From assembly GCA_030834985.1 (NCBI GenBank), contig JAUQWV010000001.1, positions 120,979 through 184,978 on the forward strand: a stretch of 64,000 nucleotides of DNA. Reading direction: 5' to 3'. The notes under the pieces are model-generated. The model made no database searches and was not told the origin of the DNA. It saw only the letters and a list, made by a program, of their open reading frames with translations. This document shows, piece by piece, positions 1 to 64,000 of this stretch. A program made the translations under genes and the position numbers. Source of the stretch: Candidatus Dojkabacteria bacterium. GTDB taxonomy: Bacteria; Patescibacteriota; Dojkabacteria; J137. Positions within the stretch are counted from its first letter, which is position 1. Every line of letters begins with the position of its first letter.

Positions 1-421
1 CAAGCAACAACAGATCAGGATTAATTAAGTATGCAATAGCAAGATTAACTTTAGTTAGTTCGCCACCGCTTAAGGTGTTTAGTTTTTGATTCGGATCAAG
101 ATCTTTACCGCTAAAATGAGTTTTAAAAACTTCTAATACCTGCCACCACTCATCAAAATACTTGGATATATATTCATGGGCAGGTATCTTTTGATTTAAA
201 AGTTCTAAATCTAATTGAGGAACGTAATAGATAGTACCAAATAAAAATATACCTGTCTGTTGAGTGATGATTGCATTTAGTAATGAAGTTTTACCACTTC
301 CGTTTGCTCCAACTAGTCCGATTTTTTTATCTATAGATACAGAAGCAGAAACTTCTTTTAATAAAGTTTTGTTTTCGACTTCGATATTTAGTTTTTGGAT
401 TGATAGGATTTGCTTTGACAC
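1..421 (-). CDS. ABC transporter ATP-binding protein, N-terminal part (3' end beyond window edge); GTG start at 421
   Basis: Minus-strand translation reads VSKQILSIQKLNIEV...GLVGANGSGKTSLLN (Walker A)...NTLSGGELTKVNLAIA (ABC signature LSGGE), continuous to position 1. The listed + ORF 264..470 is antisense to it. Confidence 0.75.
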   Translation of the reverse strand, partial: MSKQILSIQKLNIEVENKTLLKEVSASVSIDKKIGLVGANGSGKTSLLNAIITQQTGIFLFGTIYYVPQLDLELLNQKIPAHEYISKYFDEWWQVLEVFKTHFSGKDLDPNQKLNTLSGGELTKVNLAIAYLINPDLLLL

Positions 422-467
422 ACAAAGATTATATCCTATTAGGTTGAAGATGTTTATGGATGTTGGT

Positions 468-498
468 TAGGGGCGCTGCTCAAGCGCCCCTAACCTGT
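468..498 (-). terminator. GC-rich perfect hairpin (13 bp stem ggttaggggcgct / agcgcccctaacc, 5 nt loop) downstream of the 518..883 gene
   Basis: Palindrome read directly from the sequence; it lies between the stop of the minus gene 518..883 and the GTG start of the ABC gene. Confidence 0.5.
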
Positions 499-517
499 AG
501 ATGATTGAGAGTATTGC

Positions 518-883
518 TTAGTTCAGGTAGGCGTTTTCTGGCGGGATACCGTACTTATAGTACATACTTTCTTCAAGCTCGCGTAGAAACGCGATTCGGT
601 CTTCCGCGTGTTTAATTCCTACACACAGCGCCATGAAGAATTTTTCGTACATAAACGGTCTGGTATCCATGCCTTGCGCCCACAAGTGGAATTCCCCGGC
701 AAGGAACACGCCTTCCTGCCACACCTGAAGGTGTAGTCCTACTTTCTCAGGATTAGGGCAGTCCTTGACGACGAAAACGGCGTTGATACCGTTATCCGCC
801 AGTCGGTTCTGCGCTTCTAAGCTGAGTCGTTCAAGAAGGTCTTTGGCTTCGCTGTAATCCGTGGACATTTCTACTCTCCTCAT
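518..883 (-). CDS. hypothetical 121 aa protein; visibly GC-rich relative to flanks; paralog of 1624..1974
   Basis: Intact ORF. Shares a conserved core with the 1624..1974 product (AVFVVKDCPNPEKVGLHLQV vs AIVHIDDCDENPEGEVCLQLII, plus N-terminal Y.EA.DLL.R). G+C by eye ~45-50% versus ~30% around it. Confidence 0.6.
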   Translation of the reverse strand: MRRVEMSTDYSEAKDLLERLSLEAQNRLADNGINAVFVVKDCPNPEKVGLHLQVWQEGVFLAGEFHLWAQGMDTRPFMYEKFFMALCVGIKHAEDRIAFLRELEESMYYKYGIPPENAYLN

Positions 884-984
884 TGTTTACGAGCTAATAA
901 TTTTATCAATTTTGTCGCCAGCTATCAATAACGCGTATATATAGATAATTTTGTAAAAGAGGACATGTGATATAAAATTCGTGA

Positions 985-1581
985 ATGGAAGATCAGAATT
1001 CGGAGAAAAAATTCAGTCGAAAAAAGATTAACTTTGAAACTTTTTTAAAGCTTGAAGAATTTGCAAGAGTTAATCCAACTCAGTTCAGACGTTTATGGCT
1101 GTTGTATCAATACCAGGTTTTTAGAGTAACTTTAGATTTTAGTACTGCTAATTTTATTATTAAAAGTTGGGTTGTAGATAACGCGCTGAGATCTAGGTAT
1201 CCTGAATATGTATATACAGCTACGCGATCTCAGCGCTTAGGTAAGATGTATGAACAAAAACAGGATGAATTTATTGATATGTATACAAAGCAGACTGCAG
1301 CTGAAGGTTTTGATATTTTTGATTATGCCATTAAGTCTGAGCCTGAGGATTTGTTGCATTTAACTGAAAAATCAGCCATATTCGTTGAAGATTTTTTTAG
1401 AAAGGTATTAAAACTTCCTGCTGATATATGGCAGGCAATTATTAGTGGCAACATTGAGGCTATGCAGAACGTCTATATCCCTTTACCTACAAGACTTGAG
1501 AAATACTTGGCAATAAGTCTAGCTTCTAATAACGGTAACTCGGATTTAGATGTTGATTGGGAATCTTTTTTTGAAAGTTGA
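985..1581 (+). CDS. hypothetical protein (198 aa)
   Basis: Intact AT-rich ORF flanked by the two GC-rich paralogs; no recognisable motif. Confidence 0.5.
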   Translation: MEDQNSEKKFSRKKINFETFLKLEEFARVNPTQFRRLWLLYQYQVFRVTLDFSTANFIIKSWVVDNALRSRYPEYVYTATRSQRLGKMYEQKQDEFIDMYTKQTAAEGFDIFDYAIKSEPEDLLHLTEKSAIFVEDFFRKVLKLPADIWQAIISGNIEAMQNVYIPLPTRLEKYLAISLASNNGNSDLDVDWESFFES

Positions 1582-1587
1582 GTATTT

Positions 1588-1620
1588 GGGAGCCGCGGCC
1601 TTTCAGGCGCGGCTCCCTTT
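1588..1620. terminator. GC-rich hairpin (gggagccgcg...cgcggctccc) followed by ttt; bidirectional terminator between convergent genes
   Basis: 10 bp perfect stem between the stop of 985..1581 (+) and the stop of 1624..1974 (-). Confidence 0.5.
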
Positions 1621-1623
1621 GAT

Positions 1624-1974
1624 TCAGTTCCAGACAGCTTCTGGACGAATCGATCCGTTCAGTATTTCTACAAGCTCCGATAACGACCGGAGCCCTTCTT
1701 TGAATACTTCCGCCGCTCTTTCTTGAAAGAGCAACGGGTCCATCGATTCGTATGTTTTATTCCATACCTCCTTTCTGAAACGGAATCTTGTTGCAAGAAT
1801 GGTGGCTTCTATTATCAACTGAAGACATACTTCGCCTTCAGGGTTTTCGTCGCAATCGTCAATGTGAACGATTGCGTCTGGGAGCCCACCCATTCCGTCT
1901 TCGCCCTCTCTCAGCCCTAGTTCTATTACTTTGGCTGTTCTTGCGAGAAGGTCTAACGCCTCGTGATACTTCAT
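1624..1974 (-). CDS. hypothetical 116 aa protein; GC-rich; paralog of 518..883
   Basis: See 518..883; shared DC(D/P)ENPE..V.L.LQ core; elevated G+C by eye. Confidence 0.6.
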   Translation of the reverse strand: MKYHEALDLLARTAKVIELGLREGEDGMGGLPDAIVHIDDCDENPEGEVCLQLIIEATILATRFRFRKEVWNKTYESMDPLLFQERAAEVFKEGLRSLSELVEILNGSIRPEAVWN

Positions 1975-2065
1975 GTCAGTCCCCTACCTTCTAGAGCGGC
2001 ACTATATATAACTTACGAGCACCGAATTTTAACAAATAATTATGTTATTGGAAACTGTAAACAAA

Positions 2066-2091
2066 GCGGCTCTTCAAAGAAGAGCCGCTTG
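2066..2091 (-). terminator. hairpin aagcggctcttc-aaa-gaagagccgctt downstream of 2115..2525
   Basis: Perfect 12 bp inverted repeat seen in the sequence. Confidence 0.4.
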
Positions 2092-2114
2092 TAAAATCAC
2101 TGATTAGTAGGGAG

Positions 2115-2525
2115 TTAAGCTGCGTTTTTCTTTACATTTTCTTCAAAATCCTTTTTTAACTGCTCTACTTGTTCTCTAATTTTTTCTCCTAAATTACCAG
2201 CATCCTCTTCTGCGGATTCTCTGGCATTCTTAATATCTTCTGATATAGCTTTTAATTGAGCTTTAAAGTCTTTTGCTTGATCGCTTTTTTCTATCTCTGC
2301 TTTTAATTCTTCAAAAGAAGCAGCTAGTTTATCTAAGAAATCTCCTCTTAGATTATCAACTAGTTCCTCTCCTTTTTCTTTTGCAGTATTTAAGCCCTCT
2401 GCAATTTTCTTTCTATTTTCTTCATCACTTAATATTTTTGCTGCAGCAACACCGGCTCCTACAACAGCAGCTCCGGCCAACACCTTACCTACAATGTTGT
2501 TATTGTTTTTCTTGTTATTCGCCAT
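2115..2525 (-). CDS. small membrane-anchored coiled-coil protein (YtxH-like architecture)
   Basis: N-terminal Gly/Ala-rich hydrophobic segment VLAGAAVVGAGVAAA followed by ~100 aa of charged, heptad-like sequence. Confidence 0.5.
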   Translation of the reverse strand: MANNKKNNNNIVGKVLAGAAVVGAGVAAAKILSDEENRKKIAEGLNTAKEKGEELVDNLRGDFLDKLAASFEELKAEIEKSDQAKDFKAQLKAISEDIKNARESAEEDAGNLGEKIREQVEQLKKDFEENVKKNAA

Positions 2526-2626
2526 ATATATTAAATAACAATTAAAGTAACTACCATTATCAGTATACCCTATAGGTGTTATTTAATATACCCAAGACAG
2601 CGTATTTCCTTTACCACACTGCTTTT

Positions 2627-4102
2627 TTAATCGATTCCTAACCAAACTAGTTTAGGTTTAAAATACAAAACAGAGTCGTTACTTACTTTAATACTTAATA
2701 ATTCTTTTTCTTCCTTAGTTTGAATATCAACTATTCTATACTCAATAATTGTTTCTGTTGCTGCGTTATAGTTTCGGTAGTAAGAAAGAGTGTTTTTTGC
2801 TGGGTTATAAATAAAATTGTATAGATCTTGAGGTAATTTAATAGATTCTATAGGTGACATTGTATTATCTTCATTGTTATATCTATTTATTGTGTATATG
2901 CGGTCACCGGAATAGTTCTCTGTATCTTCTGGTAATGAAGTTAACAAATATATGTCGTCACTACCAATTACTTCAATCTGATGCGTTGTTTCACTTTTTT
3001 CTAAATCTCTAATTTTTGTTAAAGATTTATCGTTAATGTTAAGTCTGTTGATACTTGGTCTATTTGTCTCAGGTGGATTGTAAGGATAATAATTCTGCAC
3101 AATAGCGTTTTCATTTTTTGCAGTTATAATGCTAAGAGATCCTGAATGTTGAACCTCGTTATATATATCAGTAAAATTTCTGTCCTTTAAGGCAAAAGCT
3201 TTTTGATATCCTGCATAGCCGCAGCCCAGGTACATAGAAACAACATTGTTAATAATATTTTTGTTATATGGTACGCAGTCTGGATTACCGTCTGTTAAAA
3301 CGGAAAATTTTGAAATATTAGAATCCGCTATATTGTAAAGGAGTAATTCGTTACCTTGAAGTAGAATGATTTTTGTATTATCACTATCGTATCCAACTAG
3401 TTTAATCTCGTGTGCACCAAGCCTATTACTTAAATCATAAGGTAGATACGAAGTATTATATCCTGCAGCAATATCATCTACGTATTCAACATAACTTACC
3501 GGATAACTAATCAATTCATCATACTCGTTTACATATACACTATAACTATTAGGATATATAACAATCTTTTTGTTATATACCTGCTGGTTTGTAGCTCCTA
3601 GATCAATTCTGTCTGTAGACCAAATTAGCTTATTTTCTCCTGTTTCTAAGTTCAGTTCAAAAACTTTGAATGCTATGGGATCAAATTTAAGCTTAGAAAC
3701 ATCCATATTAGATGCGAAAATTTTGTTCTTGTAATCTTTATCAGACAAACTGTAAGTAATTCTTTTTTTATCAGGCGATATAACATAGTCCATTATTTTT
3801 TCATCACCTGATACTAACTCTAGTTGCTTAACTTTATCTAATGTTGATGCAACAAGCTTATTATCATCTGTATTGTAAATAAAATCGTAGTTATCATAGA
3901 TTTTATCAGATGCTATATTTGGAGCAATTTGAACTTCAGGGGTCTTAGAACCATTTAGGACCAAGGCTATAACTGCAATCATACACAGCAGTACTACTGA
4001 AACAATCGCTGCTGCAATTTTAAATTTCCGTGTTTTGGCTAACGTTTTAAGTTTAGATAGTCTTGAAGCCTTTGTTTCGCCTTGGAGAGCTTGGGTTTCC
4101 AT
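2627..4102 (-). CDS. hypothetical membrane-anchored protein (491 aa), large extracytoplasmic domain
   Basis: One N-terminal TM helix (IAAAIVSVVLLCMIAVIALVL); the rest is polar and Tyr/Asn-rich, beta-rich-looking. Confidence 0.55.
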   Translation of the reverse strand: METQALQGETKASRLSKLKTLAKTRKFKIAAAIVSVVLLCMIAVIALVLNGSKTPEVQIAPNIASDKIYDNYDFIYNTDDNKLVASTLDKVKQLELVSGDEKIMDYVISPDKKRITYSLSDKDYKNKIFASNMDVSKLKFDPIAFKVFELNLETGENKLIWSTDRIDLGATNQQVYNKKIVIYPNSYSVYVNEYDELISYPVSYVEYVDDIAAGYNTSYLPYDLSNRLGAHEIKLVGYDSDNTKIILLQGNELLLYNIADSNISKFSVLTDGNPDCVPYNKNIINNVVSMYLGCGYAGYQKAFALKDRNFTDIYNEVQHSGSLSIITAKNENAIVQNYYPYNPPETNRPSINRLNINDKSLTKIRDLEKSETTHQIEVIGSDDIYLLTSLPEDTENYSGDRIYTINRYNNEDNTMSPIESIKLPQDLYNFIYNPAKNTLSYYRNYNAATETIIEYRIVDIQTKEEKELLSIKVSNDSVLYFKPKLVWLGID

Positions 4103-4209
4103 AGGAAAAAATATAAAAATGTTACATTAATTGTACTAAAATCATCTTACAAAATCTCTACATTTAAGAAAATCTGCGATTTTGCTATACTTACAAAGCT
4201 TACGTTGAT

Positions 4210-4284
4210 GGTGTTGTGGCCAAGTAGTAAGGCGAGAGTCTGCAAAACTCTTATGCGCGGGTGCAAATCCCGCCAACACCTCCA
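4210..4284 (+). tRNA. tRNA-Cys (GCA), CCA encoded
   Basis: Cloverleaf folded by hand: acceptor ggtgttg/caacacc, anticodon stem agagt/actct with loop ctGCAaa, T-stem gcggg/cccgc, discriminator t plus cca. The T-loop reads tGcaaat (G at position 55). Confidence 0.8.
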
Positions 4285-4298
4285 TTTTGAACTACCGG

Positions 4299-4389
4299 GG
4301 AGAGGTCGCATAGTTGGTCTAGTGCGCAGTCCTGGAAAGACTGTTTCCTCGCAAGGGGAACGCAGGTTCGAATCCTGTCCTCTCCGCCA
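4299..4389 (+). tRNA. tRNA-Ser (GGA), class II with long variable arm, CCA encoded
   Basis: Acceptor ggagagg/cctctcc, anticodon stem cagtc/gactg with loop ctGGAaa, 18 nt variable arm, T-loop ttcgaat, discriminator g plus cca. Confidence 0.8.
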
Positions 4390-4624
4390 TTTTTAAATGG
4401 TTCCACAAGACCTGCCTACCTCCTTCTGGTATCTTGAACGGTATTGTACATTGGCTTTCAGTAATTGCCAAATTCACAAAAAGTGCCTATTTTGCTCAAA
4501 AATAGCCATTATCGACTTTTAAACTTACCTCTCTGGTTCTAAGCTTTTTTGTTGCGGGTGTTGTGTATTCTTGATCGATGATTCTCGTTCTAATTTCGTT
4601 CCTCCCTTTTGATATAATTACTTT

Positions 4625-4858
4625 ATGAATAAAGAAAAGGATGTAAAAAAACAACATTACGTTCCACAAGTGTATTTGAGGAGATTTTCAATAAAAAATC
4701 AAATTAATGTATTGGATAAATTTAATGATAAATCTTACCCATCTAATATTAAAGATGTAGCTGAGGAAAATAGATTTTATGATATTCCTATCCCATCAGA
4801 AATAATTGAATTGGCTAAGAAGTCCGGAATAGAAATTGATCATCAATTTGTATTTTGA
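4625..4858 (+). pseudogene. truncated DUF4238-family gene (77 aa N-terminal fragment)
   Basis: N-terminus carries the HYVPQVYLRRF signature typical of DUF4238 proteins, which are normally ~300 aa. The ORF stops after 77 codons, directly downstream of the tRNA pair. Confidence 0.45.
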
Positions 4859-4928
4859 TGCAAGGCCATTGAATATCTATAGGTGATATAATCTTAAACA
4901 TCTATTTCGGATCTAGCTAATTTCTAAT

Positions 4929-5978
4929 ATGGCGAATATAAATTTTGATAGGGAGTACTATAAAAATTTAATAGCGAAGCACGGGTATCAAGAGCTGAAT
5001 ATTTCTGCAATAGATTTCAATCTTGGCGATATTAACAAAGATATATTACAGAGAAAATGGTTGTGTCACAGTAAAGGCTATATATTTGCAAAAGAACTTC
5101 TAGATAAAAAATCAATTGTAACAACTGGTATAGGAATAAGTGGTGCTCCACATATGGGCACTTTAGGACAAATTTTTAATTCTATATTCCTTCAGAACCA
5201 TGGTATTAATACGCAATTTGTATTAGGAGATTTAGATGCTTACAACGGTAAAAAACTTTCATTATCTTACGTAAAAGAACTTTCAGAACAGTATAAATCA
5301 TTTATTACTAAGTTAGGCTATTCTACAACGGATGGAAATATACTAAGGAATCAATTTGATGCAAGTGAAGTAACTAGGACAATGTATCTAATTGCAAAAT
5401 TTATAGAAGATAAAGATTTTGATAATGTGGAAGAAGATCTTCACAATTTTTATTCTGATAAAGGAAAAGTAGATAAGGATATGTCATTTAGACGTAAGAC
5501 TTCTCTTACTCTTATGACTGCAGATTTTATAGATCTTGTTATCAATCACAGTTTTACTAACGTGTTAGTTACATTAGGAGTAGATGAACATAAGTATGTT
5601 TTGTTTTCAGAAAAGATTCTAGAAAGAGTTATAGAGTCCGGTGAAATACTACCAAGCGACAGTATTATAAATTTTGGAGCAATGTACACTCACATAATTA
5701 GAGGCTTTAATAACTACCCTAAAATGTCGAAATCATTCCCTGATTCTTCGATAAATATTGAAATGAAATCAGATGAAATAAGAAATAGAATTTTGAATGA
5801 AAGAACAAACAAAATTCCAGAAGAAGACACTGTATATCAAATGATGTGTCTAGTAAGTAAATTTAATAGTGAGGAACTGTCAAAAAGATATATTGCATGC
5901 AAAGAAGATAAAGCATTATGGATGAAATATAAAAACGACTATATAGAATACTTGATAGATATTTTTAAACTGTGGTGA
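4929..5978 (+). CDS. class I aminoacyl-tRNA synthetase paralog, TrpRS/TyrRS family, divergent (349 aa)
   Basis: HIGH-region-like GIGISGAPHMGTLGQ, FVLGDLDA, and an intact KMSKS (YPKMSKSFPDSSINI...IRNRI). It has an extra ~65 aa N-terminal extension. First gene of a tightly packed operon. Confidence 0.6.
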   Translation: MANINFDREYYKNLIAKHGYQELNISAIDFNLGDINKDILQRKWLCHSKGYIFAKELLDKKSIVTTGIGISGAPHMGTLGQIFNSIFLQNHGINTQFVLGDLDAYNGKKLSLSYVKELSEQYKSFITKLGYSTTDGNILRNQFDASEVTRTMYLIAKFIEDKDFDNVEEDLHNFYSDKGKVDKDMSFRRKTSLTLMTADFIDLVINHSFTNVLVTLGVDEHKYVLFSEKILERVIESGEILPSDSIINFGAMYTHIIRGFNNYPKMSKSFPDSSINIEMKSDEIRNRILNERTNKIPEEDTVYQMMCLVSKFNSEELSKRYIACKEDKALWMKYKNDYIEYLIDIFKLW

Positions 5979-5979
5979 A

Positions 5980-7107
5980 ATGAAAAAATTTGCAAATGGC
6001 ATACAATTTAATAACCCTTTACACGAAGCGATATATCGGATAAACGTTGGACAAGATATAACTGAAGAGATGGCATACAATGCTTTTAGCTATACACTTA
6101 ACATTGAGGATGAAATTAATCGTGGAGTCTGCTTAGGAGTACTACTAAATGGTATAGTTTCCAAAAGACCCCAAATACATGAAATTCTCGGGATATTAAA
6201 AGCAACTCTTGACTATGATGGGATAGATATTACAAATCAAAAAAGATTGGAGATGCCTAACAATGCCCGAGTTATAGGCTATGCAGGGAGCGGTAAGAAA
6301 GGTATAAAAACTATTAATGTGTCTTCTTGCGCAGCCATCGTTGCTGCCACAGCGGGTACTTATGTGGCAAAATCATGTTCTGGTTCTACATCGTCTGTAT
6401 CAGGTTCTGCAGATTTCATTGAAATTTTAGGTGCCAATATTAGCCAAACTAATGAAGAGATGATAGATATAATGAAAAAGACTGGCTTAGGTTTCTTTAA
6501 AATTGAAAAAATGATCCCTAAGTTTGATAAGGTATATGGAGGTCATTTCTATGCACCTAATGCTCTAAGCTTTGGATTAGCAGGTATTTTATTGCCTTTT
6601 AGACCTGACAATTTATTTTACGGTTTAGCCCATCCTAATATTCACTTACTTATAAATGTACTAAAAGAATTAAATTATCGTTATGCATTCGTTGCATCAA
6701 CAACTGATGATGGAGTGCACTTTCTTGATGAGATTGGAATATTTGGTATGACTTCGGTTATTGGTATTCAGGAACATAAAATTGGTCATACTCTTACTTT
6801 CTCCCCAGCAGAAGATTTAAAATTACAAGGATACAATAGAAGTTCAATTGAACCAGGTAAGACTAGATTGGAGAATGTGAAAATGGGTGTCGATGTTTTA
6901 AGAGGGAAAGGCCAAATAGCTCATGAAGATTTGATTTGTGTAAATGCAGGAACCTTACTATGTTTAGACAAAAAAGCTAAAGACTTAACGGAAGGTTACA
7001 CTATATCAAAAGAGACTATCAAATCAGGGAAAGCAATAGAAAAATTAACTGAATTTATTACTGCAACTGGTGGTGATCTCAATACTTTAAATCAGTTTTT
7101 AGACTAA
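5980..7107 (+). CDS. glycosyltransferase family 3 fold protein (TrpD / nucleoside phosphorylase-like), divergent
   Basis: INVSSCAAIVAATAGTYVAKSCSGSTSSVSGSADFIEILGANI aligns by eye with the TrpD core [38 protein letters not shown]. The phosphate-loop GTGGD is replaced by GSGKKG and KHGNR by KSCSG. Confidence 0.55.
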   Translation: MKKFANGIQFNNPLHEAIYRINVGQDITEEMAYNAFSYTLNIEDEINRGVCLGVLLNGIVSKRPQIHEILGILKATLDYDGIDITNQKRLEMPNNARVIGYAGSGKKGIKTINVSSCAAIVAATAGTYVAKSCSGSTSSVSGSADFIEILGANISQTNEEMIDIMKKTGLGFFKIEKMIPKFDKVYGGHFYAPNALSFGLAGILLPFRPDNLFYGLAHPNIHLLINVLKELNYRYAFVASTTDDGVHFLDEIGIFGMTSVIGIQEHKIGHTLTFSPAEDLKLQGYNRSSIEPGKTRLENVKMGVDVLRGKGQIAHEDLICVNAGTLLCLDKKAKDLTEGYTISKETIKSGKAIEKLTEFITATGGDLNTLNQFLD

Positions 7108-8127
7108 TTGAAGGCAATAAAAATTTATAAAAATAAAATAGAATATACAGATATACATGAACCAAAAGTTGATGAAAAGTTTAATGTATTAGTAAGAGTA
7201 ATGTCAGTTGGTTTATGTGGAAGCGATGTACAAAGAATAGATTTTATTAATTCAAATAATCAAGAAATAAACCATCCAGTTTTAGGTCATGAAATTTCTG
7301 GAATTATCGAAGAAATAAAAGGAGAACAAGCTACTTTTAAAGTAGGAGATAGGGTGGCAATCGAACCTATTATCTACTGTAACAGTTGTAAATATTGCAC
7401 CGAAGGGAATTTCCAGTTTTGCGAAAATATCATTGCTTTAGGTAAAACTATTAATGGGGGATTTGCACAAAAAGTAGTTGTGCCAATAGAAAATATACAT
7501 AAACTACAAGATGATATAGACTTTGACACAGGAACTTTACTTGACCTATGCTCTGTCTGTGTACATATTCATAATTTAGCAGGTGATTTTTCAGGAAAAA
7601 ATATTGCAATAATTGGTGATGGTGCAGTAGGACTAATGACCGCAACATTTGTTGAAATATATGGTGGTAAAGCAATTATTATAGGAAAAAGGAAGAATGG
7701 TGGTTATAACTTTGTAAATTTTGAAGATGTTAGGAAACTAAAAGAAATCGAATCTACTTTTGACATAGTTATAGAAACAGTCGGTAGAAAAAATCTCACT
7801 TCCCTTAATCAAGCAATATCATTGAGCAAAATAAAGGGAAAGATTGTTGTCGCAGGTGTATTCGCACCAGAGTTTATGTTGCCAATAACTGCACGAACAC
7901 TTTTTTATAAAGAAATTACTCTTGTTGGAGCTAACTCATATAGTTATGATCATAATAAATCAAGAAGTGAAACTTTGTATGCAATTGAAATATTAAACAA
8001 ACATTATAAGAAGCTGAGTAATCTTATAACTCACAAGTACCCTCTTCAGAAATTTGAGGATGGACTTAATGCATTTAGAAATAAGGACACAAGTCATGCA
8101 ATAAAAATAGTATTTAACCCAAGCTAA
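7108..8127 (+). CDS. zinc-dependent alcohol dehydrogenase (MDR superfamily; sorbitol/threonine dehydrogenase-like); TTG start
   Basis: GLCGSDVQ, GHEISGII...GDRVAIEP, the structural-zinc Cys cluster CNSCKYCTEGNFQFC, and the Rossmann motif IAIIGDGAVG. Confidence 0.75.
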   Translation: MKAIKIYKNKIEYTDIHEPKVDEKFNVLVRVMSVGLCGSDVQRIDFINSNNQEINHPVLGHEISGIIEEIKGEQATFKVGDRVAIEPIIYCNSCKYCTEGNFQFCENIIALGKTINGGFAQKVVVPIENIHKLQDDIDFDTGTLLDLCSVCVHIHNLAGDFSGKNIAIIGDGAVGLMTATFVEIYGGKAIIIGKRKNGGYNFVNFEDVRKLKEIESTFDIVIETVGRKNLTSLNQAISLSKIKGKIVVAGVFAPEFMLPITARTLFYKEITLVGANSYSYDHNKSRSETLYAIEILNKHYKKLSNLITHKYPLQKFEDGLNAFRNKDTSHAIKIVFNPS

Positions 8128-8148
8128 TTTAACTTTTATTAAAATTTT

Positions 8149-9045
8149 ATGAGTACAAAAGAAGAGTTATATAAAAAATATCCTTGGTTAGAAGTAACAA
8201 CTACAATGGTTGATTATGTAAAGCCTAGTTACTACGATAAGATTATTAAGGAATACGAATATAAAGGAAAGAGTGATTTAGACTATACAATTGATTTTCT
8301 AAAAGATCAGACAAGAAAGGATTTGAGTGTTGTTGAGTTTGGAGCAGGTACAGGTAGAGGAACAAAACTTATAATGGAAAATATCGATTTTGATAAGCTA
8401 ACTCTTGTGGATCTAAGTCCTCAAATGATGGAGACTCTAAAAGAATTATTCAGCAAAGATTCTCGGGTACAGTTTGCACAAAGTGATCACCTAAACTTTA
8501 TGGAATCTACTGAGGATGTGTTCGATTTAATGGTGACACTATGGAGTTTATCTCACTCTATCCATCAACATTTTGGAAGAAATAAGGGAGATGATACTAA
8601 GATAGTTCAAATATTAAAAAAGTTCTTCACTAATAATATATCTAAGGAAGGAAAAGCATTCATTATCCACTTCGATACACTATCGGATGAGCAAAGAATT
8701 TTAACTAAACAATGGGCCAAAGTTTATCCTACCTTTGCTGATTATTACCACAATAAAATTCAATCTCCTTCTAAACAAATTGTTGATAAAGTATTAAATC
8801 AACTAAATGAGAGCAATACTATTTCATACAATTGTGAACATATAATAGGAGATGAAATTATATATAAAGATATGAATGAAGCTTTAGAGGTCTTCATGAA
8901 TTTTCATTTAGAATCACATTTCAATCAATTGGATATTGTCGAAGAAGTTGTAGAAGATTTAACAAATGAACTAAATAAATATAAAGACGAAGATGGAACA
9001 ATCAGAGTTAAGCCAGGCTTTTTCCTATACACTATAACAAGATAA
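8149..9045 (+). CDS. class I SAM-dependent methyltransferase
   Basis: Motif I VVEFGAGTGRGT followed by an acidic loop (LVDLSPQM). Confidence 0.6.
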   Translation: MSTKEELYKKYPWLEVTTTMVDYVKPSYYDKIIKEYEYKGKSDLDYTIDFLKDQTRKDLSVVEFGAGTGRGTKLIMENIDFDKLTLVDLSPQMMETLKELFSKDSRVQFAQSDHLNFMESTEDVFDLMVTLWSLSHSIHQHFGRNKGDDTKIVQILKKFFTNNISKEGKAFIIHFDTLSDEQRILTKQWAKVYPTFADYYHNKIQSPSKQIVDKVLNQLNESNTISYNCEHIIGDEIIYKDMNEALEVFMNFHLESHFNQLDIVEEVVEDLTNELNKYKDEDGTIRVKPGFFLYTITR

Positions 9046-9050
9046 TTGAA

Positions 9051-9905
9051 ATGACTAAACCTGAGAATTCTAAATTAATCGTATTAGATATTGATAACAC
9101 TATAAATACTAAAAATCTAAATGGAGAGATTCAATTAGTTAAAGAATTTATAGACTTACATACTAAGATCGATTTAAAGAAGAATATTAAAATTGCTTAT
9201 AATACAACTAGGGGAATCTCTCGGGTTTTGGAAATGCTAAAAGGTGAACAGGAATATTTCGGTAATGGAGTAATATCAGCATTAAATGGTTCTTTGATCT
9301 ACGATCTTAAAGGTATGCAACAACTTGAAGGTTATACTATCTCAAATGATATTAGAAAAATGTTGTCGGAATGGTTTATAAAAAACACAGATATAACATT
9401 TATGGCATTTTATACTAATAACGATATATATGGTCATGTATATTTGAAAGATGCTAATAATGTTGATGAGTTCTATAAATTGCATGAATCTTCTTTTAAT
9501 CATGAGAAATATAGATGTATATCTGATCCTAAAATCTTTGCTTCATGGATTGAACAAAAAGATATCAATATGATTGAATTCAAAACGGCTGATGAAAATA
9601 AAACAAATGAATTTTTGATTAATAATCCCAACATAAACTTCTCCTTTGATGGACATTTTTATATTAATCCTAAAGGTATAAATAAAGGATCAGGGTTAAG
9701 AGATTTAATAAGATTTATTTATAGAGATGAAACTAATTTGGATATTATAGTTGCTGGTGATTCTAAAACAGATTTAGCAATGTTTCTGGATTCAAACTAT
9801 ATGAATATTATTGTCGGAGAAAGACTACCAGAAATTAGAAATGAGAATTATACAAAAGTAAAAGATCCAAAAGAACTTTGCAGTATTTTAAGTAGCTTAT
9901 TATGA
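9051..9905 (+). CDS. HAD-superfamily hydrolase, Cof/IIB-type phosphatase
   Basis: Motif I LIVLDIDNTI (DxDxT), C-terminal IVAGDSKTDLAMF (GDxxxD), and a cap-domain-sized insert. Confidence 0.65.
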   Translation: MTKPENSKLIVLDIDNTINTKNLNGEIQLVKEFIDLHTKIDLKKNIKIAYNTTRGISRVLEMLKGEQEYFGNGVISALNGSLIYDLKGMQQLEGYTISNDIRKMLSEWFIKNTDITFMAFYTNNDIYGHVYLKDANNVDEFYKLHESSFNHEKYRCISDPKIFASWIEQKDINMIEFKTADENKTNEFLINNPNINFSFDGHFYINPKGINKGSGLRDLIRFIYRDETNLDIIVAGDSKTDLAMFLDSNYMNIIVGERLPEIRNENYTKVKDPKELCSILSSLL

Positions 9906-10813
9906 ACATATCCAGCAAAACAAAAGTTAACAGTGTATATCAATTGCCTGCTAATAAAAATGAATTATCAAAATTATCTGATATTACTACACTTGGGAAA
10001 ACATATAGCCTAATGAAATATGGCTCTCGGTTAGCAATCAGAGATTTCGCAGAACTAATATATAGCCAATACGAGAAGGACTTTGATTACAAAGATGGTG
10101 ATTTGTATATAACATCTACTCTAACCTCAGATATTGATTCCAGCTCACACTTTATTGCAAGGGAACTTCAAGAGATTATCAATAGAAAAAGATTAAAACT
10201 TAACCTCAAATCTTGTAAATATATTGAACTACTTGCACGAAAAAAAATACTTATTAGTAGCGATTACGGAAAAGTACAGAATAAAAAAGATAGAATTCAA
10301 TCACAAGGTAATATGGAACTTATAACATATCCAAATCTTAAGTCTGATGATTTACTACTTGTTATTAATGATTGTTTCGTGACCGGTGCTCAATGGGAAC
10401 TACAAGAAGAATTATTGAGAAGTAATAGGTTAACCTCTCTTATTAATTATTACTATATTATTAAATTTACTGAATCAAAAGGTAGCTTTGATATTAGTGT
10501 AGAAGACTTATTGAACAACTATGAAGTTAATAATGATTTAGATTTCTTAAATTTAATTATTAAGCTTTCGAAAGACAAACAGTTAACTTGGAATAAAAGA
10601 ACATTATTAAGGTCACTAAACCTTAATCAAAAACATTTTGAACTATTTATAGATGGGTTGAGAGTCGAAGATTTAGAAACTCTTTGTAATAATTCAGTAT
10701 TATCAGATACTCATCTTGTAAATAACGGAGAGTTTTTAGGCAAAATTGATTATATGTTCAATGTGTTGAAGAATAAAATCCAGAGAGAAGGATTCGAACC
10801 TCCGAAGCCCTAA
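9902..10813 (+). CDS. hypothetical protein with type I phosphoribosyltransferase-like PRPP motif
   Basis: SDDLLLVINDCFVTGAQ resembles the PRTase PRPP-binding loop. The last ~35 nt overlap tRNA-Tyr on the opposite strand, and the C-terminal ...REGFEPPKP is the antisense translation of the tRNA T-arm. Confidence 0.4.
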   Translation: MNISSKTKVNSVYQLPANKNELSKLSDITTLGKTYSLMKYGSRLAIRDFAELIYSQYEKDFDYKDGDLYITSTLTSDIDSSSHFIARELQEIINRKRLKLNLKSCKYIELLARKKILISSDYGKVQNKKDRIQSQGNMELITYPNLKSDDLLLVINDCFVTGAQWELQEELLRSNRLTSLINYYYIIKFTESKGSFDISVEDLLNNYEVNNDLDFLNLIIKLSKDKQLTWNKRTLLRSLNLNQKHFELFIDGLRVEDLETLCNNSVLSDTHLVNNGEFLGKIDYMFNVLKNKIQREGFEPPKP

Positions 10814-10862
10814 GGACGCCTGATTTACAGTCAGGTGCGATTGACCGCTCCGCCATCTCTGG
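10779..10862 (-). tRNA. tRNA-Tyr (GTA), long variable arm, no encoded CCA
   Basis: Minus strand reads CCAGAGA-TG-GCGG-AGCGGTCAA-TCGC-A-CCTGA-CTGTAAA-TCAGG-(15 nt variable arm)-GGAGG-TTCGAAT-CCTTC-TCTCTGG-A. Confidence 0.8.
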
Positions 10863-10991
10863 ATATGAGAAAGTATAACAAAAAGTGGGCTATTTTAGTA
10901 TGTGATGTTACGATAATACAAGACTTTTTGATGAAAAAAGTTTAAAATTAGCCAAATAAAATTAAGAATACTATTTATTCATAAAGAACGT

Positions 10992-12116
10992 ATGTTAGAC
11001 AATCTAAAAAATATAACAGAAGAAATTCTAGGAGAAGAAAGACTCGTAGAGCTATTAAATTCTAATATACAACCAGTACACTATATTGGATTTGAAATAT
11101 CAGGAAAACCTCATATCGGTTCAGGTATTGTTACCATGATGGTTATAAAGGAGCTATTGAAGCTAAATGTTAAATGTAAGATATTTTTAGCTGATTGGCA
11201 TTCATGGATTAATAACAAACTAGGAGGAGACATCGATTTTATAAGAGAGGTGGGCATCCCTTATTTTAAAGAAAACATTTTAGCTGCAGCAAAATGCGTA
11301 GGCGTTGATCCATCTAATATCGAATTTGTAATTGGTTCCGACCTTGCAAAAGATATGCAATATTGGGCTACTGTAGTAGATGTTGGTAGAAATACCAGTC
11401 TATCTAGAATTCAAAGAAGTATTACCATTATGGGTAGAAAGGAAGGAGATAGTGTGGATTTTGCGAAATTAATGTACCCAGCCATGCAAGCAGCAGATAT
11501 TTTCTACATGGGTATACATATCGCTCACGCTGGTATGGATCAACGTAAGGCACATGTTATTGCTATTGATGATGCAAATCATATGGACATAAATCCAATA
11601 ATAGTAAATGAGAAAAAATTTAAACCAGTAGCAGTTCATCAGCATTTACTGATGGGCCTTACTCCTCCATCAAAAGAGATATTAGAACGTATTGAAAAAG
11701 GAGAAATTTCTCCAAAAGATGTTTTAGGGGAATTAAAGATGAGTAAAAGTAAGCCAGACAGTGCTATTTTTATGAATGACTCAGAAGAAGAAGTTATTAG
11801 AAAGATTAACAAAGCTTATTGCCCTGAGGGAATTACTGTTTTAAATCCCGTTTTAGATTGGGTAGAAAACTTGTGTTTTAAATTCTCCAATTCAGAGATC
11901 AATATTCTAAGAGATGAGAAATGGGGAGGAAATATTACCTACAAAACATATGAAGAGCTAAAGAATGATTTTGAACAAAAGAAATTACACCCAAGTGATT
12001 TAAAGAAGGCAGTAGCACTATTTATAAATGATTTCCTTAGACCTGCCAGAGAGCATTTGTCCAAGCAAGAGATTGTTGAAATGGCAAAGAAAATAGAAGA
12101 AAAGGTAACTAGGTAA
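10992..12116 (+). CDS. tyrS: tyrosyl-tRNA synthetase, archaeal/eukaryal type
   Basis: HYIGFEISGKPHIGSG (HIGH region), ELKMSKSKPDSAIFMNDSEEEVIRKINKAYCPEG (KMSKS plus the archaeal-type TyrRS tail). ~374 aa with no bacterial-type C-terminal S4 domain. Confidence 0.8.
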   Translation: MLDNLKNITEEILGEERLVELLNSNIQPVHYIGFEISGKPHIGSGIVTMMVIKELLKLNVKCKIFLADWHSWINNKLGGDIDFIREVGIPYFKENILAAAKCVGVDPSNIEFVIGSDLAKDMQYWATVVDVGRNTSLSRIQRSITIMGRKEGDSVDFAKLMYPAMQAADIFYMGIHIAHAGMDQRKAHVIAIDDANHMDINPIIVNEKKFKPVAVHQHLLMGLTPPSKEILERIEKGEISPKDVLGELKMSKSKPDSAIFMNDSEEEVIRKINKAYCPEGITVLNPVLDWVENLCFKFSNSEINILRDEKWGGNITYKTYEELKNDFEQKKLHPSDLKKAVALFINDFLRPAREHLSKQEIVEMAKKIEEKVTR

Positions 12117-12749
12117 ATGAATAACTTTGAAATAGATAAAAAACAATTTACTTTTAAATATAATGATAAGAATTCAAAAATTCTTATCATTACAGGACCA
12201 AGGTCAGTTGGAAAAACTACACTTGCAAAACAATTTTATGAATCTATAGGTATAGATTTTCTGGATCTCGATGATTTAGTTAATGAGAAGCTGAGTGAAT
12301 TCTTTAAGTCTGGTTCCAAAACACCTTTAGAACAAGCTATGGAGGCAAAAAACTATGACTTAATAGAAAGTATAGTTAGAGATATTGTTCAGAGTTTTGA
12401 TAATATAAACCAAGCTACTGCCATTGCTTTTGCAGGAGGAGCGTATACAGGATACCAAGGGTTATCAGGAGATTTAAAATCGAAATTTATTACAATAGGA
12501 TTAATTCCATACGAGAATGACGATGAACTATCAGTAAAATTGCTAATTGAAAGAGAATCTAATCGGGAGCATTTCAAAAAACTTATTGATGAAGGGAAGT
12601 TAGATATGGAAACTTTATCTAATCGAGTACGAAATGATTATATTAAAGTAAATACTTATCTAAGAGCAAATACAATAGATGAATTAATTTTTATCCAACA
12701 AAAGACACCTATCGAAATAATGAACCAGGTGTTGGATTTATTAAAGTAG
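12117..12749 (+). CDS. P-loop kinase (shikimate/adenylate-kinase-like fold)
   Basis: Walker A ILIITGPRSVGKTTLAKQF followed by LDLDD. Its start overlaps the tyrS stop codon. Confidence 0.45.
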   Translation: MNNFEIDKKQFTFKYNDKNSKILIITGPRSVGKTTLAKQFYESIGIDFLDLDDLVNEKLSEFFKSGSKTPLEQAMEAKNYDLIESIVRDIVQSFDNINQATAIAFAGGAYTGYQGLSGDLKSKFITIGLIPYENDDELSVKLLIERESNREHFKKLIDEGKLDMETLSNRVRNDYIKVNTYLRANTIDELIFIQQKTPIEIMNQVLDLLK

Positions 12750-12752
12750 AAT

Positions 12753-13310
12753 ATGAAATATTTAGAGTATAAATTCGATAACTATAATATATTAGTTAGA
12801 AATATTGAAGAAGCTCAACGAATTGTAAACGAAAAGTTTGAAAAAGAGGAAGAGTTCTTTACAGATCCAGCTGACCCACGATTATTAACCTTACCTACTA
12901 TTAATACTGACGCATACATTCAAAAGGTGGGTGTAGATCAAAATAATCAAATAGCAGTCCCTGATAATATTCATTTAGCTGGCTGGTATATAAATAGTGT
13001 TAAACCAGGTGAAAAAGGCTTGAGTATAATAGATGGACACGTAGACGGCTTATTCAATCCTGGGGTTTTCCGTAACTTAAAAGAGCTTAAACAGGAAGAT
13101 ATTTTTACTATTGAATATGGTAATGGTAGTATCTATACATTTAAAGTTGTAGATAAAAAAGAAATTTCTACTGAAGATGCTGCAAAAGTTTTATTTTCAA
13201 AAAATCCTGGTATAGTAAGCCAGTTGAATTTAATTACCTGTGTTGGAGTATTCGATCCGTCAGTCCAAAGTTACGACAAAAGATTAATTGTAATTGCCGA
13301 AAAAATATAG
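12753..13310 (+). CDS. sortase-family transpeptidase-like protein with no N-terminal membrane anchor
   Basis: The catalytic triad is present in order: His (IIDGHVDG), Cys in LNLITCVG (TLxTC-like), and Arg 14 residues later (YDKRLIV). No hydrophobic N-terminus. Confidence 0.5.
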   Translation: MKYLEYKFDNYNILVRNIEEAQRIVNEKFEKEEEFFTDPADPRLLTLPTINTDAYIQKVGVDQNNQIAVPDNIHLAGWYINSVKPGEKGLSIIDGHVDGLFNPGVFRNLKELKQEDIFTIEYGNGSIYTFKVVDKKEISTEDAAKVLFSKNPGIVSQLNLITCVGVFDPSVQSYDKRLIVIAEKI

Positions 13311-13312
13311 AT

Positions 13313-13708
13313 ATGGATACTAAAGTTGTAACTAGAGTATTTATAGAAAATGAGGAAGGAGCTGTAATGTTGGGTAAGAGAACTAAAGGTGCAGGCGCTA
13401 AACAATGGGCTCTTATTGGTGGTAAACCTAATGAAGGAGAAGAGTTATCTGAAACTGTTGTCAGAGAAGTGAAAGAAGAAACGGGTCTGGATTTTGAACC
13501 TCTATATATTGGAAAAATAATAGATGCAAGTTTTGATGCAGATAGCCCTTGGCATGTATACTTGTTTAAAGGAAAAGCTACCGGAGAACTTAACCTTGAT
13601 TTAGATGAGATTTTAGAAATCATCTATGTTACTAAGGCGGACATAGATGGCCTAGATATCGCTTTTAATCACAAAGATTTGCTATTGGAATTCTTTGGCG
13701 AATCATAA
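13313..13708 (+). CDS. NUDIX hydrolase
   Basis: Nudix box GGKPNEGEELSETVVREVKEETGL (Gx5Ex7REUxEExGU). Confidence 0.8.
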   Translation: MDTKVVTRVFIENEEGAVMLGKRTKGAGAKQWALIGGKPNEGEELSETVVREVKEETGLDFEPLYIGKIIDASFDADSPWHVYLFKGKATGELNLDLDEILEIIYVTKADIDGLDIAFNHKDLLLEFFGES

Positions 13709-14750
13709 TTATTATATGGAACAACTAAATACAATACTTTCTTCAGCTAAAAAAGTATTTATAACGTCGCACCTTAAGCCAGATACAGATGCAGTCTCTT
13801 GTTTATTAGCTATGCATTATTATGTATCTCAAGTTTATCCTAATGTGCAGGCAGCTGCTTATCTTAGTGGTGAAATGACAGATTCTTTAAATGAACTTTA
13901 TGGATTTAGTCAAATTAAATGGGTAGCTGATATTTCAGGTTATGTTAATGAATACGATACATTAATATTTGTAGATGCTTCTCAATTACATCGATTCACT
14001 ATAAATCCAGATAAAATAGACCTAACTAAATTTAAGTCTATATGTTTTGACCATCATAATAACGAACCTTCTAAATTTACTTATATTGTTAATGAGTTTA
14101 ATGAACCTTCATGTTCTCAGGTATTATATAAACATCTATTTAAAGAACGCAGTGACCTACTGAATCCGGCAATTGGAGAGGTTTTGCTGACAGGGATAAT
14201 GGGAGATACAGGATCTTTAAGATACATTGGCAGCAAAACCTCAAATACTCTACTTTTAGTTAAGGAATTACTTGATGCTACTGGTTTGCAGATTAAAACT
14301 ATTCAGGAAAAGTATTTTGGATATCCAGTATCAGATTGGGAGATTATCACGGCGTTAATAACCAATACAAGGCTTGTATCTGACTATCAACACCCATTTT
14401 TATACTCTTATTTACCACTTGAATTTCTAGATAAGTATTCAACTAATACAATTAAACAAGCAAAAAATAAATTTTTGTTTTTAGTTAGCGGCACGATTAA
14501 AGGATATAAATGGGGATTTGTAGCTACTCCAGACACTTTAAAGAATGTAAATCTTTCATTTAGATCAGGTCCAGATTCTGTTAATGTAAGGCTTTTAGCA
14601 GAACAGTACTTTAATGGCGGTGGCCATGATCAAACTAGTGGTGGCGAGGTAGTATTATCTGATAATCAGACAGTCGAAGATCTTGTTTATAAGATGGAAA
14701 GTCAAATCAAATCGCTCTCTGATTTACCATTAATCGTGAAAACTCCATAG
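13695..14750 (+). CDS. DHH-DHHA1 phosphoesterase (NrnA-like oligoribonuclease / pAp phosphatase)
   Basis: DHH motif CFDHHNNEP, the Asp-rich FVDASQ motif, and the DHHA1 GGGH motif (NGGGHDQTSGG). Confidence 0.75.
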   Translation: MANHNYYMEQLNTILSSAKKVFITSHLKPDTDAVSCLLAMHYYVSQVYPNVQAAAYLSGEMTDSLNELYGFSQIKWVADISGYVNEYDTLIFVDASQLHRFTINPDKIDLTKFKSICFDHHNNEPSKFTYIVNEFNEPSCSQVLYKHLFKERSDLLNPAIGEVLLTGIMGDTGSLRYIGSKTSNTLLLVKELLDATGLQIKTIQEKYFGYPVSDWEIITALITNTRLVSDYQHPFLYSYLPLEFLDKYSTNTIKQAKNKFLFLVSGTIKGYKWGFVATPDTLKNVNLSFRSGPDSVNVRLLAEQYFNGGGHDQTSGGEVVLSDNQTVEDLVYKMESQIKSLSDLPLIVKTP

Positions 14751-14786
14751 ATTGACGAATTTTCTTAGGAAATTTGTGAAAACATC

Positions 14787-14815
14787 TTGCATTAGTCTTT
14801 CTCATGTACTACAAT
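14787..14815 (+). promoter_or_regulatory. putative sigma70-like promoter TTGCAT-17-TACAAT
   Basis: Hexamers read from the sequence in the 330 bp gap upstream of the GC-rich ABC exporter. Confidence 0.3.
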
Positions 14816-14908
14816 AAAACTTATCATTTTTACAGAATTATATCTATTTAATGACAAGAATTATTAAACTAACAATTAATAACTACGGGCAAGACTTTGC
14901 GCGTATAT

Positions 14909-14942
14909 CTTGTCGGATTTAACTTTCGTTACCTCCGACAAG
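14909..14942 (+). promoter_or_regulatory. GC-rich leader hairpin (cttgtcgga...tccgacaag, 9 bp stem) in the 5' region of the ABC exporter
   Basis: Perfect inverted repeat; the leader 14880..15082 is visibly more GC-rich than the surrounding intergenic DNA. Confidence 0.3.
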
Positions 14943-15082
14943 CCACTTTGGATTGGTCGGAAGGTTTGAATTACTACATACAAAAGACGTTGATTTCCTC
15001 CAAAGGTGGTTTGACGGGTGTAATGAGCTTACGCAAGTAGCTTAAGCACCTTGCTGTTTAACAACCTATTCTAAGGAGACGT

Positions 15083-16969
15083 GTGATGAAGCAGTATCGG
15101 CGTTCGCAGTACAAAAAGCTCTCAAAGCAAGGTGCTTTACATAGCTTCTTGGCTATCCTTTGGGAGTATCGGGCGTTTATGTACGTTCCGGCATTTTTTG
15201 TTTTAATGCTGGAGCTGGCACAGATGGGGGCAAGGGTCTTTATTTCAGAGATTCTTACCCGAATTGAGTTGGCTGACTGGGGAGTACTTGGCGTTCTGCT
15301 GATTTCTCTCTTTGCCTACAACATGCTCACTTTGCTTCTTGACGTTAAGATGGTACGAGCAGTCATTGAAAAGGTCGGCTATGACTTTGCATTTGCATTC
15401 GAAAATCGAGTCATAAGCCACGTAATTCGGCTAGGTCATACTTTCAATTCATCATTTCCTATCTCTGTAACCCTAGATAGGATCTCTAAGATTGAAAGGG
15501 TGTCTGACCTTGTTGAACAGGGCTTTTGGGCTTTGTTTAACAACCTGTTTCAAGGTGCAATAAGCATTGTGGTACTGGCAATCTACTTGCCACAGGCAGT
15601 TCCAATTGTAATCATTGTGTTCTTCCTGTTCCTTCGGTTCAATGGGCACATGATTGCAAAGCAGGGAGTTGTAAGGCGCCGGCGAAAAGATCGAGGTGAG
15701 GATAAAGCAGAAACTCGAATGAGACTGATTTCAGCAAATACTACTCTGCTCTCTAACAATGCGTTAGACCGGACAGAGGAAGAGGTATTTGCTCAGTCTA
15801 GAAATCTAAAGCGTGTGGGAATCCTTGAGTTGCTCTATGTTCTTCGGGGCAATGGGATAATCAGGGACATCCTTCTGTACTTTGGTCGGTTCTCGGTACT
15901 TTCATTTGCAGTGTACATGGCACAAATCAAACTGATAGACATCCCTAAGCTGGTTCTAATCTATACAGTAAGCGAGACCATGTTTATTGGTCTTTGGGGT
16001 GTTGTAAGGTTTATCTATTCGTTCATGTACGAAAGCCCGTCGATAATTAAAATCGATGAGCTGATGGCTATTAAGCCAACTGTAACAGAGCCTGAAAGTG
16101 CTGTGACCATTCCAAGCGGTCCTTTGGGATATTCTCTGCAAGGAGTAAGCTTTACCTACAAGGGAATCGAAAGTAAGTCAGAAAAACAGGAGAATCCGTT
16201 CTTTACGGAAGCTCTGAAGAAAGCGAATGCACTACGTCTGCAACTTGGCCTTGAAGAATATGTAGAAAGAAAAGAGGAGGAGAAGCCGCAGCATTTATGC
16301 GGACTTACTCTTAACATACTTCCAGGTCAAAAGGTTGCTCTGGTCGGGCAAAGCGGTTCGGGTAAAAGCACTCTAGCGCTGATGCTTTCTAAGCTTCAGC
16401 TGGCGGATACTGGCGAAGTTTATGTAAACGGTATCGAGATGAGAGAGCTTAACGGCTATGAACTCCGTTCCAGAATCGCTGTTGTACCTCAAGGCAGCAA
16501 TGTTGATATCTTCAACGATAGTCTACTTTACAATATCACATTGGGTGATCCGAGCTTCACCGAGCAAGATGTTATTGAAGCGTTAAAGGTAGCTGAGCTG
16601 TGGGATACAGTTTGTCAGTGGCCTTTGATGATCTTTGAAACTATCGGGGAGCGCGGGCGTACATTGTCGGGCGGTCAGCAGCAAAGGGTCGCAATCGCCC
16701 GCGCTGCAATCCGTAAACCTGACCTCATCATTCTAGATGAGGCTACAAGCGCATTGGATACTCAAACAGAGCGTGCAGTTCAGGATTCGCTAAATAAGCT
16801 GCTTGATGGACGAACAGCAATAATCATTGCTCACAGGTTATCCACAATTAAGGATGTGGATAAGATTGTAGTGATGAAAGACGGCTGTATAGTTGAAGAA
16901 GGCAGCTGGAACGAATTGGTCGGTCAAGACGGCGAATTTGCCGCGCTTGTAGATGCGCAAACCCTATAG
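15083..16969 (+). CDS. ABC transporter, fused permease/ATP-binding protein (exporter type), GC-rich
   Basis: N-terminal multi-TM domain; NBD with LVGQSGSGKSTLALML (Walker A), LSGGQQQRVAIARAA (signature), IILDEATSALD (Walker B) and IAHRLST (H-loop). RBS aaggagacgtgtgATG. Confidence 0.8.
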   Translation: MMKQYRRSQYKKLSKQGALHSFLAILWEYRAFMYVPAFFVLMLELAQMGARVFISEILTRIELADWGVLGVLLISLFAYNMLTLLLDVKMVRAVIEKVGYDFAFAFENRVISHVIRLGHTFNSSFPISVTLDRISKIERVSDLVEQGFWALFNNLFQGAISIVVLAIYLPQAVPIVIIVFFLFLRFNGHMIAKQGVVRRRRKDRGEDKAETRMRLISANTTLLSNNALDRTEEEVFAQSRNLKRVGILELLYVLRGNGIIRDILLYFGRFSVLSFAVYMAQIKLIDIPKLVLIYTVSETMFIGLWGVVRFIYSFMYESPSIIKIDELMAIKPTVTEPESAVTIPSGPLGYSLQGVSFTYKGIESKSEKQENPFFTEALKKANALRLQLGLEEYVERKEEEKPQHLCGLTLNILPGQKVALVGQSGSGKSTLALMLSKLQLADTGEVYVNGIEMRELNGYELRSRIAVVPQGSNVDIFNDSLLYNITLGDPSFTEQDVIEALKVAELWDTVCQWPLMIFETIGERGRTLSGGQQQRVAIARAAIRKPDLIILDEATSALDTQTERAVQDSLNKLLDGRTAIIIAHRLSTIKDVDKIVVMKDGCIVEEGSWNELVGQDGEFAALVDAQTL

Positions 16970-16992
16970 AATAAGGGGAATAGCAATAAAGA

Positions 16993-17021
16993 GGGGACGA
17001 CCACTTTGGGTGGTCGTCCCC
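16993..17021 (+). terminator. hairpin ggggacgaccac-tttgg-gtggtcgtcccc downstream of the ABC exporter
   Basis: 12 bp perfect GC-rich stem; only a weak T-tract follows. Confidence 0.45.
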
Positions 17022-17098
17022 GTAACCCTACATTTATTATACCATAGTCGGCGATAGTTTAACGTCTATCTGGTGGTTTAAGTAACAAAAAGTTACGA

Positions 17099-17392
17099 TT
17101 ATTCAACACCTACTTCATCTATTTCAGGAAAAACTTTTCTGACTTCACCCCAAAATTTTTCTGCTAATTTAGAGGTATAGTTGCCGAAGCCGGCACCTTC
17201 AGATCTACCGCATAGGATGCTTTCGTAATGACGGATTATTGCAATTATTTTTTCACCTTGTTTATTAAACTCTGCTCTATTCGACTTTGGATCTACCGAA
17301 AACTTAGCGTGTGTAACCATAAATTGTTCTAGTTCTGATTTATGATCAGTCCACATATCTTCAAATACTTTTTTAAATTTTGCTTGTGCCAT
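17099..17392 (-). CDS. hypothetical protein (97 aa)
   Basis: Intact ORF, no motif recognised. Confidence 0.45.
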   Translation of the reverse strand: MAQAKFKKVFEDMWTDHKSELEQFMVTHAKFSVDPKSNRAEFNKQGEKIIAIIRHYESILCGRSEGAGFGNYTSKLAEKFWGEVRKVFPEIDEVGVE

Positions 17393-17467
17393 ATATTTTA
17401 AATTTTATCATGAGAGGTAATTATTCACTTTTCTCTGCTAAAATACGAGTATATCAAATAATAAATT

Positions 17468-18160
17468 ATGGAGCTAAAAAGCGGGGATATCTTCTACATA
17501 AAATCGAATAATCAATACTTTGTTTACAAATTGCTAAAAAAAGATAAAGAAACTGGAATTCACCATGTATTGGTGTATAAACCATTCGATTTAGAACCTA
17601 AAGGTCAAGACTTTGTTAACTTAGAAATTTACACCGCTCATATACCAATAGATACTCCAAAAGATTATAAAATTATTGGTCATGATGAAGTTAGTATTTC
17701 AGAGCTACAGGGTTTTTATGATTATTTAAAATTAACAGATTTTGCCAGATATTTAGAAGAAACAGATAGAAAGTTAGAAGACGTAGTGAATGCAGCAAAT
17801 GAACATTTTAGGCAGGCGGATGAAGCGTATAAAGTTGGAAATTATAGACTGGCAATTCAGAAATATACAGATGCATTAAATGAATTTCCATTATTCTATG
17901 AAGCAATAGATAGACGCGCTTTTACCAAAATGGCTTTAGGTGAATTTATAGATGCGATTAAAGATTTTCAGTTTTCGTTAATGATTAATCCTAATTCTGT
18001 TATTGCTGAATTTGCTATTGGTGAATGCTATTACAAACTTGGTGATTTTGAAAAGGCTGTTGAGCAATTTGATCGGACAGTAAAGATGTTTCCTGATGAT
18101 TCTCTTTCGCAGGAATGGTTAGAGATGAGTAAACGCGAGCTAGCAGCATTAAATAATTAG
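17468..18160 (+). CDS. TPR-repeat protein with an N-terminal domain of unknown function
   Basis: Three or four TPR-like repeats at the C-terminus (YKVGNYRLAIQKYTDAL..., GEFIDAIKDFQFSL..., GECYYKLGDFEKAVEQFDRTV). Confidence 0.6.
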   Translation: MELKSGDIFYIKSNNQYFVYKLLKKDKETGIHHVLVYKPFDLEPKGQDFVNLEIYTAHIPIDTPKDYKIIGHDEVSISELQGFYDYLKLTDFARYLEETDRKLEDVVNAANEHFRQADEAYKVGNYRLAIQKYTDALNEFPLFYEAIDRRAFTKMALGEFIDAIKDFQFSLMINPNSVIAEFAIGECYYKLGDFEKAVEQFDRTVKMFPDDSLSQEWLEMSKRELAALNN

Positions 18161-18161
18161 T

Positions 18162-19316
18162 ATGGATTTGTCAGCTGATCAGCAAAATGCAATTTCTACT
18201 CTACTAATGTGGTATAAAAATCCAAAGAAATCTGCATTTATAACTTTAGGTGGTTATGCGGGTACAGGTAAAACTACCGTTATTTCATTATTACGCAGTG
18301 AGCTTAATAAGCTGAATTCTGAAATTAAAGTTGCATTCTGTAGCTATACAGGTAAAGCTACTAGAGTACTATCTAACAGACTAAAAGAATCTAACTCTAT
18401 TTATTCAGATGATTCTATAAGCACAATTCATGCCTTAATTTATTCCCCAATGGTAGATGATTCAAATGAAATTATTGGCTGGGAACGGAAAAAAACGATG
18501 GATGTTAATCTAATAATAGTTGATGAAGCTTCAATGGTAGATGAAGCAATCTGGCGTGATCTTCTTTCTTACGGAATTCCAATAATTGCTGTTGGTGATC
18601 ATGGGCAATTACCACCAATAAACTCAAAATTTAACTTGATGGAAAACCCAAATTTAAAATTAGAACAAATTCATAGACAGGCTGAAAATAATCCAATAAT
18701 TGAATTATCTATAATGGCTCGTACTAGTGGGACTATTCCTACAGGAAAGTTTGGCACTAATATTAAAAGGTTTTTACGTAACGATTTTGATGCAACAGAA
18801 ACAATAACTGAACTTTTACAGAATTATAAAAGCGACATATTAGTTCTATGCGGGTTTAATACTACACGTGTAAAGCTAAATAGATATATTAGATCTTCAC
18901 TTGGGTTTGAAACTCAACTACCAGAGCCTCGTGATCGTGTTATCTGCTTAAAAAATAATAGTACTAAAAATATTTTTAATGGCATGCTTGGTAAGCTACT
19001 ATATGCTACAGATGTTGATGAAGATATCCTAGATGTAGGTATTCAGATGGATGAAGAAGATTCGGAATATAACGGCTTAATTTTAAAAGAACAGTTTAAT
19101 TCAAAAGAAACATTAACAAAAAAGGCTAATAAAGAGATTGATCTCTTTGATTTCGGCTATGCGTTAACTGTACATAAATCGCAGGGTTCGCAATCAAAGA
19201 GAGTTATTTTATTTGAAGAAAGAGCTGGAGCAATGGATAATGATATTTGGAAAAGATGGCTCTACACTGCAGTAACTAGAGCCGAAGAAGAATTATTTAT
19301 TATTGGTCGAGAATAG
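18162..19316 (+). CDS. SF1B RecD/Dda/Pif1-like ATP-dependent DNA helicase (minimal, 384 aa)
   Basis: Walker A GGYAGTGKTT, Walker B/motif II IIVDEASMV, motif III GDHGQLPPI, motif V/VI TVHKSQGSQ. Starts 2 bp after the TPR gene. Confidence 0.75.
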   Translation: MDLSADQQNAISTLLMWYKNPKKSAFITLGGYAGTGKTTVISLLRSELNKLNSEIKVAFCSYTGKATRVLSNRLKESNSIYSDDSISTIHALIYSPMVDDSNEIIGWERKKTMDVNLIIVDEASMVDEAIWRDLLSYGIPIIAVGDHGQLPPINSKFNLMENPNLKLEQIHRQAENNPIIELSIMARTSGTIPTGKFGTNIKRFLRNDFDATETITELLQNYKSDILVLCGFNTTRVKLNRYIRSSLGFETQLPEPRDRVICLKNNSTKNIFNGMLGKLLYATDVDEDILDVGIQMDEEDSEYNGLILKEQFNSKETLTKKANKEIDLFDFGYALTVHKSQGSQSKRVILFEERAGAMDNDIWKRWLYTAVTRAEEELFIIGRE

Positions 19317-19318
19317 TT

Positions 19319-20116
19319 ATGGACTTAGCAAATGTTGTAATTTTAGCTGTTGTTCAAGGATTAACTGAGTATCTACCAATATCTTCTACTGCACATCTTT
19401 TAGTTTTGCAAAAGTTATTGAATACGCAGCCGAGTGTTTTATTTACAATAGTACTACAGTTGGGAACAATATTCGCTAGTATAGTCTATTTTAGAAAGAA
19501 AATTCTATCGGTTATAAAACACTCGGCTGCCAACGTTAAAAGCGGAAATATTAAGAATGATTTTGGAGTATGGATTCTAATAGGAATTATTCCTGTTATT
19601 ATTGTAGGTTTTGTTGCTAGCAATTATTTAGATCAAATTTATAATTATCCAATAATCATTGTTATAACTTCTATAGCATTTGGCTTTATGTTCTATGGTA
19701 TTGAAGTGTTCTACAAAAGTTCTAAAACACATTTGCAGCAACAAGATTTAAAACTTATTAATATTGTAAAAATTGGTTTAATGCAGATTTTGTCGTTAAT
19801 TCCAGGTGTATCTAGGTCGGGTGCAACAATTTCTGGCGGTCTAGCGCAAAAAATAGATTTTAAAGAAAGTATCGAGATATCGTTTTTAATGAGTATTCCA
19901 GTTATGCTTGCCGCAGGAATTTATGAGTTACTAAAGCATATAGGTTCCTTTACTCCGGAGCTATTAACTCAACTTCTAATAGGCGTAATAATTGCTTATT
20001 TTGCCGGTTTAGTGTCTATAAAACTTACACTTGGTTTTTTACTACGCAAAGGATTTCTTCCTTTTTTGATATATCGAGTTCTTTTTGGACTTTTTGTATT
20101 GATTGTAGTGGCCTAA
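19319..20116 (+). CDS. uppP: undecaprenyl-diphosphatase
   Basis: BacA/UppP signature GLTEYLPISSTAHLLV, a polytopic membrane protein, and the second motif region PGVSRSGATISGG. Confidence 0.85.
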   Translation: MDLANVVILAVVQGLTEYLPISSTAHLLVLQKLLNTQPSVLFTIVLQLGTIFASIVYFRKKILSVIKHSAANVKSGNIKNDFGVWILIGIIPVIIVGFVASNYLDQIYNYPIIIVITSIAFGFMFYGIEVFYKSSKTHLQQQDLKLINIVKIGLMQILSLIPGVSRSGATISGGLAQKIDFKESIEISFLMSIPVMLAAGIYELLKHIGSFTPELLTQLLIGVIIAYFAGLVSIKLTLGFLLRKGFLPFLIYRVLFGLFVLIVVA

Positions 20117-20121
20117 ATAAC

Positions 20122-21573
20122 TTAGAAAGCAAAACTTAGGATTAAACATAGCATAAGTATTAGCACAGTTCCTCCTAAAAGAAGAGCTTTATAGACTTTT
20201 ATTCTTCTTATTGCTTTTTTGCTCTCTTCTATTGCATAAACTACAGTAGCTAGATTAGCAGAAAGTAAAATAATACTGCTTTTTTCTTTTGCGATATCAA
20301 CTGCACTATCTGTAACAAGATTAACATTTGCGATATTTAAATTCTGTAATTGATCATATCCACGGCTTATATATCCTACAGTGCCCTCTTTTTTTAGCAT
20401 TTCAATAATCTTATATTTATCAGAATTATCTGTATCTGCAAATATATTCCCGTCAGCAGCTAAGCCAATAGATCTTGCTATATGACTAGCTATCTCCTTT
20501 GATTCTTCTGTTACAATCTTAAGCTGAATTCCAAGGTGGCTAGCCTCTTTAACAGCAGCTGCAACACCTTCTTGTATTTGGTCATAATAAAAATATGTGC
20601 CTATATACTTGAATCCTCGATTATGTTTTATAGCAAAAGCTACTGCTTTTAATCCATTTTTAGAGTTTTGGATAATTTTATTTTGAATTTCAGCGGTGTC
20701 TTTTCTAGTTAATCCAAAAATATATTCCGGATCACCTTTTATGATTTCAAAATCTTTAAATTTTCTAGATGAAAATTTGTTAATAGGATCAAACGGAGTT
20801 TCATGCAATAAAAATTCACTCTGTTCCTCAACATTTAAGAGCTTTAAATAATGCAAAATACATTTATCTAATGGATCTGTACTTTCTACAACAGACAAAT
20901 AGCTATATTTTAAAAACTCTTGAATATCAATTACTGAATCGTAAGATTCTACATTTAATTTGTTTAGAGTGAATGTTCCTGGAATGTCTGTAATTAAAAT
21001 GTTTATTGTACTTAACTCCTTAATTGCATTAGCATTTTTAATAATAACTTTATGTTTAGATAGTTTAAGCGCGGTATTTTTTAGTACTTTAGAGAAGATA
21101 CCTCCAGTATATTTGGAAATTGAATTACTAGCGGCAGCGCGTGGATACTTAATATTTTTGCCTGTGGCAAAAACCTTAACAATTGCGCTGCCGCCAACTA
21201 CATAACTTCCAGAATATACAATCCCATCTTGAGAATTTCGCTGAAGATTTAGATTCTCTTTTTTTGTAACTTCTTTAGCATTTCCTTCTACAAGTATAGA
21301 TTCATCAACTAATAAACTATCTTGTTCTAAAACAAATGAATCTGCACAAACAATATCACCTGCCTTTAAGAATAAAATATCATCTGGAACAACAGCAGAC
21401 TTATCTACCCAAGATTTTTTACCGTCTCTTAGAACAAGTGCACGGTTAGTAACTACTTTTGAAAGTTGAGTAAAAACATCATTTTGCTTCTTAGCTGCTA
21501 AAGGAACTAGGTTTTCACCATGTACTCTTATTGCCTTTGTTGCTTGATTCCAGCCTAATCCTTCTATATTCAT
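20122..21573 (-). CDS. P-type ATPase-like protein with degenerate catalytic motifs and only one C-terminal TM helix
   Basis: Actuator-like LRDGKKSWVDKSAVVPDDILFLKAGDIVCADSFVL...VDESILVEGN (TGES replaced by VEGN); phosphorylation loop ITDIPGTFT (canonical SDKTGTLT; Asp kept, Lys lost); hinge GYISRGYDQL in place of GDGVND; a single C-terminal TM. Confidence 0.5.
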   Translation of the reverse strand: MNIEGLGWNQATKAIRVHGENLVPLAAKKQNDVFTQLSKVVTNRALVLRDGKKSWVDKSAVVPDDILFLKAGDIVCADSFVLEQDSLLVDESILVEGNAKEVTKKENLNLQRNSQDGIVYSGSYVVGGSAIVKVFATGKNIKYPRAAASNSISKYTGGIFSKVLKNTALKLSKHKVIIKNANAIKELSTINILITDIPGTFTLNKLNVESYDSVIDIQEFLKYSYLSVVESTDPLDKCILHYLKLLNVEEQSEFLLHETPFDPINKFSSRKFKDFEIIKGDPEYIFGLTRKDTAEIQNKIIQNSKNGLKAVAFAIKHNRGFKYIGTYFYYDQIQEGVAAAVKEASHLGIQLKIVTEESKEIASHIARSIGLAADGNIFADTDNSDKYKIIEMLKKEGTVGYISRGYDQLQNLNIANVNLVTDSAVDIAKEKSSIILLSANLATVVYAIEESKKAIRRIKVYKALLLGGTVLILMLCLILSFAF

Positions 21574-21576
21574 ATA

Positions 21577-22599
21577 TTATTGAATTAATATAGACAGATA
21601 TTCGCCATCAATACTTATTCCTATTTGACTGATATCTTTGTTTAATATGTTATTACGATAAGTTGGATTATTCGATATCTTATCGAAAATATTAGCTGCT
21701 GTTTTAGGTGCGCTAATGCGAATGTTCATTTCTGCATAGCATTCAACCCCAGCATTAGCGCACCGTTCTTTATACGATAATCCATTAGATTCAACTGTAG
21801 AAAGCGATTGGTTATTATTCATCCACTGTGCATGAGATGTAGATAAATTAATTAGTACATTATTGGTTTGCAAAGTGTTTAATTTATTTTCTACTCTTAA
21901 ATTATTACCTAAGCAAATTATTGCATTTTCTAAAGATAGTTCACTACAATTTTCAAAACTACTTTCTTCTTCGACTTCAGCAACTGGTTCAAAGTTTTGA
22001 TTTGCCGTAAGATCTCTTAACTCTTCTGGCAATAAATTTTGATTTCTTAATAAATCAAGTAATTTTACAAAACTTACATTTGAAGCATAAACTGTTTTAT
22101 CCAGCTGTCTAACTGTAAATCTATCAACTTCCTTAACTAAAATTTCATTTACCTTTGCTGTTGTACGATTATTTGCTGCACTTCCTTTTAGTACATGTAT
22201 ACTTACTGGATTAGAGTTAATGATATATTCTCCTGCTTCTAGAGTTATATTTTCTGTGCCAAACACTGTTTGTATGTTTTCTATAACGTGAAAATAAGTA
22301 ACTCCATTTAAATTATTTATTTTGTGTTGATCAACGATTAAAGATATTGAATTTGAAACAATTACATAAGCTTTAGATTTTATTATTGTCGGCTCACTAA
22401 ATGTCACCGCTTCTAAGTAGTCTACTTTAATTGAATCTTTTTGATTCAATAGGCTAACTTCAATAGGCAATATACCAATGGCTCTTGCAAGAAGTCCATT
22501 TGGTGATCTAAAAGACAGATAGCCTATAACTGCTAATGAAACTGCAAATACAACTAATGCAATTATAGTGATAACTTTTTGTGTAAGCTTAAGATCCAT
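21577..22599 (-). CDS. hypothetical membrane-anchored protein (340 aa)
   Basis: N-terminal TM helix; 4 bp upstream of the P-type-ATPase-like gene on the same strand. Confidence 0.5.
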   Translation of the reverse strand: MDLKLTQKVITIIALVVFAVSLAVIGYLSFRSPNGLLARAIGILPIEVSLLNQKDSIKVDYLEAVTFSEPTIIKSKAYVIVSNSISLIVDQHKINNLNGVTYFHVIENIQTVFGTENITLEAGEYIINSNPVSIHVLKGSAANNRTTAKVNEILVKEVDRFTVRQLDKTVYASNVSFVKLLDLLRNQNLLPEELRDLTANQNFEPVAEVEEESSFENCSELSLENAIICLGNNLRVENKLNTLQTNNVLINLSTSHAQWMNNNQSLSTVESNGLSYKERCANAGVECYAEMNIRISAPKTAANIFDKISNNPTYRNNILNKDISQIGISIDGEYLSILIQ

Positions 22600-22711
22600 A
22601 TTATTAATATGATATCAATATTTTGATACAAATTCATTCTTGATTGAAGCTTCTATTGATGATGGTATTAAAAAATAGTATTATCGCACTGATAATTATT
22701 AATAATAATCT

Positions 22712-23299
22712 ATGGCAAATTTGGATAGAAAACCTAGCAGACTAATGCCTAACTTGTTGCATATTTTAGGAGCATATACAAATGAAGAAAAAAATGTTGT
22801 AAATGCAATTATAGAAGTTAATGCTGGTAGTAGACATAAATACGAATTAATTACTGAAACTGGCCATTTAAAACTAGATAGAGTTGGATATTCATCTTTA
22901 GTGTATCCATTTACTTATGGAGCAATTCCTGGTACTTGGGATTTGGATGGTGATCCTTTGGATGTTGTTATTGTAAATGTTGATGAAGCTTTAGTTCCTG
23001 GTTCTTTAGTTGAAGCTAGAATCATCGGTGTTATGAAATTTGAAGACGACGGTGAAGTTGATGATAAGGTTATTGCAGTCTTAAATGACGATAAAAGAGT
23101 TGATCATATTACTTCGATTGAAGATTTAGGCGAATACTTTATAAAAGAAACAACTTATTACTGGGAGCATTATAAAGATTTAAAGAAACCTGGTACTGGA
23201 AAAGTAGAAGGATTCTTTAATACAGCTACAGCAGTAAAAGTTATTGATGAATGTGTAGAAAGATATAACACTGAATACGCACCTAAGCTTGAAGATTAA
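22712..23299 (+). CDS. ppa: inorganic pyrophosphatase, family I
   Basis: EVNAGSRHKYE, the DGDPLDVVIV signature, and AVLNDD. Confidence 0.9.
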   Translation: MANLDRKPSRLMPNLLHILGAYTNEEKNVVNAIIEVNAGSRHKYELITETGHLKLDRVGYSSLVYPFTYGAIPGTWDLDGDPLDVVIVNVDEALVPGSLVEARIIGVMKFEDDGEVDDKVIAVLNDDKRVDHITSIEDLGEYFIKETTYYWEHYKDLKKPGTGKVEGFFNTATAVKVIDECVERYNTEYAPKLED

Positions 23300-23332
23300 A
23301 ATTGTTAAAAATTTTTGACCAAGCATTAAAGA

Positions 23333-23366
23333 AGCCCGATAGGGCGAATGCCCTATCGGGCTTTTA
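23333..23366 (+). terminator. rho-independent terminator (gcccgatagggc-gaat-gccctatcgggc then tttt)
   Basis: 12 bp perfect stem followed by a T-tract, immediately after the ppa stop. Confidence 0.6.
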
Positions 23367-23444
23367 CGTGCTTTTAAGTTCACTTTTATTCTACCCTCAT
23401 TTGTGAAAATTTCCAATAGTTTTTGACAGAATTTTGGATAATTT

Positions 23445-25259
23445 TTATTTGTAGCCCTGAGCTTGAGTGTAAAAAGCCTCTGCATATTTGCCGTTTAGCT
23501 TTATTAATTCTTCGTGGGTACCACTTTCAGCAATTGCTCCGTGGCTTAAAACATAAATCTTGTCGGCTTTTCTAACTGTAGAAAATCTATGCGAAACAAT
23601 TATTACTGTTTTATTTGCAGAAAACTCGTAAAGTCTTTCAAAAATTTCATACTCAGCTTTTGCGTCTATAGCACTTGTAGGTTCATCTAATATTAAAATT
23701 GGAGCATCTCTAAAAAACGCTCTGGCTAAAGCAATTCTTTGCCACTGCCCACCTGAGGGGTTAATCCCTCCTTCAATAGATTTATCAAGTACCTGTTCTA
23801 ATTTATTCATATAGCTGTTAATAAATTCCTCGGCATCGGCTTTGCGGACTGCCTCCTCTACTTTAGCTGTATTACCTAAGTTTTTCATATCTCCTAACTC
23901 TACATTGGTTTTAACATTAAACTGAGAGTATCTAATAAAGTCCTGAAACAATACCCCGATTTTGGTATATAAGCTTTCAAAGGTTAAATCTTTAATATCT
24001 ACTCCATCTATTAAAATTGCTCCACTTGTTACATCGTAGAATCGGCATAAAAGTTTAATTAAGGTTGTTTTACCAGCACCGTTTACGCCTACAAGCGCGA
24101 TTCGTTCGCCTGATTCTATAATTAAATTAAAGTTCTTAAGTATATAATTTTCAGAATTAGTATATTTAAACCATACATCTTTAAATTCAATTACAGGAGG
24201 TTTTCCTGTTGCACTAAGCTCTTTTTTTCCTTCTATAACATTGTTCTTTAAATCTAAGAATTTAAAGAAATCTACTAAATACAAGCTGTCTTCGTATTGA
24301 TGACTTAGCTGTCTAAAGAAGTTTGCTAGCGCATTAGAAAAGTTGTTAGTTGAAGACACATAGAAAGTAAGTAAACCTAATGTTATTTCGCCATTTAAGG
24401 TTGCAACTATTGCAATAATCCAAAAGCCCAATGTTCCTAATACACTTAGATTTCCAAAGATTGATTCTAAGAAAGCTTTTCTAACTTGGTTAGTTCTTTC
24501 TTTTTGGGTAAAGCGATCATATATTCCGCGAACAATGTCCATTAAATATCCTTGGGTTCTAAAAATTCTCAACTCCATAATTGACTCTTCACGACCAAGA
24601 ACATCTTTTGCCCAAAAATATCTTCTTCGGTCCAGTGCATTGGCATCCCAGACTCCCCAAGAGCCAGAACCAAGTTTGATATTAACTATTAATCCAGGTA
24701 GTGTAGTCAACAAAACAAGTAAAAACGCAGGAAATGAAAAAGTTAGTACAATTGCAATACTGGATAGTATTCTTGCCACATCTCCTGTCATCCATATAAA
24801 CCTATTAGCAACGTTTGAAGGTTTATAGTCGTACATATCCCTAACTTTTTGAATAAGATTGTTTGTATCGTTATCTTCAAAATGATACATATCTAGTTCA
24901 GAGATTTTTTTCAGAAAAAGGGTTTCTATGAGTTGATTTACTGAAAAATAGTGGCTTTTTTCTGCCAACGCAAGGAGTGCCCAAGTTACTTTATCAATAA
25001 CATTAATGATAATTACTATAACGATGAATAAAAAGAGCTGATTTATTATTCTTTCTGATGGCGATATACCAAGTAAATGTACAATTTCGTCTATTACTTT
25101 ACTGTCTATATAACTGCTAAGAAACGGTAAAACAGATACCAAAATAAGGCATACAAATAAACCTGCAAATGCAAGCCTGTTAGCTTTATAAGTTAATTTA
25201 ATAATCTTTATGAAAGCTTTGAATATCTCCTTTTTATTTTTCTTTTCGCTTTTATCCAC
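23445..25259 (-). CDS. ABC transporter permease/ATP-binding protein (MsbA-like exporter)
   Basis: LVGVNGAGKTTLIKLL, PSGGQWQRIALARAF, ILILDEPTSAID, IVSHRFST; N-terminal 6-TM domain. Confidence 0.8.
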   Translation of the reverse strand: MDKSEKKNKKEIFKAFIKIIKLTYKANRLAFAGLFVCLILVSVLPFLSSYIDSKVIDEIVHLLGISPSERIINQLFLFIVIVIIINVIDKVTWALLALAEKSHYFSVNQLIETLFLKKISELDMYHFEDNDTNNLIQKVRDMYDYKPSNVANRFIWMTGDVARILSSIAIVLTFSFPAFLLVLLTTLPGLIVNIKLGSGSWGVWDANALDRRRYFWAKDVLGREESIMELRIFRTQGYLMDIVRGIYDRFTQKERTNQVRKAFLESIFGNLSVLGTLGFWIIAIVATLNGEITLGLLTFYVSSTNNFSNALANFFRQLSHQYEDSLYLVDFFKFLDLKNNVIEGKKELSATGKPPVIEFKDVWFKYTNSENYILKNFNLIIESGERIALVGVNGAGKTTLIKLLCRFYDVTSGAILIDGVDIKDLTFESLYTKIGVLFQDFIRYSQFNVKTNVELGDMKNLGNTAKVEEAVRKADAEEFINSYMNKLEQVLDKSIEGGINPSGGQWQRIALARAFFRDAPILILDEPTSAIDAKAEYEIFERLYEFSANKTVIIVSHRFSTVRKADKIYVLSHGAIAESGTHEELIKLNGKYAEAFYTQAQGYK

Positions 25260-25331
25260 CAGTGCATTATAACTCCAATTTCAATCGATTTTTATGTTAG
25301 TGATATACTATTATTAGTTATTCTTTAGATT

Positions 25332-25802
25332 ATGCTTCAAGTAAACGACTTAGCTCCCATAGACATTCCTCTTACGAATCTAGAGGGCAACAAAACTACT
25401 CTAAAAGAGTTTCTAAATAAAAAGTATTTAGTTGTCTACTTTTATCCAAAAGACGATACTCCTGGATGTACAACAGAAGCTTGTGAATTACGCGACTATA
25501 ATCAAGATATTGAAAAGTTAGGTGCAAGAATAATAGGCATAAGTAAAGATTCTCCAAAGTCTCATAACAAGTTTAAAAGTAAATATAATTTAAATTTTGA
25601 GTTACTCTCCGATGAATCTCACAACCTTCAGGAAGCTTTTGGTATTTGGCAGCAGAAAAAGTTCATGGGAAAGACCTATATGGGCACTGTAAGATCTACT
25701 TTCATCTTAGATAACACAGGAAAAATTATAAAAGTTTGGGAAGAAGTTAAGCCCCAAGGCCATGCGAAGGAAGTATATGAGTTCTTGAGCACCATATATT
25801 AA
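25332..25802 (+). CDS. bcp: thiol peroxidase Bcp (peroxiredoxin)
   Basis: YFYPKDDTPGCTTEACELRD (peroxidatic Cys motif PxxxTxxC). Confidence 0.85.
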   Translation: MLQVNDLAPIDIPLTNLEGNKTTLKEFLNKKYLVVYFYPKDDTPGCTTEACELRDYNQDIEKLGARIIGISKDSPKSHNKFKSKYNLNFELLSDESHNLQEAFGIWQQKKFMGKTYMGTVRSTFILDNTGKIIKVWEEVKPQGHAKEVYEFLSTIY

Positions 25803-25831
25803 AGGTATATAAGAAATATATTATAGGCTAG

Positions 25832-25859
25832 TTGTTTGCTCAGGTTTCTCTGCTATAAT
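25832..25859 (+). promoter_or_regulatory. putative promoter TTGTTT-16-TATAAT upstream of the surface-protein gene
   Basis: Hexamers read from the sequence. The ORF-track TTG start at 25836 lies inside this element, which argues for a downstream start. Confidence 0.3.
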
Positions 25860-25898
25860 GAACAAAAATATAGTACTTTAGTTGTTATTTATACTATA

Positions 25899-28800
25899 GT
25901 GAAACGACTAACACACCAACTGCGCATTGGTTTGTATTTATCAATGCTAGCAATGTATTTTATTTCTCCCTTGGCTCCATTAGTAGCCGCAGATAATCCC
26001 CCAAGCTCATACCCTAGCGTTTTAGAGCAAGACCTAACGGATGGAACTGTTGAAACACCAGTGGAAGAGGAAGTTCCTGAACAAGAAACTCCTGTAACCG
26101 AGGAAGAACTACCGCTTACTTATCCTACTTCAAGCCCTTTACTTGAAGTTCCAAGTAAGGTTGTAGAAGGTAAAAAGGTTACTTACAATAACATTACTAC
26201 AGGTACAACATATATTTATGATTTCAATAGCGCTGTAACAATTAACTTTGCTGCTTTACCAGAAGGTGAATGGCATTTAAATATTGAGGAAGTTCAAGTT
26301 ACAGTAGATGGTCAAACTACAACAGGTTATGAATTCACTTCGAATTTAGTAGATGGAACTTTTGAATATGCAATGACCTTACCAAATCCTTACGGAACTT
26401 CTGCAGTTGTCAAATATTCTGAAGATGGCACTACTTATCAAGAATTAACTAACGAAGAAGTAGTTAGCAATGTACTAAGGTTCACTGCTGATCACTTTAC
26501 TGTGTTTGTAGTTGTACCTGATGACATTGTTCCAAGTAATATTGTCTCTTACTTTCATCAAGGCTGGAGATTAACTAGAGTTGGTAATGCTTCTATTGGA
26601 TTAACGGATATTACGACAGCAGGAGCTACCAACGCTTTTGGCCCTGACATTATTGGTATGAGTAGACCTGGAGGAGCTGGAACAAACAGGTCATTTCTTG
26701 GTTATTTTGATTATGGAAGAAGATTAAATGAAATAGAACAGATAAAATGGAATAGATTTAGTAATATTGGTAATGATACTTACCTAAACATATTTATTAC
26801 AAATTCCTTTGGAGGTTTTGGTGTTTTAGGTACAACAGCTACAGTTGTTGTTAAACCTAGCATTACACCTGGTGTTTGGCAAGAAGGAGTATTTGATAGT
26901 TCATCAACAGTAGATCTTAGAGTAGGAGGAACAACCTATACGCTTACATGGTCAGAATTAATGTCAACATACGGAAATTGGTTCATATACAATGATGCAA
27001 ATATATTGGCTAATAGGCAAGTAGGCGGAATTGTATTTGTGTCAGGCTCTTCAAGCCCTACCGCACAGCAAGAACATTATTACGATGGCGTTACTTTGGA
27101 TTTTGTAGGTGAAGATCCAATATTTTATGATTTTGTTCAAGAAGTTCCTGAGCAACCGGTGATAGAGATCTTAACTCCACTTTCTGGTTCATATGTAAAA
27201 GGAACAGTTAATGTAAGAGCTAGAATTACAGATTCAGGCTACGGTTTAAATCCTGACTATATTTGGGCAAAATTCTCAGATGGTATATCTCCTGCTGAGT
27301 TTGGCCCAACTTTGATGACATTAGTTCCTGGCGAAACTGATATTTATCAAGCAAATATCAACACAGTTCCTAATAATGGACTTTATAGTGTTGGCGTTGA
27401 TGTAATTGACAATATCGGTATGGGGAGGTCTGCTAAAAATATAAACGTCACGGTAGATAATACAAGACCAACCTTAGTATTTAATAATCCTTCTGTAGCT
27501 AATCAGCTTGTAGGAAGCGACTTTACTGTTAGTGTAACAGCTACTGATAATACTGTACTTAATTATATTGCTGTAAACTTATACAATGCTACTAACACAA
27601 CCTTACTTGGAACTTGTGGTGTATCACCAACTAATCTTGGAGTAAGTACATATACGTTTGAATGTAATATTGATGTAGATTCTTTATCTGAAGGAATCTA
27701 TACTTTGCGAGCAGGAACTTTTGATGCTGCAGGTAATAATCAAACAACAACTGCAACATTTAAGGTTGATAAAACCGCTCCTGTGTTGACAATTAAAGGT
27801 AGCGTATATGGTAATAGCTACACGCCTGAATCAATTGGAGTTGGTCCCTTAAGTAATGTATTTCAAAAAGTTAGCTTTAAGTTATTTGATAATAACTTAA
27901 TTGATAAAGTAACTGTAAACGGTGTTGTAAATGATATGTCAAATAATCAATGGAGTGATGCTAACAACATAATACCAAATAATTACTGGGGTGCTGTTGA
28001 GGGATTAAATACAATTGTACTATTTGACGCAGCTGGTAACAGCACATCATATGACTTTGTATTAGATACTACAGCGCCAGCTACTCCACTTGGCTTACAT
28101 TATTGGGATCCAAGTACTAGTTCTGAGCTAGCATGCGGATCTATTGTTCAACCAAAAAGTATATGGCCAAGATGGGATGCTAATACAGAAAGTGATTTCT
28201 CTCATTATGAATACACATCATTTGATGTAACTACTTCTGCTCCATTCTGGAGAGTTGGATTAGATGAACAGGTTCTAACCATAAACGAATTTCAACATAG
28301 CTGGGTCCCACCTATGGATGGAATTTACGGTTATGCAGTACGTTCGGTAGATGAAGTAGGTAATAAGTCAGACTGGGCTTTGGGTGGTACAGAAACTCTT
28401 GAAGATAGTTGTCAGTATACGGTTGATAGAGTAAGACCAGTTGCACCTGTAATTGTTTACCCTGATGAAAATGATGCCTTTAATGTAATGCCTATTCTTA
28501 ATGATTGGGAACATGAAGAGGAACTATTAGGAATAGACTTTTATAGAGTTGCCTATTTATATGATGATGGACACGTATTCGGCGGCAGTACATGTCCTGG
28601 CTTACAACTAGAAATAGATGGAGAGCTTAAAACTGTTAGCGGTTGTAGAGACGTAACAGCATCACAAAGATTCCATGTTCCAGATACTATAGAAGAAGGC
28701 GGTGTGAATTTTAAAGTTCAAGCATTTGACTTAGCTGGTAACGAAGGTGAATGGAGTGAATGGCGACATTATTATTACGATATTACTCAGCCATCCTCAT

Positions 28801-30704
28801 CCTTTATTTCACCTGCTGATGGAGCAGTATTCGGCGACAACGTAAATCTTGAAGGTGCTTCAGTGGATGTTATTACTTGGGTAGATGAAGTTTATTTAGA
28901 ATATAGCGAAGCTAATGCAGATAACTGGATTCTATTTGCTACATTGCCAAATACATTAGTTGCTAATCCATATGAATGGAGTTATTCTTGGTCACCTTTA
29001 ATAGAAGATGGTGTATACGATATTAGAGTAAGGGCAATGGATGCTGCAGGTAATGTTGAAAGCACAGATTATATTTATGATATTATATTTGATACTACTT
29101 CCCCATTAAATGTTCCTGTAATTACAGCGCCTACTGCTGAACAGTATTTCAACTCTATTCCAATACTAAATAAATGGACAGCAGTTGTTGATGAGCTAAG
29201 TGGTACAAACAGATATCAAGTAGCTTATTTATATGATGATGGACACGTGTTCGGCGGCAGTACATGTCCTGGCGTAGAGATTGAGATCAGTGGAGTACCG
29301 ACAGCAGTTAGCGGTTGTAGAGATACCTCAAATTTAGAAAGAAATCATACTCCAACACTTTCTGAACAAGGAGGTATAACAATCTGGGTAAGGGCAATTG
29401 ATAATGCTGAAAACGTAGGTGACTGGAGTGATCCTATCCATTACTATTACGATGCTACTGTGCCTGCTGTTCCAACAAATGGATTGCCACATAATCAGTA
29501 TAAAAATACAAATGATGGTTGGTACTTTACTTGGAGTGACGTTACTGACTCCGGTTCCCCAATTCATTATGAGTTTATAGCTTCTCAAAATAATTCAGTA
29601 GATGAGTATGGGGTTTTAAATTCTGGAGTTTGGTATAACACAAGTAGTAGCCATCCTGAACAGAATCCATTGAATTTACCACAGATACTAACTGTTGGTG
29701 CTGCTGAAGGTCAATGGTTCTGGCAAGTTCGCGCAATTGATGAAGCTGGTAATACCAGTAATTGGAGCGAAGTGTGGAATGTAACTATAGATATGACAGA
29801 TCCTGGTGTTGAAATCACATTACCAACTGATTCTTCACTACTTTCTGGCATTCAAGATATAAGAGGTACGGTACAAGACAGTAATCTTGCAGGTTACTTG
29901 ATTGCAATTCTTGATACTTCTCTTTCATTAATTGATGGCCCAATTATAGTTACTGACGGTATATCATTTATAGATGCACTATTACTTAACTGGGATACTG
30001 AACTGGAAGCTGATGGTGACTATGTGATTGTATTAGCAGCAGCTGACCTAGCATGGAATTGGTCAGTAGACTTTATTACTGTAACCATTGATAATACACC
30101 TCCGGTATTAGTATTAGAACCAACAGTAGTAATTAATGAAGGTCAAGTTCTTGGCGAAGGAGACATTTTGGAAGAAGGAGGGAATCCAGAAGATCTACAA
30201 ATAGTTTGCAATCCAGAGTTAGATTCACTACCTTTATCAGTGGATGAAGACGAGACAATTCCTGTTGAATGTACAATAACAGATGCTGCAGGCAATACTG
30301 CAACTCAAACAGTTATGGTAACAATTCTGGACGTTCCTGAAACACCAGAACAGCCTCAAGAAGAAACACCTAGTACTAACCCAGGAACTAATACTGGTAA
30401 CAACCCTGGAACACAGGCAACAGCTTTAGGAAACGCAGAAGTTTTAGGTGCTGATAACGAAGGTGATGTTGAAGGCAATAATCCCGCAAGCTTCCCTGTG
30501 GATGAAGATGACTTAACATCTGATGATTTAACAACAAGAAGCTCTGGTAATGTACAAGGTCTTGGTGACTCGCAAACTACTGAAGGTGAAGAAACAAATA
30601 CAACTTCACCATTATTGGTAATATGCTTAGTTGCTGGTGCTTTATTATTAATCTTATTATTCTTGTTCTTATTCTTAAGAAGAGATAACGAGGAAACGAA
30701 CTAA
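25899..30704 (+). CDS. giant secreted or cell-surface protein (~1600 aa) with multiple Ig-like/beta-sandwich repeats and a C-terminal hydrophobic anchor
   Basis: Probable GTG start at 25899 gives a signal peptide VKRLTHQLRIGLYLSMLAMYFISPLAPLVAA|DN (ATG at 25944 is an alternative). The body is Thr/Asn/Gly-rich with repeated ...YYYD.T.P... modules. C-terminus is ...TNTTSPLLVICLVAGALLLILLFLFLFLRRDNEETN. Confidence 0.7.
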   Translation: MKRLTHQLRIGLYLSMLAMYFISPLAPLVAADNPPSSYPSVLEQDLTDGTVETPVEEEVPEQETPVTEEELPLTYPTSSPLLEVPSKVVEGKKVTYNNITTGTTYIYDFNSAVTINFAALPEGEWHLNIEEVQVTVDGQTTTGYEFTSNLVDGTFEYAMTLPNPYGTSAVVKYSEDGTTYQELTNEEVVSNVLRFTADHFTVFVVVPDDIVPSNIVSYFHQGWRLTRVGNASIGLTDITTAGATNAFGPDIIGMSRPGGAGTNRSFLGYFDYGRRLNEIEQIKWNRFSNIGNDTYLNIFITNSFGGFGVLGTTATVVVKPSITPGVWQEGVFDSSSTVDLRVGGTTYTLTWSELMSTYGNWFIYNDANILANRQVGGIVFVSGSSSPTAQQEHYYDGVTLDFVGEDPIFYDFVQEVPEQPVIEILTPLSGSYVKGTVNVRARITDSGYGLNPDYIWAKFSDGISPAEFGPTLMTLVPGETDIYQANINTVPNNGLYSVGVDVIDNIGMGRSAKNINVTVDNTRPTLVFNNPSVANQLVGSDFTVSVTATDNTVLNYIAVNLYNATNTTLLGTCGVSPTNLGVSTYTFECNIDVDSLSEGIYTLRAGTFDAAGNNQTTTATFKVDKTAPVLTIKGSVYGNSYTPESIGVGPLSNVFQKVSFKLFDNNLIDKVTVNGVVNDMSNNQWSDANNIIPNNYWGAVEGLNTIVLFDAAGNSTSYDFVLDTTAPATPLGLHYWDPSTSSELACGSIVQPKSIWPRWDANTESDFSHYEYTSFDVTTSAPFWRVGLDEQVLTINEFQHSWVPPMDGIYGYAVRSVDEVGNKSDWALGGTETLEDSCQYTVDRVRPVAPVIVYPDENDAFNVMPILNDWEHEEELLGIDFYRVAYLYDDGHVFGGSTCPGLQLEIDGELKTVSGCRDVTASQRFHVPDTIEEGGVNFKVQAFDLAGNEGEWSEWRHYYYDITQPSSSFISPADGAVFGDNVNLEGASVDVITWVDEVYLEYSEANADNWILFATLPNTLVANPYEWSYSWSPLIEDGVYDIRVRAMDAAGNVESTDYIYDIIFDTTSPLNVPVITAPTAEQYFNSIPILNKWTAVVDELSGTNRYQVAYLYDDGHVFGGSTCPGVEIEISGVPTAVSGCRDTSNLERNHTPTLSEQGGITIWVRAIDNAENVGDWSDPIHYYYDATVPAVPTNGLPHNQYKNTNDGWYFTWSDVTDSGSPIHYEFIASQNNSVDEYGVLNSGVWYNTSSSHPEQNPLNLPQILTVGAAEGQWFWQVRAIDEAGNTSNWSEVWNVTIDMTDPGVEITLPTDSSLLSGIQDIRGTVQDSNLAGYLIAILDTSLSLIDGPIIVTDGISFIDALLLNWDTELEADGDYVIVLAAADLAWNWSVDFITVTIDNTPPVLVLEPTVVINEGQVLGEGDILEEGGNPEDLQIVCNPELDSLPLSVDEDETIPVECTITDAAGNTATQTVMVTILDVPETPEQPQEETPSTNPGTNTGNNPGTQATALGNAEVLGADNEGDVEGNNPASFPVDEDDLTSDDLTTRSSGNVQGLGDSQTTEGEETNTTSPLLVICLVAGALLLILLFLFLFLRRDNEETN
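28440..28798 (+). repeat. internal duplicated module, copy 1 (~120 aa domain)
   Basis: Copies share a 51 nt core with 2 mismatches (28571..28621 vs 29224..29274, gcctatttatatgatgatggacacgtattcggcggcagtacatgtcctggc) and the protein motif AYLYDDGHVFGGSTCPG...VSGCRD. Confidence 0.7.
29109..29475 (+). repeat. internal duplicated module, copy 2
   Basis: See copy 1; the two copies are separated by one unrelated Ig-like domain. Confidence 0.7.
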
Positions 30705-30730
30705 GAAAATAAGCTGATATTGATTGAAAA

Positions 30731-30758
30731 AGCCCCCCGATTATATCGGGGGGCTTCA
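30731..30758. terminator. bidirectional hairpin terminator (agccccccgat-tat-atcggggggct) between convergent genes
   Basis: 11 bp perfect stem with A/T tracts on both sides. Confidence 0.55.
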
Positions 30759-30780
30759 TTTACTTTATTTAAATTTATAT

Positions 30781-33700
30781 TTAAGAGAATAACGCGCAGT
30801 ATTCACACTGGCCGCATCTTGGATAATCATCACTTCCGAATTCAAGTTTACGAACTCTAGTGACTATATCGTTGATCTTATCTTTTACAATAGCAATGTC
30901 ATCTTCTGAGATTTGATAATTTACTTTTTTAAACACATTTTTGTCTTTATCTGGCTTTAAAAAGTCTACTTGCACCTCTGATACTATATATTTATCTAGC
31001 TTACCTTTTGGCTTAAAGCTTCTGTCAAGGTCTGTTAAAAGTTTATAGAAAATGAGTTGTCTATAAATATTACCTTTAGAATCTTTTGTAGTGCCTTTTA
31101 TTTGCCCCTCTGTTTTAGGTTCCGATGTTTTATAGTCTACCAATCTTACCTGATTGTTTTCCTTATCTAACCATTCAACTTTATCTATCTTGCCGGTTAA
31201 TTCGATTGGATCTTGATTAGGTAATTCTAGAAATATTCCTTTACTAAAGAACCCGTATTCTACATCTGCTGGTACCTCTATTAGGTCTTTATATTGTGTA
31301 AAATAATTTTTTAGGATCTTCAAACCCTCATCTTTGATTTGTTTGTATTCATCTTCATTTAGTAATTGTCTATCTAAGCTTACTAAGAACATTGCGTTTA
31401 CAAAGCTTATGTCTTTCTGCTGACTCTTAATTAGATTTCTAAAGTATTGCTCAAAGGCATAGTGAATTGCGGTACCCAATATCAAATTGCTATTAGATCC
31501 TTTAGGTGTTTTAATTAGACAGTTGAATTTAAATTTTAAGGGGCATTCTATATACTCATTTAAGGCAGATGCGCTTAATCTGAAGTCTTTAACCAAAGAC
31601 TTCAAATATTCTTCTTCTGTAATAGAATATGGAGCTAAAATATTGGTATTCAAGTCCTTAACGGTATTAATTTCTATAGTTGGAGTTGCATAATCATCGT
31701 GGAATTCAATATATTTTTTATCAAGCTCTGATAAAAATATACTTGGTGAGACCTCCTTTGTAGAGTTACCAGATGGATAAACCTTGGAGTAAGTAATATA
31801 GACCTTTTCACGGGCCCTTGTTAATGCAACAAAGAAAAGCCTACGCTCATCTTCCATATCATCAATGTCGATTTTTTCGGTATCATCTTCTTTTGTTAAA
31901 TCGTAAATGTCAGGAATAAGTTTTAACTTGTCTGCTACCCGGCTATTTCCCCAGTTCTTATCGTAAAACTTAACTATAAATACATATTTATATTCTAAAC
32001 CTTTAGATTTATGTGCAGTCATAAGGTTTACGCCTTCTTTTTCTAGAATAATATCACTTTCTTGTATGCTTAGTTTATTAGCTTCTAGCAAAGTTATATC
32101 TTCCAAAACTTCTGACAAAGTCAGATTTTTATTTTGTAAGTTTAGATTTTTAACATAATCAAAAAACGATTGTATTGAGTTTATTATTTCAAGATTGTTT
32201 TCTTTTATGAAATAGTCAAGGTATCCACTATCGTTGGCTACTTTAATTAAAAAGTTATAAAAATTATAATTTGCAGAATCTGCTTTCCAGTTAATGATAT
32301 TATTGGCTAGTTCAACAATTTTGGATTTATGTTCAATATGTGCTTCATCCAGCGCAGCTTCGTCTAACATTAAATCTATAATTGAAATTTTTTTATCTGC
32401 CGCTGCTCTAGTTAATTTAAATGCATCTAATCTATTTATACCTAAAAAGTTATAGAACATTATTGTGAATAAAAGCTTATCTCGATTTTTATCTGTAAAA
32501 TCAACGACTTTTAAAAGGTTAATAAGCTGCAGTATTTCCTGCTGATCTAAAGAGTTTTTACCAGCAGCGAGTTTGATAGGAACACCATTGTTAATAAGGT
32601 CTAGGGCAAGATCGCTGCCGTCAGCATGTCTTTTATAAAATACAGCAATATCGTTATAACTAATACCGTTTGCAGCAAGCTCTTTGATCTTTTGTATAAT
32701 AAAGTTATTTTCGTGCTGATAGTGCTCAAATTCGTAAACTTCAGCTAGATGGTTGGGAATACTCAATCCTGCTTTTAATCTTTTATCTACTCCTTTTAAA
32801 ATCTTATTGAGTCTTGCTTTATTGTTATCTATTAAGCTAGAAGACAAATCTAAAATATGCTGTGAAGATCTGTAGTTTGTAGTTAAAGAAATTGTAGTTA
32901 CATTCTCAAACTGTTTTTCAAAAAAAAGCAGATTTTCAACATTTGCACCCTGGAATCTGTAAATCGCTTGATCATCGTCTCCTACTGCAAAGATATTAGG
33001 GCTCTTATCAAAGGCAAAAAGCTTTAATAATTCGTTTTGAGAACCATTTGTATCCTGGTATTCATCAACTAAAATATATAAAAACTGCTCTTGGTATTCA
33101 GCTAAAAGCTCATCATCTTTTTTAAACTTATCTATTACAAATAAAATCATATCTTCGTAATCGTAAAAACCTTTTTCTAAAAGTACTTCGCTATATTTTT
33201 TATAAACCATTGCAAGTTCTAGGTTTTTTTTGTAAAGCTTAAGTTTATCTGTATAGTCTTTTTTAGGCTTACCTGTTCTTGAATTGATGTCTGGATTAGC
33301 TTCTAAATCTGCAATAGTTTCTTTACAAATATTTTCCAAAGTTTCGGCAGAAACGCCCTCACGCTTTAATGCCTGAATATTATCTAAAATATTTTTTTGA
33401 TATGTGTATTTATCGTAAAAGGGCACAATTGTAAGTTCTTGTTCGCTTGAAAGTTCATCTAAAATGAGCCTAATGATTTTGATTCTATTAAGGTCATCTA
33501 GTTGTGTTAATTCTTTTGCAAAGGAAAAGTTTTCGGGGTGAGATAATATTACTTCGTTGCAGAAGCTGTGAAAGGTATGAATTCGTACATACAAAGCTTC
33601 CTTACCTATCAGTTTTAAAAGTCTTTTACGCATTGCTGCTACTCCTGACTCTGTAAATGTTAAGCAAAGAATGTTATTTGCAGCAGCGTCAGTTGTGCTT

Positions 33701-33846
33701 AGAATATTAGCAATCCTAAACGATAATACCTGTGTTTTACCAGTTCCAGGCCCTGCAACTACAAGTACAGGACCTTCTATAGCGTTAACTGCTTCCTGCT
33801 GTGAGGGATTTAGCTTTAGTATCTCTGACTCAAGATTTGCATTCAT
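30781..33846 (-). CDS. UvrD/PcrA-family SF1A helicase fused to a C-terminal PD-(D/E)xK nuclease with Cas4/AddB-like cysteine cluster
   Basis: N-terminal VVAGPGTGKTQVL (Walker A), ILVDEYQDTN (motif II), helicase motifs through ~aa 700. C-terminal VDYKTSEPK...YRQLIFYKLL and CGQCEYC with an earlier Cys (YIECPLKF). Confidence 0.75.
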   Translation of the reverse strand: MNANLESEILKLNPSQQEAVNAIEGPVLVVAGPGTGKTQVLSFRIANILSTTDAAANNILCLTFTESGVAAMRKRLLKLIGKEALYVRIHTFHSFCNEVILSHPENFSFAKELTQLDDLNRIKIIRLILDELSSEQELTIVPFYDKYTYQKNILDNIQALKREGVSAETLENICKETIADLEANPDINSRTGKPKKDYTDKLKLYKKNLELAMVYKKYSEVLLEKGFYDYEDMILFVIDKFKKDDELLAEYQEQFLYILVDEYQDTNGSQNELLKLFAFDKSPNIFAVGDDDQAIYRFQGANVENLLFFEKQFENVTTISLTTNYRSSQHILDLSSSLIDNNKARLNKILKGVDKRLKAGLSIPNHLAEVYEFEHYQHENNFIIQKIKELAANGISYNDIAVFYKRHADGSDLALDLINNGVPIKLAAGKNSLDQQEILQLINLLKVVDFTDKNRDKLLFTIMFYNFLGINRLDAFKLTRAAADKKISIIDLMLDEAALDEAHIEHKSKIVELANNIINWKADSANYNFYNFLIKVANDSGYLDYFIKENNLEIINSIQSFFDYVKNLNLQNKNLTLSEVLEDITLLEANKLSIQESDIILEKEGVNLMTAHKSKGLEYKYVFIVKFYDKNWGNSRVADKLKLIPDIYDLTKEDDTEKIDIDDMEDERRLFFVALTRAREKVYITYSKVYPSGNSTKEVSPSIFLSELDKKYIEFHDDYATPTIEINTVKDLNTNILAPYSITEEEYLKSLVKDFRLSASALNEYIECPLKFKFNCLIKTPKGSNSNLILGTAIHYAFEQYFRNLIKSQQKDISFVNAMFLVSLDRQLLNEDEYKQIKDEGLKILKNYFTQYKDLIEVPADVEYGFFSKGIFLELPNQDPIELTGKIDKVEWLDKENNQVRLVDYKTSEPKTEGQIKGTTKDSKGNIYRQLIFYKLLTDLDRSFKPKGKLDKYIVSEVQVDFLKPDKDKNVFKKVNYQISEDDIAIVKDKINDIVTRVRKLEFGSDDYPRCGQCEYCALFS

Positions 33847-33876
33847 ATTAGAAGATTACCACGAGTATACCCAAAA

Positions 33877-35634
33877 TTGGTACAATTTAATAAGATGAAA
33901 ATTAAACTTGCTAAACTAGATAATAAAGAATTTAGAGCTTTTGGGATTCTAGCAGTGCTAATGCTTTTAATTGCTTTTATTAATGGTACGCCTTTTCTTT
34001 TTGGAGATTCTTTCGGTTACTTTCATGTAGGTAAAGTTTTTACAACGCAAGGAGTTTACCCTTCATCTGATGTTCCTGATTATTACCCATATACCGGTCA
34101 TGCTGTTGGCTATTTTAATGAAGAATATATAACACCCTATAGTGTTGGCCAGGGAATATTGTGGATTCCTTTTTTATTTGTTTCTTCGATATTTGATAAT
34201 GGCACAGTATTCGATAACTATTACAAAGCTTTTAATGGACATTCCTTGGCAGATGGATTAGCTGTATTACTTGCAGCCTGTACAGCAAGTTATTTAGGAA
34301 TAATATTTACTTATTTATTTTTAAAAGAGTTAGGATTCTCTAAAAGACGTTCTTTTTTTGTTACTTTAATGGTCTTTTTGTCATTATATTTGATTAGCTA
34401 CACGTTTGAGCAGCCCGGATACAGTCACGTGTATGAATTTTTTGCCTACTCCGGGCTGCTTTATTCTCTACTCAAATGCTTATCTACTAAAAGAGCGTTG
34501 TTCTTATACATTGCATCCATATTTGCAGGCCTGCTTGTTCTGATAAGAGTTGTTGATGTTGTGCTTATAATTCCAATATTAGCTCTTGCTGTTTACAGAA
34601 TTAGAAGTAAAAGACCGCTTTTAATAAGCGCTGTTATTTTGACAGTATTTGCTTTGATTTTCTTACTATATAACTATCTTTCTTACGGTAATGCGTTTAC
34701 AGTGGGTTATAACCTATCTTCAAATCAATCAGGAATTTCATTAGGAATAAATATTTTTAATCTGTTATTTTCAGATACTAGAGGATTATTTATTTGGTCA
34801 CCATTAATATTATTATCTGTTATAGGATTAGTATGGTATAGCTTAAAATCGAAAACAGCTATATTAATATTCCTGCTACCGTCAATCCTTCTTTTAGCTG
34901 TATACAATTTTTGGAGTAATTGGTGGGCAGGTGTATCGGCAGGTCAAAGGTTTTTTATTGTTTTGACTCCTTTATTTGCGCTTGGAATTGCTTATCTTTT
35001 AGAAAAAATTAAATATAAATCTGTTATTAAAGCTGCCGTTTTAATAACAACTTTCTATTCTTTAATTGTTGGTGTTTTGTATAGAGTTACACCAATTTTG
35101 AGTGTAGCAAATGACTTCCGTTTACCGGAACCAAGCAGAACAACACCGGCTGAGGAAGACTATAGGGTAAGTGATTTGTTTAGATATCATTATAGATTAC
35201 TAACACAAAGTGGCGGAGTTCAGAATTACTTAAACAACCTAACAGGAAGCCTAAATGGGGGCCGTAGTTTAATACTGTTGACATTAGGCGCAACAGATCC
35301 TTTAGTAAAAGTTGAAGCTATTTCGTCACAGGAATATAGAGTGCATTTTATACCTTCAAATACTCAAAAAAATATAACAACAAATACATTTGTTGTATTT
35401 GCCTCTGATAACATAGTAAAAAGTTATGTAATCCCAAATATGAATTATAAGTACTATTCTGTTATAGCAATAAAGTGTGATGCGCAACTAAATTGTAATT
35501 CTTCGGATATTGATTTGGTAAAAGCTCAAACTGACATTACAGAATTAGAGCTGATAAATGTGTCCTATAATATAAAAATGTATATTTATGGTGAAAGTAC
35601 TAAGCTTAATTTTATTAACCGTAAGTTGAAGTAA
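33877..35634 (+). CDS. polytopic membrane protein (585 aa), possibly a GT-C-fold glycosyltransferase
   Basis: At least 10 predicted TM helices; an acidic motif FGDSFGYF in the first extracytoplasmic loop; large C-terminal soluble domain. The family assignment is weak. Confidence 0.35.
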   Translation: MVQFNKMKIKLAKLDNKEFRAFGILAVLMLLIAFINGTPFLFGDSFGYFHVGKVFTTQGVYPSSDVPDYYPYTGHAVGYFNEEYITPYSVGQGILWIPFLFVSSIFDNGTVFDNYYKAFNGHSLADGLAVLLAACTASYLGIIFTYLFLKELGFSKRRSFFVTLMVFLSLYLISYTFEQPGYSHVYEFFAYSGLLYSLLKCLSTKRALFLYIASIFAGLLVLIRVVDVVLIIPILALAVYRIRSKRPLLISAVILTVFALIFLLYNYLSYGNAFTVGYNLSSNQSGISLGINIFNLLFSDTRGLFIWSPLILLSVIGLVWYSLKSKTAILIFLLPSILLLAVYNFWSNWWAGVSAGQRFFIVLTPLFALGIAYLLEKIKYKSVIKAAVLITTFYSLIVGVLYRVTPILSVANDFRLPEPSRTTPAEEDYRVSDLFRYHYRLLTQSGGVQNYLNNLTGSLNGGRSLILLTLGATDPLVKVEAISSQEYRVHFIPSNTQKNITTNTFVVFASDNIVKSYVIPNMNYKYYSVIAIKCDAQLNCNSSDIDLVKAQTDITELELINVSYNIKMYIYGESTKLNFINRKLK

Positions 35635-35636
35635 GG

Positions 35637-35942
35637 TTAGCTTGCCCCATCCCAGTAATACTTTTTTAAATCAACGATCTTTTCCTGTGAGAATTTGATG
35701 CCGTCAGCAAGCAGTCTTATTTTTTGCTCCTGCCACCCTCCAAGTGAAAATTTTTCTGCAAGTTTTCCTTCTTTATTAACAACTCTATGGCACGGAATAT
35801 TTTTATCTTGATTACCCCAAATAGCCCATCCAACTTGTCTGGCATCATTTATACCTGCTAACTTAGCAACTGTACCGTATGTTGTAACTTTCCCGGCTGG
35901 AATTCTTTTTACAATCTGTTTAATTTTTTCAAAATTATTCAT
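35637..35942 (-). CDS. MGMT-family DNA-binding/alkyltransferase domain protein (stand-alone C-terminal domain, active-site Cys present)
   Basis: PCHRVV active-site motif (NIPCHRVVN) plus a helix-turn-helix region TYGTVAKLAG; 101 aa. Confidence 0.7.
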   Translation of the reverse strand: MNNFEKIKQIVKRIPAGKVTTYGTVAKLAGINDARQVGWAIWGNQDKNIPCHRVVNKEGKLAEKFSLGGWQEQKIRLLADGIKFSQEKIVDLKKYYWDGAS

Positions 35943-36715
35943 AAAACTGGCGGTAAAGGATTTTCGACCTTTTGAATAAACATTTCTAGTTTATCACTAA
36001 ATTCATTTAAGCGGCTTATTTCTATTACTCTTGTTAAATCAATACTTTCGTATCCTATAGCGTGCACACCCCAATTATTTGTAAGTTTTAGATAAACGGC
36101 AAGGGCGCCAAGCTCTGTTGCTGGTATTATATCTGATCCTACATTGTCACCAAAGACTAACGTTCTTTCTGCTGGGATCCCGCCTGCAGCTATAGCGTTT
36201 TGCCAGTGCTCTTTAGTTTTTTTTACATCAGGTTGTACTACCCAAACCGTAGAAGGATCAAAATAATTGGTAAGGCCAGATTGTTCTAGTTTAAATTTAG
36301 TCCATTCATCCGAGGCGTTTGTGACAATACCAATTGGTATCCCTGCTTCTATTAATGTTAAGACCAGCTCTAGAGCACCTTCTTTAAGTACTATTGGTTT
36401 TGTATAAAGTTCTTGCATTATAGTCTGTACAAACTCTTGCTGAAGTTCTGCATCTAAAACTGGATATCTTAAACCTAAGTTTTCTAAAGTGAGTGTCCAG
36501 AGCGGTAAAGGATTTACATGATGTAATTTTCGAGACTCTAATTGGCACTCCTCAAAGTCTCTTTCTAATTGCTCCAGTGACACATTAAGCAGAACGGCAA
36601 TTCTTTGCCTAATTGATCCCAAAACTTCTATAAAAACATTATGAGTTTCTAAAAGTGTATCATCTAAGTCAAATAGAACTCGCTGAATACCTAGTCTGGT
36701 AAATGAATCTTGCAT
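35939..36715 (-). CDS. HAD-superfamily hydrolase (subfamily IA-like)
   Basis: VLFDLDDTLL (motif I), GIVTNASD (motif II region), VFGDNVGSDI (motif IV). Confidence 0.7.
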   Translation of the reverse strand: MQDSFTRLGIQRVLFDLDDTLLETHNVFIEVLGSIRQRIAVLLNVSLEQLERDFEECQLESRKLHHVNPLPLWTLTLENLGLRYPVLDAELQQEFVQTIMQELYTKPIVLKEGALELVLTLIEAGIPIGIVTNASDEWTKFKLEQSGLTNYFDPSTVWVVQPDVKKTKEHWQNAIAAGGIPAERTLVFGDNVGSDIIPATELGALAVYLKLTNNWGVHAIGYESIDLTRVIEISRLNEFSDKLEMFIQKVENPLPPVL

Positions 36716-36746
36716 ATTAGCTATTTAATCATAATATTTTAGCAAA

Positions 36747-36819
36747 AGCTGGAGCCGAGAATCGAACTCGGGACATTCGGTTTACGATACCGATGTTCTA
36801 CCAACTGAACTACTCCAGC
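36747..36819 (-). tRNA. tRNA-Thr (CGT), no encoded CCA
   Basis: Minus strand: GCTGGAG-TA-GTTC-AGTTGGTA-GAAC-A-TCGGT-ATCGTAA-ACCGA-ATGTC-CCGAG-TTCGATT-CTCGG-CTCCAGC-T. Confidence 0.8.
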
Positions 36820-36939
36820 TTAAATAGTCAAGTTGGGTAATTATATCAGAAATTATTCTATACTTTCTCTTTGACAATATTCACACTTTGCTAGTATTAT
36901 TTTTCGTATCACTTAAGTAAAAATTTAATTGTTTTCACT

Positions 36940-37983
36940 ATGTTTACTCCAAATTTTAATTATACCGATAAACTTGTTTCGTCCCTTGTAAAGCTTGAAT
37001 CTTTAAGAACTTATTTAGGCTCACTTGATTTGTCTTATCCTATAAGGCATAAGCTTTCAATGAACGCTAAAGCTCAAGATATCTTTCATTTTGGGCATAT
37101 TTTAGGCTTAGATATGACACTAAAGGATGCCGAAAAAATAGCAGGCGGACTAAGACTAGATTCTTTTAAAGACCAAAATGCATATATATTAAGTAACTTT
37201 AGAAATGCCCTTGAATTTAACCGTTCTAATATAGCAGATACATATTCTGAGCTAGATTTTACTGTTTTATTACATGTTAATAAGCTAATAACTTCAAGCT
37301 GGCGTGAAAGTTGGGATGCCAGATTTAGAAGTGTTAGCGATGAATTTATAGATAAAGATGAATGGTCAACATTACGCGATGAATCTATTGATGGAGCTCA
37401 AGTACAAAATCAAATGATTGAACTTGTAGAATGGTATAAATCGGCCGCCCCATCTATTACGCCAATTGTAAGGATTGGAGTTACTTTATTTAGAATGTTT
37501 GAAGTTGCACCATATTTTGCTGGAAATACTTTAAGCATTATCGGATTAGCAGACTATTTACTTGTAAAAAATGGTTTTGCTGGAAAAGTTTATTCCTCTT
37601 TTGTTAGGAATTTAGATATAAACGGCAGTGAGTATAAAGAAGCTTTTGCTGCTTCAAAAAAAGCAAATGACCTAACTTTCTGGTTAGAAACCTTGACACA
37701 AAATTTAATAAAAGAGCTTACAGAGATTAAAGAGAATTTAGGTAAGTTTACTGAAGATGAAGAAAAATCTAAAAATCAGCCATTCTTAGATTTGAATAAA
37801 CGACAACTAAAAGTTTTAAGATATTTGCAAAGTGTTCCAATGATTAAAAGAGAAGATTATTGTCATATGATGGAAGTTTCAACAATGACAGCTTTTAGAG
37901 ACTTAAACGACCTAGTTCGAAAAAAACTATTAAAAGTGGAAGGTAAAGGTCGAGGAACTAAATATAGATTATCTAGCATGTAA
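36940..37983 (+). CDS. Fic-fold-like protein with degenerate active-site motif and C-terminal winged-helix domain
   Basis: VAPYFAGNTLSIIGLADYLLVKNGF occupies the position of the Fic motif HPFx(D/E)GNGRxxRLL, with H, D and R all replaced. C-terminal LKVLRYLQSVPMIKREDYCHMMEVSTMTAFRDLNDLV looks like a wHTH. Confidence 0.4.
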   Translation: MFTPNFNYTDKLVSSLVKLESLRTYLGSLDLSYPIRHKLSMNAKAQDIFHFGHILGLDMTLKDAEKIAGGLRLDSFKDQNAYILSNFRNALEFNRSNIADTYSELDFTVLLHVNKLITSSWRESWDARFRSVSDEFIDKDEWSTLRDESIDGAQVQNQMIELVEWYKSAAPSITPIVRIGVTLFRMFEVAPYFAGNTLSIIGLADYLLVKNGFAGKVYSSFVRNLDINGSEYKEAFAASKKANDLTFWLETLTQNLIKELTEIKENLGKFTEDEEKSKNQPFLDLNKRQLKVLRYLQSVPMIKREDYCHMMEVSTMTAFRDLNDLVRKKLLKVEGKGRGTKYRLSSM

Positions 37984-37988
37984 TTAAT

Positions 37989-39284
37989 ATGGGAACATTA
38001 AAAAAGCTTTATATCTTTTTATTTGTGATTATTCTTGGGGTATTGGTTTTACCTCAGTTTAATTTGCAGATCGGTGATACTCAAATCCAATACCCCAATA
38101 TAGACTTTTCATTTGTGAGCCCAGACTCAACCTTAGGCAATTTTAGGAAAAGTTATGGTTTATACGACTCCAAGTTGTATACAGCTAGTGTAAGTATAGA
38201 TACAACTTTATCAGCACAGGAACAGGAAAATGAATTCAATCACTTAATTGATGTTATCCAAACAAGAATCGAGCATGCTAACTTATATGATGTTAAAGTT
38301 TATGGTCAAAAGCAGGATTCTCAATATTTTATTAAGTTAGAATTTCCTGATTACTATCAAGAAAGTGAAAAGCTAGCTACTCATCTAGTTAGTAAAGGGC
38401 AAATCTCTTTTATGAATGATCCTCAGATAACTGAGAATGCAATTATTGATTTATCAGACTCAGATATTGTTGGCCCTATTAAGGCTGTTTTTAACGATAC
38501 ATATGGAAGCTCTTTAGAATTTAAATTTGACGATTCAAAGCTTTTACAATTCTACTCTGCTCTTCAAAATGAAAGAGGCTACTTTTTAATGAATGTAGAT
38601 GCTTCATTTTTTGCTGTAATTCAAAATCCAAATTATGTTTATAACACTAATCTGCAAACATCTGTCTTTGCTGTGCCGTTTGCAGATATTAAAAGTAGTG
38701 TAAATGTTGCTATATATAACAATATTGTGGCAAGCTACTTCTTAACTGAACCATTAGATACACAGATTTTATTAACCGAAACTACTCCATTAATTGTTAA
38801 AAGAGACTTTGTACAAGATAAATTAAGCTATATCGGTTTATTTATGCTTGGTTCAGTTATTTTGATTATTGGAGCATACCTAATTAAAAAAGGTATGAAT
38901 AAGGGTTTTAAGTTTGGACTGATGTTAACTAGCTATATTGTATTGGTAGTATTCTTCTTAAAGATTCAATCCGCTGTGTTATCAGTATCTACGTTACTTG
39001 GTTTTGTTTTAGGTCTGATAGTAGCAATATATATAATTTATAGATTGTTAGAAGCAGATGATTCTGATTATAAAAAAGAGTTATCTAACTATACTAACTT
39101 AAGCATAGTATTGGGTCTGTGTTTATTTACAATTTTTAGATTAAATCAAAATATCGAAATATTGCTAGATGCTGTAGGTGTGATAATAGCAAGCATAGCT
39201 TCTATATTTATTCTAACTCTACTAAACTTTAGATACATTTTATCAATGGACTTTAATATTAATTTAAAGTTAAGAAGAAAGTAA
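37989..39284 (+). CDS. hypothetical membrane protein (1 N-terminal TM, ~260 aa periplasmic domain, 4-5 C-terminal TMs)
   Basis: Hydropathy pattern only. Confidence 0.5.
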   Translation: MGTLKKLYIFLFVIILGVLVLPQFNLQIGDTQIQYPNIDFSFVSPDSTLGNFRKSYGLYDSKLYTASVSIDTTLSAQEQENEFNHLIDVIQTRIEHANLYDVKVYGQKQDSQYFIKLEFPDYYQESEKLATHLVSKGQISFMNDPQITENAIIDLSDSDIVGPIKAVFNDTYGSSLEFKFDDSKLLQFYSALQNERGYFLMNVDASFFAVIQNPNYVYNTNLQTSVFAVPFADIKSSVNVAIYNNIVASYFLTEPLDTQILLTETTPLIVKRDFVQDKLSYIGLFMLGSVILIIGAYLIKKGMNKGFKFGLMLTSYIVLVVFFLKIQSAVLSVSTLLGFVLGLIVAIYIIYRLLEADDSDYKKELSNYTNLSIVLGLCLFTIFRLNQNIEILLDAVGVIIASIASIFILTLLNFRYILSMDFNINLKLRRK

Positions 39285-39286
39285 TT

Positions 39287-40216
39287 ATGAGAAAAATACA
39301 AAGATTTTTACCGGCTTTATTTATTTTGTTGGTAGTTATTGGAGCAATGCTGATTTATCAGAATGATTTAGTCAAATATTCTGATTTTGAATCTTCTATT
39401 AAAGTTGAATTGACTGGGATTGCTGATTATGAACAAATTTATGCTTCATTAAGTGAAAATCCAAATCTAATTGAAATAGATAGAGTAAATAATGTTGTGT
39501 ACTATCAAAAAGTTGGGCAAAGTGAAATACAAACAGAGGTATCATCCAAGCTTGAGGAATTTTCGGGTGTAACTGCTGTCTACTCTCAGACTTACTTTTC
39601 TATAAGCAAATTAGAAGCATTTAGCAAAACCTGGCTCTCTTTTGTTTTGATAGCTCTTGTATTTTTAGGCTCAACTTATGTACTTAAAACGAGATTTTAT
39701 AGATGGAGTTTGAAAACCTATTTAGTTATATATAGTGTGCTTACAATAATCTTTGCAGGAACTGCTGTGCTTTTGACAGGGTTAATTTCAGCAGTATCAC
39801 TAATTTATAAGGTTGGCTATTTAGAATTATTTTCATTTTACTTTACTGTATTTATATTGGCTTTACTGGTATGGCAAAACCTTTCAGATAAGACGTTAGA
39901 AGAGTTAAAATCAGATGTTTTATTGAAATTAAATAATCAAGTTTTTAAACTATTGCAAATTACCCTTCCAATAGTTGTTTTGCTTGCTTTTGGTCTGGGT
40001 CCAAAGATTGTTATTCCTGTAGTAATAATAATTGTATCGTTAGTTCTTATCTACTTAGCTTATTATGCAATTTTTACTACTTTACAGTTTCTTAATTTGA
40101 AACCTAATATAAGTTTGCCTAAAGTATCCTTGCCATCAAGAAAACCTAAACTAGTAAAGCCTGCTAAGACTAAAAAGGCTAAAAAAAGTAATAAATCCAA
40201 AAACAGGAAGAAATAA
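39287..40216 (+). CDS. hypothetical membrane protein with lysine-rich C-terminal tail
   Basis: Multiple TMs; C-terminus is SLPSRKPKLVKPAKTKKAKKSNKSKNRKK. Confidence 0.5.
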   Translation: MRKIQRFLPALFILLVVIGAMLIYQNDLVKYSDFESSIKVELTGIADYEQIYASLSENPNLIEIDRVNNVVYYQKVGQSEIQTEVSSKLEEFSGVTAVYSQTYFSISKLEAFSKTWLSFVLIALVFLGSTYVLKTRFYRWSLKTYLVIYSVLTIIFAGTAVLLTGLISAVSLIYKVGYLELFSFYFTVFILALLVWQNLSDKTLEELKSDVLLKLNNQVFKLLQITLPIVVLLAFGLGPKIVIPVVIIIVSLVLIYLAYYAIFTTLQFLNLKPNISLPKVSLPSRKPKLVKPAKTKKAKKSNKSKNRKK

Positions 40217-40256
40217 TCGCTCCGTGTTAAAATTTCAGAGTTATTAATACTATTGT

Positions 40257-41339
40257 ATGAACTTATCTTTAGGGATTGTAGGCCTTCCCAATGTTGGAAA
40301 ATCAACATTATTTAACGCTTTAACAAAGCAGAATGTTTTAGCTGCTAACTACCCTTTCGCTACTATTGATCCAAATGTAGGAATTGTTCCTGTTCATGAT
40401 GAGCGGCTGTATAAGATTGTGGAGCTCTCAAGGCCGGCAAAAGTAACGCCAGCTGTTGTTGAGTTTGTTGATATTGCCGGCCTTGTAAAAGGCGCTGCAC
40501 AAGGAGAAGGACTAGGAAATAAGTTTTTGAGTAACATTAAGGAAGTTTCTGCTATTGTGCACTTGGTGAGAGTGTTTAAAAATGCAAATATAACGCATGT
40601 TGAAAATAGTGTTGATGCAAAGCGTGATATTGAACTTATCAATACTGAGCTCATTTTAAAGGATACGGAAACAGTGGAAAATAGGATTAATGCTGTTAAA
40701 AGTAAGGCTAGATTCGACAAAGATTCATCAGAACAGCTTGAGTACTTAACAAATTTATTAAATCACTTAAATACTGGCAAGTTAGCTTCTGATTTTATAC
40801 AGACAGCATCAGAAAATACACTGTCAGAGCGTAAATCATTGTTCTTACTAACTGATAAGCCTGTAATCTATTTAGTAAATACTGATGATTTATCTGGAAG
40901 TGACACTACAGATACAATAAAAGAGATAGTAGGCGATAAAACGATAATTGCTATGGACGTAAAAACTGAAAGTGAGTTAGCTTCAATGTCCGATGAAGAG
41001 CGTGAGTTATTTATGCAGGAATTAGGTATAACAGAAACTGGCTTAGATAAACTTACAAGAGAAGCATATAAGCTTTTAGGTTTAATATCTTTCTTTACAG
41101 AAGGGCCATCGGAAGTCCGAGCTTGGACAATTAAGAAAGGATCTACGGCTCCTGAAGCAGCAGCGGCAATTCATACAGATTTTCAAAAAAGATTCATTGC
41201 CGCCGAGGTATGCCAATATAATGACTTTATAGAAGCTGGTAACTGGTTAAAAGCAAAAGAGAATGGAAAGGTTAGGTTGGAAGGCAAAGGTTATATGGTG
41301 CAGGATGGGGATATTATGATAATAAAACACAACGCTTAA
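40257..41339 (+). CDS. ychF: ribosome-binding ATPase YchF (Obg-family GTPase fold with C-terminal TGS domain)
   Basis: GIVGLPNVGKSTLFNALT (G1), DIAGLVKGA (G3), NxxxE motif region, C-terminal TGS (GKGYMVQDGDIMIIKHN). Confidence 0.9.
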   Translation: MNLSLGIVGLPNVGKSTLFNALTKQNVLAANYPFATIDPNVGIVPVHDERLYKIVELSRPAKVTPAVVEFVDIAGLVKGAAQGEGLGNKFLSNIKEVSAIVHLVRVFKNANITHVENSVDAKRDIELINTELILKDTETVENRINAVKSKARFDKDSSEQLEYLTNLLNHLNTGKLASDFIQTASENTLSERKSLFLLTDKPVIYLVNTDDLSGSDTTDTIKEIVGDKTIIAMDVKTESELASMSDEERELFMQELGITETGLDKLTREAYKLLGLISFFTEGPSEVRAWTIKKGSTAPEAAAAIHTDFQKRFIAAEVCQYNDFIEAGNWLKAKENGKVRLEGKGYMVQDGDIMIIKHNA

Positions 41340-41340
41340 G

Positions 41341-41405
41341 AAAGCGTGTATATGTTTTATCCGGTCCAAGCAAGTTGGAATTGTCTAAAACTATATACAC
41401 GCTTT
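41341..41405. repeat. 13 bp perfect inverted repeat (aaagcgtgtatat ... atatacacgcttt) with a 39 nt structured spacer, between convergent genes
   Basis: Read from the sequence; the spacer contains a nested small hairpin (ccaa gcaag ttgg). Confidence 0.35.
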
Positions 41406-41424
41406 AATAAATTATTATTATCTT

Positions 41425-42357
41425 CTACTTCTCTGTTGCGGTGATAAGGGCGGTAATGTCTATTTTTTTCATATCCAATAAAGCCTCCATTGCACGCTTA
41501 CCTTTTTCTTTATCTTCCTGATAAATAAGCTCATTTATTTGCTTAGGAACTATTTGCCAGCTTACTCCGTACTTATCTTTACACCATCCGCATGCTTCTG
41601 CTTCTGGTACAGCAGATAATTTTTCCCAGTAGTAATCTACTTCTGCTTGATCTTCACACTCCACAACAAAAGATACTCCTTCAGTAAAATTGAAGTCATG
41701 CTGACGTCCGCTATCCATTGCTGCAACCCAGGTATTTAGTATTTTAAAATCAGTGAACATTATATTTCCTTCTTTATCAGGTTCCATTCCTGCTGGATAT
41801 CGTGTTAATGTTCCGCGCGCGCTATCTTTAAAGACTGAGATATAAAAATTACTTGCTTCTTCGGCTTTGCCGTTGTTATCTCCAGCAAAAAGAAGTGAAG
41901 GTACAATTACAGGTCGCGCTTCTCCTTCCGGGTTTGTTAATATTAATTGCCAAGACACTCCATATTTATCTTGTATCCAGCCATACCACTTACTAAAAGG
42001 GTATTTACCAAGCGGCATTAATACCTTGCCTCCCTCAGATAATTTACCCCAAAGCTGATCTAGTTTACTACGAGAATCTCCTGCATTAACGTCATTTTTT
42101 GGATCAAAATTTACAATAAAAGAGATCGATGGATTGACTTTAAAAAAGGGCCCTCCATTAAGCGTTTGAAATCTTTGTCCTGCAATAGAAAAGTCAACAG
42201 TTATTATACTGCCAATTGGCTTATTAGATGGAGTTTCGGCGTTGTAGTAGTTTATTTCTCCAAGCTCTGCGTTTTCAAAAATATTAACATAAAAACGCGC
42301 CGCTTCTTCAGCTTCGTTGTCCATCCATAACTCTACGATTAGACCGTTGCTATTCAT
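41425..42357 (-). CDS. tandem PhnB-like VOC (glyoxalase-fold) domain protein
   Basis: Two copies of the PhnB-family C-terminal motif (WIQDKYGVSWQL and CKDKYGVSWQI), each at the end of a ~150 aa domain. Confidence 0.6.
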   Translation of the reverse strand: MNSNGLIVELWMDNEAEEAARFYVNIFENAELGEINYYNAETPSNKPIGSIITVDFSIAGQRFQTLNGGPFFKVNPSISFIVNFDPKNDVNAGDSRSKLDQLWGKLSEGGKVLMPLGKYPFSKWYGWIQDKYGVSWQLILTNPEGEARPVIVPSLLFAGDNNGKAEEASNFYISVFKDSARGTLTRYPAGMEPDKEGNIMFTDFKILNTWVAAMDSGRQHDFNFTEGVSFVVECEDQAEVDYYWEKLSAVPEAEACGWCKDKYGVSWQIVPKQINELIYQEDKEKGKRAMEALLDMKKIDITALITATEK

Positions 42358-42629
42358 TTTTTAGTTTTTAACAAATAAAACAATACATCTTTGAAGGAAA
42401 ATATCCCCCAAACTGCATTAACAACCATAAATGGTACTGAATTAGTGCTAGCAGCATAAACAAATAAACATATACTGCTAATTGTGTTCATCAGATCATA
42501 GATAGGAGAACTATTTTTGAGTTTATTAACCTGGTTTAATAAAAATGCTGTAAGAACTACTGTTGATCCTACAACTCCTATGATTGTGTAAACGTCCATA
42601 TTTGTATAGTTGTAAAAAGCTAAGTACAA
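42354..42629 (-). CDS. small 3-TM membrane protein (91 aa)
   Basis: Hydropathy only; start overlaps the preceding gene by 4 bp. Confidence 0.4.
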   Translation of the reverse strand: MYLAFYNYTNMDVYTIIGVVGSTVVLTAFLLNQVNKLKNSSPIYDLMNTISSICLFVYAASTNSVPFMVVNAVWGIFSFKDVLFYLLKTKK

Positions 42630-42655
42630 TATAGTATATAAAATTTATTAGGAAA

Positions 42656-43480
42656 TTGGCAATGGACTCTATTACAGTTAATTCGGTTAGAATTACTAAA
42701 CCTAACAAACTTTTATACTTAAATCCCGCTATTTCAAAGTTAGAAGTGATTGAATACTACGAAACTGTTTCAAAGCATTTTATTAATGAGTTAAGTGGCA
42801 GGCCGATTAGCATGGTTAGAGCACCAGAGGGTGCTAAAGGTCATAACTTTTATCAAAAGCATCCTACAGAATCTTTTCCTGAATATATTGAGCGTGTTGT
42901 TATTAAAGAAAAGAGCAAGGACGGGGTTTATATTACAATTGATGGGCTTAACGACATTACATACTTAGTTAATATTGGTGTTTTAGAATTTCATATATGG
43001 GGAAGCAAGATTGATGATATCGAACATCCCGATAGAATAGTTTTAGACTTAGATCCATCTGTTACAAATGAGAATGTGGTAGATGACTTAAGAGAGTTAA
43101 GTCTATCTGTAAAAGAATTATTTGAGTCGAATGGTTATAAGCCATTAATTAAAACTTCTGGCTCAAAAGGTTTTCATATTTATGCTGATGTTAAAGAGTT
43201 TGATTACTCATGGGATGAACTTAAAGTTGTTGCTAAAACTATTGCCGAAAAAATGGTTAAGCAAAATCCTAAAAAGTATACTATTGAATTTAATAAAAAA
43301 GATCGAGGAACAAAAATATTTATTGATTATTTAAGAAATCAAAGGGGCGCGACCATGGTCGCGCCCTATTCTCTACGTAGTAAAGAAGGCGCCTGTATAT
43401 CATTTCCTTTTGCGTGGGATAAGCTAAAAAATATAACTCCTACATTTTTCACAATAAAAAACTATCAGAGATACTTATAA
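42656..43480 (+). CDS. stand-alone NHEJ polymerase/primase domain protein (LigD Pol domain, AEP superfamily)
   Basis: LDLDPS (catalytic Asp pair region), KTSGSKGFHIYADV, and IDYLRNQRGATMVAPYSLRSKEGACISFPF, which by recollection match the LigD Pol-domain motifs KTSGGKGLHV and VDxLRNxRGxTxVAPYSVR. Confidence 0.7.
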   Translation: MAMDSITVNSVRITKPNKLLYLNPAISKLEVIEYYETVSKHFINELSGRPISMVRAPEGAKGHNFYQKHPTESFPEYIERVVIKEKSKDGVYITIDGLNDITYLVNIGVLEFHIWGSKIDDIEHPDRIVLDLDPSVTNENVVDDLRELSLSVKELFESNGYKPLIKTSGSKGFHIYADVKEFDYSWDELKVVAKTIAEKMVKQNPKKYTIEFNKKDRGTKIFIDYLRNQRGATMVAPYSLRSKEGACISFPFAWDKLKNITPTFFTIKNYQRYL

Positions 43481-43524
43481 TGTCTGAAACGTTATTATAA
43501 AATACTTAGTATTAGGTTTTTTAT

Positions 43525-44565
43525 ATGGGCGACATATCAATTTTAAGAATAAGAATTAACTACTCTGATTTAGAGGTTTTTACCTTAGTGTTTTTACAAG
43601 TTCACGTTATATATCCGCTTATTTTAATTGCTGTATTATTCTTGCTTAAGAATTTTATTTTCTGGTTTTTATCTTTCTTTAATAGAAATTCTATTTTTTC
43701 ATATTTAAGAATTCTGATAAATAAAATCAGACGGGCAAGGTATTGGGGAATTATTTATGACAGTAAACGATTATCACCTGTAAGGTTTGCTAGAGTTAAG
43801 TTAATAAAATTTGAAAAGCAAGGTGAAAAAGTAGTTAAAAAAATAGTTGGAACAACGATTTCTGATTATTTAGGAAGGTACTATTTTAACTATAAAGGTG
43901 AGTATAAAAATCTCTTTTTAGAGGTAAATTCATTTGGATACAAGAGATTTTATAAAGAAATAGACACTTTAAAGCATATCGAACTTAATAATGAAATTAT
44001 ATTTGATGCTGCATTAGTTAAATCAAAACAAGGTTTTAACCTTTCTAAATTCGCATACTTTGTTAACTTTATATTTGTAGTTTTAACGTTATTTTTAGCT
44101 GGTCTTGGCCTGATAGTGAGTATTTACTATCAGCTGTCTTCAATTAGAGCTGAAGCCTTTATATTCACTGCTATTTATGTATTTATATTATATATCAATA
44201 TTACAAATCTACTTAAGAGGTTCACACTTAAAAAGCTCGAGGTACTAGAATCTTTATTAATGCATAAAATCCCTGGTGCAGTAGTTAGACTGTACGATAA
44301 AAAAAATAATCTACACTTTGCAGTAACAAATAAAGACGGTTATGTTTTGCTTGATTGGGAACCTGGTGCCCATCAGATTATTGTTACAAAGCGTGGATAT
44401 CAAATATTGGATGATAATACAGGTACTGAAGATAAAAAAACATGGCTTACTCATACAAAACATGTTAGACTAAAACGTAAGTTTAAAAATCATACTGTAT
44501 CTACTACAGATAAAGATATAAAGATTAAGCCCGTTTCTTCTTTAAATAACCCTTTTACTGCTTAA
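43525..44565 (+). CDS. membrane protein with two carboxypeptidase-regulatory-like (CarboxypepD_reg) beta-sandwich domains
   Basis: ARVKLIKFEKQGEKVVKKIVGTTISDYLGRYYFNYKG and AVVRLYDKKNNLHFAVTNKDGYVLLDWEPGAHQIIVTKRGYQ match the V.L.D..G..(L/V)..TD..G.Y pattern; 3-4 TM helices. Confidence 0.45.
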   Translation: MGDISILRIRINYSDLEVFTLVFLQVHVIYPLILIAVLFLLKNFIFWFLSFFNRNSIFSYLRILINKIRRARYWGIIYDSKRLSPVRFARVKLIKFEKQGEKVVKKIVGTTISDYLGRYYFNYKGEYKNLFLEVNSFGYKRFYKEIDTLKHIELNNEIIFDAALVKSKQGFNLSKFAYFVNFIFVVLTLFLAGLGLIVSIYYQLSSIRAEAFIFTAIYVFILYINITNLLKRFTLKKLEVLESLLMHKIPGAVVRLYDKKNNLHFAVTNKDGYVLLDWEPGAHQIIVTKRGYQILDDNTGTEDKKTWLTHTKHVRLKRKFKNHTVSTTDKDIKIKPVSSLNNPFTA

Positions 44566-44595
44566 TTACCCTTAATTAGGTATACGTGTTATATA

Positions 44596-45843
44596 ATGTT
44601 TATTATGTTTGAACCTATACCTTCAAAATATAGACCAGAAACTTTAGATGAATTTATTGGTCAAAAGCATTTAGCAGCTAACGGAATGCCTATTAGAAAC
44701 TTTATTGAAAGTGGTAATATCCCTTCAATGATCTTTTGGGGGCCTCCTGGAACAGGTAAAACTACTTTAGCTAATATCATTTCTAAAAGTGTAAATGCAA
44801 ATTTTCATAAACTTTCGGCAGTGATGAGTGGAAAATCTACTTTAATGGAGATTATTGGAGAAGCTGTGGCTGAAACTAAGGATAATAAACTGTTCGAGCC
44901 TAAAAAAACTGTATTATTTTTAGATGAAATTCACAGGTGGAACAAATCTCAGCAAGATGCTCTACTGCCTTATGTAGAAAAAGGAACAATTATTTTGATT
45001 GGTGCTACAACAGAAAATCCATCTTTCTCATTAAATCCTGCCTTATTATCGCGAACGAGGGTTTTCACTTTTACAAAACATACAGCGGAAGATGTTAAGC
45101 AATATTTAGAATATTTATTGAAACGAGTTAAAAGTGAAAACCCTTCATTAGACTACGAAAAAGACGTTATTGATTTAATTGCTAAAGCTTCTGATGGCGA
45201 TTTACGAACTGCTGGCAATATTGTAGAAACTGCAATTTACTTAAGTGATGGTAAGAAAATCACTAAAGACACCCTTAAAAATGCTTTAGAAAATTTTTTA
45301 CAATACGAAAAAACAGGTGAAGATCACTTTAACATTATATCAGCGGTTCATAAATCGCTTAGAGACTCAGATGCTACTGCAGGAGTTTATTGGATTGTTA
45401 GAATGCTTCAGGCAGGAGATGATCCGTTATACATTGCGCGAAGGTTATTAAGATTTGCATCTGAGGATATTGGAAATGCTGATACAAACGCAGTAGTGTT
45501 AGCAAATACAGTATTTGAATCGTGCCAAAAACTTGGACGTCCTGAATGCGATATCTTTTTAGTACAACTTGCTGAATATTTAGCTAACGCGCCTAAAAAT
45601 AATTCAGCTTATGTGGCATTAGGCTTAGCTCAAAAAGATATCGCTGATTTCGGCTCATTGCCTGTACCTCTTCATATTAGAAATGCAGTAACTAATTTAA
45701 TGAAAGACTTAGGCTATGGAAAAGATTATAAATATGCGCATAATTATAAAAATGCTAAAGTCAATCAAGACCATCTGCCAAAAGAATTAAAAGGAAGAAA
45801 TTATTTTGCTGCTAAAGATAGACCTGAAGATAAAGACATTTGA
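44596..45843 (+). CDS. rarA: replication-associated recombination protein A (AAA+ ATPase RarA/MgsA)
   Basis: FIGQKHL, Walker A WGPPGTGKTTLA, Walker B LFLDEIHRWNKSQQDALLP, the ATTENP motif, and a C-terminal MgsA domain. Confidence 0.85.
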   Translation: MFIMFEPIPSKYRPETLDEFIGQKHLAANGMPIRNFIESGNIPSMIFWGPPGTGKTTLANIISKSVNANFHKLSAVMSGKSTLMEIIGEAVAETKDNKLFEPKKTVLFLDEIHRWNKSQQDALLPYVEKGTIILIGATTENPSFSLNPALLSRTRVFTFTKHTAEDVKQYLEYLLKRVKSENPSLDYEKDVIDLIAKASDGDLRTAGNIVETAIYLSDGKKITKDTLKNALENFLQYEKTGEDHFNIISAVHKSLRDSDATAGVYWIVRMLQAGDDPLYIARRLLRFASEDIGNADTNAVVLANTVFESCQKLGRPECDIFLVQLAEYLANAPKNNSAYVALGLAQKDIADFGSLPVPLHIRNAVTNLMKDLGYGKDYKYAHNYKNAKVNQDHLPKELKGRNYFAAKDRPEDKDI

Positions 45844-46193
45844 AACTTTAAGCTTTCGATTTCTTTGTTAACTTCTTCAGTATAGTTACCGCCTGTCTCA
45901 CTTAGGAGTTTATCAATATATTCGTTAAAATGTTTTTTAAAAACTTCTGAAACTGTCTGCTCTGCTACTTTTGTTCTGAAAGTACTTTGAAAAAGTCCTG
46001 GAGTTGTTACACTTTTTTTAAGTTCTTCAATAACTGCAGGGTCGACTCGTTTAATAACAGTTGTGAAAGTACTTACTGAAACTATCTTTAAAGCATCTTC
46101 AATAAATTGTTCACCTTCTTTAATTAGCTCTGCTAATTTAGTTATTTTCTGTCTAGCCTCTTCTGCAAATGGATATTGTCCTATATTTACCAT
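45801..46193 (-). CDS. hypothetical protein (130 aa)
   Basis: Intact ORF; its 3' end overlaps the rarA 3' end by ~40 bp (convergent). Confidence 0.4.
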   Translation of the reverse strand: MVNIGQYPFAEEARQKITKLAELIKEGEQFIEDALKIVSVSTFTTVIKRVDPAVIEELKKSVTTPGLFQSTFRTKVAEQTVSEVFKKHFNEYIDKLLSETGGNYTEEVNKEIESLKFQMSLSSGLSLAAK

Positions 46194-46195
46194 AA

Positions 46196-46366
46196 TTAAA
46201 AGAATATTCTGAATAGTTCACCTATACCAGTGATTGGGTTTAACAGTGCTTCACCAAATAGTTTTCCTGTTTCAACAGCTGCATCACCCAGCGTTGCACC
46301 AAGAAGTTCTTTGTTTAATTCTTCTGAACTTTTAGTTCCTCTTTCTAGTGTTTTTTCACCTTCCAT
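46196..46366 (-). CDS. unlisted small ORF (56 aa, MEGEKTLERGTKSSEELNKELLGATLGDAAVETGKLFGEALLNPITGIGELFRIFF)
   Basis: Translated by hand. Its stop codon is 2 nt from the ATG of the downstream 45801..46193 gene (translational coupling geometry). Below the 60 aa cutoff of the ORF track. Confidence 0.3.
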   Translation of the reverse strand: MEGEKTLERGTKSSEELNKELLGATLGDAAVETGKLFGEALLNPITGIGELFRIFF

Positions 46367-46422
46367 ATGATATTGCTAATATTTTTTCAACATTTTAAAA
46401 TGAAAATAAACAAAATTCAAAT

Positions 46423-47190
46423 ATGGATAATATAAACTCAAAGCAAATTGTTTTAAATGGTCTTCTAATAAATTACTATCTCAATAATATTGAAGATTCC
46501 AAAAAAACTATAATATTTATTCATGGCTGGTTAAGTGAATCGCGAGTTTGGTTTCATTTAATGCACGCTTTAACTAAAGCTAGCTATAAGTGTTTTGCAA
46601 TAGATTTACCAGGTTTTGGGCAATCTCAAGTTCCCGAAAGTTCCGTAGATAATACCTTTTATGCAGATATTATTGACCAATTTGTAAAAAAGCTGAATTT
46701 AAGCAATGTTGTACTAGTTGGGCATTCAAATGGAGGTGCAGTGTGTGTTAAATATTTAAATAAAGATTCTGCAAACGTAGTACAGCTTATTCTGATAGAT
46801 TCAGCAGGCATTCGTGAGCAAACAACAACTAAGAGGATTAAAAGATTTATTGCAGAAATTGTAAGGCCAATATTTAAATTTAGCTTATTAAAGCCGCTTA
46901 GAAATAAAATATATAGAGTTATGGGGTCTGAGGACTATATAAATTCAGAATACTTGCATGATACTTACAAAAACGTGGTAAATGAAGATATCTCTGACTT
47001 ATTTATTAACGTAAAAGTACCAACACTTATTATTTGGGGGGAAAATGACGGTGCGACCCCTCTAAGGTACGCAGATTTTATACATAGCAGTATTGAGGGG
47101 TCGCAGCTAGTAGTTCTTGATACTGGCCACTTCCCTTTTCAAGAAAAGCCGAGCGAGGTAATTAATGAAATTATTACTTTTATAAAATGA
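46423..47190 (+). CDS. alpha/beta-fold hydrolase
   Basis: HGW oxyanion region IIFIHGWLSE, nucleophile elbow VGHSNGG, C-terminal DTGHFP catalytic-His region. Confidence 0.75.
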   Translation: MDNINSKQIVLNGLLINYYLNNIEDSKKTIIFIHGWLSESRVWFHLMHALTKASYKCFAIDLPGFGQSQVPESSVDNTFYADIIDQFVKKLNLSNVVLVGHSNGGAVCVKYLNKDSANVVQLILIDSAGIREQTTTKRIKRFIAEIVRPIFKFSLLKPLRNKIYRVMGSEDYINSEYLHDTYKNVVNEDISDLFINVKVPTLIIWGENDGATPLRYADFIHSSIEGSQLVVLDTGHFPFQEKPSEVINEIITFIK

Positions 47191-47939
47191 ATATATTCGA
47201 AGACAGCATTAATCTATTAAAAGGTTCAGCCTTTACAGAGATTACTGTTAACGATACTTTTATTTTTTTAGAAAGCCCTGCAATTTTTAGCGAATATATT
47301 GTTCCTTTGACTTGGTTAGATAAATTTGATACTCAAACAGCTCATGAGCTTTTTCTAAAAGAAAGTGAAGAAGAAAAAAATATTTCATACTACATAAGAC
47401 ATACTTTACAAAGTGAATATAGCGGTTATCTAAAGAGTTTAAAACTTTCGCATGATTATACTGATTCGTATATGGTAAATGAGCTCAAGACTTTAACTAA
47501 GTTTGATGATAAAGGAACTACTTTATTAGAAGTGACTGAAAATACTTTTGAAGAATACAAGGCTATTGCACTTGATATTTTCAATACATGGGTTAATGAA
47601 GAAGACTATGTAAATCATTTTCATAATTTAGCAATAAATCAACAATCGGAAACTAAAAACTTTAAAGACTTTTGTCTTACTCTTAATGATACTATTGTCA
47701 GTATTGCTTCTGTAGTGTGGGATACAGAAATGAATTTGGCATATATTCATAATGCAGGCACATTAATTGATTTTAGAAAAAATGGATATTTTACAATAAT
47801 TAACGGTTACTTAGCTAATTATCTTTTCAACTTAGGAATTACTAGAATTTATGCTATCGTTGAAAAAGATTCGGATTCACAGAATATTTATAGACGATTA
47901 AATTTTAAAGAACAAGATACTTATTATTCTTATAGTTAA
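47187..47939 (+). CDS. hypothetical protein, possible GNAT-fold acetyltransferase
   Basis: C-terminal LAYIHNAGTLIDFRKNGYFTIINGYLANYLFNLGITRIYAIVEKD looks GNAT-like. Overlaps the upstream stop by 4 bp. Confidence 0.35.
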   Translation: MNIFEDSINLLKGSAFTEITVNDTFIFLESPAIFSEYIVPLTWLDKFDTQTAHELFLKESEEEKNISYYIRHTLQSEYSGYLKSLKLSHDYTDSYMVNELKTLTKFDDKGTTLLEVTENTFEEYKAIALDIFNTWVNEEDYVNHFHNLAINQQSETKNFKDFCLTLNDTIVSIASVVWDTEMNLAYIHNAGTLIDFRKNGYFTIINGYLANYLFNLGITRIYAIVEKDSDSQNIYRRLNFKEQDTYYSYS

Positions 47940-47948
47940 GACCACTAA

Positions 47949-49412
47949 ATGAAATTTCTGCCTCATAAGATACTTTTATATCACTTTTATATTTTTCAAT
48001 TAGAAGAATATGACTCCGCTAGGTTTATTAAAGCCATTATCGCAAAAGGACTATTCCCACCTGCTGACTTAAGAAAGAAAGCAAAGCTAACATCAAAAGC
48101 TCTGTTATTGATTGGCTTAACACTTCTTCAGCAAATACTGATTACTCTACTGTTAGCTTTGCTTTTGTACACTGTATTTAATAATCTGCTTGTTTTGATA
48201 CTAACTTCAGCAATTGTTATATATATATTTATTGTTTTGTCATTTATTTTTCTTATTCAGGCAAAAGATCTTTTATGGCCATTAGACTATTTTGTAAAGG
48301 TAAGAATGATTAATCAGGCTAAGAAAAAACTAAAGATACTGCCTAACTTAAAAATAATAGGGATTACAGGCAGTTATGGAAAAACCACAATGAAAGAAAC
48401 AGTTTATACATTTTTAAATGAGGAATTTAAAGTTGTTAAAACAGAAGGCAACAATAATACGCCGTTAGGAATTGCTAGAACAATACTAAATAAAGTCGAT
48501 GATACTACTGAAATATTTATTGTTGAAATGGGTGAATATATAAAAGGTGATGTTAAAGCTTTGTGTGAAATTGCTACACCTGATATTTCAATAATAAGCG
48601 GTATTAACGAAGCTCATTTAGAGCGTTACAAAACAATGGAAAACGCTATTTCTACTAAATTTGAAATTGTTGAATATGCAAAGCCCAATGCATTTGTTCT
48701 GCTTAATGCTGATGATGAATTAACCCTTGATAATTACAATAAATATATTACTAATCACAAATCTGAATGGTTTACTGCTAAAAATAATAAGTTAAGCGAA
48801 TACAGTACTACAAATTATGAATTCGATCAGAATGGCAAAGGGCAGGAGTTTAATTTATTACATAAAGGTAATGATCTAGGTAAAATTAAAGTTCCAGTAT
48901 TAGGCGAATATATAATAGGAAATATTATTGCAGGATTTATTGTAGGTAAGTTTTTAGGTATTGCAGATTCCAAATTAAGATTTGCAGCTTCAATGATAAA
49001 GCCTGTTGAACATAGATTAGAGCCTATTTACAATAAATCCTCTGATATTTTAGTAATTGACGACACATACAATGGCAATTCAGATGGTATTAAAGAAGGA
49101 ATAAGACTATTATCTAAATTTAAAAATCGAAGAAAAGTTTATGTTACACCGGGTTTAGTAGAAACTGGCGACCTTGCTGAGAGCATTCATTTACAAATTG
49201 GAGCTGACCTAAGCAAGGTCGCCGATCTTGTAATTCTAGTCAAAAACAGCGTAACACCTTTTATTTTTAAAGGACTTGTTGATAACGGTTTTACTGAAGA
49301 TAAAATAATCTGGTACGACAACTCTAAGAGTGTGTGGGAAGATCTTAATAAAAACGTAGTAAAAGGTGATGTTGTATTGTTGCAAAACGACTGGAGTGAT
49401 AACTACGTGTAG
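47949..49412 (+). CDS. murF: UDP-N-acetylmuramoyl-tripeptide--D-alanyl-D-alanine ligase with N-terminal transmembrane segment
   Basis: Mur ligase P-loop IIGITGSYGKTTMKE and the MurF-type DDTYNGNSDG motif. Residues ~50-105 form two strongly hydrophobic helices (LLLIGLTLLQQILITLLLALLL / LVLILTSAIVIYIFIVLSFIFLI). Confidence 0.75.
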   Translation: MKFLPHKILLYHFYIFQLEEYDSARFIKAIIAKGLFPPADLRKKAKLTSKALLLIGLTLLQQILITLLLALLLYTVFNNLLVLILTSAIVIYIFIVLSFIFLIQAKDLLWPLDYFVKVRMINQAKKKLKILPNLKIIGITGSYGKTTMKETVYTFLNEEFKVVKTEGNNNTPLGIARTILNKVDDTTEIFIVEMGEYIKGDVKALCEIATPDISIISGINEAHLERYKTMENAISTKFEIVEYAKPNAFVLLNADDELTLDNYNKYITNHKSEWFTAKNNKLSEYSTTNYEFDQNGKGQEFNLLHKGNDLGKIKVPVLGEYIIGNIIAGFIVGKFLGIADSKLRFAASMIKPVEHRLEPIYNKSSDILVIDDTYNGNSDGIKEGIRLLSKFKNRRKVYVTPGLVETGDLAESIHLQIGADLSKVADLVILVKNSVTPFIFKGLVDNGFTEDKIIWYDNSKSVWEDLNKNVVKGDVVLLQNDWSDNYV

Positions 49413-49478
49413 ACTGTCTACCACTAAGTACTAGATTTTATGTGATAGAATTTTAATAGTACTTGTTTCAAACAAATT

Positions 49479-50657
49479 ATGAATATTGCAGTTTTCTTTG
49501 GAGGAAAAAACACTGAACACGATGTATCAATCATTACAGGTCAGTTAATAATTTCTGGACTTAAAAAGATTGGGCACACTGTTTACCCGGTATATATTGC
49601 TAAAGATGGTAAATGGTACATTGATGAAAGAATGGATAATGTAGAATTTTTCAAACCATTCAACTCGAAAGGTTTAGGAGAGTTCAATTTAAATATGTCT
49701 CAGAATCTTGATGGTTCATTGACAATAAAGACATCTGGACTCTTTCCAAAAACATACAAAATAGATTTAGCTTTTCCCGCAATCCACGGAAAAAATGGTG
49801 AAGATGGAACTATACAAGGCATGTTTGAAATGCTTAATATCCCTTACGTAGGCTGTGGAGTGGTTGCAAGTGGTATTGCTATGGATAAGGTGTTAACAAA
49901 GCTTTTTTATCAGCGATTTAACTTTCCTACAACCAAATTTGTGCACTTTACAACACAGGAATGGCAGGAAAAGAAAGATAGTTTATTAAAAGAGATTAAT
50001 AATACTCTAACCTGGCCTGTATTTGTAAAACCAGCAAGGTTGGGCTCGTCAATTGGTATGACTAAAGTGAAGTCTGAAGATGATTTAGAGTTTGCTATTG
50101 AAGTTGCACTTCATTACGATAATAAAGTTTTAGTTGAAGAAAGTGTTGAAGATCTAATGGATGTCACTGTCTGTTTAATAGGTAATCAGAATCCCAGATA
50201 TTCTTTAATTCAGGAATCAGCTTTCTCAAGTGATTTTTTCTCGTATGAAGATAAGTATTTAAATGAAGGTGGAGCCCAATTAGGCAATGCTGAAAAAAGT
50301 ATAGTGATACCGGCAAGATTAGATGAAAAAACTACTCAAGAAATTCGAGAAATGGCCTCTGAAATATATATGCTGATGGGTATGTCTGGAATTGCACGGG
50401 TTGATTTTTTATATAACAAAACATATAAAAAGTTCTATGCAAATGAGATTAATACCCTACCGGGAACACTCTACTATCATTTGTGGAAAAAAAGCGGAAT
50501 TGAGCTAGATGATCTGCTTAAGATGCTAGTAGACTTTGCTTTAGAAAAGAAAAAAGAAGACGATAAACTAACCTATACATTTGAATCTACTATTCTAAAA
50601 TCAGCGAATTCAAACAAACTTCAGCTTAAAGGCAGGCAAAACTCTTCCAAAGGCTAA
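49479..50657 (+). CDS. ddl: D-alanine--D-alanine ligase (ATP-grasp)
   Basis: MNIAVFFGGKNTEHDVSIITGQ N-terminus, HGKNGEDGTIQG, ATP-grasp core, C-terminal NEINTLPG. Confidence 0.85.
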   Translation: MNIAVFFGGKNTEHDVSIITGQLIISGLKKIGHTVYPVYIAKDGKWYIDERMDNVEFFKPFNSKGLGEFNLNMSQNLDGSLTIKTSGLFPKTYKIDLAFPAIHGKNGEDGTIQGMFEMLNIPYVGCGVVASGIAMDKVLTKLFYQRFNFPTTKFVHFTTQEWQEKKDSLLKEINNTLTWPVFVKPARLGSSIGMTKVKSEDDLEFAIEVALHYDNKVLVEESVEDLMDVTVCLIGNQNPRYSLIQESAFSSDFFSYEDKYLNEGGAQLGNAEKSIVIPARLDEKTTQEIREMASEIYMLMGMSGIARVDFLYNKTYKKFYANEINTLPGTLYYHLWKKSGIELDDLLKMLVDFALEKKKEDDKLTYTFESTILKSANSNKLQLKGRQNSSKG

Positions 50658-50729
50658 TAACGCCTTGATTTATTTGTACACCTATATATACTAGATACTA
50701 GCTATTATTATTTTATTTACCTTTTATAT

Positions 50730-52574
50730 ATGAAGTCATTGATTGAGAAGATTAATGCAAACCCGAAAGCAGCCATTTTGACAGCAATAATAGGTGTTTT
50801 TGTAGTTTCAACTGCAGTGATCTTAATATTGATAGTGTCTTTAGACAATTCGATTAAAAATCCGGATTCTGTTGTTACACCGGAGGAAAAACGACAAGTT
50901 CTATCGGGGATTATCAAAAACAACACAAAGGAAGCAATTAAAGACCCTGTTACGCCAAATGCTCCGACTAATCCAACTACTGGCGGAAATCAGGCCACAG
51001 ATCCTCAAGTTCCAGTAGTTCCTCAACCTATACCAGTAGAACCGGTTGTTCCTGTTGCACCAGATCCAAAGGATTTACCCATAGTTCCAGATCTAAACGA
51101 GTATAATTATAGAGTAACTACAACGACTACTCAAAAAGGACCGTCATCAGAACTATGTAAAGCTATTACACTTTGGCATGGAGGTGGTTATATGACAGAA
51201 GACCCTTCTGCTGATTTTTTAAAAAGAGAATATCACGACTACTTTGAAAGATATCAAAGTTATAGTAAAGGTTCAGTATACGAGGGAGAAGAGTCTAACT
51301 TATCTGCATTTTACATCAATAAGTGGGGCAGAAAAGAGGCTTCTTACACTGATTATCTAAATGGGTCTTATGCCGTAAGCAATGTTTACAACCCATATCC
51401 TGAATATGATGCTTTAAGTGATGTTAGAACAACAGAAGACGACAATCTATCTGACTATACGATTGATGATTACTTTGGAGAAAACACAGAAATAATTAAT
51501 GTAACTATAGATTCAAAGGGTAATAAAATATATACAATTGTTTCAACATTCCAAACACACTGTAGTGTAAATTATAATCCTCATTTAAAGTTACCTGGCA
51601 TTGAACCATTAGTTCCCTCAACTATATATATTGTTCGAACTGTAAATGAGAAAGGTTTTGAAGTTACCAAAACTGAACGGTACTTAGATGAAATTAATGC
51701 TCAAAGCCTAGTCGATGTTACAATTTCTGAAACTGTAAGATCATTAGTGGATTATGAAAATATAAAAGATGTCTTTGAATTAGATAGTGATGTTGAAATA
51801 GTTACTAGGGATAGAAGACAGTTGCTACCTATTTTAAATACTTACGATGAGCTAGCTAGACAAGTAAACTACCTAGTAAATAGAAATCAGAACATTATAC
51901 TTCCTGTAAAAGATAATACTTTAGCAAGTTTATATGTAGCAGATTACAGACCTGAAAATTATGAGGATTTCTATTACTATCTAAAAGATATCGAGTTCTA
52001 CCCTGATACAGAATGGGGAAGATTTCTTTTTGATAGAACAATGGAAAGATTTTCGTACGATTCTAAGATAGTTTATACTGCAACAGCTTATGGCCTAGAT
52101 GGATATTATCTATATCTTGATAAGTTTGAAGATGGAGTTTCGGCTGATTCAGTAATTTCAGAAATTTTAGGTTTCCAGTCAACTACGACCCAAGTTACTG
52201 ATGGACTTGTATCCTTTGATTCTCTTGAAGATCCAATTATCGCAAAAAGGATAGAGAAATATTTTGAATATAATTATCCTATACCATCTTACCCTGTTTC
52301 TTACAGTGATTATAATTATCAAAGTACGAGTGTATTCTATGTATTTGAATATCGAGGTGATATATACAGATTAACATCTCATACTGCTGCTAAGCATGCG
52401 TACCTTACAGGTTTAGTTAAATTGGTAGATATAAACTTAGAACCATATCCTCAAACGTTGGGTGAAATTATTACTACAGTCTTTAAGTACTATAATAATT
52501 ACTTAAATATAATGGGTTGGCCAACTAGCTATCCGGAAAAGTATCCGATAAGCTACGGAGTTATTGAAGTCTAA
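50730..52574 (+). CDS. hypothetical N-terminally anchored extracytoplasmic protein with Pro-rich linker (614 aa)
   Basis: N-terminal TM, then PQVPVVPQPIPVEPVVPVAPDP linker, then a large Tyr-rich domain. Confidence 0.55.
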   Translation: MKSLIEKINANPKAAILTAIIGVFVVSTAVILILIVSLDNSIKNPDSVVTPEEKRQVLSGIIKNNTKEAIKDPVTPNAPTNPTTGGNQATDPQVPVVPQPIPVEPVVPVAPDPKDLPIVPDLNEYNYRVTTTTTQKGPSSELCKAITLWHGGGYMTEDPSADFLKREYHDYFERYQSYSKGSVYEGEESNLSAFYINKWGRKEASYTDYLNGSYAVSNVYNPYPEYDALSDVRTTEDDNLSDYTIDDYFGENTEIINVTIDSKGNKIYTIVSTFQTHCSVNYNPHLKLPGIEPLVPSTIYIVRTVNEKGFEVTKTERYLDEINAQSLVDVTISETVRSLVDYENIKDVFELDSDVEIVTRDRRQLLPILNTYDELARQVNYLVNRNQNIILPVKDNTLASLYVADYRPENYEDFYYYLKDIEFYPDTEWGRFLFDRTMERFSYDSKIVYTATAYGLDGYYLYLDKFEDGVSADSVISEILGFQSTTTQVTDGLVSFDSLEDPIIAKRIEKYFEYNYPIPSYPVSYSDYNYQSTSVFYVFEYRGDIYRLTSHTAAKHAYLTGLVKLVDINLEPYPQTLGEIITTVFKYYNNYLNIMGWPTSYPEKYPISYGVIEV

Positions 52575-52613
52575 ATGAGAATTTGGATTGTCTTTTGAGA
52601 TAAAAGTTTAGGA

Positions 52614-52639
52614 GGGGGCACCCGAAAGGTGCCCCCTTT
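52614..52639. terminator. bidirectional terminator hairpin gggggcacc-cgaaa-ggtgccccc plus ttt
   Basis: 9 bp GC stem between convergent genes. Confidence 0.55.
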
Positions 52640-52640
52640 G

Positions 52641-53537
52641 CTATCTTTCTAGTTCAGTTACTATATCTCTAAGTTCTGCAGCTTTTTCAAATTCCAGCAT
52701 ATCTGCGTACAACTGCATTTGAAACTTGATTTCTTTTAAGAATTTTTTCTGTTCAGATTTATTCATAGCTTTAAAGCTTTCGGCTTTTGCCAATAAGTTT
52801 TGTTCTTCAGCAGCTTCCTGCTCTGATTCGCTGCCCCCGGCAAAAGCCGAAAGCTGATCCTTAATCTCTTTTACGACTGTTGTAGGAGTAATTCCATGCT
52901 CTTTATTAAACTTATCTTGAATTGCTCTTCTGCGTCTAGTTTCATCAATTGCAAATTTCATAGAATCAGTAATTTTATCAGCATACATTATTACTCTGCC
53001 TTCAGAGTGTCTGGCTGCTCTACCTATTACCTGAATTAAACTAGTCTGAGATCTTAAAAAACCTTCTTTATCGGCATCTAAAATTGCTACTAACGATACT
53101 TCTGGCAAATCTAAGCCCTCTCTTAAAAGGTTAATACCAACAAGCACATCGTACTGTCCTAATCTTAATTCCTTTAATATCTTTACTCTTTCCAAAGAAT
53201 CTATATCTGAATGCAAGTATTTTGCCTTAATGCCTTTTTCAGTAAGATAGTCAGATAGTTCTTCTGACATTCTTTTTGTTAAAGTTGTAACTAGAACCCT
53301 TTGCTTTTTTTTAATGGTCGCCTGAATTTCATCTATTAAGTTTGGAACCTGTGGTTGAGTCCAATCTGATGCGTTATATAAAGGCATATCTGTATAGCCG
53401 TTTTTTTCTAAATCTTTTTTGAGGTTAGAAAATGTCTCGGGCAATGAAGGACGAACTTCTACAATAGGGTCAAGAAGCCCTGTTGGTCTAATAATTTGAT
53501 AAACAATTCCTTTGTAGTCTTTTGGTAAAATTGCCAT
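52641..53537 (-). CDS. uvrB: UvrB C-terminal half only (helicase domain 2 plus UvrC-binding UVR domain); N-terminal ATPase half absent, possible pseudogene
   Basis: [16 protein letters not shown], then [18 protein letters not shown]...[57 protein letters not shown], near-identical to recollected E. coli UvrB from ~residue 400. C-terminal [11 protein letters not shown] is the UVR motif. Only 37 nt separate it from dcd upstream, so there is no room for the missing half. Confidence 0.7.
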
Positions 53538-53574
53538 GCTTTAATTTTAGCACTGCATGGATAATTAGCGTAGT

Positions 53575-54138
53575 TTACTTTCTTGCCTTTTTAAGGGCTC
53601 TAAACTTACTTTCAGAATCTTTAAATACCCGACTCCCTACAGTATCAAGCTGACCCTGGTATTTGCCAAGGTAAGGTTTATCTGCTTTTTGGTCCATGTA
53701 ACAGAATACAAATTGGCAGATCCTTCTGTTCTTTTCTAAAACTATAGGTAAGGAATTCGCGTTGTATAGCTCTAAAGTAACTTTTCCTTTAAATCCTGGA
53801 TCTACCCATCCAGCGTTTTGAATAAATAATCCCATTCTGCCAATAGAGCTTCTACCCTCTACAAAGGCGGTAATATTATCCGGAAGTTCAATATATTCAA
53901 CCGTAGTAGCTAGTACAAAGCTATGAGAAGGTATTGCTATTTTATCTTTAACGATCTTTCTATACTTAATTTCTTCGCTCATACTTATTGTCGACATCTC
54001 TGAGTTGTCAATTTCTAAGAAGGTATCACCTAGTCTGCAGTCAATAGATGCAGGCTGAATTGATTCGTCAGTTAAAGGATCAACTACTAATTCACCACTT
54101 TTTATTAACCTTTTTAAAGTTTTGTCTGAAATTATCAT
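53575..54138 (-). CDS. dcd: dCTP deaminase
   Basis: PASIDCRLG, VDPGFKGKVTLELYN, and the dUTPase-fold length. Confidence 0.85.
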   Translation of the reverse strand: MIISDKTLKRLIKSGELVVDPLTDESIQPASIDCRLGDTFLEIDNSEMSTISMSEEIKYRKIVKDKIAIPSHSFVLATTVEYIELPDNITAFVEGRSSIGRMGLFIQNAGWVDPGFKGKVTLELYNANSLPIVLEKNRRICQFVFCYMDQKADKPYLGKYQGQLDTVGSRVFKDSESKFRALKKARK

Positions 54139-54152
54139 ATATGTTTAGTTAA

Positions 54153-55961
54153 TTATGTACGTTCTGAAAACTGTTGTCTAGAGTTGTAATCTGGTGCCGA
54201 GATATCTTCAGTCATTCCTACCAAAAATGGATCAGAGTTCTGTATAAGTGTAAGCATATCGTGTGCCATATCTCTATTAGAAATATCGTTACCAGTTGTA
54301 GAGCGTTGGTCTGTAAAGTAATCCAATTGTGTAGGTGGTCCGCTTAAGTGCATTCGCGTTTGATGTCCTAGTGGAAGCAGTTTTCTAATTACAGTTAGAT
54401 CTTTATTAGGAAATCTTGCCGCTAAATATTTATAGAATTCCATTAACTTTTGATAATATGCATTGGCATCAGCTTCCCATTGACCCTGTAAGTGCTGTAA
54501 ACCTTCAGTTTTAATAATTTTTGAACTTGTATTAAAGCCATTCGCGATCATAGCCTCATAGTCTACTTGGTCATTTTCGTTATAATCAAAATTTAGCAAG
54601 TATCCAATATCTTGTCTACCTAACGCTCTGTGTCGATTAAAGTCTCTTAATTGGGCTAATGCGGTATTAAGTACAAATAATTTATCACCTCTAATATCAC
54701 CTAGATTACCCATCTTTTCATGTCGAGTATGATTTTGGAATATAATTGAACCTATCTCTCTTTTTGCTTGATCATCTAATGTGGCCAACCAACTTAATAC
54801 TGTTGATTCTTTAAGATTAGGATATGCGGTGCAAATGTACTGCATTGCTACTAAAGCGCCACTTGGGGCGCCGTCAATAAGGGTTACTTCTGTTTGCCTT
54901 GCATAATCCACGGTGTTAGGGACGGCGCCCTCCAATAACTCATTAAATGCTGGCATTGCTTCCAAATATGCTCTTAAATTACTTACGTTTTCTCTTATTG
55001 TAAGTGTAGGATCAGTATATTTTATTAATGGTTCAAGATTCGCATTTACATCTTGCCCCTCTTCTGTTTCTGAAAGTGAAAGTGCAAATCTAAGTTGCTC
55101 TGCTAACTCTACATATTCCTGCTCGCCAGTTTCTTGCATTATTTTTATATAGTTATTGAAGATTCTTTGATTACCTAATAGGCACATAGAAGTAGTTGCG
55201 CCCATAGGAATCCAACTTCTTACTACATCTAACACTCTGGCTTTTATAGTATTGTCTTCTAATGGTTCATCTTCTGGATTGCCTGCAAACTGCTGTAGGT
55301 AACCCTGCTCAATTAATTGGTACCACTTAACGTAATTACCTTCAGCCATTGCTAATAGCTCATAATATTGCTCAATAATATGCTCTTTATCCGCTTCAGA
55401 TCCTGCAGGAATTACCGAAAAATCCATTAAATCTTCAATCCGCGGAAAATTCATCTTATTGAATTTTATATATCTGCTTGAAGATTCCTGTCCATCGCCA
55501 TACCATAGATGATGGAAAATCCAGTATGCCTGCTCTAGCGATATATTATTAAAGAATAGAAATACTGGAATCATTCCCAGGATAGATTGATGTCCATAAT
55601 CTAGTCCAAATTCCTTAATCTTTCTTGCAGCAGCAACAGGATCCATTTGTACAAGCTCCAATACTTCATCAAAGATCTCTTCATAGCTTTTTCTAGTTCT
55701 AGAGGTTCTGGCGCCGCTCCAGGCGGGAAAAATATGCTTATCTATTCCTCCTTCTGATTTCGGTTCACTAAATGGAAAGAATGAGACAATCGGTTTTGTA
55801 GGATCTTGTCTTTTAACCTGATATAGCAAGTTGTGCAGTTTACCGTCAACTTCTCTTGTTACAACATCGATAGAAAATTTAGGAGGGTGTTGTACTTCAG
55901 CTTCTGATTCTACAGATTCTGGCCGTGTTTTAGATATTTCTTGATTCTGATCTAAAGACAT
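54153..55961 (-). CDS. large ThyX-family (flavin-dependent thymidylate synthase)-like protein with duplicated-domain architecture (602 aa)
   Basis: C-terminal half: FNRHRALGRQDIGY (RHR motif) and RKLLPLGHQTRMHLSGPPTQLDYF, aligned by eye to recollected T. maritima ThyX [24 protein letters not shown]. N-terminal half: GHQSILGMIPVF and YWIFHHLWYGDGQESSSRYIKF versus ThyX GHETPFEHIVF / [20 protein letters not shown] (RHR degenerate, SxRY kept). Adjacent to dcd. Confidence 0.5.
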   Translation of the reverse strand: MSLDQNQEISKTRPESVESEAEVQHPPKFSIDVVTREVDGKLHNLLYQVKRQDPTKPIVSFFPFSEPKSEGGIDKHIFPAWSGARTSRTRKSYEEIFDEVLELVQMDPVAAARKIKEFGLDYGHQSILGMIPVFLFFNNISLEQAYWIFHHLWYGDGQESSSRYIKFNKMNFPRIEDLMDFSVIPAGSEADKEHIIEQYYELLAMAEGNYVKWYQLIEQGYLQQFAGNPEDEPLEDNTIKARVLDVVRSWIPMGATTSMCLLGNQRIFNNYIKIMQETGEQEYVELAEQLRFALSLSETEEGQDVNANLEPLIKYTDPTLTIRENVSNLRAYLEAMPAFNELLEGAVPNTVDYARQTEVTLIDGAPSGALVAMQYICTAYPNLKESTVLSWLATLDDQAKREIGSIIFQNHTRHEKMGNLGDIRGDKLFVLNTALAQLRDFNRHRALGRQDIGYLLNFDYNENDQVDYEAMIANGFNTSSKIIKTEGLQHLQGQWEADANAYYQKLMEFYKYLAARFPNKDLTVIRKLLPLGHQTRMHLSGPPTQLDYFTDQRSTTGNDISNRDMAHDMLTLIQNSDPFLVGMTEDISAPDYNSRQQFSERT

Positions 55962-56087
55962 TCAACAAAGCTGAAAGTTATTAGTTTATTCTAAAGCTCG
56001 AGTTGAAAAACTGTCAAATATAGTTCTTAAAATCGTTATCCTGTTGTAAAATATTTATGTAGGTATTTTAACTTTTACAGTCTTTCT

Positions 56088-56447
56088 ATGAAGTACCTCT
56101 TTACTGCCCCAGGCCTATCGGCTCCTACTTACGAAACATTAGAAGAACATACATATAAAGCTTTTGGAAAAATCGAAAGATTAGTTCCGCAGAATGGTGA
56201 TGGTGAAGCTACCCTAAGGATTTCAGTAGCAAAAGAGGGTGATGAATTTGTAGTAACGGGCGAATTATCTGTTTTAGGAGGGTGTGTGAGCAAAGAAAAA
56301 AATAGAGACCTACGGAGAGCAATAGATAAACTCTCACACGAAATACGTGCACTTATAGTTAAAAATAAGACTAAAAGAAGATTAAATAAAATGACTGATA
56401 AAATCCGTAATTTAAGAGATCAACTTTTGAATAGAAATATCGAATAA
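56088..56447 (+). CDS. possible ribosome hibernation factor / RaiA (YfiA-HPF family)-like protein
   Basis: Size (119 aa) and beta-alpha-beta-beta-beta-alpha-like pattern with a basic C-terminal tail; weak sequence resemblance only. Confidence 0.35.
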   Translation: MKYLFTAPGLSAPTYETLEEHTYKAFGKIERLVPQNGDGEATLRISVAKEGDEFVVTGELSVLGGCVSKEKNRDLRRAIDKLSHEIRALIVKNKTKRRLNKMTDKIRNLRDQLLNRNIE

Positions 56448-56518
56448 TCCTATTGTATAAGCCCTCTGATTTTATTAAAATCATTATTAAGTATTAATTT
56501 ATATATTATAAATCCGTC

Positions 56519-56899
56519 ATGAAAAGACTAGTAAGTAAAGTAGTTGCTGCAGGAGCTACTATTGTAGGTTCATCAATCGCTTTTGCCAGCACAGTAGCTG
56601 CTCAAAGATATACATATGATTACACTTATGATGCAACTGAAGCAGCAGCAGGAGGTGTTATTGCCAGCATGGGAATCCTCTTTTATTGCTGTATACTATG
56701 CATTCCTCTTCTTGTTTTATTTGGATTTGCATATTGGGTTTATAAAGATGCTACTAAATATAAAGTTGAAAATCCTGCTTTATGGGGACTTTTAACATTT
56801 TGTACAGGAATTGTAGGCTTATTGATTTATTTCTTGGCAATTAGGCCTGAAGCTGTAAAAAAACTAGAAGGCGGATCAAAGCCAGATAATGCTAGTTAA
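56519..56899 (+). CDS. hypothetical small membrane protein (2-3 TM)
   Basis: Hydropathy. Confidence 0.45.
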   Translation: MKRLVSKVVAAGATIVGSSIAFASTVAAQRYTYDYTYDATEAAAGGVIASMGILFYCCILCIPLLVLFGFAYWVYKDATKYKVENPALWGLLTFCTGIVGLLIYFLAIRPEAVKKLEGGSKPDNAS

Positions 56900-56930
56900 T
56901 AGTTAAATCTGTTTAGATGAATTTTAAAAA

Positions 56931-56954
56931 GCCCCGGCTTAAGCCGGGGCTTTT
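56931..56954. terminator. bidirectional palindromic terminator gccccggc-ttaa-gccggggc flanked by aaaaa / tttt
   Basis: Perfect palindrome between convergent genes. Confidence 0.6.
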
Positions 56955-56970
56955 AGTTACAAAAGATATT

Positions 56971-57516
56971 TTAGTAACCAGCTTCTTTAAAAAAGCTAAT
57001 AAGATTGCTGATGTGATCATTTAAAGGAAGTCCAATAAGCTCAACTCCTTTATATATATCTTCTCTGTTTACATTTGCAGCAAATCTTTTATCCTTTAGT
57101 CTTTTTACTACAGACTTAGCCTCCATATCAGCTAAACCACTAGGTCTTACAAGGCTTGCAGCATTAATAAAACCGGATAATTCATCACAAGCAAATAGAT
57201 ATTTTTCTATTTCACTTTCAGGATTCTTACCAGTTCTATCGGGTGCATGAGCCTTAATAGCATTTAAAATCATCTCTGAATAACCTTTTTGCAGCAGAAT
57301 ATTATTAACAGCATAGTTAGGATGTTCGTCTGGATATTTTTCCCAGTCTAGGTCGTGCAAAAGCCCTGCAGTCCACCAAGTTATAATTTCTTCATCTGGT
57401 AATCCTAACTTTTTAGCATAGCCTTCCATAGCAGTTGCTACCATTTGGCAGTGTTTAATAAGGGCATCATTTTGAATATACTCGTGCAATAGTTGTAATG
57501 AGTCTTCTTTATTCAT
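56971..57516 (-). CDS. HD-domain phosphohydrolase
   Basis: H...HD metal-binding motif (HCQMVA...GLLHDLDWEKYPDEH). Confidence 0.7.
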   Translation of the reverse strand: MNKEDSLQLLHEYIQNDALIKHCQMVATAMEGYAKKLGLPDEEIITWWTAGLLHDLDWEKYPDEHPNYAVNNILLQKGYSEMILNAIKAHAPDRTGKNPESEIEKYLFACDELSGFINAASLVRPSGLADMEAKSVVKRLKDKRFAANVNREDIYKGVELIGLPLNDHISNLISFFKEAGY

Positions 57517-57519
57517 ATG

Positions 57520-58614
57520 TTAGAAACTTTTTAATATATATGAGTTTAAATTATAACTTTTAGCAAGCTCAATGAGGTAGTTTTGACTTAGATGTTTTGG
57601 GTAAACTATATAATTAGTTTCAATCCCGGTACCGATTTGGGCGATATTATCATCTAATTGATAATTATTTAAAACAGTTATGTTTGTAGATGATAATATC
57701 GCTTCAAGCTGACTCGCATTTAAAACTTCAACCTGCTGAGTACTTAGAACATAGTTATCTACATAATTATCTGTAATTTCTCGATTAGGCCATTTATAAG
57801 TGATATTGTTAATCACCAAGGTTATTTTTGAAGGATTAATGCCTTTATAAATATAGTATTGAATTATATTTTCGGCCCAATCGTTTTTGGTAATAGGTCC
57901 AACACTATTTGAGTTAATAGTTGTATAGCCGTAGGCATGTATTCTTACTTTATTACTTAGATTATTTATTACACTGATAGAAGCTGCCGACTTATAAAAA
58001 TTAGAAACAGGTGCTAGATAATCGTAATCCATTACATCACTCCACTTAGGGGGTAATCCTACATTTATTTTGATATTCTTATCTACTGTAAGTTTAGCCA
58101 GTTCTCTTAAAACATCTTCAATATTATTAACTTTATTTGTTATTGAAACATCAATATCGATTTCCTTTAATTCATTATCTATTATTGCGTCGTAAATAAC
58201 ATTTGTTACTTGCTGATCAGGTAAAGTTCCTGAATTCGGATCAGTAAAGAACAATGGGATTATATCTTCTTTTAAGTCACTTACAACTTCAACCTGCAGT
58301 GAATCTTCACTTTTAGTAAGTTTAAAAGTATATTGAATATTTTCCACTACAGGATTTATATCTGATTGATCGCCATTTATAAAATGTGCCTGATTTATGT
58401 TTCCGGGTTTACTATTTTTTTTAACTAAAGAGTCTAAACTAAGTTCTTCAGCTTGCACATTTGAAATCGTATTGTCTGTTATATCAATCCTTTGATCTAT
58501 ATATGTAACGTTTTCTGCTTTATAAGAGGTGTAAAGGTAATAATTTAATGTACCGAGTGCAGCAATTATTAAGATTTGTAAAAATATTAGTATAGATAGA
58601 ATCTTCTTAAACAT
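57520..58614 (-). CDS. hypothetical membrane-anchored protein (364 aa)
   Basis: N-terminal TM; rest polar and Asn-rich. Confidence 0.5.
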   Translation of the reverse strand: MFKKILSILIFLQILIIAALGTLNYYLYTSYKAENVTYIDQRIDITDNTISNVQAEELSLDSLVKKNSKPGNINQAHFINGDQSDINPVVENIQYTFKLTKSEDSLQVEVVSDLKEDIIPLFFTDPNSGTLPDQQVTNVIYDAIIDNELKEIDIDVSITNKVNNIEDVLRELAKLTVDKNIKINVGLPPKWSDVMDYDYLAPVSNFYKSAASISVINNLSNKVRIHAYGYTTINSNSVGPITKNDWAENIIQYYIYKGINPSKITLVINNITYKWPNREITDNYVDNYVLSTQQVEVLNASQLEAILSSTNITVLNNYQLDDNIAQIGTGIETNYIVYPKHLSQNYLIELAKSYNLNSYILKSF

Positions 58615-59014
58615 TATCCCGCTCTAAAGAGTCTAAAATAATATTGACAAGTTTGTCAGCATGTTTATTCTCAGCTCTAGGAACATGGGTAAATGATATT
58701 GAAGAAAAATCTTTTGCAAGTTCTTTAACTTTGCTTACAAGAGGCTTAATATCCGCACTGGATACTTTGTATTCACCATTGATCTGTTTTACTACCAGTT
58801 CACTATCTAAAAAACACGCTACACTGTCTGTATGCTTTTTAGCTAGTTTTAAGCCTTCAATAAGTGCGTTATACTCTGCAAAATTATTTGTAGCAGATCC
58901 CAGAAATTTTGCTCCAAGATCTATTAGATCGTTATCGTTAAATAATAAAAATGCTGCTGCGCTGCTACCAGGATTTCCGCGTGAGCCGCCATCTGTGAAT
59001 AATTTAAAATTCAT
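58607..59014 (-). CDS. rnhA: ribonuclease HI
   Basis: TDGGSRGNPG, NNFAEYNALIEGLKLA, DSELVVKQI, HVPRAENKHADKLVN (DEDD plus His). Confidence 0.85.
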   Translation of the reverse strand: MNFKLFTDGGSRGNPGSSAAAFLLFNDNDLIDLGAKFLGSATNNFAEYNALIEGLKLAKKHTDSVACFLDSELVVKQINGEYKVSSADIKPLVSKVKELAKDFSSISFTHVPRAENKHADKLVNIILDSLERDNV

Positions 59015-59021
59015 AAGATAA

Positions 59022-59639
59022 TTATAATTGATTAATAAACCATGTTACATTTCTAATCCATTGTGATTTATCATCACTTGGGCCTGCATAGCGATTTATT
59101 ATACATACTAAATCATTATTGCAAGGAACTAAAAATCTTTGGGTTATAACACACGATAAAAATGATAGTGAATCATTCCAATCAGTATATTGTTTCCCGT
59201 CTAAATAACCATAAGGATTATATAGTTTATATGGAATTCTTCCAAGACCAGACTCATTTCCGGCAATGCCAATGATTATTCTATAATCAGCTGAAGCTCC
59301 GCATTCTTCTACTCGTCTAAAAATCAATTCTCCATATCCTTGCATGGGTGAGTTATACCTTTGAAATAAAGCTTCAATTCTGTCAATTTTTGCTTGTCTT
59401 TCGGCTGCTTCTAGTTTTTGTTTTTGTTCAACTTTTAAGCGATTAATACTATCTTTTACAGGTTCTATTGGTACAAAACTTTGATCTGGATTATAAGTAA
59501 TACCGCTTATGTAGCTTGTATTTGGATTATAAGTAACCCTTTGAGGCTCACTATATTTAAAAAAAGTAGCTGTTAAAACAACAAAAGAAAGAATTGTTGT
59601 TGCGGTATAAAAACCGCGTTTTATCTTCTGATTATTCAC
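59022..59639 (-). CDS. hypothetical membrane-anchored protein (205 aa)
   Basis: N-terminal TM helix; no motif recognised. Confidence 0.45.
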   Translation of the reverse strand: MNNQKIKRGFYTATTILSFVVLTATFFKYSEPQRVTYNPNTSYISGITYNPDQSFVPIEPVKDSINRLKVEQKQKLEAAERQAKIDRIEALFQRYNSPMQGYGELIFRRVEECGASADYRIIIGIAGNESGLGRIPYKLYNPYGYLDGKQYTDWNDSLSFLSCVITQRFLVPCNNDLVCIINRYAGPSDDKSQWIRNVTWFINQL

Positions 59640-59652
59640 GCTTTTATACTAG

Positions 59653-60840
59653 TTATTTCGATAGTAAAGCTAGTATATCAGATTCCTTACCCTGTATAAA
59701 ATCTGTTAAGAGTGTTCTGTCTAACGATATAAAGTTGAATCTTTTTGGTTTTATTTTTAATAAAGTCATTGCTTGAGCTACATCGCTGCCTATTGCAACT
59801 TTAAAGCACTCTTTGGGAGTAGATAATGCAATGTATTCACCTACTGCTTCGGTACCTTTGCTGAATTCTTCTACAGTATAGTTACCCATAGCTCCATCCC
59901 AAATTACATTCTTTGCACCTTCTAGAATCTCTCTAAATGTCACTAATGTTTTTGGGCCAATATCCATACCCGTAAGTCCTTTAGTAATTTGCTGTGTTGT
60001 AATTTCATGAACTTTATTATCTTTTGAACTAGCAGTTATATGATCAACGGGTAGTACAATTTCAGCTTTATTCTTTTGGGCGATTTTGATAATCTTTTCT
60101 ATTTTTGACAAAAGTTTAGCGTCTCCTTCGAAATCACCAACTTCAACTCCCATAGATTTTAGAAAGTAGTATGCTAAGTTACCACCAAGCAATAAAGTAT
60201 TATTTTTTTGAACTAGAACTTGTAATAGTTCAATTTTATTTTGAATATCGCTGCCCCCAAGTACAGCTGTTATAGGTGCTTTTAATTCTGCTAGTTTTTT
60301 TGCAGTAGCAACTTCTTGTTCAAAGTGTAATCCTGAATAAGTAGGAAGCTTTACAGCTACTCCTGTAACAGAAGCTACATTTGCGTCAATTCCATAGGCT
60401 TCAAATACGTATGCATCTGCTAGTTTAACTAGTACTTCTACATATGACGCTCGGTCTTCTGATTTTTTTGTGGTTTCAAAAGGACTAAATCTTAAGTTTT
60501 CAAGTAATAGAACTTCGCCAAAATCCATAAATTTAATGGAATTCTCACAAGCGGCTATATTAGCAAATTTAATCTGCTTTTCAAGCAATCTGCCAAGGAC
60601 AAATCTAACATCCATTAAAGATAATGTATCATCTTGTTTTCCTTTAGGATCTCCTAGATGTGATAATAGAATTACTTTGCAGTTATTTTTTAATAGTAGT
60701 TGGATAGTTGGAATAGCAGCTCTAATTTTTGTGTCGTCGATTATAGATCCATTATTGAAAGGAACGTCAAAATCTACTCTTACCAAAACGGTTTTATTAG
60801 CAATATTCGCATTTGAAAGCGACTTTGGTATTTTGTTCAT
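59653..60840 (-). CDS. pgk: phosphoglycerate kinase
   Basis: VLVRVDFDVP N-terminal signature and the two-domain length. Confidence 0.9.
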   Translation of the reverse strand: MNKIPKSLSNANIANKTVLVRVDFDVPFNNGSIIDDTKIRAAIPTIQLLLKNNCKVILLSHLGDPKGKQDDTLSLMDVRFVLGRLLEKQIKFANIAACENSIKFMDFGEVLLLENLRFSPFETTKKSEDRASYVEVLVKLADAYVFEAYGIDANVASVTGVAVKLPTYSGLHFEQEVATAKKLAELKAPITAVLGGSDIQNKIELLQVLVQKNNTLLLGGNLAYYFLKSMGVEVGDFEGDAKLLSKIEKIIKIAQKNKAEIVLPVDHITASSKDNKVHEITTQQITKGLTGMDIGPKTLVTFREILEGAKNVIWDGAMGNYTVEEFSKGTEAVGEYIALSTPKECFKVAIGSDVAQAMTLLKIKPKRFNFISLDRTLLTDFIQGKESDILALLSK

Positions 60841-60908
60841 ACCCTTGTATTATAACACGACCCGCTAATTCAATCCACCATTTTTAGATAGAAAATGATA
60901 CGCTTTTG

Positions 60909-62279
60909 TTACTCTCGGTTTTTAGATACCAAGTTTTTACCAACAAAGTCTCTTAATACATCAGGTACATTTAAATCACCATTTTCAGTTTGATAGTGTT
61001 CAATAATAGCTATTAAGAGTCTATGCGTAGCTCCTGTATCGTTTAGTGTATAAGGGTATTTAAGGTTGCCTTCCTGATCTCGATATTTGATATTCAAGCG
61101 CCTAGTTTGGAAATCCGTAGTTATACTGTCAGACATAACTTCCATATATTCTGCAGTTGAAGGCAACCAAACTTCAACATCGTATTTTTTGGCTGCCGCA
61201 TAGTAGCCTAGATCACCTGTGCACATATTAATTATGTGGTAAGGCAGCTTTAGCTCCTGCAGTAGCCACTCATTAATTGATAATAAGTATTCGTGCATTT
61301 CTCTAGCTTTCTCGTCATCAGCTTCAATAATCATGTTCATTTCAAGCTTATCAAATTGATGAGTTCTTTTTATACCTCGAACATCTTTACCCCATGAACC
61401 TACTTCAGATCTAAAGCAGGCAGTTTGTGCCATTACTTTTACCGGTAGCTCATCAAAATTAAGAATCTTATCCATAAAATAAGCAAAGTTGCTTGGCTCT
61501 GATGAACCTAATAAATACAGCTGACTGTTATCTTCAACGTATTTATTTTCTAGCTTGTATATCTGGTCTGCATCTCCAGGAAAGTGTCCAGAACCATATA
61601 ATACTCTTTCTTTTACTAAAAGAGGAACCAGCATTGGGTCAAATCCATCTTGAAGAAGCTTCTTCATTAATAAGTTAAACACCGCCATAATTATTAAAGC
61701 ACCTTCCTTTTTTATATAGTAAAACCTGCTTCCTGATACTTTAGGGCCTGCTTCCAGATCCATAATATCTAATGCAGGACCGATCTCCCAATGAGGTCTT
61801 GGCGTAAAATTTTTTGTTGAATTTACTGCGTATTTAGGCATTGACGCGGCACTACCCTCTGCTCCGCTTAACTTTTCAGCTGGTAAATAGCTACTTTCGG
61901 GCGTCCAGGCCTTAAATTCAATATTCTGATTAGAAGTAGTTCCTACTGGAACCTCTTCGTAAGGAATATTTGGAATCCAATCCAATATTCCCTGCCACTG
62001 CTTTGTAAGTTCTTCAATTTGTGTATTTAATTGTGTAGATTCTTCCTTTAGTTTTCTACCTTCCTCTTTTAAACTTTCTATATCTACTCCTTGTTTTCCT
62101 TTTTGTGCAAGCTCATTTCTTTTCCGATTTATCTCATCTAGCTTGACTAGAAGTTCTCTACGTTGTGTATCTAAATAAAGCCATTTATCGATATCAACTT
62201 TATCATTAGATGCTCTTCCGATATTTACCAAATTTCTAATTTTGTCAGGATTTGCCCTTATATAATTTACGTCTAACAT
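60909..62279 (-). CDS. serS: seryl-tRNA synthetase (class II); probable start at the MLDVNYIRANP methionine
   Basis: N-terminal coiled-coil arm, motif 2 FRSEVGSWGKDVRGIKRTHQFDKLE, motif 3 region GDLGYYAAAKKYDVEVWLP. The ORF-track start at 62315 adds 12 codons not typical of SerS. Confidence 0.85.
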   Translation of the reverse strand: MLDVNYIRANPDKIRNLVNIGRASNDKVDIDKWLYLDTQRRELLVKLDEINRKRNELAQKGKQGVDIESLKEEGRKLKEESTQLNTQIEELTKQWQGILDWIPNIPYEEVPVGTTSNQNIEFKAWTPESSYLPAEKLSGAEGSAASMPKYAVNSTKNFTPRPHWEIGPALDIMDLEAGPKVSGSRFYYIKKEGALIIMAVFNLLMKKLLQDGFDPMLVPLLVKERVLYGSGHFPGDADQIYKLENKYVEDNSQLYLLGSSEPSNFAYFMDKILNFDELPVKVMAQTACFRSEVGSWGKDVRGIKRTHQFDKLEMNMIIEADDEKAREMHEYLLSINEWLLQELKLPYHIINMCTGDLGYYAAAKKYDVEVWLPSTAEYMEVMSDSITTDFQTRRLNIKYRDQEGNLKYPYTLNDTGATHRLLIAIIEHYQTENGDLNVPDVLRDFVGKNLVSKNRE

Positions 62280-62345
62280 CTGGATAAAGTAATATTTAAT
62301 CATTTGATTATACAATATTTATCTTGGCAGATTTTGAAAATCAGT

Positions 62346-62374
62346 TTGACCGATTAAAATCAAAATAATATAAT
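62346..62374 (+). promoter_or_regulatory. consensus sigma70-type promoter TTGACC-17-TATAAT
   Basis: Exact hexamers with 17 nt spacer read from the sequence; the T-box leader lies downstream. Confidence 0.5.
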
Positions 62375-62394
62375 CAAATTGAAAATTGAATATC

Positions 62395-62527
62395 AGCAGT
62401 GATATTGCTTGGCAACAATGGAGCTGAAATTGAGAGGGCTTATGAGTAATCATAAGAACTAGGGTGGAACCGCGGTTGAAAGCCGTCCCTAAGGTGGAGT
62501 AATATTTACCTTAGGGACGGCTTTTTG
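62395..62527 (+). promoter_or_regulatory. T-box riboswitch leader (tRNA-sensing antitermination element), putative Gly specifier
   Basis: T-box consensus AGGGTGGAACCGCGG at 62461..62475 with the UGGA bulge, overlapping an intrinsic terminator (agccgtccctaaggt ... accttagggacggct then ttttt, 62480..62527). Candidate specifier GGC-A at 62411..62414. Confidence 0.6.
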
Positions 62528-62556
62528 TTTATCTATATTTTTAATAAACTATATAT

Positions 62557-63024
62557 ATGAATACAGATCACGATGTTTGTGTTGAAATGCATAGAAGCGA
62601 TAGACATACAGGAGGAAATCCAGAAGCTGCGCAAATAAGCTATATTCTTACTCCTTATGGAAAAAGACAGTCATTAGATAGTCTTTTAGCCTATGGGTCT
62701 ATTACAGAAGATATGCTTAAACAGGCACTTGCTCAAGTTAACTGGGCTGACCCCGCTATGTTTAAAAATATTCGTGAGCTCTGTGAATTATTAGCCCAGA
62801 ATCCTTCAAATACAGGTGAGTTAGTAGCTTTTATTGAGAAAGCACTTACAGACAGTGAGTATTTAGATGATGCCGTTACTAATCTAAGTGAGGTAATAAA
62901 ATTTATCTTTGAAAATAATCCTGCTTTATATATGAAAATTCAGGAATATTTTGATGATAAAAGCGAAGTTTTTGGTGTAGCAGTATTAAATGTATTTAAC
63001 CTATCTTTTCAGATGGAAGCTTAA
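62557..63024 (+). CDS. hypothetical protein (155 aa) between the T-box leader and glyQS
   Basis: Intact ORF; no motif recognised. Confidence 0.45.
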   Translation: MNTDHDVCVEMHRSDRHTGGNPEAAQISYILTPYGKRQSLDSLLAYGSITEDMLKQALAQVNWADPAMFKNIRELCELLAQNPSNTGELVAFIEKALTDSEYLDDAVTNLSEVIKFIFENNPALYMKIQEYFDDKSEVFGVAVLNVFNLSFQMEA

Positions 63025-63041
63025 TATTATTATCTTAACTT

Positions 63042-64000
63042 ATGAAGAAATTAGAAAATCTAGAACAATTTAAGGCTTGGGCAAAGGAAAATGCATTTAT
63101 TTACCCCTCTAGCGAGATTTATGGTGGTTTTGCTGCTGTATACGATTACGGACACTATGGAACATTATTAAAAAATAATATCCAGAATGCCTGGATTAAG
63201 TCGATGGTTCAGGATCGAAACGATGTATATATTTTAGACTCAGGGATATTTATGCATCCTAAAACATGGGTAGCAAGCGGACATGTTGGAGGTTTTTCTG
63301 ATGTTTTAGTTGAGGATAAAAAAACTCATAAAAGATATAGAGCAGATCACTTGATTGAAGAATGGTTTGAAAACAAAGGTGAGAAGGTAGATATGGATAA
63401 AAAAACTGCTGAAGAATTGGCTGACATTATTAAAACTAATAATATAAAATCGCCTGAAGGTAACGATTTAACTGAATCTAGGAGCTTCAATCTGCTGGTT
63501 AAATCTAACATGGGAACTACAGATGCAACCTTTAGTGATGAAAATGTAACTTATTTAAGAGGAGAAACATGTCAAGGAATTTACCTAGAATATAAAAACT
63601 TTGTTGATACCCTAAGGCTAAAGCTGCCTTTTGGTATTGCTCAGGTTGGTAAAGCATTCAGAAATGAAATTGTAGCAAGGCAGTTTGTGTTTAGAACTAG
63701 AGAATTTGAGCAGATGGAGATGCAGTACTTTCATAAACCTGAAGATAAAAAAGAATTATTTGAAATGTGGAAACAAGCAAGAATGGGTTGGCTAGTAAAT
63801 GAATTAGGAATTAGTAAAGAAAATTTAAGATTTAAAGAACATGAAAAGTTAATTTTTTATGCAACTGCTGCGTTTGATATTGAATATAACTTTAGAACTT
63901 TAGGCGGTTTTAAAGAAATTGAAGGAATTCACGATCGTGGCGATTACGATTTAACTCAGCACGCAAAGTTCTCTGGTCAAACGCTTGATTATTTCGATCA
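63042..64000 (+). CDS. glyQS: glycyl-tRNA synthetase, dimeric (GlyQS) type, 5' part (continues beyond window)
   Basis: FIYPSSEIYGGFAAVYDYGHYGTLLKNN N-terminal signature of alpha2 GlyRS; class II motif 2 region FRNEIVARQFVFRTREFEQMEMQYF. Confidence 0.85.
   Translation, partial: MKKLENLEQFKAWAKENAFIYPSSEIYGGFAAVYDYGHYGTLLKNNIQNAWIKSMVQDRNDVYILDSGIFMHPKTWVASGHVGGFSDVLVEDKKTHKRYRADHLIEEWFENKGEKVDMDKKTAEELADIIKTNNIKSPEGNDLTESRSFNLLVKSNMGTTDATFSDENVTYLRGETCQGIYLEYKNFVDTLRLKLPFGIAQVGKAFRNEIVARQFVFRTREFEQMEMQYFHKPEDKKELFEMWKQARMGWLVNELGISKENLRFKEHEKLIFYATAAFDIEYNFRTLGGFKEIEGIHDRGDYDLTQHAKFSGQTLDYFD

What the first reader, a model, noticed from the sequence alone, without database searches (positions are those of the whole stretch)
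47949..48300. MurF with two N-terminal transmembrane helices in place of the usual N-domain
The Mur-ligase central and C-terminal domains are typical (GITGSYGKTT, DDTYNGNSDG). Residues ~50-105 form two long hydrophobic helices, and the usual soluble N-terminal UDP-binding domain is not apparent. A membrane-tethered MurF would be unusual. It is cotranscribed with ddl.
Basis: partly seen in the sequence, partly recalled or inferred. Interest (0 to 1): 0.5.

Follow-up and report, generated by a model that had tools for sequence, protein, structure and literature searches.

The report
Membrane-anchored MurF of Patescibacteria
The cell-wall enzyme MurF of this small-genome (Patescibacteria/CPR) bacterium has lost its usual nucleotide-binding front domain and carries instead a conserved short helical segment plus two membrane-spanning helices, an architecture shared by hundreds of relatives across the group and apparently not described in the papers searched.

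Summary
ORF 47949..49412 (+, 487 aa) has typical Mur-ligase central and C-terminal domains whose best sequence and fold matches are MurF. The canonical N-terminal domain 1, which holds the uridine pocket, is absent. In its place are a roughly 50-residue helical tail, two hydrophobic helices (51-77 and 80-105) and a long linker helix into the P-loop. No downstream start codon restores an N-domain.

This is a family trait and not an oddity of this gene:
- An exhaustive profile search with the N-terminal module alone finds 422 representative proteins, every inspected one fused to a MurF-type ligase.
- The 70 genome loci found come from many Patescibacteria classes.
- The transmembrane residues vary, but polar residues flanking them (Q17, E19, Y21, R25, T48, K50, P111, K117) are as conserved as the catalytic residues.
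- Charge distribution predicts an N-in/C-in hairpin with the catalytic domains in the cytoplasm.
- The gene lies in a conserved trio: alpha/beta-hydrolase, murF, ddl.

The most likely reading is the housekeeping D-Ala-D-Ala-adding enzyme held at the inner membrane face, with the conserved tail replacing domain 1. A bolder reading, that it acts on lipid-linked precursors, is not excluded. I rate it a new variant of a known kind, of moderate interest.

The parts
47949..49412 (+). murF-type ligase gene, 487 aa plus stop (Patescibacteria membrane-anchored form)
47949..48098 (+). Conserved cytoplasmic N-tail, residues 1-50: two short helices (5-18, 23-33) and a basic loop. Motif Y-x-x-Y-x-x-Q-L-E-x-Y-x3-R-F ... 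R-K-x3-x-T-x-K.
   Evidence: AlphaFold2 secondary structure. Conservation in 207 members: T48 206, K50 201, Q17 200, Y21 195, E19 192, R25 190. Net charge +4.8. No Pfam family.
48099..48179 (+). Transmembrane helix 1, residues 51-77
   Evidence: KD about 2.3. Hessa -2.2 kcal/mol for 51-73. Model helix 49-77. Residues not conserved, only hydrophobicity.
48180..48185 (+). Short outside loop, residues 78-79 (NN); variable in length among homologs
   Evidence: Alignment A1. Net charge about 0.
48186..48263 (+). Transmembrane helix 2, residues 80-105
   Evidence: KD up to 2.9. Hessa -5.9 kcal/mol for 80-103. Model helices 80-96 and 98-129.
48264..48344 (+). Juxtamembrane linker helix, residues 106-132, continuous with TM2 and running into the P-loop strand. 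It is the retained C-terminal remnant of canonical domain 1.
   Evidence: The profile aligns query 109-135 with E. coli MurF 67-100 and T. maritima MurF from residue 70. P111 203/207, K117 198, A124 202. Net charge +4.5.
48345..48968 (+). Mur-ligase central (ATP-binding) domain, residues 133-340, with P-loop GITGSYGKTT (138-147), E193, H223 and K237 (position of E. coli MurF K202)
   Evidence: Pfam PF08245 139-332. K145, E193 and H223 invariant in 207 sequences.
48969..49409 (+). Mur-ligase C-terminal domain, residues 341-487, with R356 and DDTYNGN (371-377)
   Evidence: Pfam PF02875 355-478. R356 207/207, D371 205/207.
49479..50657 (+). ddl (D-alanine--D-alanine ligase), 66 nt downstream on the same strand
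   Evidence: Pfam Dala_Dala_lig_N and _C. NCBIfam NF002528 331.5 bits, above cutoff. Downstream of the TM-MurF in 61 of 74 loci.
46423..47190 (+). alpha/beta-hydrolase (255 aa) with a conserved Ser-Asp-His triad; first gene of the conserved hydrolase-murF-ddl trio
   Evidence: Pfam Abhydrolase_1 7.9e-30. Directly upstream on the same strand in 69 of 74 loci. HGW, GHSxGG, D..TP and GH motifs conserved in 67 homologs.
47187..47939 (+). GNAT-like ORF (250 aa) inserted between the hydrolase and murF in this lineage only
   Evidence: Weak Pfam Acetyltransf_1 (20.8 bits against a 20.7 cutoff, E 4.9e-4) and FR47 (below cutoff). Present only in L005 and L006 among 74 loci. No significant solved relative; one chance-level hit at E 0.099.
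50650..50676 (+). Terminator-like stem-loop and T-rich tail overlapping the ddl stop codon (50655-50657); possible operon end
   Evidence: There are only two such sites in the region, which is no more than shuffles give, so this is weak evidence.

Best explanation
This is the Patescibacteria (CPR) form of MurF, the ATP-dependent ligase that adds D-Ala-D-Ala to the MurNAc-tripeptide precursor.

Its two catalytic domains are orthodox and face the cytoplasm. A helical hairpin (TM1 51-77, TM2 80-105, N-in/C-in) holds them at the inner face of the membrane, and TM2 continues as a rigid helix straight into the P-loop strand.

The canonical domain 1, which in other MurF enzymes holds the uridine-ribose pocket, has been replaced by a ~50-residue helical N-tail. 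Near-invariant polar and aromatic residues in this tail (Y14, Q17, E19, Y21, R25, R42, T48, K50), together with P111, D113 and K117 at the TM2 exit, are inferred to form the substitute binding site for the nucleotide-diphosphate end of UDP-MurNAc-tripeptide. The product would then be released next to MraY.

Ddl, encoded immediately downstream, supplies the dipeptide.

Shown here: the architecture, the topology prediction, the conservation and the gene linkage. Inferred: the substrate, the role of the N-tail and hand-over to MraY.
For: Enzyme identity:
- MurF is the best family by sequence: TIGR01143 scores 207.7 bits against 71.5 for MurD and 61.7 for MurE. PDB MurF entries give E 1e-49 to 1e-34.
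- Catalytic residues are invariant: K145, E193, H223 and R356 are each 207/207. The window protein keeps K237, which aligns with E. coli MurF K202.
- ddl is adjacent here and in 61 of 74 loci.

Membrane hairpin:
- Two hydrophobicity scales call the helices, and the AlphaFold2 model is confident (pLDDT 92.8, pTM 0.88).
- Positive-inside rule: net charge is +4.8 for the N-tail, about 0 for the loop and +4.5 after TM2.

Functional module and not only a tether:
- N-tail and linker residues are 92-99% conserved across 207 members, while no transmembrane column reaches 90%.
- The module occurs only fused to MurF-type ligases. There are 422 representatives; the short hits inspected are truncated fragments.

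Background from the literature:
- Domain 1 binds the uridine-ribose in canonical MurF (PMC11569785). It is the UDP-substrate site in Mur ligases generally (PMC10745416).
- There is precedent for a membrane-anchored Mur-family ligase with cytoplasmic catalytic domains. PgsB needs its N-terminal hydrophobic segment for membrane localisation and for product formation (PMC7490850).
Against: No biochemical data exist for any member.

I could not inspect the model coordinates. Whether the conserved N-tail residues line the substrate cleft or face the membrane is therefore unknown.

Nothing shows that the N-tail can bind uridine, and it has no similarity to any known nucleotide-binding motif.

I did not establish that these genomes lack a second, canonical MurF.

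About a third of family members have Ile, Val or Leu at the carbamoyl-lysine position. The chemistry may therefore not be fully canonical across the family.

The TIGR01143 score is below the curated cutoff.
Confidence: 0.6

Rival explanations
1. Lipid-linked substrate. The enzyme adds D-Ala-D-Ala to an undecaprenyl-pyrophosphate-linked MurNAc-tripeptide (lipid I or lipid II tripeptide) and not to the soluble UDP precursor. The membrane surface takes the place of the uridine-binding domain. The invariant interfacial residues (R42, T48, K50, P111, D113, K117) would bind the pyrophosphate at the membrane face.
For: The uridine-binding part of domain 1 is missing.

The profile alignment puts E. 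coli MurF residue ~67 opposite query residue 109, only four residues after TM2. The membrane face therefore sits where domain 1 normally is.

The most conserved N-module residues flank the membrane boundaries.

There is a precedent. MurT, a Mur-ligase homolog, acts on lipid I and lipid II but on none of the UDP-linked precursors. [quoted passage not shown]
Against: This requires MraY to transfer a tripeptide precursor, which would be a reordering of a universally conserved pathway, and nothing here shows that.

The conserved aromatic and acidic residues well before the membrane boundary (Y14, Q17, E19, Y21) are not obviously needed to bind a pyrophosphate. They would suit a nucleoside.

The roughly 25-residue helix between TM2 and the P-loop could hold the active site too far from the bilayer if it stands upright.

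No mraY or murG linkage was seen in any locus.
Confidence: 0.2
2. Pure tether or scaffold. The hairpin only localises MurF, for example into a complex with MraY and MurG. The conserved N-tail is a protein-protein docking surface, and the UDP substrate is bound by the central and C-terminal domains alone.
For: TM residues are not conserved, as expected of a simple anchor. PgsB is anchored in a comparable way. Mur ligases can form multi-enzyme assemblies, for example the MurE-MurF fusion structure 8f5d that appears among the fold matches.
Against: In canonical enzymes domain 1 contributes the uridine pocket, so losing it without replacement should cost affinity. The near-invariance of small polar residues (T48, Q17, E19) resembles a ligand site more than a docking surface. 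No partner gene is linked except the cytoplasmic hydrolase and ddl.
Confidence: 0.12
3. Not a MurF in function. A Mur-family ligase recruited to a different membrane-proximal reaction, with another acceptor or another amino-acid or dipeptide donor, for example in salvage of host-derived muropeptides together with the linked hydrolase.
For: The score is below the TIGR01143 cutoff. The carbamoyl-lysine position varies in the family. A conserved serine hydrolase of unknown role is linked.
Against: MurF is clearly the nearest family by both sequence and fold. Linkage to ddl is nearly universal. The below-cutoff score is explained by the unmatched ~72 N-terminal profile positions.
Confidence: 0.06
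4. Annotation or assembly artefact: a wrong start codon, or fusion of a small membrane-protein gene to a truncated murF.
For: None found. There is no strong ribosome-binding site upstream, but that is not informative on its own.
Against: The same 430-530-aa architecture, with the N-tail motif about 120 residues before the P-loop, occurs in most loci with a complete ORF among the 74 loci and 206 full-length database proteins from independent assemblies. The upstream gene ends 9 nt before the ATG. The only alternative ATG (M120) leaves no N-domain.
Confidence: 0.02

Closest known systems
Canonical MurF (UDP-MurNAc-tripeptide--D-Ala-D-Ala ligase; e.g. T. maritima 3ZL8, E. coli 1GG4, A. baumannii 4QDI)
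   Different: The first ~66 residues of domain 1, the alpha/beta subdomain with the uridine-ribose pocket, are absent. They are replaced by a ~50-residue helical tail plus a two-helix membrane hairpin. The protein is predicted to be integral to the membrane, not soluble. The score falls below the TIGR01143 cutoff.
MurT of the MurT/GatD lipid II amidotransferase
   Different: MurT is soluble and works with GatD. It has a DUF1727-type C-terminal domain and amidates D-Glu rather than adding a dipeptide. The protein here has an ordinary Mur_ligase_C domain, no GatD neighbour and two TM helices.
PgsB/CapB (poly-gamma-glutamate synthetase catalytic subunit)
   Same: A Mur-family amide ligase anchored by an N-terminal hydrophobic segment, with catalytic domains in the cytoplasm. 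The anchor is required for function (PMC7490850).
   Different: PgsB has a single ~21-residue anchor, works with PgsC, PgsA and PgsE, and polymerises glutamate. No pgsC or pgsA-like neighbours occur here, and PgsB is not among the listed family matches (best 20 shown).
Fused or scaffolded Mur ligases (MurE-MurF fusion 8F5D)
   Same: Another way to keep late cytoplasmic steps of precursor synthesis spatially organised.
   Different: Those are soluble fusions that retain domain 1. Here a single enzyme is tethered to the membrane and domain 1 has been lost.

Membership tests
MurF (EC 6.3.2.10; TIGR01143) | Mur-ligase central domain with an ATP-binding P-loop | tested here: met
   PF08245 at residues 139-332, E 2.6e-34. 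GITGSYGKTT is present. K145 is 207/207 in the family.
MurF (EC 6.3.2.10; TIGR01143) | Mur-ligase C-terminal domain | tested here: met
   PF02875 at residues 355-478, 37.3 bits against a cutoff of 28.4.
MurF (EC 6.3.2.10; TIGR01143) | Closer to MurF than to MurC, MurD, MurE or Mpl | tested here: met
MurF (EC 6.3.2.10; TIGR01143) | Whole-protein score above the curated family cutoff | tested here: not met
   207.7 bits against a cutoff of 288.6. Only profile positions 73-403 of 418 are matched.
MurF (EC 6.3.2.10; TIGR01143) | N-terminal domain 1 that binds the UDP (uridine-ribose) end of the substrate | tested here: not met
   No N-domain hit in Pfam or NCBIfam. PDB MurF chains align only from their residue ~67-70 onward. 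The model is all-helical for residues 1-129. About 120 N-terminal residues are unaligned in fold searches.
MurF (EC 6.3.2.10; TIGR01143) | Lysine at the carbamoylation position (E. coli MurF K202; its requirement in MurD, MurE and MurF is recalled from the literature, not re-read here) | tested here: met
   Window K237 aligns with E. coli residue 202. Family-wide it is K in only 126 of 207 members.
MurF (EC 6.3.2.10; TIGR01143) | Genomic or functional link to D-Ala-D-Ala supply (ddl) | tested here: met
   ddl lies 66 nt downstream and is downstream in 61 of 74 loci.
MurF (EC 6.3.2.10; TIGR01143) | Catalyses addition of D-Ala-D-Ala to UDP-MurNAc-tripeptide | not testable with these tools
   Needs an enzyme assay or complementation.
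MurT-type (lipid II-acting Mur-ligase homologs) | GatD glutaminase partner and a DUF1727-type C-terminal domain | tested here: not met
   The C-terminal domain is PF02875. The neighbours are a hydrolase, a GNAT-like ORF and ddl, with no GatD.
MurT-type (lipid II-acting Mur-ligase homologs) | Acts on lipid-linked and not UDP-linked precursor | not testable with these tools
   Only indirect hints: loss of domain 1 and the interfacial position of the conserved residues.
PgsB/CapB membrane-anchored amide ligase | pgsC and pgsA partner genes, and PgsB-type sequence | tested here: not met
   No PgsB model among the NCBIfam hits listed (best 20 shown). No such neighbours.
Patescibacteria TM-MurF family (defined here) | N-tail motif [QH]x[YCA][LI][LF]QLE[EN]Y, then two hydrophobic helices, then P-x-D/E-x3-K, then the P-loop about 120 residues after the motif | tested here: met
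   The window protein is 42-98% identical over its full length to 120 members.

The most novel reading that the evidence does not exclude
The Patescibacteria MurF has exchanged its nucleotide-binding domain for the membrane itself. It would add D-Ala-D-Ala to an undecaprenyl-pyrophosphate-linked MurNAc-tripeptide at the inner membrane face, as MurT does for amidation. In this large radiation the last 'cytoplasmic' step of precursor synthesis would then occur after the MraY step.
Probability: 0.2. Interest if true: 0.85.

Novelty: new variant of a known kind. Interest (0 to 1): 0.55.

Why it matters
Mur ligases MurC-F are treated as soluble cytoplasmic enzymes whose domain 1 holds the UDP end of the substrate (PMC10745416). 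Here a whole bacterial radiation uses an integral-membrane MurF that lacks that domain.

If the enzyme still uses the UDP precursor, it shows a second, much smaller solution for recognising it. It would also be a hard-wired form of substrate channelling to MraY.

If the enzyme uses a lipid-linked acceptor, the order of the peptidoglycan pathway differs in a large part of bacterial diversity.

Either way there are practical consequences:
- MurF inhibitors aimed at the uridine pocket of domain 1 would probably not act on these organisms.
- Annotation pipelines score these proteins below the MurF family cutoff. Some are labelled only 'Mur ligase family protein'.
- A large protein-family survey lumped them with MurE as 'cytoplasmic'.

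The tightly linked serine hydrolase adds an uncharacterised component to D-Ala-D-Ala metabolism in these bacteria.

Tried and rejected
- Alternative start codons. Only M120 is an in-frame ATG, and it removes everything before the P-loop, so it cannot restore an N-domain.
- A separately encoded N-domain. None of the neighbours scanned against Pfam (33877-45843, 46423-47939 and 50730-63024) has a Mur_ligase N-domain.
- Known families for the N-module. Pfam scans of 28 N-modules at E up to 1 gave only scattered noise hits to membrane families.
- Other Mur ligases. I looked in the window and 74 loci to compare their N-termini. None was present, so I could not test whether MurC, MurD and MurE are soluble or whether a second MurF exists.
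- Literature. Four searches combining MurF or Mur ligase with transmembrane, membrane-anchored, Patescibacteria, CPR or Saccharibacteria and one looser two-of-five-term search found nothing describing this architecture. Méheust et al. 2019 list one merged MurE/MurF family predicted cytoplasmic.
- Promoter and terminator scans were no better than shuffles.
- Odd hits. The 738-aa representative P0235 has an extra transglutaminase-like domain in front of the module. P0137 looks like a chimera with a glycosyltransferase. Both are single cases and were not pursued.
- The GNAT-like ORF has no significant solved relative; the single hit at E 0.099 is chance-level.
Full report
**1. What is there**

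The finding's coordinates (47949-48300) are the first 117 codons of a 487-codon ORF, 47949..49412 on the + strand.
- Pfam recognises only the Mur-ligase middle domain (139-332, E 2.6e-34) and C-terminal domain (355-478, E 5.8e-9).
- Among NCBIfam models the best is murF (TIGR01143, 207.7 bits), followed by two bifunctional and single MurF models. MurD (71.5 bits) and MurE (61.7 bits) come far behind.
- The murF match covers only profile positions 73-403 of 418, and the score is under the 288.6-bit cutoff.
- A profile of 40 family members aligned to solved MurF chains starts at about residue 67-70 of those chains. T. maritima 3zl8 gives E 1.2e-49 and E. coli 1gg4 gives E 3e-45.

The part of canonical domain 1 that precedes the connecting helix is therefore missing.

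**2. The hydrophobic helices are real**

- Kyte-Doolittle 19-residue means are 2.3-2.9 over residues ~50-105, against a maximum of 1.78 anywhere else in the protein.
- With the position-independent Hessa scale, 51-73 scores -2.2 kcal/mol and 80-103 scores -5.9 kcal/mol.
- An AlphaFold2 model built on the 40-sequence alignment is confident (mean pLDDT 92.8, pTM 0.88). Residues 1-129 are entirely helical: H5-18, H23-33, a loop, H49-77, H80-96 and H98-129. The last helix runs straight into the first strand of the P-loop domain.
- The only downstream in-frame ATG is M120, which would leave no N-domain. The upstream gene ends 9 nt before the annotated ATG.

**3. It is a family trait of Patescibacteria**

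- A database search returned more than 100 full-length homologs (42-98% identity, most 465-526 aa). Source names include Dojkabacteria, Roizmanbacteria, Buchananbacteria, Paceibacterota and 'Patescibacteria group'.
- All of them have hydrophobic N-terminal segments, and nearly all a shared N-terminal motif. Four begin inside or after the motif, probably through miscalled starts.
- In 121 sequences, no window with negative insertion energy lies outside the N-terminal part.
- An exhaustive HMM search of 1.84 billion cluster representatives used the N-module alone (residues 1-130, alignment A2). It found 422 proteins at E ≤ 1e-3 and 165 at E ≤ 1e-10. Most listed hits are full-length, about 430-530 aa.
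- The shorter hits that I inspected are truncated fragments that break off inside the ligase domain.
- A pattern scan of one genome per species found 70 confirmed loci. They come from Dojka-, Roizman-, Magasanik-, Campbell-, Doudna-, Buchanan-, Jackson-, Berkel-, Lipton- and Gribaldobacteria, Paceibacterota, Microgenomates and unclassified Patescibacteria.
- Two records are labelled Gammaproteobacteria (L058, L070). They carry the same gene trio, and their Ddl is 53-56% identical to the window's, so I regard the labels as doubtful.
- In most loci where the ORF is complete, my P-loop pattern lies ~120-160 residues after the start; in seven it was not matched.
- The nearest named genome is Patescibacteria group bacterium BroJett037 (MurF 70.5% and Ddl 79% identical, same gene order).

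**4. Anatomy and conservation**

- In 207 full-length members no column of either TM helix reaches 90% identity, and the loop between the helices varies in length.
- The N-tail and the post-TM linker, by contrast, hold near-invariant polar residues: T48 206/207, P111 203, A124 202, K50 201, Q17 200, K117 198, Y21 195, E19 192 and R25 190.
- That is the same level of conservation as the catalytic K145, E193, H223 and R356, which are all 207/207.
- Net charge is +4.8 for the N-tail, about 0 for the inter-helix loop and +4.5 for the post-TM segment. By the positive-inside rule the hairpin is N-in/C-in. This puts the ATP-dependent domains in the cytoplasm, as their chemistry requires.
- The linker segment P111-x-D-x3-K117...A124 aligns with the end of canonical domain 1 (E. 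coli residues 67-100). The membrane boundary therefore falls about where the body of domain 1 normally sits.
- No Pfam family covers the N-module.

**5. Context**

- ddl follows 66 nt downstream on the same strand (NF002528, 331.5 bits). No terminator-like site lies between the two genes, and one overlaps the ddl stop. Those scans are no better than shuffles.
- Across 74 loci, ddl is downstream in 61. A ~255-aa alpha/beta-hydrolase is directly upstream on the same strand in 69, often with overlapping stop and start codons.
- The hydrolase keeps its oxyanion HG, GHSxGG nucleophile elbow, Asp and His in 67 homologs. It resembles generic esterases and arylesterases.
- In the window and its two closest relatives, a 250-aa GNAT-like ORF is inserted between the hydrolase and murF.
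- The trio is not part of a division and cell-wall cluster. The surrounding genes are unrelated.

**6. How it most likely works**

Shown:
- A MurF-type catalytic core with intact ATP and Mg residues, including K237, which aligns with E. coli K202.
- A predicted N-in/C-in hairpin.
- A conserved N-tail and linker.
- Tight linkage to ddl.

Inferred:
- The enzyme is the D-Ala-D-Ala-adding ligase of these organisms, fixed at the inner membrane face.
- The conserved tail, with aromatic (Y14, Y21), amide and acid (Q17, E19) and basic (R25, R42, K50, K117) residues, takes over the role of domain 1 in holding the nucleotide-diphosphate end of UDP-MurNAc-tripeptide.
- The product is made next to MraY.

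Supporting background:
- Canonical domain 1 provides the uridine-ribose pocket (PMC11569785). It is the UDP-substrate site of Mur ligases (PMC10745416).
- PgsB shows that a Mur-family ligase can be anchored by an N-terminal hydrophobic segment and can depend on it (PMC7490850).

I put this explanation at about 0.6.

**7. Rivals**

- Lipid-linked acceptor (about 0.2). MurT, a Mur-ligase homolog, works on lipid I and II but on none of the UDP precursors. [quoted passage not shown] Here the domain is gone, the membrane sits in its place, and the best-conserved residues flank the membrane boundaries. Against it, MraY would have to transfer a tripeptide precursor. In addition, conserved residues far from the boundary look more like a nucleoside site, and no mraY linkage is seen.
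- Pure tether or docking surface (about 0.12).
- A different reaction altogether (about 0.06). This is disfavoured by the clear MurF affinity and the ddl linkage.
- Annotation artefact (about 0.02). This is refuted by the conservation.

**8. Comparison and novelty**

The protein meets the MurF criteria for the catalytic core, for nearest-family status and for ddl linkage. It fails two criteria: the curated score cutoff and the presence of domain 1. I therefore file it as a distinct architectural variant of MurF, not a canonical member.

It is neither MurT-like (no GatD partner, ordinary C-terminal domain) nor PgsB-like (no PgsC or PgsA partner).

Five literature searches found no description of a transmembrane MurF. 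A major CPR protein-family study merged MurE and MurF into one 'cytoplasmic' family. Source annotations name many of these proteins MurF or 'Mur ligase family protein', so the gene is known but the architecture appears unremarked.

My verdict is a new variant of a known kind, with interest 0.55. It rests on solid conservation evidence and raises a directly testable question about substrate recognition and pathway order.

**9. Limits**

- I could not read the model coordinates.
- I could not check whole genomes for a second MurF or for the state of MurC, MurD and MurE. None is present in the 74 loci.
- Nothing here measures activity.

Noticed in passing
window 46423..47190 (+); L002 7225-8001, L003 7244-8008, L004 7241-7996 and 65 further loci: A ~255-aa alpha/beta-hydrolase with a conserved Ser-Asp-His triad lies directly upstream of the TM-MurF on the same strand in 69 of 74 Patescibacteria loci, often with overlapping stop and start codons. 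This gives a conserved hydrolase-murF-ddl trio. Its role in D-Ala-D-Ala or precursor metabolism is unknown. Its solved relatives are generic esterases and arylesterases.
   Followed up: partly
window 48657..48659 (codon K237 of the murF ORF); family alignment of 207 sequences: The lysine that aligns with E. coli MurF K202 is Lys in only 126 of 207 family members and Ile, Val or Leu in about 70. I recall K202 as the carbamoylated lysine required in MurD, MurE and MurF. The window protein has Lys. I did not check whether the non-Lys members form a clade or use different chemistry.
   Followed up: partly
window 47187..47939 (+): A 250-aa GNAT-like ORF sits between the hydrolase and murF, and its start overlaps the hydrolase stop. 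It has marginal Pfam support (Acetyltransf_1 just at threshold, FR47 below) and no significant solved relative (one chance-level hit). Among 74 loci it occurs only in the two closest relatives (L005, L006), so it is a lineage-specific insertion into the operon.
   Followed up: partly
window 52641..53537 (-); L001 19173-20087: A 298-aa ORF contains only the C-terminal half of UvrB (Helicase_C, UvrB and UVR domains). No N-terminal half is adjacent; the next genes are dCTP deaminase and a ThyX-like ORF. A related genome has the same 304-aa fragment, so this may be a split or truncated uvrB conserved in the lineage.
   Followed up: no
window 54153..55961 (-): A ThyX-like ORF of 602 aa has a Thy1 match only at residues 104-290 (E 2.3e-10). 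This is about twice the usual ThyX length, and the remainder is unannotated.
   Followed up: no
P0235 (738 aa, from the representative search): One family member carries an extra N-terminal transglutaminase-like core domain (residues 114-202) in front of the N-module (289-406) and the ligase domains. It may be a real fusion or a gene-call or assembly artefact.
   Followed up: partly
L058 and L070 (CAZKKK010000025.1, CAYWLV010000010.1): Two contigs are labelled 'uncultured Gammaproteobacteria' but carry the Patescibacteria-type hydrolase-TM-murF-ddl trio. Their Ddl is 53-56% identical to the window's. This is probably mis-binning or mislabelling. If the labels are real, it would be a transfer outside the group.
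   Followed up: partly
window 25836..30704 (+) and 30781..33846 (-): Two very large ORFs (1622 and 1021 aa) lie in a small-genome context. They were not examined.
   Followed up: no

Follow-up and report, generated by a model that had tools for sequence, protein, structure and literature searches.

The window, that is, the whole 64-kb stretch of DNA analysed here, carries on its minus strand an open reading frame of 298 codons (52641..53537) with an ATG start, which the ORF list, Pfam, NCBIfam, tblastn and comparison with relatives identify as the C-terminal part of UvrB. Upstream of it lies dcd (53575..54138, minus strand), 37 nt away from the ATG at 53537, so close, as the original prediction had stated, that there is no room for the rest of the gene; the spacer is full of stops throughout its in-frame translation, and no remnant of domains 1a, 2 or 1b was found in it, either in the window or in four relatives. 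Next to dcd, a 602-aa ORF (54153..55961, minus strand) shows a weak match to ThyX (Thy1) over residues 104–290 (41 bits); it is more than twice as long as an ordinary ThyX and is kept in the loci of relatives. On the other side, a 614-aa ORF (50730..52574, plus strand) converges with the short uvrB gene; its product has a hydrophobic segment at the N-terminus and a stretch rich in Pro and Val, and Pfam gives no match. Both genes have in common a G+C-rich, terminator-like hairpin (52611..52639) that can serve either strand, with a 12-pair stem (8 GC), a T tail on the plus strand and, for the minus-strand RNA, a computed folding energy of −23.7 kcal/mol (z −3.9). Farther away, the window encodes an AddA-type UvrD helicase of 1021 aa with a C-terminal PD-(D/E)XK nuclease (30781..33846, minus strand), its divergent neighbour of 585 aa without Pfam match (33877..35634, plus strand), and a protein of 1622 aa with several bacterial Ig-like domains (Big_13, Big_3_3, Big_7; 25836..30704, plus strand), which is probably a surface protein.

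An extended −10-like box, TGCTAAAAT, lies 6 nt before the ATG (53544..53552, minus strand). The same element, TGnTAAAAT, is found 6–7 nt before the ATG in three relatives (L004, L006 and L007), i.e., in four of five loci compared. A −35/−10 scan made no promoter call at this position, because a −35 element is absent; the box probably serves the gene as a promoter of its own, from which, as judged from its sequence and spacing, a leaderless or nearly leaderless mRNA would start. This signature occurs at only about 10% of the window genes and is absent at unsplit uvrB, for which reason it was set aside as a handle for finding other loci. Across the window, Shine-Dalgarno-like motifs precede only about 4 of 55 ORFs, and a TAnAAT box is found 6–8 nt before the start codon of about 6 of 55 (e.g., those at 985, 23445–25259, 58607–59014 and 59653–60840), which suggests that leaderless or Shine-Dalgarno-independent initiation may be frequent in the host organism.

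Domain composition of the short UvrB

The product contains UvrB domain 3, the UvrB motif and the UVR domain, and nothing else. Pfam places Helicase_C at residues 68–177 (76.7 bits), the UvrB-specific motif PF12344 at residues 184–226 and UVR at residues 264–297, so that both the UvrB motif and the C-terminal UVR domain are in place. The NCBIfam model NF003673/TIGR00631 aligns over approximately positions 405–653 of its 653 with 346 bits, below the equivalog cut-off of 743 bits set for whole UvrB, and when the window is searched by tblastn with the E. coli protein, residues 401–665 align to this ORF and residues 1–400 find no match. Neither Pfam nor tblastn detects domain 1a, with its Walker A (motif I), DESH (motif II) and motif III, in the ORF or elsewhere in the window, and the β-hairpin and domains 1b and 2 likewise have no tblastn match in the 64 kb. 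The original prediction of a UvrB reduced to its C-terminal half, lacking Walker A, the β-hairpin and domains 1a, 1b and 2, is therefore accurate.

Aligned to the solved UvrBs, the protein begins at about residue 407 of B. subtilis UvrB. Its first ten residues (53508..53537) appear to be a remnant of the ancestral linker between domains 1a and 3, with an LPKDY segment in common with the unsplit protein P0315. Residues 11–30 (53448..53507) comprise, from conservation and the P0315 model, a short strand, the hinge and the first strand of domain 3 (VEVRP), and are the best-conserved stretch of the protein, with a mean column conservation of 0.91. Residues 31–61 (53355..53447) are 31 extra residues that fall in a gap of the solved UvrBs, directly after this first strand and that the original prediction had not mentioned; this lineage-specific insertion follows the pattern SLPETF..LK....GY.DMP......W..PQ, conserved in the family of short proteins, and is modelled in P0315 as a helix plus a floppy loop. 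The RecA-like core of domain 3, defined by Pfam and alignment, occupies residues 62–183 (52989..53354) and holds helicase motifs IV–VI together with R139, D143, F160, R173 and R176, the equivalents of B. caldotenax R506, D510, F527, R540 and R543, with which domain 3 contributes its half of the ATP site and contacts DNA (PMC3458569). It is followed by the UvrB motif (52860..52988; Pfam, 84.2 bits), by a variable, acidic and lysine-rich linker to domain 4 at residues 227–262 (52752..52859; conservation 0.57), and by the helix-loop-helix UVR domain, or domain 4, at residues 263–298 (52644..52751), recognised by PF02151 with 23.8 bits (cut-off 21.5). Compared with canonical UvrB (Bacillus caldotenax and B. 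subtilis; PDB 1D9Z, 2D7D and 6O8E), the window protein is 46–58% identical over the part that it shares with them, from domain 3 through the UvrB motif to the UVR domain, and all the catalytic and DNA-contact residues of domain 3 are present; it differs in representing about 45% of the protein, in the 31-aa insertion and in that, in its lineage, domains 1a, 1b and 2 and the β-hairpin are encoded by a separate gene.

A conserved family of short proteins

The best 120 database relatives are 61–100% identical to the window protein and 259–329 aa long, nearly all of them 293–317 aa. The short-form family thus counts at least 121 members; those with names belong to Candidatus Dojkabacteria or the Patescibacteria group, and several lie on contigs of 0.8–1.19 Mb, among them P0020, P0088 and P0028 on contigs of 1,193,217, 1,149,470 and 1,117,227 bp. 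The 122 short sequences included in a distance tree of the C-terminal part all fall into a single clade that contains no other protein. Motif IV and the residues R139, D143, F160, R173 and R176 are conserved in all of 121 family sequences. The dN/dS of the window gene is 0.08, 0.10 and 0.15 against its orthologues L006, L004 and L002, which are 82, 75 and 60% identical in amino acid sequence, respectively. The first of these (CAYPVU010000045.1) comes from a metagenome-assembled genome labelled ‘uncultured Candidatus Saccharibacteria’, a taxonomic label that looks doubtful given a short uvrB of Dojkabacteria type. Many independent sequencing runs yielded assemblies of an identical 298-aa gene, with the thyX-like gene and dcd beside it as in the window, and a 76%-identical copy sits on a complete chromosome of 1.14 Mb. 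A complete genome of 1,140,724 bp, OY969472.1, carries the short form. Relaxed selection, frame disruptions and erratic length, the marks of a pseudogene, are thus not features of this family, to which databases give names as diverse as ‘UvrB/UvrC motif-containing protein’, ‘helicase-related protein’ and ‘hypothetical’.

A scan of genome contigs with the C-half retrieved two family loci, the remaining matches being ordinary uvrB, and scans of viral collections found only bacterial uvrB at prophage edges. One candidate, P0121, proved to be an assembly repeat and was discarded. Synteny comparison revealed no conserved neighbours of uvrB in either the split or the unsplit lineages, and hence no operon partner.

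Unsplit relatives and the predicted site of the break

The closest unsplit relatives in the tree are P0315 (722 aa) and P0368 (711 aa), with the metagenomic L259 also unsplit. All three belong to the same clade as the window family and carry both the 31-aa insertion in domain 3 and an LPKDY..IIRPTG segment (...LPKDYTGMVQQIIRPTG). The insertion is therefore older than the break, and the new start codon must have arisen inside the loop that, in P0315, is predicted to be disordered. The AlphaFold (AF2) model of this protein (pLDDT 85.9, pTM 0.80; TM 0.85–0.92 to solved UvrBs) has the motif III strand at 386–391, a helix at 396–412 and a coil at 413–435, with pLDDT below 50 at 417–425, followed by a short strand at 436–439, the RPTG hinge and the domain 3 strand at 450–454. 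The initial Met of the window protein corresponds to about residue 426 of P0315, and its residues 1–10 to about 426–435, the end of the low-confidence coil; in the model, then, the break lies in a disordered loop between motif III and the inter-domain hinge.

A larger and more distant clade of unsplit Dojkabacteria proteins (P0133 and P0271–P0298; 702–829 aa) shows an unusual plasticity of the same linker, with insertions of 55–131 aa located between motif III (SATP) and IIRPTG, where the window protein begins. These insertions (e.g., in L087, 10001–12199, and L089, 10001–12151) start with a conserved SATPQEYELINSIEEAQ helix. From these alignments, the linker between domains 1a and 3 appears as a hotspot for insertions as well as for splits. 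While the unsplit Dojkabacteria-type UvrBs are single polypeptides of 702–829 aa, in the window family a stop and a start replace about ten residues of the linker and the two genes would lie dispersed in the genome.

Stand-alone N-terminal halves

No gene for the N-terminal half was found in the window, in the 10 kb past its right end or in the 3.8 kb past its left end (about 78 kb overall), and tblastn with the E. coli protein did not reveal one up to 10 kb away from the C-half genes of four further members of the family. uvrA and uvrC, which the original prediction had proposed to look for together with this half, were likewise not found in the window or in these two flanks. Baits from the N-half of the larger unsplit clade (a single protein and a profile) listed only full-length UvrBs; these searches are uninformative and too insensitive to count, since the distance of the short forms from that clade equals that of generic UvrBs. 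An N-half-only match, P0385 (422 aa), is a frameshifted ordinary uvrB.

A more specific probe was provided by a lineage marker, the motif I-[DE]-x-[L/M]-R-x-x-A-T, in which the [L/M] position is Leu or Met in generic UvrBs (206 of 206) and Tyr (Tyr121) in those of Dojkabacteria type. Patterns derived from a purpose-made alignment numbered only two and were unselective. Since exact family-specific 8-mers are kept in only about 2.5% of members, we used a hand-built DNA pattern of fixed spacing that combined the universal UvrB frame with this single marker residue; among 140 loci, it matched only the four uvrB loci of Dojkabacteria type. Scanning metagenomes with it gave at least 120 loci, most of them ordinary full-length uvrB. 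Among the matches listed, L182, L187 and L241 stand out by their low GC and by the highest identity to the N-half of P0315. L182 contains an N-half ORF of 415 aa, which starts MEFNLVSNFAPSGDQPLAIEY and ends with ...SATPSEWEIKMSNLAAEQVLGNNKV and a stop codon, with an endonuclease III-like gene downstream; L187 contains an equivalent ORF ending with ...ATPAKYELEQSKLSAQEVLGK and a stop, with unrelated genes downstream. Both therefore terminate in ...QVLG followed by NNKV or K. At about position 630 of L187, a single in-frame TAA replaces the universal Tyr of YYQPEAY, either through a sequencing error or as a real nonsense mutation. L241 carries both halves on one strand of one contig: an N-half of 411 aa, an ORF of 127 aa and a C-half of 297 aa starting MKILPKNYNGIVEQLIRPTG. 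The intervening ORF (3270..3653, minus strand) is hydrophobic and without family match, and the spacer has no mobile-element signature or terminal repeats. L182 and L187 are on contigs of 3–4 kb, came out as singletons in cluster look-ups, and carry no link to a genome with a C-half.

The three N-halves (N182, N187 and N241) keep Walker A, the β-hairpin motif, DESH and motif III, and UvrB_inter is present in N182 and N241. They match the UvrB model over positions 1–410 with 634–649 bits (N182, 634), the complement of the approximately 405–653 covered by the window ORF, and their dN/dS is 0.10. N-halves end at about residues 412–416 of P0315, 20–25 residues after SATP, and C-halves start at about 426–428, 8–10 residues before the IIRPTG strand, so that, for the clade as a whole, intact and separate ORFs cover the ancestral UvrB without overlap. 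No intein fragments, as trans-splicing would need, were found at the new termini of either half; the ancestral linker accounts for all terminal residues.

Phylogeny of the two halves

In the tree of the N-terminal part, N182 and N187 group together with 98% bootstrap support, and both join P0315, P0368 and L259 with 100%; in that of the C-terminal part, the short-form family joins the same three unsplit proteins with 89%. N182 is 64.5, 63.5 and 58.8% identical to P0315, P0368 and L259, respectively, and the window C-half 65.7, 64.7 and 59.5%. To judge from these sequences, N182 and N187 occupy the mirror-image position of the C-half family, at matching distances, and congruent trees go together with purifying selection in the N-half as well as in the C-half.

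The two halves of L241 have another origin. Each pairs with the unsplit L238 (100 and 87% bootstrap), to which both are about 77% identical, and they join the main split family in 0% of replicates. As they group with L238 and never with the main family, uvrB has been split at the linker loop at least twice independently.

Discussion

In this study, we have described a short uvrB gene whose product most probably is one of two separately encoded subunits of UvrB, the C-terminal one. UvrB belongs to the SF2 helicases; its ATP site is lodged in the cleft that separates the RecA-like domains 1a and 3, which both contact the inner DNA strand, and its domain 4, the UVR domain, recruits UvrC (PMC6750098, PMC3458569). 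According to the model that we propose, the break in the uvrB of an ancestor similar to P0315 and P0368 would have occurred in a disordered loop at the protein surface, some 20 residues long, between the helix that follows motif III, at the end of domain 1a, and the short strand that precedes the RPTG hinge. The N-terminal gene, of about 410–415 codons, would have kept Walker A, the β-hairpin, the UvrA-binding domain 2, DESH and motif III, and the C-terminal gene, with a start codon and probably a promoter of its own, motifs IV–VI, the arginines of the ATP site, the F-loop phenylalanine and the UVR domain that, in canonical UvrB, recruits UvrC (PMC3458569). As domains 1a and 3 border the ATP site from either side, neither half would be able to hydrolyse ATP alone. 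Since the motif VI arginines are invariant in the C-half and Walker A and B are kept in the N-halves, the simplest account would be that the two polypeptides reassemble non-covalently and work with UvrA and UvrC as a normal UvrB. By analogy with other SF2 folds, the short strand ahead of the hinge in the C-half may originally close domain 1a as its last strand, and might assist in docking the two halves. The genome of the window would then carry an N-half, the two halves would associate, and excision repair would be functional. Of the original prediction, which had left a choice between a decaying gene and a split one, the second part has indirect but convergent support, in that stand-alone N-halves with complementary ends and a mirrored phylogeny exist in the lineage; as no N-half was located in the approximately 78 kb around the gene, the split reading is, for the window's own genome, strongly supported rather than proven.

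The position of the break has a parallel in the laboratory. A 409-residue N-terminal domain of T. thermophilus UvrB has been crystallised with UvrD (PDB 7EGT), and the natural cut, at essentially the same place, therefore respects an autonomous folding unit; the crystallised fragment is a construct rather than a natural gene, and no natural C-terminal counterpart was co-expressed.

A biological precedent is found in the reverse gyrase of Nanoarchaeum equitans, encoded in an ultra-small genome by two dispersed genes whose products are presumed to reassemble without protein splicing. Both systems are multidomain nucleic-acid enzymes on two dispersed genes of ultra-small genomes; in UvrB, however, the cut falls between the RecA-like domains, so that the ATP site must form across two polypeptides.

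The split might be adaptive, with domain 3 and UVR forming a dissociable and separately regulated subunit, at the same time ATPase lid and UvrC recruiter; subunit assembly would then control UvrB loading and the licensing of incision. We consider this rather doubtful. Two independent breaks, as well as the insertions of 55–131 aa, are compatible with an adaptive split and with simple structural tolerance in equal measure.

Other explanations account less well for the data. The C-half could stand alone in a changed role, e.g., as an adaptor that binds UvrC or in partnership with another ATPase, the N-half and perhaps nucleotide excision repair having been lost. The lack of an N-half, of uvrA and of uvrC in the approximately 78 kb around the gene, the absence of a conserved operon partner and an insertion without assigned role all speak for such a change. 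We nevertheless hold it to be unlikely: the equivalents of R540 and R543, like motifs V and VI, do not vary among 121 sequences, which is sensible only beside a domain with Walker A and B, and matching N-half-only genes exist in the same clade, under purifying selection and at an equal evolutionary distance. A duplicated fragment, i.e., an extra partial copy beside a full-length uvrB elsewhere in the genome, is quite improbable. Dojkabacteria with full-length uvrB do exist (P0284 and its clade), but the short-form family is monophyletic, with sisters that are single unsplit genes and not co-resident paralogues, and a duplication would leave the N-half-only genes unexplained; furthermore, as weak evidence, no listed full-length UvrB of Dojkabacteria type sits on a contig that matches in length any of the six large contigs with the short form.

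The original prediction had also offered a decaying pseudogene, marking the loss of nucleotide excision repair, and here we disagree with it. That half of the protein is encoded, with a score under the UvrB equivalog cut-off, is what such decay would produce, but the frame is intact and constant in length in at least 121 diverged relatives that form a monophyletic family, dN/dS is 0.08–0.15, the catalytic residues are invariant, the start context with its −10-like box is conserved and the terminator hairpin is clean, and independent assemblies with varied gene contexts exclude the mis-assembly of one sequence; decay is thus very improbable. A frameshift or chimeric contig hiding a normal uvrB, for which P0385 and P0121 are precedents in the databases, is hardly credible, with dcd 37 nt upstream, no upstream frame encoding UvrB, and the locus recovered in many independent samples and in the complete 1.14-Mb chromosome.

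Full-text literature searches did not turn up a UvrB described as split or of half size, and the two-gene UvrB is a novel form of a well-known enzyme, of moderate interest for specialists in repair and helicases. For helicase biology, it represents a natural fragment complementation in which the ATP site of an SF2 motor must form between two polypeptides; the arrangement has persisted in more than 120 diverged lineages and arose twice at this loop. The linker loop is thereby a permissive cut site for engineering a split UvrB, and the system is a tractable one in which to ask how tightly RecA-like domains need to be tethered. From the point of view of annotation, genome surveys with full-length UvrB models would score organisms with the short form as deficient in nucleotide excision repair, or the gene as a fragment; recognition of the two-gene UvrB is of practical value, as it corrects the inventories of repair pathways for a whole class of Patescibacteria.

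Follow-up and report, generated by a model that had tools for sequence, protein, structure and literature searches.

The thyX-dcd-uvrB' locus

The analyzed window (the whole 64-kb stretch of DNA, which comes from a CPR bacterium) contains on its minus strand, at positions 54153 to 55961, the gene thyX, an open reading frame with an ATG start, 602 codons, and a stop codon, whose product is a predicted tandem-domain flavin-dependent thymidylate synthase. The next gene, located 14 nt downstream on the same strand (53575 to 54138), is dcd, coding for a 187-amino-acid (aa) dCTP deaminase that scores 187.8 bits against the TIGR02274 equivalog model (cutoff, 92.8) and matches the Pfam DCD family with an E value of 6e-44; the placement of dcd beside thyX in the initial annotation is correct, and the two genes are co-oriented. 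Among solved chains, the closest to this Dcd is 4xjc (190 bits), followed by that of the bifunctional dUMP-forming enzyme 1ogh (98 bits) and the E. coli chain 1xs1 (61 bits). Judging by sequence, this Dcd would supply either dUTP or dUMP.

The third gene of the apparent thyX-dcd-uvrB' transcription unit, also on the minus strand (52641 to 53537), encodes the C-terminal half of UvrB as a separate protein (298 aa, with Pfam Helicase_C, UvrB, and UVR domains). Relatives have the same gene order, and uvrB' probably has no role in thymidylate formation. A promoter-like sequence, TTGACA-18-TAGAAT, is found upstream of thyX on the same strand (55988 to 56017; 11 of the 12 consensus positions match); it is a consensus match only, in a region where the number of such sites does not exceed the shuffled expectation. 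A GC-rich hairpin of 12 bp between convergent genes (52611 to 52639) is likely to be the terminator that closes the unit.

In five loci (L003 to L005, L007, and L009), thyX and dcd are adjacent in this order; L011, where the relative is 32% identical, has dcd-thyX instead. Another relative, with 45% identity, is encoded ∼3.5 kb away from nrdR and a ribonucleotide reductase gene, and a uracil-DNA glycosylase gene is found ∼1.2 kb downstream of it. A conventional thyX elsewhere had been named at the outset as grounds for rejecting the assignment; neither a second thyX nor thyA could be detected in the 64-kb window by tblastn or by Pfam searches of 40 further ORFs, and the latter searches revealed no folate, SHMT, tmk, or dut genes in the window either. 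The host is a CPR bacterium with a very limited biosynthetic capacity, and the thyX-dcd operon indicates that it would make its dTMP from cytosine deoxynucleotides that are imported or salvaged, with no dependence on thymidine.

Two ThyX-like lobes with divided motifs

The product of thyX belongs to the Thy1/ThyX superfamily, as had been proposed, and has the ThyX fold. The complete sequence matches the Pfam Thy1 family (PF02511) in two stretches with an E value of 2.3e-10 and a score of 41 bits, above the gathering cutoff of 24.8, so that the lack of a Thy1-family hit, which would have spoken against the proposal, was not observed. A near-identical protein carries the NCBI name “FAD-dependent thymidylate synthase.” All four strings quoted in the initial annotation were recovered when the coordinates were retranslated: YGHQSILGMIPVF (residues 122 to 134), WIFHHLWYGDGQESSSRY (147 to 164), FNRHRALGRQDIGY (441 to 454), and IRKLLPLGHQTRMHLSGPPTQLDYF (525 to 549). 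The N-terminal half alone scores 25.9 bits against Thy1; the C-terminal half scores 18.4 bits (E value of 0.002), which is under the 24.8-bit cutoff, and the C-terminal halves of relatives gave E values below 0.1 in only 3 of 6 cases. The identity of the C-terminal half as ThyX-like comes from the predicted structure, the profile match between the two halves, and the alignment of its RHR and R553 motifs. The score against the NCBIfam thyX equivalog TIGR02170 is 36.4 bits, below its cutoff of 87.9; this shortfall and that of the C-terminal lobe in Pfam both count against the explanation favored below. A phmmer search of the PDB with the whole protein returned no relevant match, and the profiles of the two halves produced only weak matches to ThyX, with E values of 0.01 to 0.1.

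The internal duplication suggested in the initial annotation is evident from both profiles and topology. The N-terminal lobe (approximately residues 28 to 315, encoded at 55017 to 55880 on the minus strand) is supported by hhalign, by the Pfam Thy1 match, and by the topology of the model, and the C-terminal lobe (residues 316 to 602; 54156 to 55016, minus strand) by hhalign, by the topology, and by a profile match to the PBCV-1 ThyX (E value of 0.011). In hhalign comparisons, the N-terminal half matches the T. maritima ThyX with an E value of 1.8e-5 and the C-terminal half does so with an E value of 2.3e-3; the profiles of the two halves match each other with an E value of 5.6e-5, and the lobes share about 12% identity over this alignment. 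The fold was predicted with high confidence by an AlphaFold2 (AF2) monomer model based on an alignment of 125 sequences (9 close homologs alone gave a pLDDT of 55.6), and the secondary-structure elements of one lobe recur in the same order in the other. At 602 aa, the protein falls within the class of single chains of ∼500 to 650 aa that comprise two ThyX-like lobes.

Conservation was assessed in 125 diverse full-length representatives, about 20 to 65% identical to the protein from the window. Nowhere in this protein does a single domain contain the contiguous ThyX motif, RHR-x(7-8)-S-x-R-Y: the N-terminal lobe has FHH...ESSSRY, the C-terminal lobe has RHRALGRQDIGY and lacks S-x-R-Y, and the motif becomes whole only when the lobes are combined. 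The confinement of RHR to the C-terminal half and of S-x-R-Y to the N-terminal half, pointed out in the initial annotation, agrees with both the alignment and the conservation in the 125 representatives. At the sequence level, this split is real and common to the whole family, each half lacking what the other half retains.

In the N-terminal lobe, GH.S, Q-E-x-S-x-R-Y, and the counterparts of T. maritima R147 and R165 are retained; all positions discussed in this and the following paragraph are encoded on the minus strand. Residues G123-H124-Q125-S126 (55584 to 55595; alignment and translation checked) correspond to T. maritima G52-H53-E54-T55, with H124 kept in 124 and S126 in 122 of the 125 representatives. 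At this site of canonical ThyX, the His faces the flavin and folate and the Ser/Thr, which is contributed by subunit B (PMC6514825), contacts an FAD phosphate. The segment F149-H150-H151 (55509 to 55517), aligned with F77-R78-H79, is a degenerate remnant of RHR; at these positions the family has the consensus F-[N/Y]-x, with family-wide loss of the Arg residues. Residues Q158-E-S-S161-S-R163-Y164 (55470 to 55490) align with N85-E86-L87-S88-G89-R90-Y91, the dUMP-binding and catalytic loop. In this loop, S161 and R163 are invariant, Q158 is found in 124 of the 125 sequences, and the position of Y164 is always Tyr or Phe; the pLDDT of the model drops to 78 there, as expected for a flexible substrate loop. 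These alignments bear out the correspondences of GH with H53, of FHH with a degenerate RHR, and of ESSSRY with E86-S88-R90-Y91 that had been put forward earlier. Farther along, in R242-V-L-D245-V-V-R248 (55218 to 55238), R248 corresponds to R147 and D245 to E144; R242 and D245 are invariant, R248 is present in 124 of the 125 sequences, and R242 has no T. maritima counterpart. Finally, R266 (55164 to 55166; Arg in 115 of the 125) is aligned with R165 of T. maritima and R190 of M. tuberculosis, the residue through which a neighboring subunit contacts an FAD phosphate (PMC6514825).

The C-terminal lobe keeps R-H-R and R553, the equivalent of R174. Its segment R439-D440-F-N-R443-H444-R445 (54627 to 54647) aligns with R74-Q75-W-F-R78-H79-R80 and, by equivalence to T. 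maritima, is the FAD- and dUMP-binding RHR motif; D440 and R443 are invariant, H444 is found in 109 representatives (14 have Gln), and R445 in 118. In the segment Y548...R553 (54303 to 54320), R553 is aligned with R174 and Y548 takes the position of N169; R553 is invariant, and Y548 is present in all sequences except one. The dUMP-activating Arg (R174) and the phosphate-binding Arg (R147) of canonical ThyX are therefore both represented in the chain, as R553 and R248, respectively. The C-terminal lobe's own position equivalent to R147 (R526) is Arg in only 23 of the 125 sequences, and the one equivalent to R165 (T544) is not Arg. Positions 411 and 414 of this lobe retain a His or an aromatic residue. 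The penultimate residue, R601 (54159 to 54161), is invariant in all 125 tandem-family representatives.

The family of tandem ThyX proteins

The initial annotation considered this architecture unusual. Instead, it characterizes a large family: an exhaustive search found 866 clusters at E values of ≤1e-3 and 320 at ≤1e-10, with the protein from the window aligning over its full length to the 320; most of the clusters are 520 to 640 aa long, the family is already annotated, and the duplication was published in 2009. In that work, Valas and Bourne noted a duplicated ThyX in Chloroflexi and reported it as the only thymidylate synthase in members of this group except Dehalococcoides (PMC3224940). 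The protein gp020 of the Microcystis phage Ma-LMM01 (YP_851034.1), annotated as a thymidylate synthase, is likewise a tandem ThyX: its tblastn alignment with the protein from the window has a coverage of 91%, and a full-length Foldseek comparison with its predicted structure gave an E value of 2e-21 and TM scores of 0.70 (query) and 0.85 (target). Both the Chloroflexi and the phage proteins share the two-lobe architecture described here.

The family signature consists of A-R-x-S-R, Y-G-H-x-S, G-Q-E-x-S-x-R-Y, and R-x-x-D-x-x-R in the N-terminal lobe and R-D-x-N-R-H-R-x-x-G-R, L-P, Y-x(4)-R, and a terminal Arg in the C-terminal lobe. The protein from the window displays all these elements, retaining 10 of the 10 invariant positions and 46 of the 56 positions conserved at ≥75%. 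The exception to the signature is GGHxxY, which is replaced by GNDxxN in the CPR (Dojkabacteria-like) clade to which this protein belongs. The clade version, G557-N-D-I-S-N562 (54276 to 54293, minus strand), of the consensus G-G-H-I-N-Y lies just past the catalytic Arg. Beyond the clade, Gly at position 558 is conserved at 93% and Tyr at position 562 at 95%, whereas all 7 clade members have Asn at both positions; these two changes, G558N and Y562N, also count against the favored explanation. The clade is only about 20 to 35% identical to most of the family and, in addition to GNDxxN, differs from the Chloroflexi and Ma-LMM01 group in having a longer N terminus and Gln at position 276, which is Lys or Arg in most of the family.

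A profile search of genome contigs with a narrow alignment detected only 3 loci in Patescibacteria; a word-indexed protein search with a broad alignment returned 16 proteins, none of them beyond those of the earlier search, and a search of the plasmid collection gave no match. Examination of the short matches for unfused, two-gene versions yielded no evidence for split forms. Two candidates were rejected, as P0042 is cut off by the end of its contig and the alignment of P0103 continues in a single frame past the stop that had been called. The chlamydial ThyX (about 529 aa), an enzyme reported to have been assayed biochemically, may belong to the same duplicated group; the reviews and evolutionary papers searched made no statement either way as to whether it is a tandem protein that has been characterized. 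The protein from the window adds one member to a known and already annotated ThyX variant that is structurally uncharacterized, with no solved tandem ThyX in the copy of the PDB that was searched. The wider value of the family lies in this lack of a structure and in its sparse coverage by the open-access literature searched, where no biochemical study demonstrably dealt with one of its members.

Predicted active-site assembly and alternative explanations

Canonical ThyX (FDTS) is a target for antibacterial drugs and a textbook illustration of how subunits can share an active site. It uses NADPH, FAD, and CH2H4folate to convert dUMP to dTMP and forms a homotetramer with four FAD molecules and four active sites, each chain being about 220 aa long, with structures available for the T. 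maritima TM0449 (1O26 and 1KQ4), M. tuberculosis (2AF6), and PBCV-1 (2CFA and 4FZB) enzymes. In contrast to its four identical subunits, the protein from the window is a single chain with two diverged lobes and, as a linker, two helices spanning about 60 residues. Furthermore, in the tandem family the RHR...S.RY motif is never contiguous, there are four additional invariant Arg residues (R88, R242, R449, and R601), and a vestigial state is predicted for two of the four sites. The canonical active site is assembled from three subunits: subunit A provides RHR and the dUMP-activating Arg, subunit B provides the Ser/Thr beside the GH motif and an Arg, both of which hold FAD phosphates, and subunit C provides the S-x-R-Y substrate loop (PMC6514825, section 3.1). 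The PBCV-1 structure agrees with this arrangement, its Ser88 loop and Arg182 coming from different monomers (PMC3498832), and catalytic roles have been described for S88, R90, Y91, and R174 of T. maritima, the latter being the dUMP-activating Arg (PMC8316439).

Combined with this three-subunit site, the distribution of motifs between the lobes leads to the prediction of a homodimer that imitates the tetramer. Two ThyX-like lobes are fused and have degenerated in a complementary fashion, so that the C-terminal lobe could serve solely as subunit A (R443-H444-R445 and R553) and the N-terminal lobe solely as subunits B (H124, S126, and R266) and C (E159, S161, R163, Y164, and R248); these roles are assigned through sequence alignments of modest significance. 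The homodimer would be a pseudo-tetramer, each of its two complete sites being formed by one C-terminal lobe and both N-terminal lobes, with the other two of the four positions vestigial and two FAD molecules predicted per dimer. Together with the apparently cotranscribed Dcd, such an enzyme would provide a short route from dCTP through dU(T/M)P to dTMP. We consider this combination, a domain-duplicated ThyX acting as a homodimeric pseudo-tetramer with two complete sites in a dTMP route with Dcd, to be probable. The analysis shows the homology to ThyX and its fold, the duplication, the complementary conservation, and the linkage to dcd; the dimeric organization, its pair of complete sites, and catalysis as such are what we infer. 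Complementary degeneration of this kind can reveal which residues must come from which subunit, and the tandem ThyX provides a less complex scaffold, with two sites, for studies of mechanism and for the design of inhibitors. A more speculative version, which we regard as rather doubtful, is an obligate homodimer with “half-of-sites by design,” whose vestigial pockets, along with R88, R242, R449, and R601, would have been reused, e.g., for docking of NADPH or another reductant or for binding of a regulatory nucleotide. In that case, the change from GGHxxY to GNDxxN and the loss of Lys/Arg276 in the CPR proteins could point to the use of another donor of one-carbon units or of electrons in organisms whose cofactor metabolism is minimal.

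A true thymidylate synthase could also follow another quaternary logic, with a site contained in a single chain, an assembly of four chains with eight lobes in all, or four partly functional pseudo-sites. Some residual function in the degenerate sites is hinted at by the Lys or Arg found in 98 of the 125 representatives one residue past the R174 position of the N-terminal lobe, owing to which the “vestigial” sites may not be entirely inactive, and by the His or aromatic residues at positions 411 and 414. However, RHR has been lost from the N-terminal lobe across the whole family, and the contributions of subunits B and C in canonical ThyX come from two different subunits; with both sets residing in the N-terminal lobe, one chain cannot furnish both to the same site. 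We view these arrangements as unlikely. It is less likely still that the protein is a ThyX-fold flavoenzyme with another substrate or product, rather than the thymidylate synthase of the cell, for example, a UMP C5-methylase similar to PolB (PDB 4P5A), the ThyX-like UMP/dUMP C5-methylase of polyoxin biosynthesis, or a modifier of some other pyrimidine nucleotide. PolB is a single-domain protein from an antibiotic biosynthesis cluster, whereas the tandem protein is encoded beside dcd and housekeeping genes. A decayed, noncatalytic ThyX relic with a structural or regulatory role would fit the strong divergence of the C-terminal lobe and the lack of an intact ThyX motif in either lobe alone. Yet the losses in the two lobes are exactly complementary and the retained catalytic residues are invariant across the 125 representatives; the intact ORF, the conserved operon, and the high-confidence predicted fold also make such a pseudoenzyme highly improbable.

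The thyX gene and its duplicated product

The 602-aa open reading frame on the minus strand (window 54153..55961) starts with ATG and is intact, and it lies in a window of low GC content (∼28 to 40% per 2-kb bin, mostly 30 to 36%). A 99% identical protein, MBE0573963.1, has been deposited as [quoted passage not shown] so the source is a CPR/Patescibacteria genome and public databases already carry an annotation of this gene. All four sequence strings quoted in the initial annotation were found in this frame, and the motif coordinates were re-translated. Taken together, the data support both what the initial annotation observed and how it was interpreted: the gene encodes a tandem-domain ThyX and forms an operon with dcd in this CPR bacterium.

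In the predicted structure, the same order of elements (β-strand, helices, β-helix-β, long helix, short helix, β-strand, helix, helix) occurs twice, in residues ∼29 to 294 and ∼358 to 576, with a two-helix linker in between. When an alignment of 125 full-length representatives of the family was used to build a profile for each half, the two profiles matched each other in hhalign with an E value of 5.6e-5, so that the internal duplication proposed earlier is borne out. The T. maritima ThyX (query sequence identical to PDB entries 1KQ4/1O26) matches the N-half profile with E=1.8e-5 and the C-half profile with E=2.3e-3.

A family of tandem ThyX proteins

The initial annotation considered this architecture unusual; instead, a large family shares it, with the split of motifs as its signature. 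When 1.84 billion cluster representatives were searched exhaustively with a profile, 866 matched at E≤1e-3; 320 of these reached E≤1e-10 and 121 reached E≤1e-30. The matches are mostly 520 to 640 aa long and align from end to end. Two apparent single-lobe matches were considered as unfused, two-gene forms and rejected: one ends at a contig end and the other aligns across an in-frame stop.

The tandem form is also present in phages. Full-length relatives annotated as thymidylate synthase, including gp020 of Ma-LMM01, are found in Microcystis phages, and the predicted structure of the Ma-LMM01 protein matches the model of the window ThyX along the entire chain (TM 0.85, E=2e-21; both structures are predicted). 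Similarly, a 529-aa tandem ThyX is encoded in an apparent cyanophage genome (locus L006, 6001..7590; NCBI GCA_964509955.1, contig CAZDZR010000001.1), where its neighbors include NblA, PhoH, Acb5, a tail-collar protein, and RecA.

Within this widespread variant of a well-known enzyme, which is already annotated but structurally uncharacterized, the window protein is typical. The JGI and NCBI pipelines name the tandem members “thymidylate synthase ThyX,” and no solved structure of the family was found in the copy of the PDB that was searched. The duplicated ThyX was noted in 2009 in Chloroflexi (Valas and Bourne; PMC3224940), which, apart from Dehalococcoides, reportedly have no other thymidylate synthase. 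Reviews of ThyX and studies of its evolution, as far as open-access texts were searched, either do not mention the duplicated form or describe the homotetramer alone. The main value of these observations lies at the family level, in a putative natural pseudo-tetramer with complementary half-sites about which the accessible literature says little. Liu and Yang (2004) reportedly discussed “distinctive ThyX motifs.” The chlamydial ThyX (∼529 aa) may belong to the tandem group. Activity assays of the chlamydial enzyme are on record (PMC3498832).

Active-site residues and proposed assembly

Residue equivalences were derived from hhalign correspondences to T. maritima ThyX and column counts in the alignment of the 125 representatives, which are 19 to 66% identical to the window protein. 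The N-lobe retains S30 (S87 in the window protein), H53 (H124, 124/125), T55 (as S126, 122/125), E86 (E159), S88 (S161), R90 (R163), Y91 (Y164; Tyr or Phe in 125/125), E144 (as D245), R147 (R248, 124/125), and R165 (R266, 115/125), with F-[N/Y]-x at the position of R78-H79-R80 and Leu or Met at that of R174. The C-lobe retains R74 (R439), the RHR motif (R443, invariant; H444, 109/125; R445, 118/125), and R174 (R553, invariant) and lacks S-x-R-Y; Arg occupies its R147 position in only 23 of the 125, and the R165 position is Lys, Asp, Thr, or Ala. The residue correspondences in the initial annotation were correct, and the division of motifs that it noticed, with RHR in the C-lobe and S-x-R-Y in the N-lobe, holds true family-wide.

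Six residues of the N-lobe (S87, R88, S161, R163, R242, and D245) and four of the C-lobe (D440, R443, R553, and R601) are invariant. At three of these positions, no Arg is aligned in T. maritima ThyX: R88 (55698..55700, minus strand), R242 (55236..55238, minus strand), and the penultimate residue R601 (54159..54161, minus strand). The window ThyX retains every invariant residue, as well as 46 of the 56 positions conserved at ≥75% outside its own clade; its differences at those positions are mostly conservative. Two that stand out are G558N and Y562N, shortly after the catalytic R553, at positions that are elsewhere 93% and 95% conserved. Both are common to all seven members of the CPR clade, which have G-N-D-x-x-N (54276..54293, minus strand) in place of the family G-G-H-x-x-Y.

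In published structures, residues of three subunits meet in each ThyX active site (PMC6514825, section 3.1; residues numbered as in M. tuberculosis). RHR and R199 (R174 in T. maritima) come from subunit A; the FAD phosphates are held by S71 and R190 of subunit B (T55 and R165 in T. maritima); and S105, R107, and Y108 of subunit C (S88, R90, and Y91 in T. maritima) lie around dUMP (PMC6514825). Similarly, in the PBCV-1 inhibitor complex, the Ser88 loop and Arg182 come from different monomers (PMC3498832). R174 activates dUMP, and S88, R90, and Y91 help to transfer the methylene group (PMC8316439).

Judged from sequence, the residue pattern of the tandem family maps cleanly onto this scheme, with the C-lobe in role A and the N-lobe in roles B and C. 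Because roles B and C are filled by different subunits of the tetramer, one site would need one C-lobe and two N-lobes, and hence two chains. We therefore infer that tandem ThyX would be a homodimer imitating the tetramer, with two complete and two vestigial sites and two FAD per dimer. Some caution is due in calling the remaining sites dead: Lys or Arg is found one residue past the N-lobe R174 position in 98 of the 125 representatives, and a His or aromatic residue is partly retained at C-lobe positions 411 and 414. In the window protein, the former residue is Gln (Q276).

The thyX-dcd operon and its neighbors

The adjacent dcd gene named in the initial annotation (dCTP deaminase; 53575..54138, minus strand) was confirmed by its TIGR02274 match, which at 187.8 bits exceeds the cut-off of 92.8, 14 nt downstream of thyX on the same strand. 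Among solved structures, this Dcd is closest to 4xjc (190 bits), followed by 2qxx of M. tuberculosis (102) and the bifunctional, dUMP-forming 1ogh of M. jannaschii (98), whereas the monofunctional E. coli Dcd scores only 61 bits. These scores hint that the window Dcd may yield dUMP directly.

A stand-alone, 298-aa C-terminal half of UvrB (52641..53537, minus strand; Helicase_C, UvrB, and UVR domains) lies 37 nt beyond dcd; the encoded protein begins near the IRPTGLLDP motif. No N-terminal half was found among the window ORFs of ≥140 aa, and the same ∼299-aa gene follows dcd in five related loci (L003, L004, L005, L007, and L009). It encodes a split or truncated UvrB that is conserved. A strong promoter-like site lies upstream of thyX. 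After the UvrB fragment, a GC-rich hairpin (52611..52639; 12-bp stem with 8 GC pairs) between convergent genes ending at 52574 (plus strand) and 52641 (minus strand) is likely a bidirectional terminator.

Neither thyA nor a second thyX, nor any folate, SHMT, tmk, or dut genes, were found within the 64-kb window, a small part of the genome. All five loci examined that have a 64 to 65% identical ThyX keep the order thyX-dcd-uvrB'. A 32% identical relative (locus L011, 751..1995; ENA ERZ1292621, groundwater 0.2-μm fraction) has a dcd homolog (20..583) directly upstream of thyX, so the pairing recurs in two arrangements. The alignment of this relative runs in a single frame across a called stop codon at ∼1575, which suggests a recoded stop codon (a lineage with an alternative genetic code) or a sequencing error. 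On the 1.14-Mb chromosome of a relative with 45% identity, no dcd adjoins thyX; ∼3.5 kb, with two genes, separate this thyX from nrdR and a ribonucleotide reductase of class II-like type, and a uracil-DNA glycosylase gene lies ∼1.2 kb downstream.

Other genes in the window encode a Glycos_transf_3 protein resembling nucleoside or AMP phosphorylases, a salvage function (5980..7107, plus strand), a protein with two 3-demethylubiquinone-9 3-methyltransferase-family domains (41425..42357, minus strand), and a LigD primase-polymerase domain protein (42656..43480, plus strand).

Follow-up and report, generated by a model that had tools for sequence, protein, structure and literature searches.

T-box leaders of the glyQS type lack Stem II and carry a long Stem I, in which an internal loop holds the specifier and a distal platform docks the tRNA elbow. 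A second group, the ultrashort (US) Stem I T-boxes, was reportedly described by Sherwood et al. in 2015 as translational regulators of ileS in Actinobacteria, and structures of Mycobacterium ileS leaders are also said to be known. US T-boxes have a short Stem I with the specifier in its terminal loop, a basal K-turn and no elbow-docking platform (bioRxiv 10.1101/2023.02.28.530422; PMC7583486). Transcriptional T-boxes are held to need that platform for fast tRNA capture, ahead of polymerase reaching the terminator, and truncated or ultrashort Stem I's barely bind tRNA unless Stem II helps (PMC7583486). For glycyl T-boxes, it has been argued that the strong GGC:GCC duplex allows them to dispense with Stem II (PMC11404447). 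A transcriptional T-box with an ultrashort Stem I that lacks both the platform and Stem II is a combination treated as non-viable in published work.

Here we describe a leader with this combination. The window, a stretch of 64,000 nucleotides, comes from Candidatus Dojkabacteria, a member of the Candidate Phyla Radiation (CPR/Patescibacteria), in agreement with the AT-rich, small-genome host proposed by a preliminary description of this DNA. The features of the locus are as follows:

62346..62374, + strand: sigma-70-like promoter, with -35 TTGACC at 62346-51, a 17-nt spacer and -10 TATAAT at 62369-74
62394..62426, + strand: ultrashort Stem I, 33 nt, drawn from covariation in 14 leaders, minimum free energy (MFE) folding and RNAalifold
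62394-97 with 62423-26, + strand: C-helix of Stem I, CAGC with GCUG
62398-62403 with 62420-22, + strand: putative K-turn of Stem I, with bulge AGU at 62398-400, G-A at 62401-02 opposite G-A at 62421-22, and U62403 opposite G62420
62404-07 with 62416-19, + strand: upper helix of Stem I, AUUG with CAAU (4 bp)
62408-15, + strand: terminal loop of Stem I, CUUGGCAA, 8 nt, which holds GGC
62411..62414, + strand: specifier GGC (a Gly codon) and purine A62414, preceded by the invariant U62410
62427..62438, + strand: single-stranded A/G-rich linker AAAUUGAGAGGG, 12 nt
62439..62456, + strand: Stem III, CUUAUGA / GUAA / UCAUAAG, matching RF00230 with high posterior probability
62460..62491, + strand: antiterminator (discriminator core), with helix A1 at 62460-64/62487-91 and helix A2 at 62472-76/62482-86
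62461-62475, + strand: T-box core AGGGUGGAACCGCGG (= AGGGTGGAACCGCGG), a perfect match inside the antiterminator
62465-71, + strand: 7-nt T-box bulge UGGAACC, whose UGGA is predicted to pair with tRNA 3'-UCCA
62478..62530, + strand: intrinsic terminator, with a stem at 62478-62525 (20 bp, 9 G-C) followed by UUUUUGUUU; the U-tract is at 62522-26 and 62528-30
62557..63024, + strand: ORF155, 155 aa, all-helical, first gene of the putative T-box-controlled transcript
63042..64000, + strand: glyQS, dimeric-type glycine--tRNA ligase (NCBIfam NF003211, 375 bits), running past the window end

The discriminator half of the leader is that of a T-box. GGGTGGNACCGCG has a single exact match in the 64 kb, where 0.2 would be expected even with 2 mismatches allowed, and the antiterminator scores 51.5 bits with a custom discriminator model. 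The stretch 62478-62491 is common to the antiterminator and the terminator, so the two structures are mutually exclusive, with computed energies of -10.6 and -33.9 kcal/mol, respectively. Terminator-like sites exceed expectation in this region (4 found, 0.6 expected). The U-tract terminator lies about 30 nt ahead of the first start codon, and it, not a sequestrator, is the expression platform.

The promoter agrees with 11 of 12 consensus positions and would place the transcription start near 62381, about 7 nt past the -10 hexamer. Promoter-like sites are no more numerous in this AT-rich region than expected by chance (5 found, 5.8 expected); the call is supported by the quality of the sequence and by the relatives, which have an equivalent promoter in the corresponding position. 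Several claims of the preliminary description hold at this level. A strong terminator does overlap the antiterminator that holds the T-box consensus, the core begins 86 nt past the -10 hexamer where about 90 nt had been given, and GGC (62411-13) with A62414 lies 46-47 nt before the core, close to the proposed 50. The promoter had been called an exact TTGACC-17-TATAAT; both hexamers and the spacer are there, but TTGACC departs from TTGACA at one position. The proposed two-gene unit is also borne out, with ORF155 separated from the glyQS ATG (63042) by 17 nt.

We then asked whether related genomes encode the same architecture, using one scan of genome contigs and 12 contig look-ups. Thirteen related CPR leaders (10 from Dojkabacteria and 3 from other CPR) share it with the window leader, and the gene under each leader encodes GlyRS in every case. 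The common architecture consists of a K-turn, a 3-4 bp helix, an 8-9 nt loop of the form N-N-U-GGN-R-N, a linker, Stem III, the UGGAACC bulge and a terminator. With the custom discriminator model, the window and 14 more of the loci searched (L083, L084, L086, L087, L088, L090, L091, L092, L093, L094, L096, L006, L020 and L022) each give exactly one site, located upstream of glyQS, and the rest of the 775 kb gives none; the duplicate loci L081/82, L085, L089 and L095 were outside this search. The element was not found at L001 and L097 and is patchy in CPR.

The proposed structure covaries across the 14 leaders. The short Stem I module was beyond MAFFT, and the structural alignment was built by hand in modules, with N for gaps. 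Standard pairs make up 97.7% of the total, compared to 68.8% in shuffled and 39-53% in slid alignments, and by helix the paired fraction is 88% for the C-helix, 100% for the upper helix, 100% for Stem III and 98-99% for A1 and A2, the paired percentages being inflated by the manual fit of the alignment to the structure we propose. Compensatory changes on both sides occur in 22/31 pairs, including 7/10 in Stem III, and the observed values were reached by 0/500 shuffles. The helices reappear in RNAalifold and in single-sequence MFE folds, and RNAalifold concurs with the proposed structure at 26/29 pairs. The bulge UGGAACC is identical in 14/14 leaders, and all 14 reuse an antiterminator strand in the terminator. 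The A2 loop, 5 nt in the window, carries insertions in L020 (44 nt), L084 (22 nt), L093 (20 nt) and L092 (15 nt).

Stem I is where the leader departs from glyQS-type T-boxes. Its 8-nt loop follows directly after 4 bp, and the distal AG bulge and the distal loop that would form the elbow-docking T-loops are absent, with no room for them upstream. Single-sequence MFE folding of 62381-62436 recovers the short hairpin. A whole-leader MFE fold (RNAfold) gives a different 5' hairpin at 62389-62406 (-5.1 kcal/mol), which overlaps Stem I (-6.2 kcal/mol); relatives do not conserve this hairpin, and in the 5' segment it is weaker than Stem I, so we do not take it to be the functional fold, although it may act as a kinetic competitor of Stem I. 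At the base of Stem I, the sequence is that expected of a K-turn. The signature helix-NNN-GA-N ... N-GA-helix occurs in the window and 7 relatives, with covarying flanking helices, giving 8/14 leaders with a clean signature and six without; L087, L084 and L006 do not fit it.

The loop triplet is GGN in 14/14 leaders (GGC in 10, GGA in 3 and GGU in 1). All are Gly codons, and the third position alone varies. A U precedes the triplet in every leader, and a purine follows it in 12/14. This context, Y-U-NNN-R-A, resembles an anticodon loop, whose positions 32-38 would read U-U-GGC-A-A in the window, and brings to mind the loop-loop complexes between tRNAs with complementary anticodons. The likeness is in sequence only; the leader loops have 8-9 nt and an anticodon loop 7. 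The resemblance suggests that the loop may kiss the anticodon loop of tRNA-Gly.

Between Stem I and Stem III there is only the 12-nt linker, with neither a Stem II nor a Stem IIA/B pseudoknot; the matching RF00230 positions are deleted in the alignment. In 13/14 leaders the linker is 12-34 nt long, A-rich, and ends in GAGAGGG or AAGNG-like purines, and in L006 it reaches 51 nt when a region is counted where Stem III was not assigned. The 34-nt linker of L093 holds one extra hairpin.

The leader therefore compares with the two described groups in different parts. With the glyQS-type leaders of Bacillus subtilis, Geobacillus kaustophilus and Oceanobacillus iheyensis (glyQ/glyQS; RF00230) it shares the Gly specifier and following purine, the K-turn base, the lack of Stem II and of a IIA/B pseudoknot, the single-stranded purine-rich linker, Stem III, the 7-nt UGGAACC bulge, the overlapping intrinsic terminator and the GlyRS target. 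It differs from them in lacking all of Stem I above the specifier (C-loop hinge, AG bulge and distal loop, which jointly build the interdigitated T-loop platform stacking on the tRNA elbow), in presenting the specifier in a terminal loop and not in an internal loop with an S-turn, and in its host, a CPR bacterium and not a Firmicute. The shortened Stem I, terminal-loop specifier, basal K-turn and missing elbow platform are those of the US ileS T-boxes. However, tRNA binding by the US ileS T-boxes depends on their Stem II S-turn and IIA/B pseudoknot, neither of which is present in the Dojkabacteria leader. They also act on translation through a sequestrator and are all reported for ileS and tRNA-Ile, whereas the Dojkabacteria leader has a terminator, a Gly specifier and a GlyRS target. 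The leader is best described as a transcriptional T-box whose Stem I is ultrashort and which has neither an elbow-docking platform nor Stem II. A K-turn with a short hairpin and a terminal-loop specifier has so far been described only for translational Ile T-boxes that need an extra helper domain. We found no report of T-boxes in CPR in the literature.

The default Rfam scan with gathering thresholds did not report RF00230 and returned 4 tRNAs only. With permissive filters, a search of the 371-nt region gives RF00230 a score of 45.1 bits (E = 6e-9), compared to a gathering threshold of 93. The low score results from the absence of about 87 Stem I positions; in the alignment, 7 nt take the place of 87 Stem I model positions, and the posterior probability is high over model positions 150-219. 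The relatives score 33.5-55.9 bits, all below 93. The preliminary description had classed the leader as a short glyQS-type T-box and would have given up the T-box call on a covariance-model score below threshold or on a GGC that could not be placed in a specifier loop. The class assignment fails, given a Stem I of only 33 nt, a terminal-loop GGC and no distal platform. The score does fall below threshold, and folding Stem I puts GGC outside the canonical internal specifier loop. Both yardsticks are nevertheless too strict for a non-canonical member, because the relatives show a conserved, covarying T-box variant. The core of the claim, a T-box leader with a Gly specifier and a UGGA bulge, is upheld by GGN and UGGAACC in 14/14 leaders and by the match of the discriminator to RF00230.

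Downstream, ORF155 has no match in Pfam, NCBIfam, PHROG or PADLOC. An exhaustive HMMER search among 1.84 billion representatives returned two remote relatives only, and its AF2 model (pLDDT 68) has no structural match by Foldseek against the PDB. Conserved synteny with glyQS, suggested earlier as a check, was not observed; in relatives the slot upstream of glyQS holds small ORFs unrelated to ORF155, or none. The full glyQS encodes 469 aa in L081. No tRNA-Gly gene was found in the window or in the 41 loci looked at.

Together, these data favor a T-box of reduced architecture that senses tRNA-Gly and attenuates transcription of ORF155-glyQS, a reading to which we assign a probability of roughly 0.8. 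In the proposed mechanism, the first structure to form after the start would be the 33-nt Stem I, whose 8-nt loop would show GGC in an anticodon-loop-like setting, with U before and a purine after. The GCC anticodon of tRNA-Gly would pair with this loop, and the K-turn and the 12-nt purine-rich linker would steer the discriminator domain (Stem III and antiterminator) to the acceptor end. If the tRNA is uncharged, its 3'-UCCA would pair with the UGGA of the bulge and stabilize the weak antiterminator against the strong terminator, so that RNA polymerase would read into ORF155 and glyQS. With charged tRNA, or none bound, the terminator would form. A narrower version of this reading is that the leader is the smallest natural T-box, a co-transcriptional sensor that makes just two RNA-RNA contacts, the loop kissing the GCC anticodon and the UGGA bulge pairing with 3'-UCCA; we hold this tentatively, at a little under even odds. 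Function with only two contacts is not guaranteed, because the literature expects transcriptional T-boxes to need the elbow platform and truncated Stem I's to need Stem II (PMC7583486).

Two other readings concern how the leader is parsed. A canonical glyQS-type T-box, with a long Stem I, an internal-loop specifier and an elbow-docking distal platform, would agree with the discriminator half of the leader, with the missing Stem II and with glycine as the amino acid of both the specifier and the target gene, glyQS. However, only about 55 nt separate the predicted transcript start from Stem III, the Rfam alignment replaces 87 Stem I positions by 7 nt at 45 of the required 93 bits, and GGC or another GGN sits in the terminal loop in every relative. 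In addition, the best -35/-10 match ends 4-28 nt ahead of Stem I in 13/14 leaders, which indicates that no long Stem I is hidden upstream. We rejected the canonical reading on its conflict with the short Stem I, the promoter position and the terminal-loop specifier, and consider it very improbable. Similarly, the loop could be read as UGG, a Trp codon, since UGG is invariant in 14/14 loops. The regulated gene is GlyRS every time, though, and UGG can be followed by C, A or U, whereas a purine follows GGN in most leaders, per the specifier rule. The UGGA bulge would also predict U73 at the discriminator position, which is typical of bacterial tRNA-Gly; bacterial tRNA-Trp has G73. On the GlyRS target and the variable next base we rejected UGG as the specifier, and its chance of being correct is slight in the extreme.

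The remaining readings accept the architecture and differ on how it works, if at all. The leader could be a decayed relic, unable to sense tRNA after the loss of Stem I, that acts only as a leaky constitutive terminator or needs some other factor. The literature expects scant tRNA binding by a truncated Stem I without Stem II, and the patchy distribution in CPR, with absence from L001 and L097, could mean ongoing loss. Against decay, lineages with only 64-85% identity in GlyRS have kept the specifier hairpin, K-turn, UGGA bulge and switch, with compensatory changes, and the specifiers drift among glycine codons only. These patterns point to tRNA decoding being under purifying selection. A 20-bp terminator left unregulated before an essential single-copy aminoacyl-tRNA synthetase gene would also be costly, and we regard decay as improbable. 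Somewhat less unlikely is a working T-box in which a protein or an additional RNA contact stands in for the missing elbow or Stem II contact, with an L7Ae-family K-turn-binding protein, GlyRS itself or an ORF155-type product as candidates. Such a helper would fit the K-turn kept at the base of Stem I in 8 leaders, as proteins that bind K-turns are known to partner those of T-boxes (PMC7583486), and the A2-loop insertions of several members, which have been proposed elsewhere to add tRNA contacts. However, we see no sign here of a protein of this kind, conservation of the element does not extend to ORF155, six leaders have no clean K-turn, and the A2 loop of the window is only 5 nt. The reduced, tRNA-sensing attenuator remains the reading we prefer.

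With these findings, the range of T-boxes comes to include the Candidate Phyla Radiation. None of the members described here reaches the standard Rfam threshold. TBDB depends on RF00230 and discards sequences shorter than 100 nt; the window leader measures about 98 nt from the start of Stem I to the end of the antiterminator (62394-62491). Because the family is conserved and covarying, has a terminator and lacks both platform and Stem II, the two claims of the current model, that transcriptional T-boxes need elbow docking and that truncated Stem I's need Stem II, become testable on an RNA of about 100 nt. The leader is also a compact natural scaffold for engineered tRNA-responsive switches. 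If it does work through two contacts, then neither elbow docking nor Stem II would be intrinsically required for transcriptional T-boxes, and the form would be either a product of CPR reductive evolution or near the ancestral T-box. The family thus bears on the origin of T-boxes or on their paring-down in minimal genomes.

glyQS is preceded by a leader that we assign, putatively and from sequence, to the glycine T-boxes. The preliminary description placed a promoter, a T-box core, a terminator, a GGC-A and two genes at 62346-63042, and all are present as described. Its proposal that a glycine T-box controls ORF155 (a 155-aa ORF) together with glyQS holds for the kind of element but not for the architecture, which is a short Stem I with the specifier in its terminal loop. 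The features are:

62346-62374, + strand: promoter TTGACC-17-TATAAT, matching 11/12 consensus positions
62411-62414, + strand: GGC-A, specifier plus purine
62461-62475, + strand: T-box core AGGGTGGAACCGCGG, matching the consensus
62478-62525, + strand: 20-bp terminator stem, then UUUUUGUUU
62557-63024, + strand: ORF155, 155 aa
ATG at 63042, + strand: glyQS, dimeric-type glycine--tRNA ligase (NF003211, 375 bits)

The window belongs to Candidatus Dojkabacteria, of the CPR/Patescibacteria. Within the 64 kb (30-36% G+C), GGGTGGNACCGCG has a single exact match, where 0.2 matches are expected even allowing two mismatches. serS lies divergently upstream of the leader. Its start is ambiguous over 62280-62315: the longest ORF begins at TTG 62315, the gene call in a longer contig covering the locus (L081) is equivalent to 62303, and the Seryl_tRNA_N domain aligns from ATG 62279 (MLDVNY...). 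One spacer of ~70-100 nt has to accommodate both the serS and the T-box promoter.

Scanning contigs with a GlyRS fragment as the query gave 80 loci, just three of which have a T-box core upstream of glyQS, all from CPR: L006 (Nealsonbacteria), L020 (Moraniibacteriota) and L022 (a MAG labelled Micavibrio). Searching proteins turned up numerous GlyRS from Dojkabacteria (60-91% identity); we fetched contigs for eleven of these and one for ORF155. Ten distinct lineages with GlyRS identities of 70-85% have a T-box upstream of glyQS (L083, L084, L086, L087, L088, L090/91, L092, L093, L094 and L096). Two Dojkabacteria further away have none at glyQS, namely L001 (GlyRS 57-59% identical) and L097 (63%; near-complete genome, serS-glyQS spacer 81 nt). 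A discriminator-core covariance model, applied to the 775 kb that we fetched with duplicate loci (L081/82, L085, L089, L095) left out, matched 15 loci, namely the window and the T-box-bearing relatives (both L090 and L091), and nothing elsewhere.

At its gathering score, RF00230, the Rfam T-box family, did not report the leader in the window. With permissive filters it matched 62364-62493 (E = 6e-9 for the region), and the covariance-model check proposed earlier came out below threshold, at 45.1 bits against a gathering score of 93. The leader aligns near-perfectly to model positions ~150-219, which cover the purine linker, Stem III, the T-box and the antiterminator; 87 consecutive Stem I positions correspond to 7 nt, and those of Stem II and the pseudoknot are gaps. 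It is thus the absence of a domain that lowers the score, not weak resemblance. All relatives likewise score far under threshold (33.5-55.9 bits).

We compared 14 leaders, from the window and 13 relatives. Each has only a short region 5' of Stem III, and in it a small hairpin with GGN in the terminal loop, for example:

Window: CAGC AGU GA U AUUG, loop CUUGGCAA, CAAU G GA GCUG
L083: AUAAC CGU GA U GGG, loop GUUGGAAU, CCC G GA GUUAU
L086: GUAAU GUU GA U AGG, loop GUUGGCAG, CCU G GA GUUAC
L091: UUUGC AGU GA U UGCU, loop AGUGGCGC, AGCA G GA GCAAA

L088, L094, L096 and L020 share this pattern. This order (helix, 3-nt bulge, G-A, N ... N, G-A, helix) is a K-turn's sequence signature; T-box Stem I normally has that element at its base (PMC7583486). 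The specifier hairpin of the other six (L022, L092, L093, L084, L006 and L087) lacks a clean K-turn. The specifier is always a glycine codon and varies at the third position only (GGC in 10, GGA in 3, GGU in 1), with a U directly 5' in 14/14 leaders and a purine directly 3' in 12/14. The bulge is UGGAACC throughout, 51-67 nt from the specifier, and Stem I start to antiterminator end spans 97-111 nt in 13 of the 14.

At position 2352 in each, the middle specifier base differs between L091 (GGC, Gly) and L090 (GCC, an Ala codon), loci of near-identical strains with 12 SNPs in 6413 nt and the same GlyRS protein; either the specifier has mutated naturally or the GCC is an assembly error. Insertions of 15-44 nt enlarge the loop of antiterminator helix A2 in several members, compared with only 5 nt in the window (L020 3820-3863; L084 2364-2385; L093 ~2406-2425; L092 ~1936-1950). 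They are reminiscent of 'stem Sa', a lineage-specific insertion in the glyS T-boxes of staphylococci. On its 5' strand, the proposed Stem I of the window (-6.2 kcal/mol) is overlapped by a perfect 7-bp hairpin at 62389-62406 (AAUAUCA-GCAG-UGAUAUU, -5.1 kcal/mol), which would be transcribed first and may thus compete kinetically. Its conservation among relatives is not evident.

In a modular, hand-fitted alignment of the 14 leaders, standard pairs occupy 97.7% of 310 cells, compared with 68.8 +/- 1.9% after column shuffling and 39-53% with partners slid 1-3 columns, and both partners change in 22 of 31 pairs. Covariation scored 0.54 versus 0.17, and 0/500 shuffles reached the observed values. 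Pairing was 100% in the specifier helix and Stem III, 98% in A1, 99% in A2 and 88% in the K-turn C-helix, broken only by L087. Because the alignment was fitted by hand, we added checks independent of the structure annotation. RNAalifold recovered 26/29 pairs, and single-sequence MFE folding recovered the C-helix in 8/8 leaders of the K-turn class and, in 10/14 leaders, a hairpin where one was proposed. The MFE fold of window 62381-62436 is the proposed Stem I, with the GGC in a terminal loop rather than in the internal specifier loop of a long Stem I. The best sigma-70-like -10 ends 4-28 nt before the first paired Stem I base in 13/14 leaders, leaving no room upstream for a hidden long Stem I. 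In 14/14, the antiterminator 3' strand also forms the 5' side of a hairpin of 16-24 bp that leads into a U-tract, indicating that all members are transcriptional.

A module for decoding, a canonical discriminator and a terminator switch make up the element. These are the parts of a T-box, and from them we infer its working. The tRNA-Gly anticodon would pair with the GGC of the loop, and the K-turn and linker would place Stem III and the antiterminator onto the tRNA acceptor end. The uncharged 3'-UCCA would then pair with UGGA, stabilising the antiterminator (computed at -10.6 kcal/mol in the window) against the terminator (-33.9 kcal/mol). The all-G-C codon-anticodon helix, the published explanation for the absence of Stem II in glycyl T-boxes (PMC11404447), may be a compensating feature. 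The anticodon-loop-like specifier context may be another; in the window it reads U-U-GGC-A-A, similar to positions 32-38 of a tRNA. Just upstream of glyQS, in the end of ORF155, 63006-63033 is a weak promoter-like match (TTTTCA-16-TATTAT, 9/12) of a kind found at chance level regionally; if real, it would allow some T-box-independent glyQS expression.

Synteny of ORF155 with glyQS, raised in the preliminary description, is not conserved. The T-box lies directly upstream of glyQS in six related lineages, and unrelated small ORFs fill the slot in five:

L083 (within 1805-2480) and L096 (2034-2399): bAvd/23S-rRNA-IVS-like proteins, 46% identical to each other
L092 2055-2483: DUF559 protein
L094 2168-2485, L083 (within 1805-2480) and L022 3595-3966: orphans

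The slot between terminator and glyQS looks like an insertion hot spot for small, possibly selfish genes later placed under T-box control. Family searches gave no match for ORF155, and 1.84 billion representatives held two remote relatives: P0122 (40% identity, full length) and P0123, a repeat-containing 1227-aa protein with six segments similar to ORF155 residues 50-106, including ~619-674. This suggests a helical repeat module of which ORF155 is a single unit. AlphaFold2 models ORF155 as all-helical with moderate confidence, and no structural match to the model was found. Because the gap to glyQS is 17 nt with no terminator between, ORF155 would most simply be a lineage-specific insertion brought under T-box control.

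Other RNAs lie near glyQS in relatives. AdoCbl-II riboswitch aptamer (RF01689) matches just below the gathering score of 36.5 (L091 4751-4846, 35.1 bits; L094 4918-5007, 33.5 bits) precede a conserved ~587-aa gene with no Pfam match, two genes downstream of glyQS; the equivalent site is at ~5600-5820 of L081, past the window's end. L092, from one Dojkabacteria relative, has a bacterial RNase P RNA class A at 5190-5594 (101.8 bits versus gathering 100).

The Stem I platform that defines class I T-boxes is absent here. A review gives intermediate and ultrashort Stem I as a trait of translational T-boxes (PMC7583486), and a 2023 preprint describes ultrashort T-boxes with the specifier in the terminal loop, all regulating ileS (10.1101/2023.02.28.530422). 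The present element differs from that class in Stem II, translational control and ileS. TBDB gathered its class I members via RF00230 and dropped sequences <100 nt (PMC7778990), so it would miss most of this miniature class. Full-text searches, mostly outside subscription journals, found no T-box reports in the Candidate Phyla Radiation, Patescibacteria, Saccharibacteria or Parcubacteria, and an earlier description is possible. Prior description in literature beyond our search and dependence on an additional helper are the main risks to our reading. By its sequence, the element is best read as a T-box variant that has the core of the family and would work like a T-box, and its interest lies in the conserved miniature design and the CPR host.
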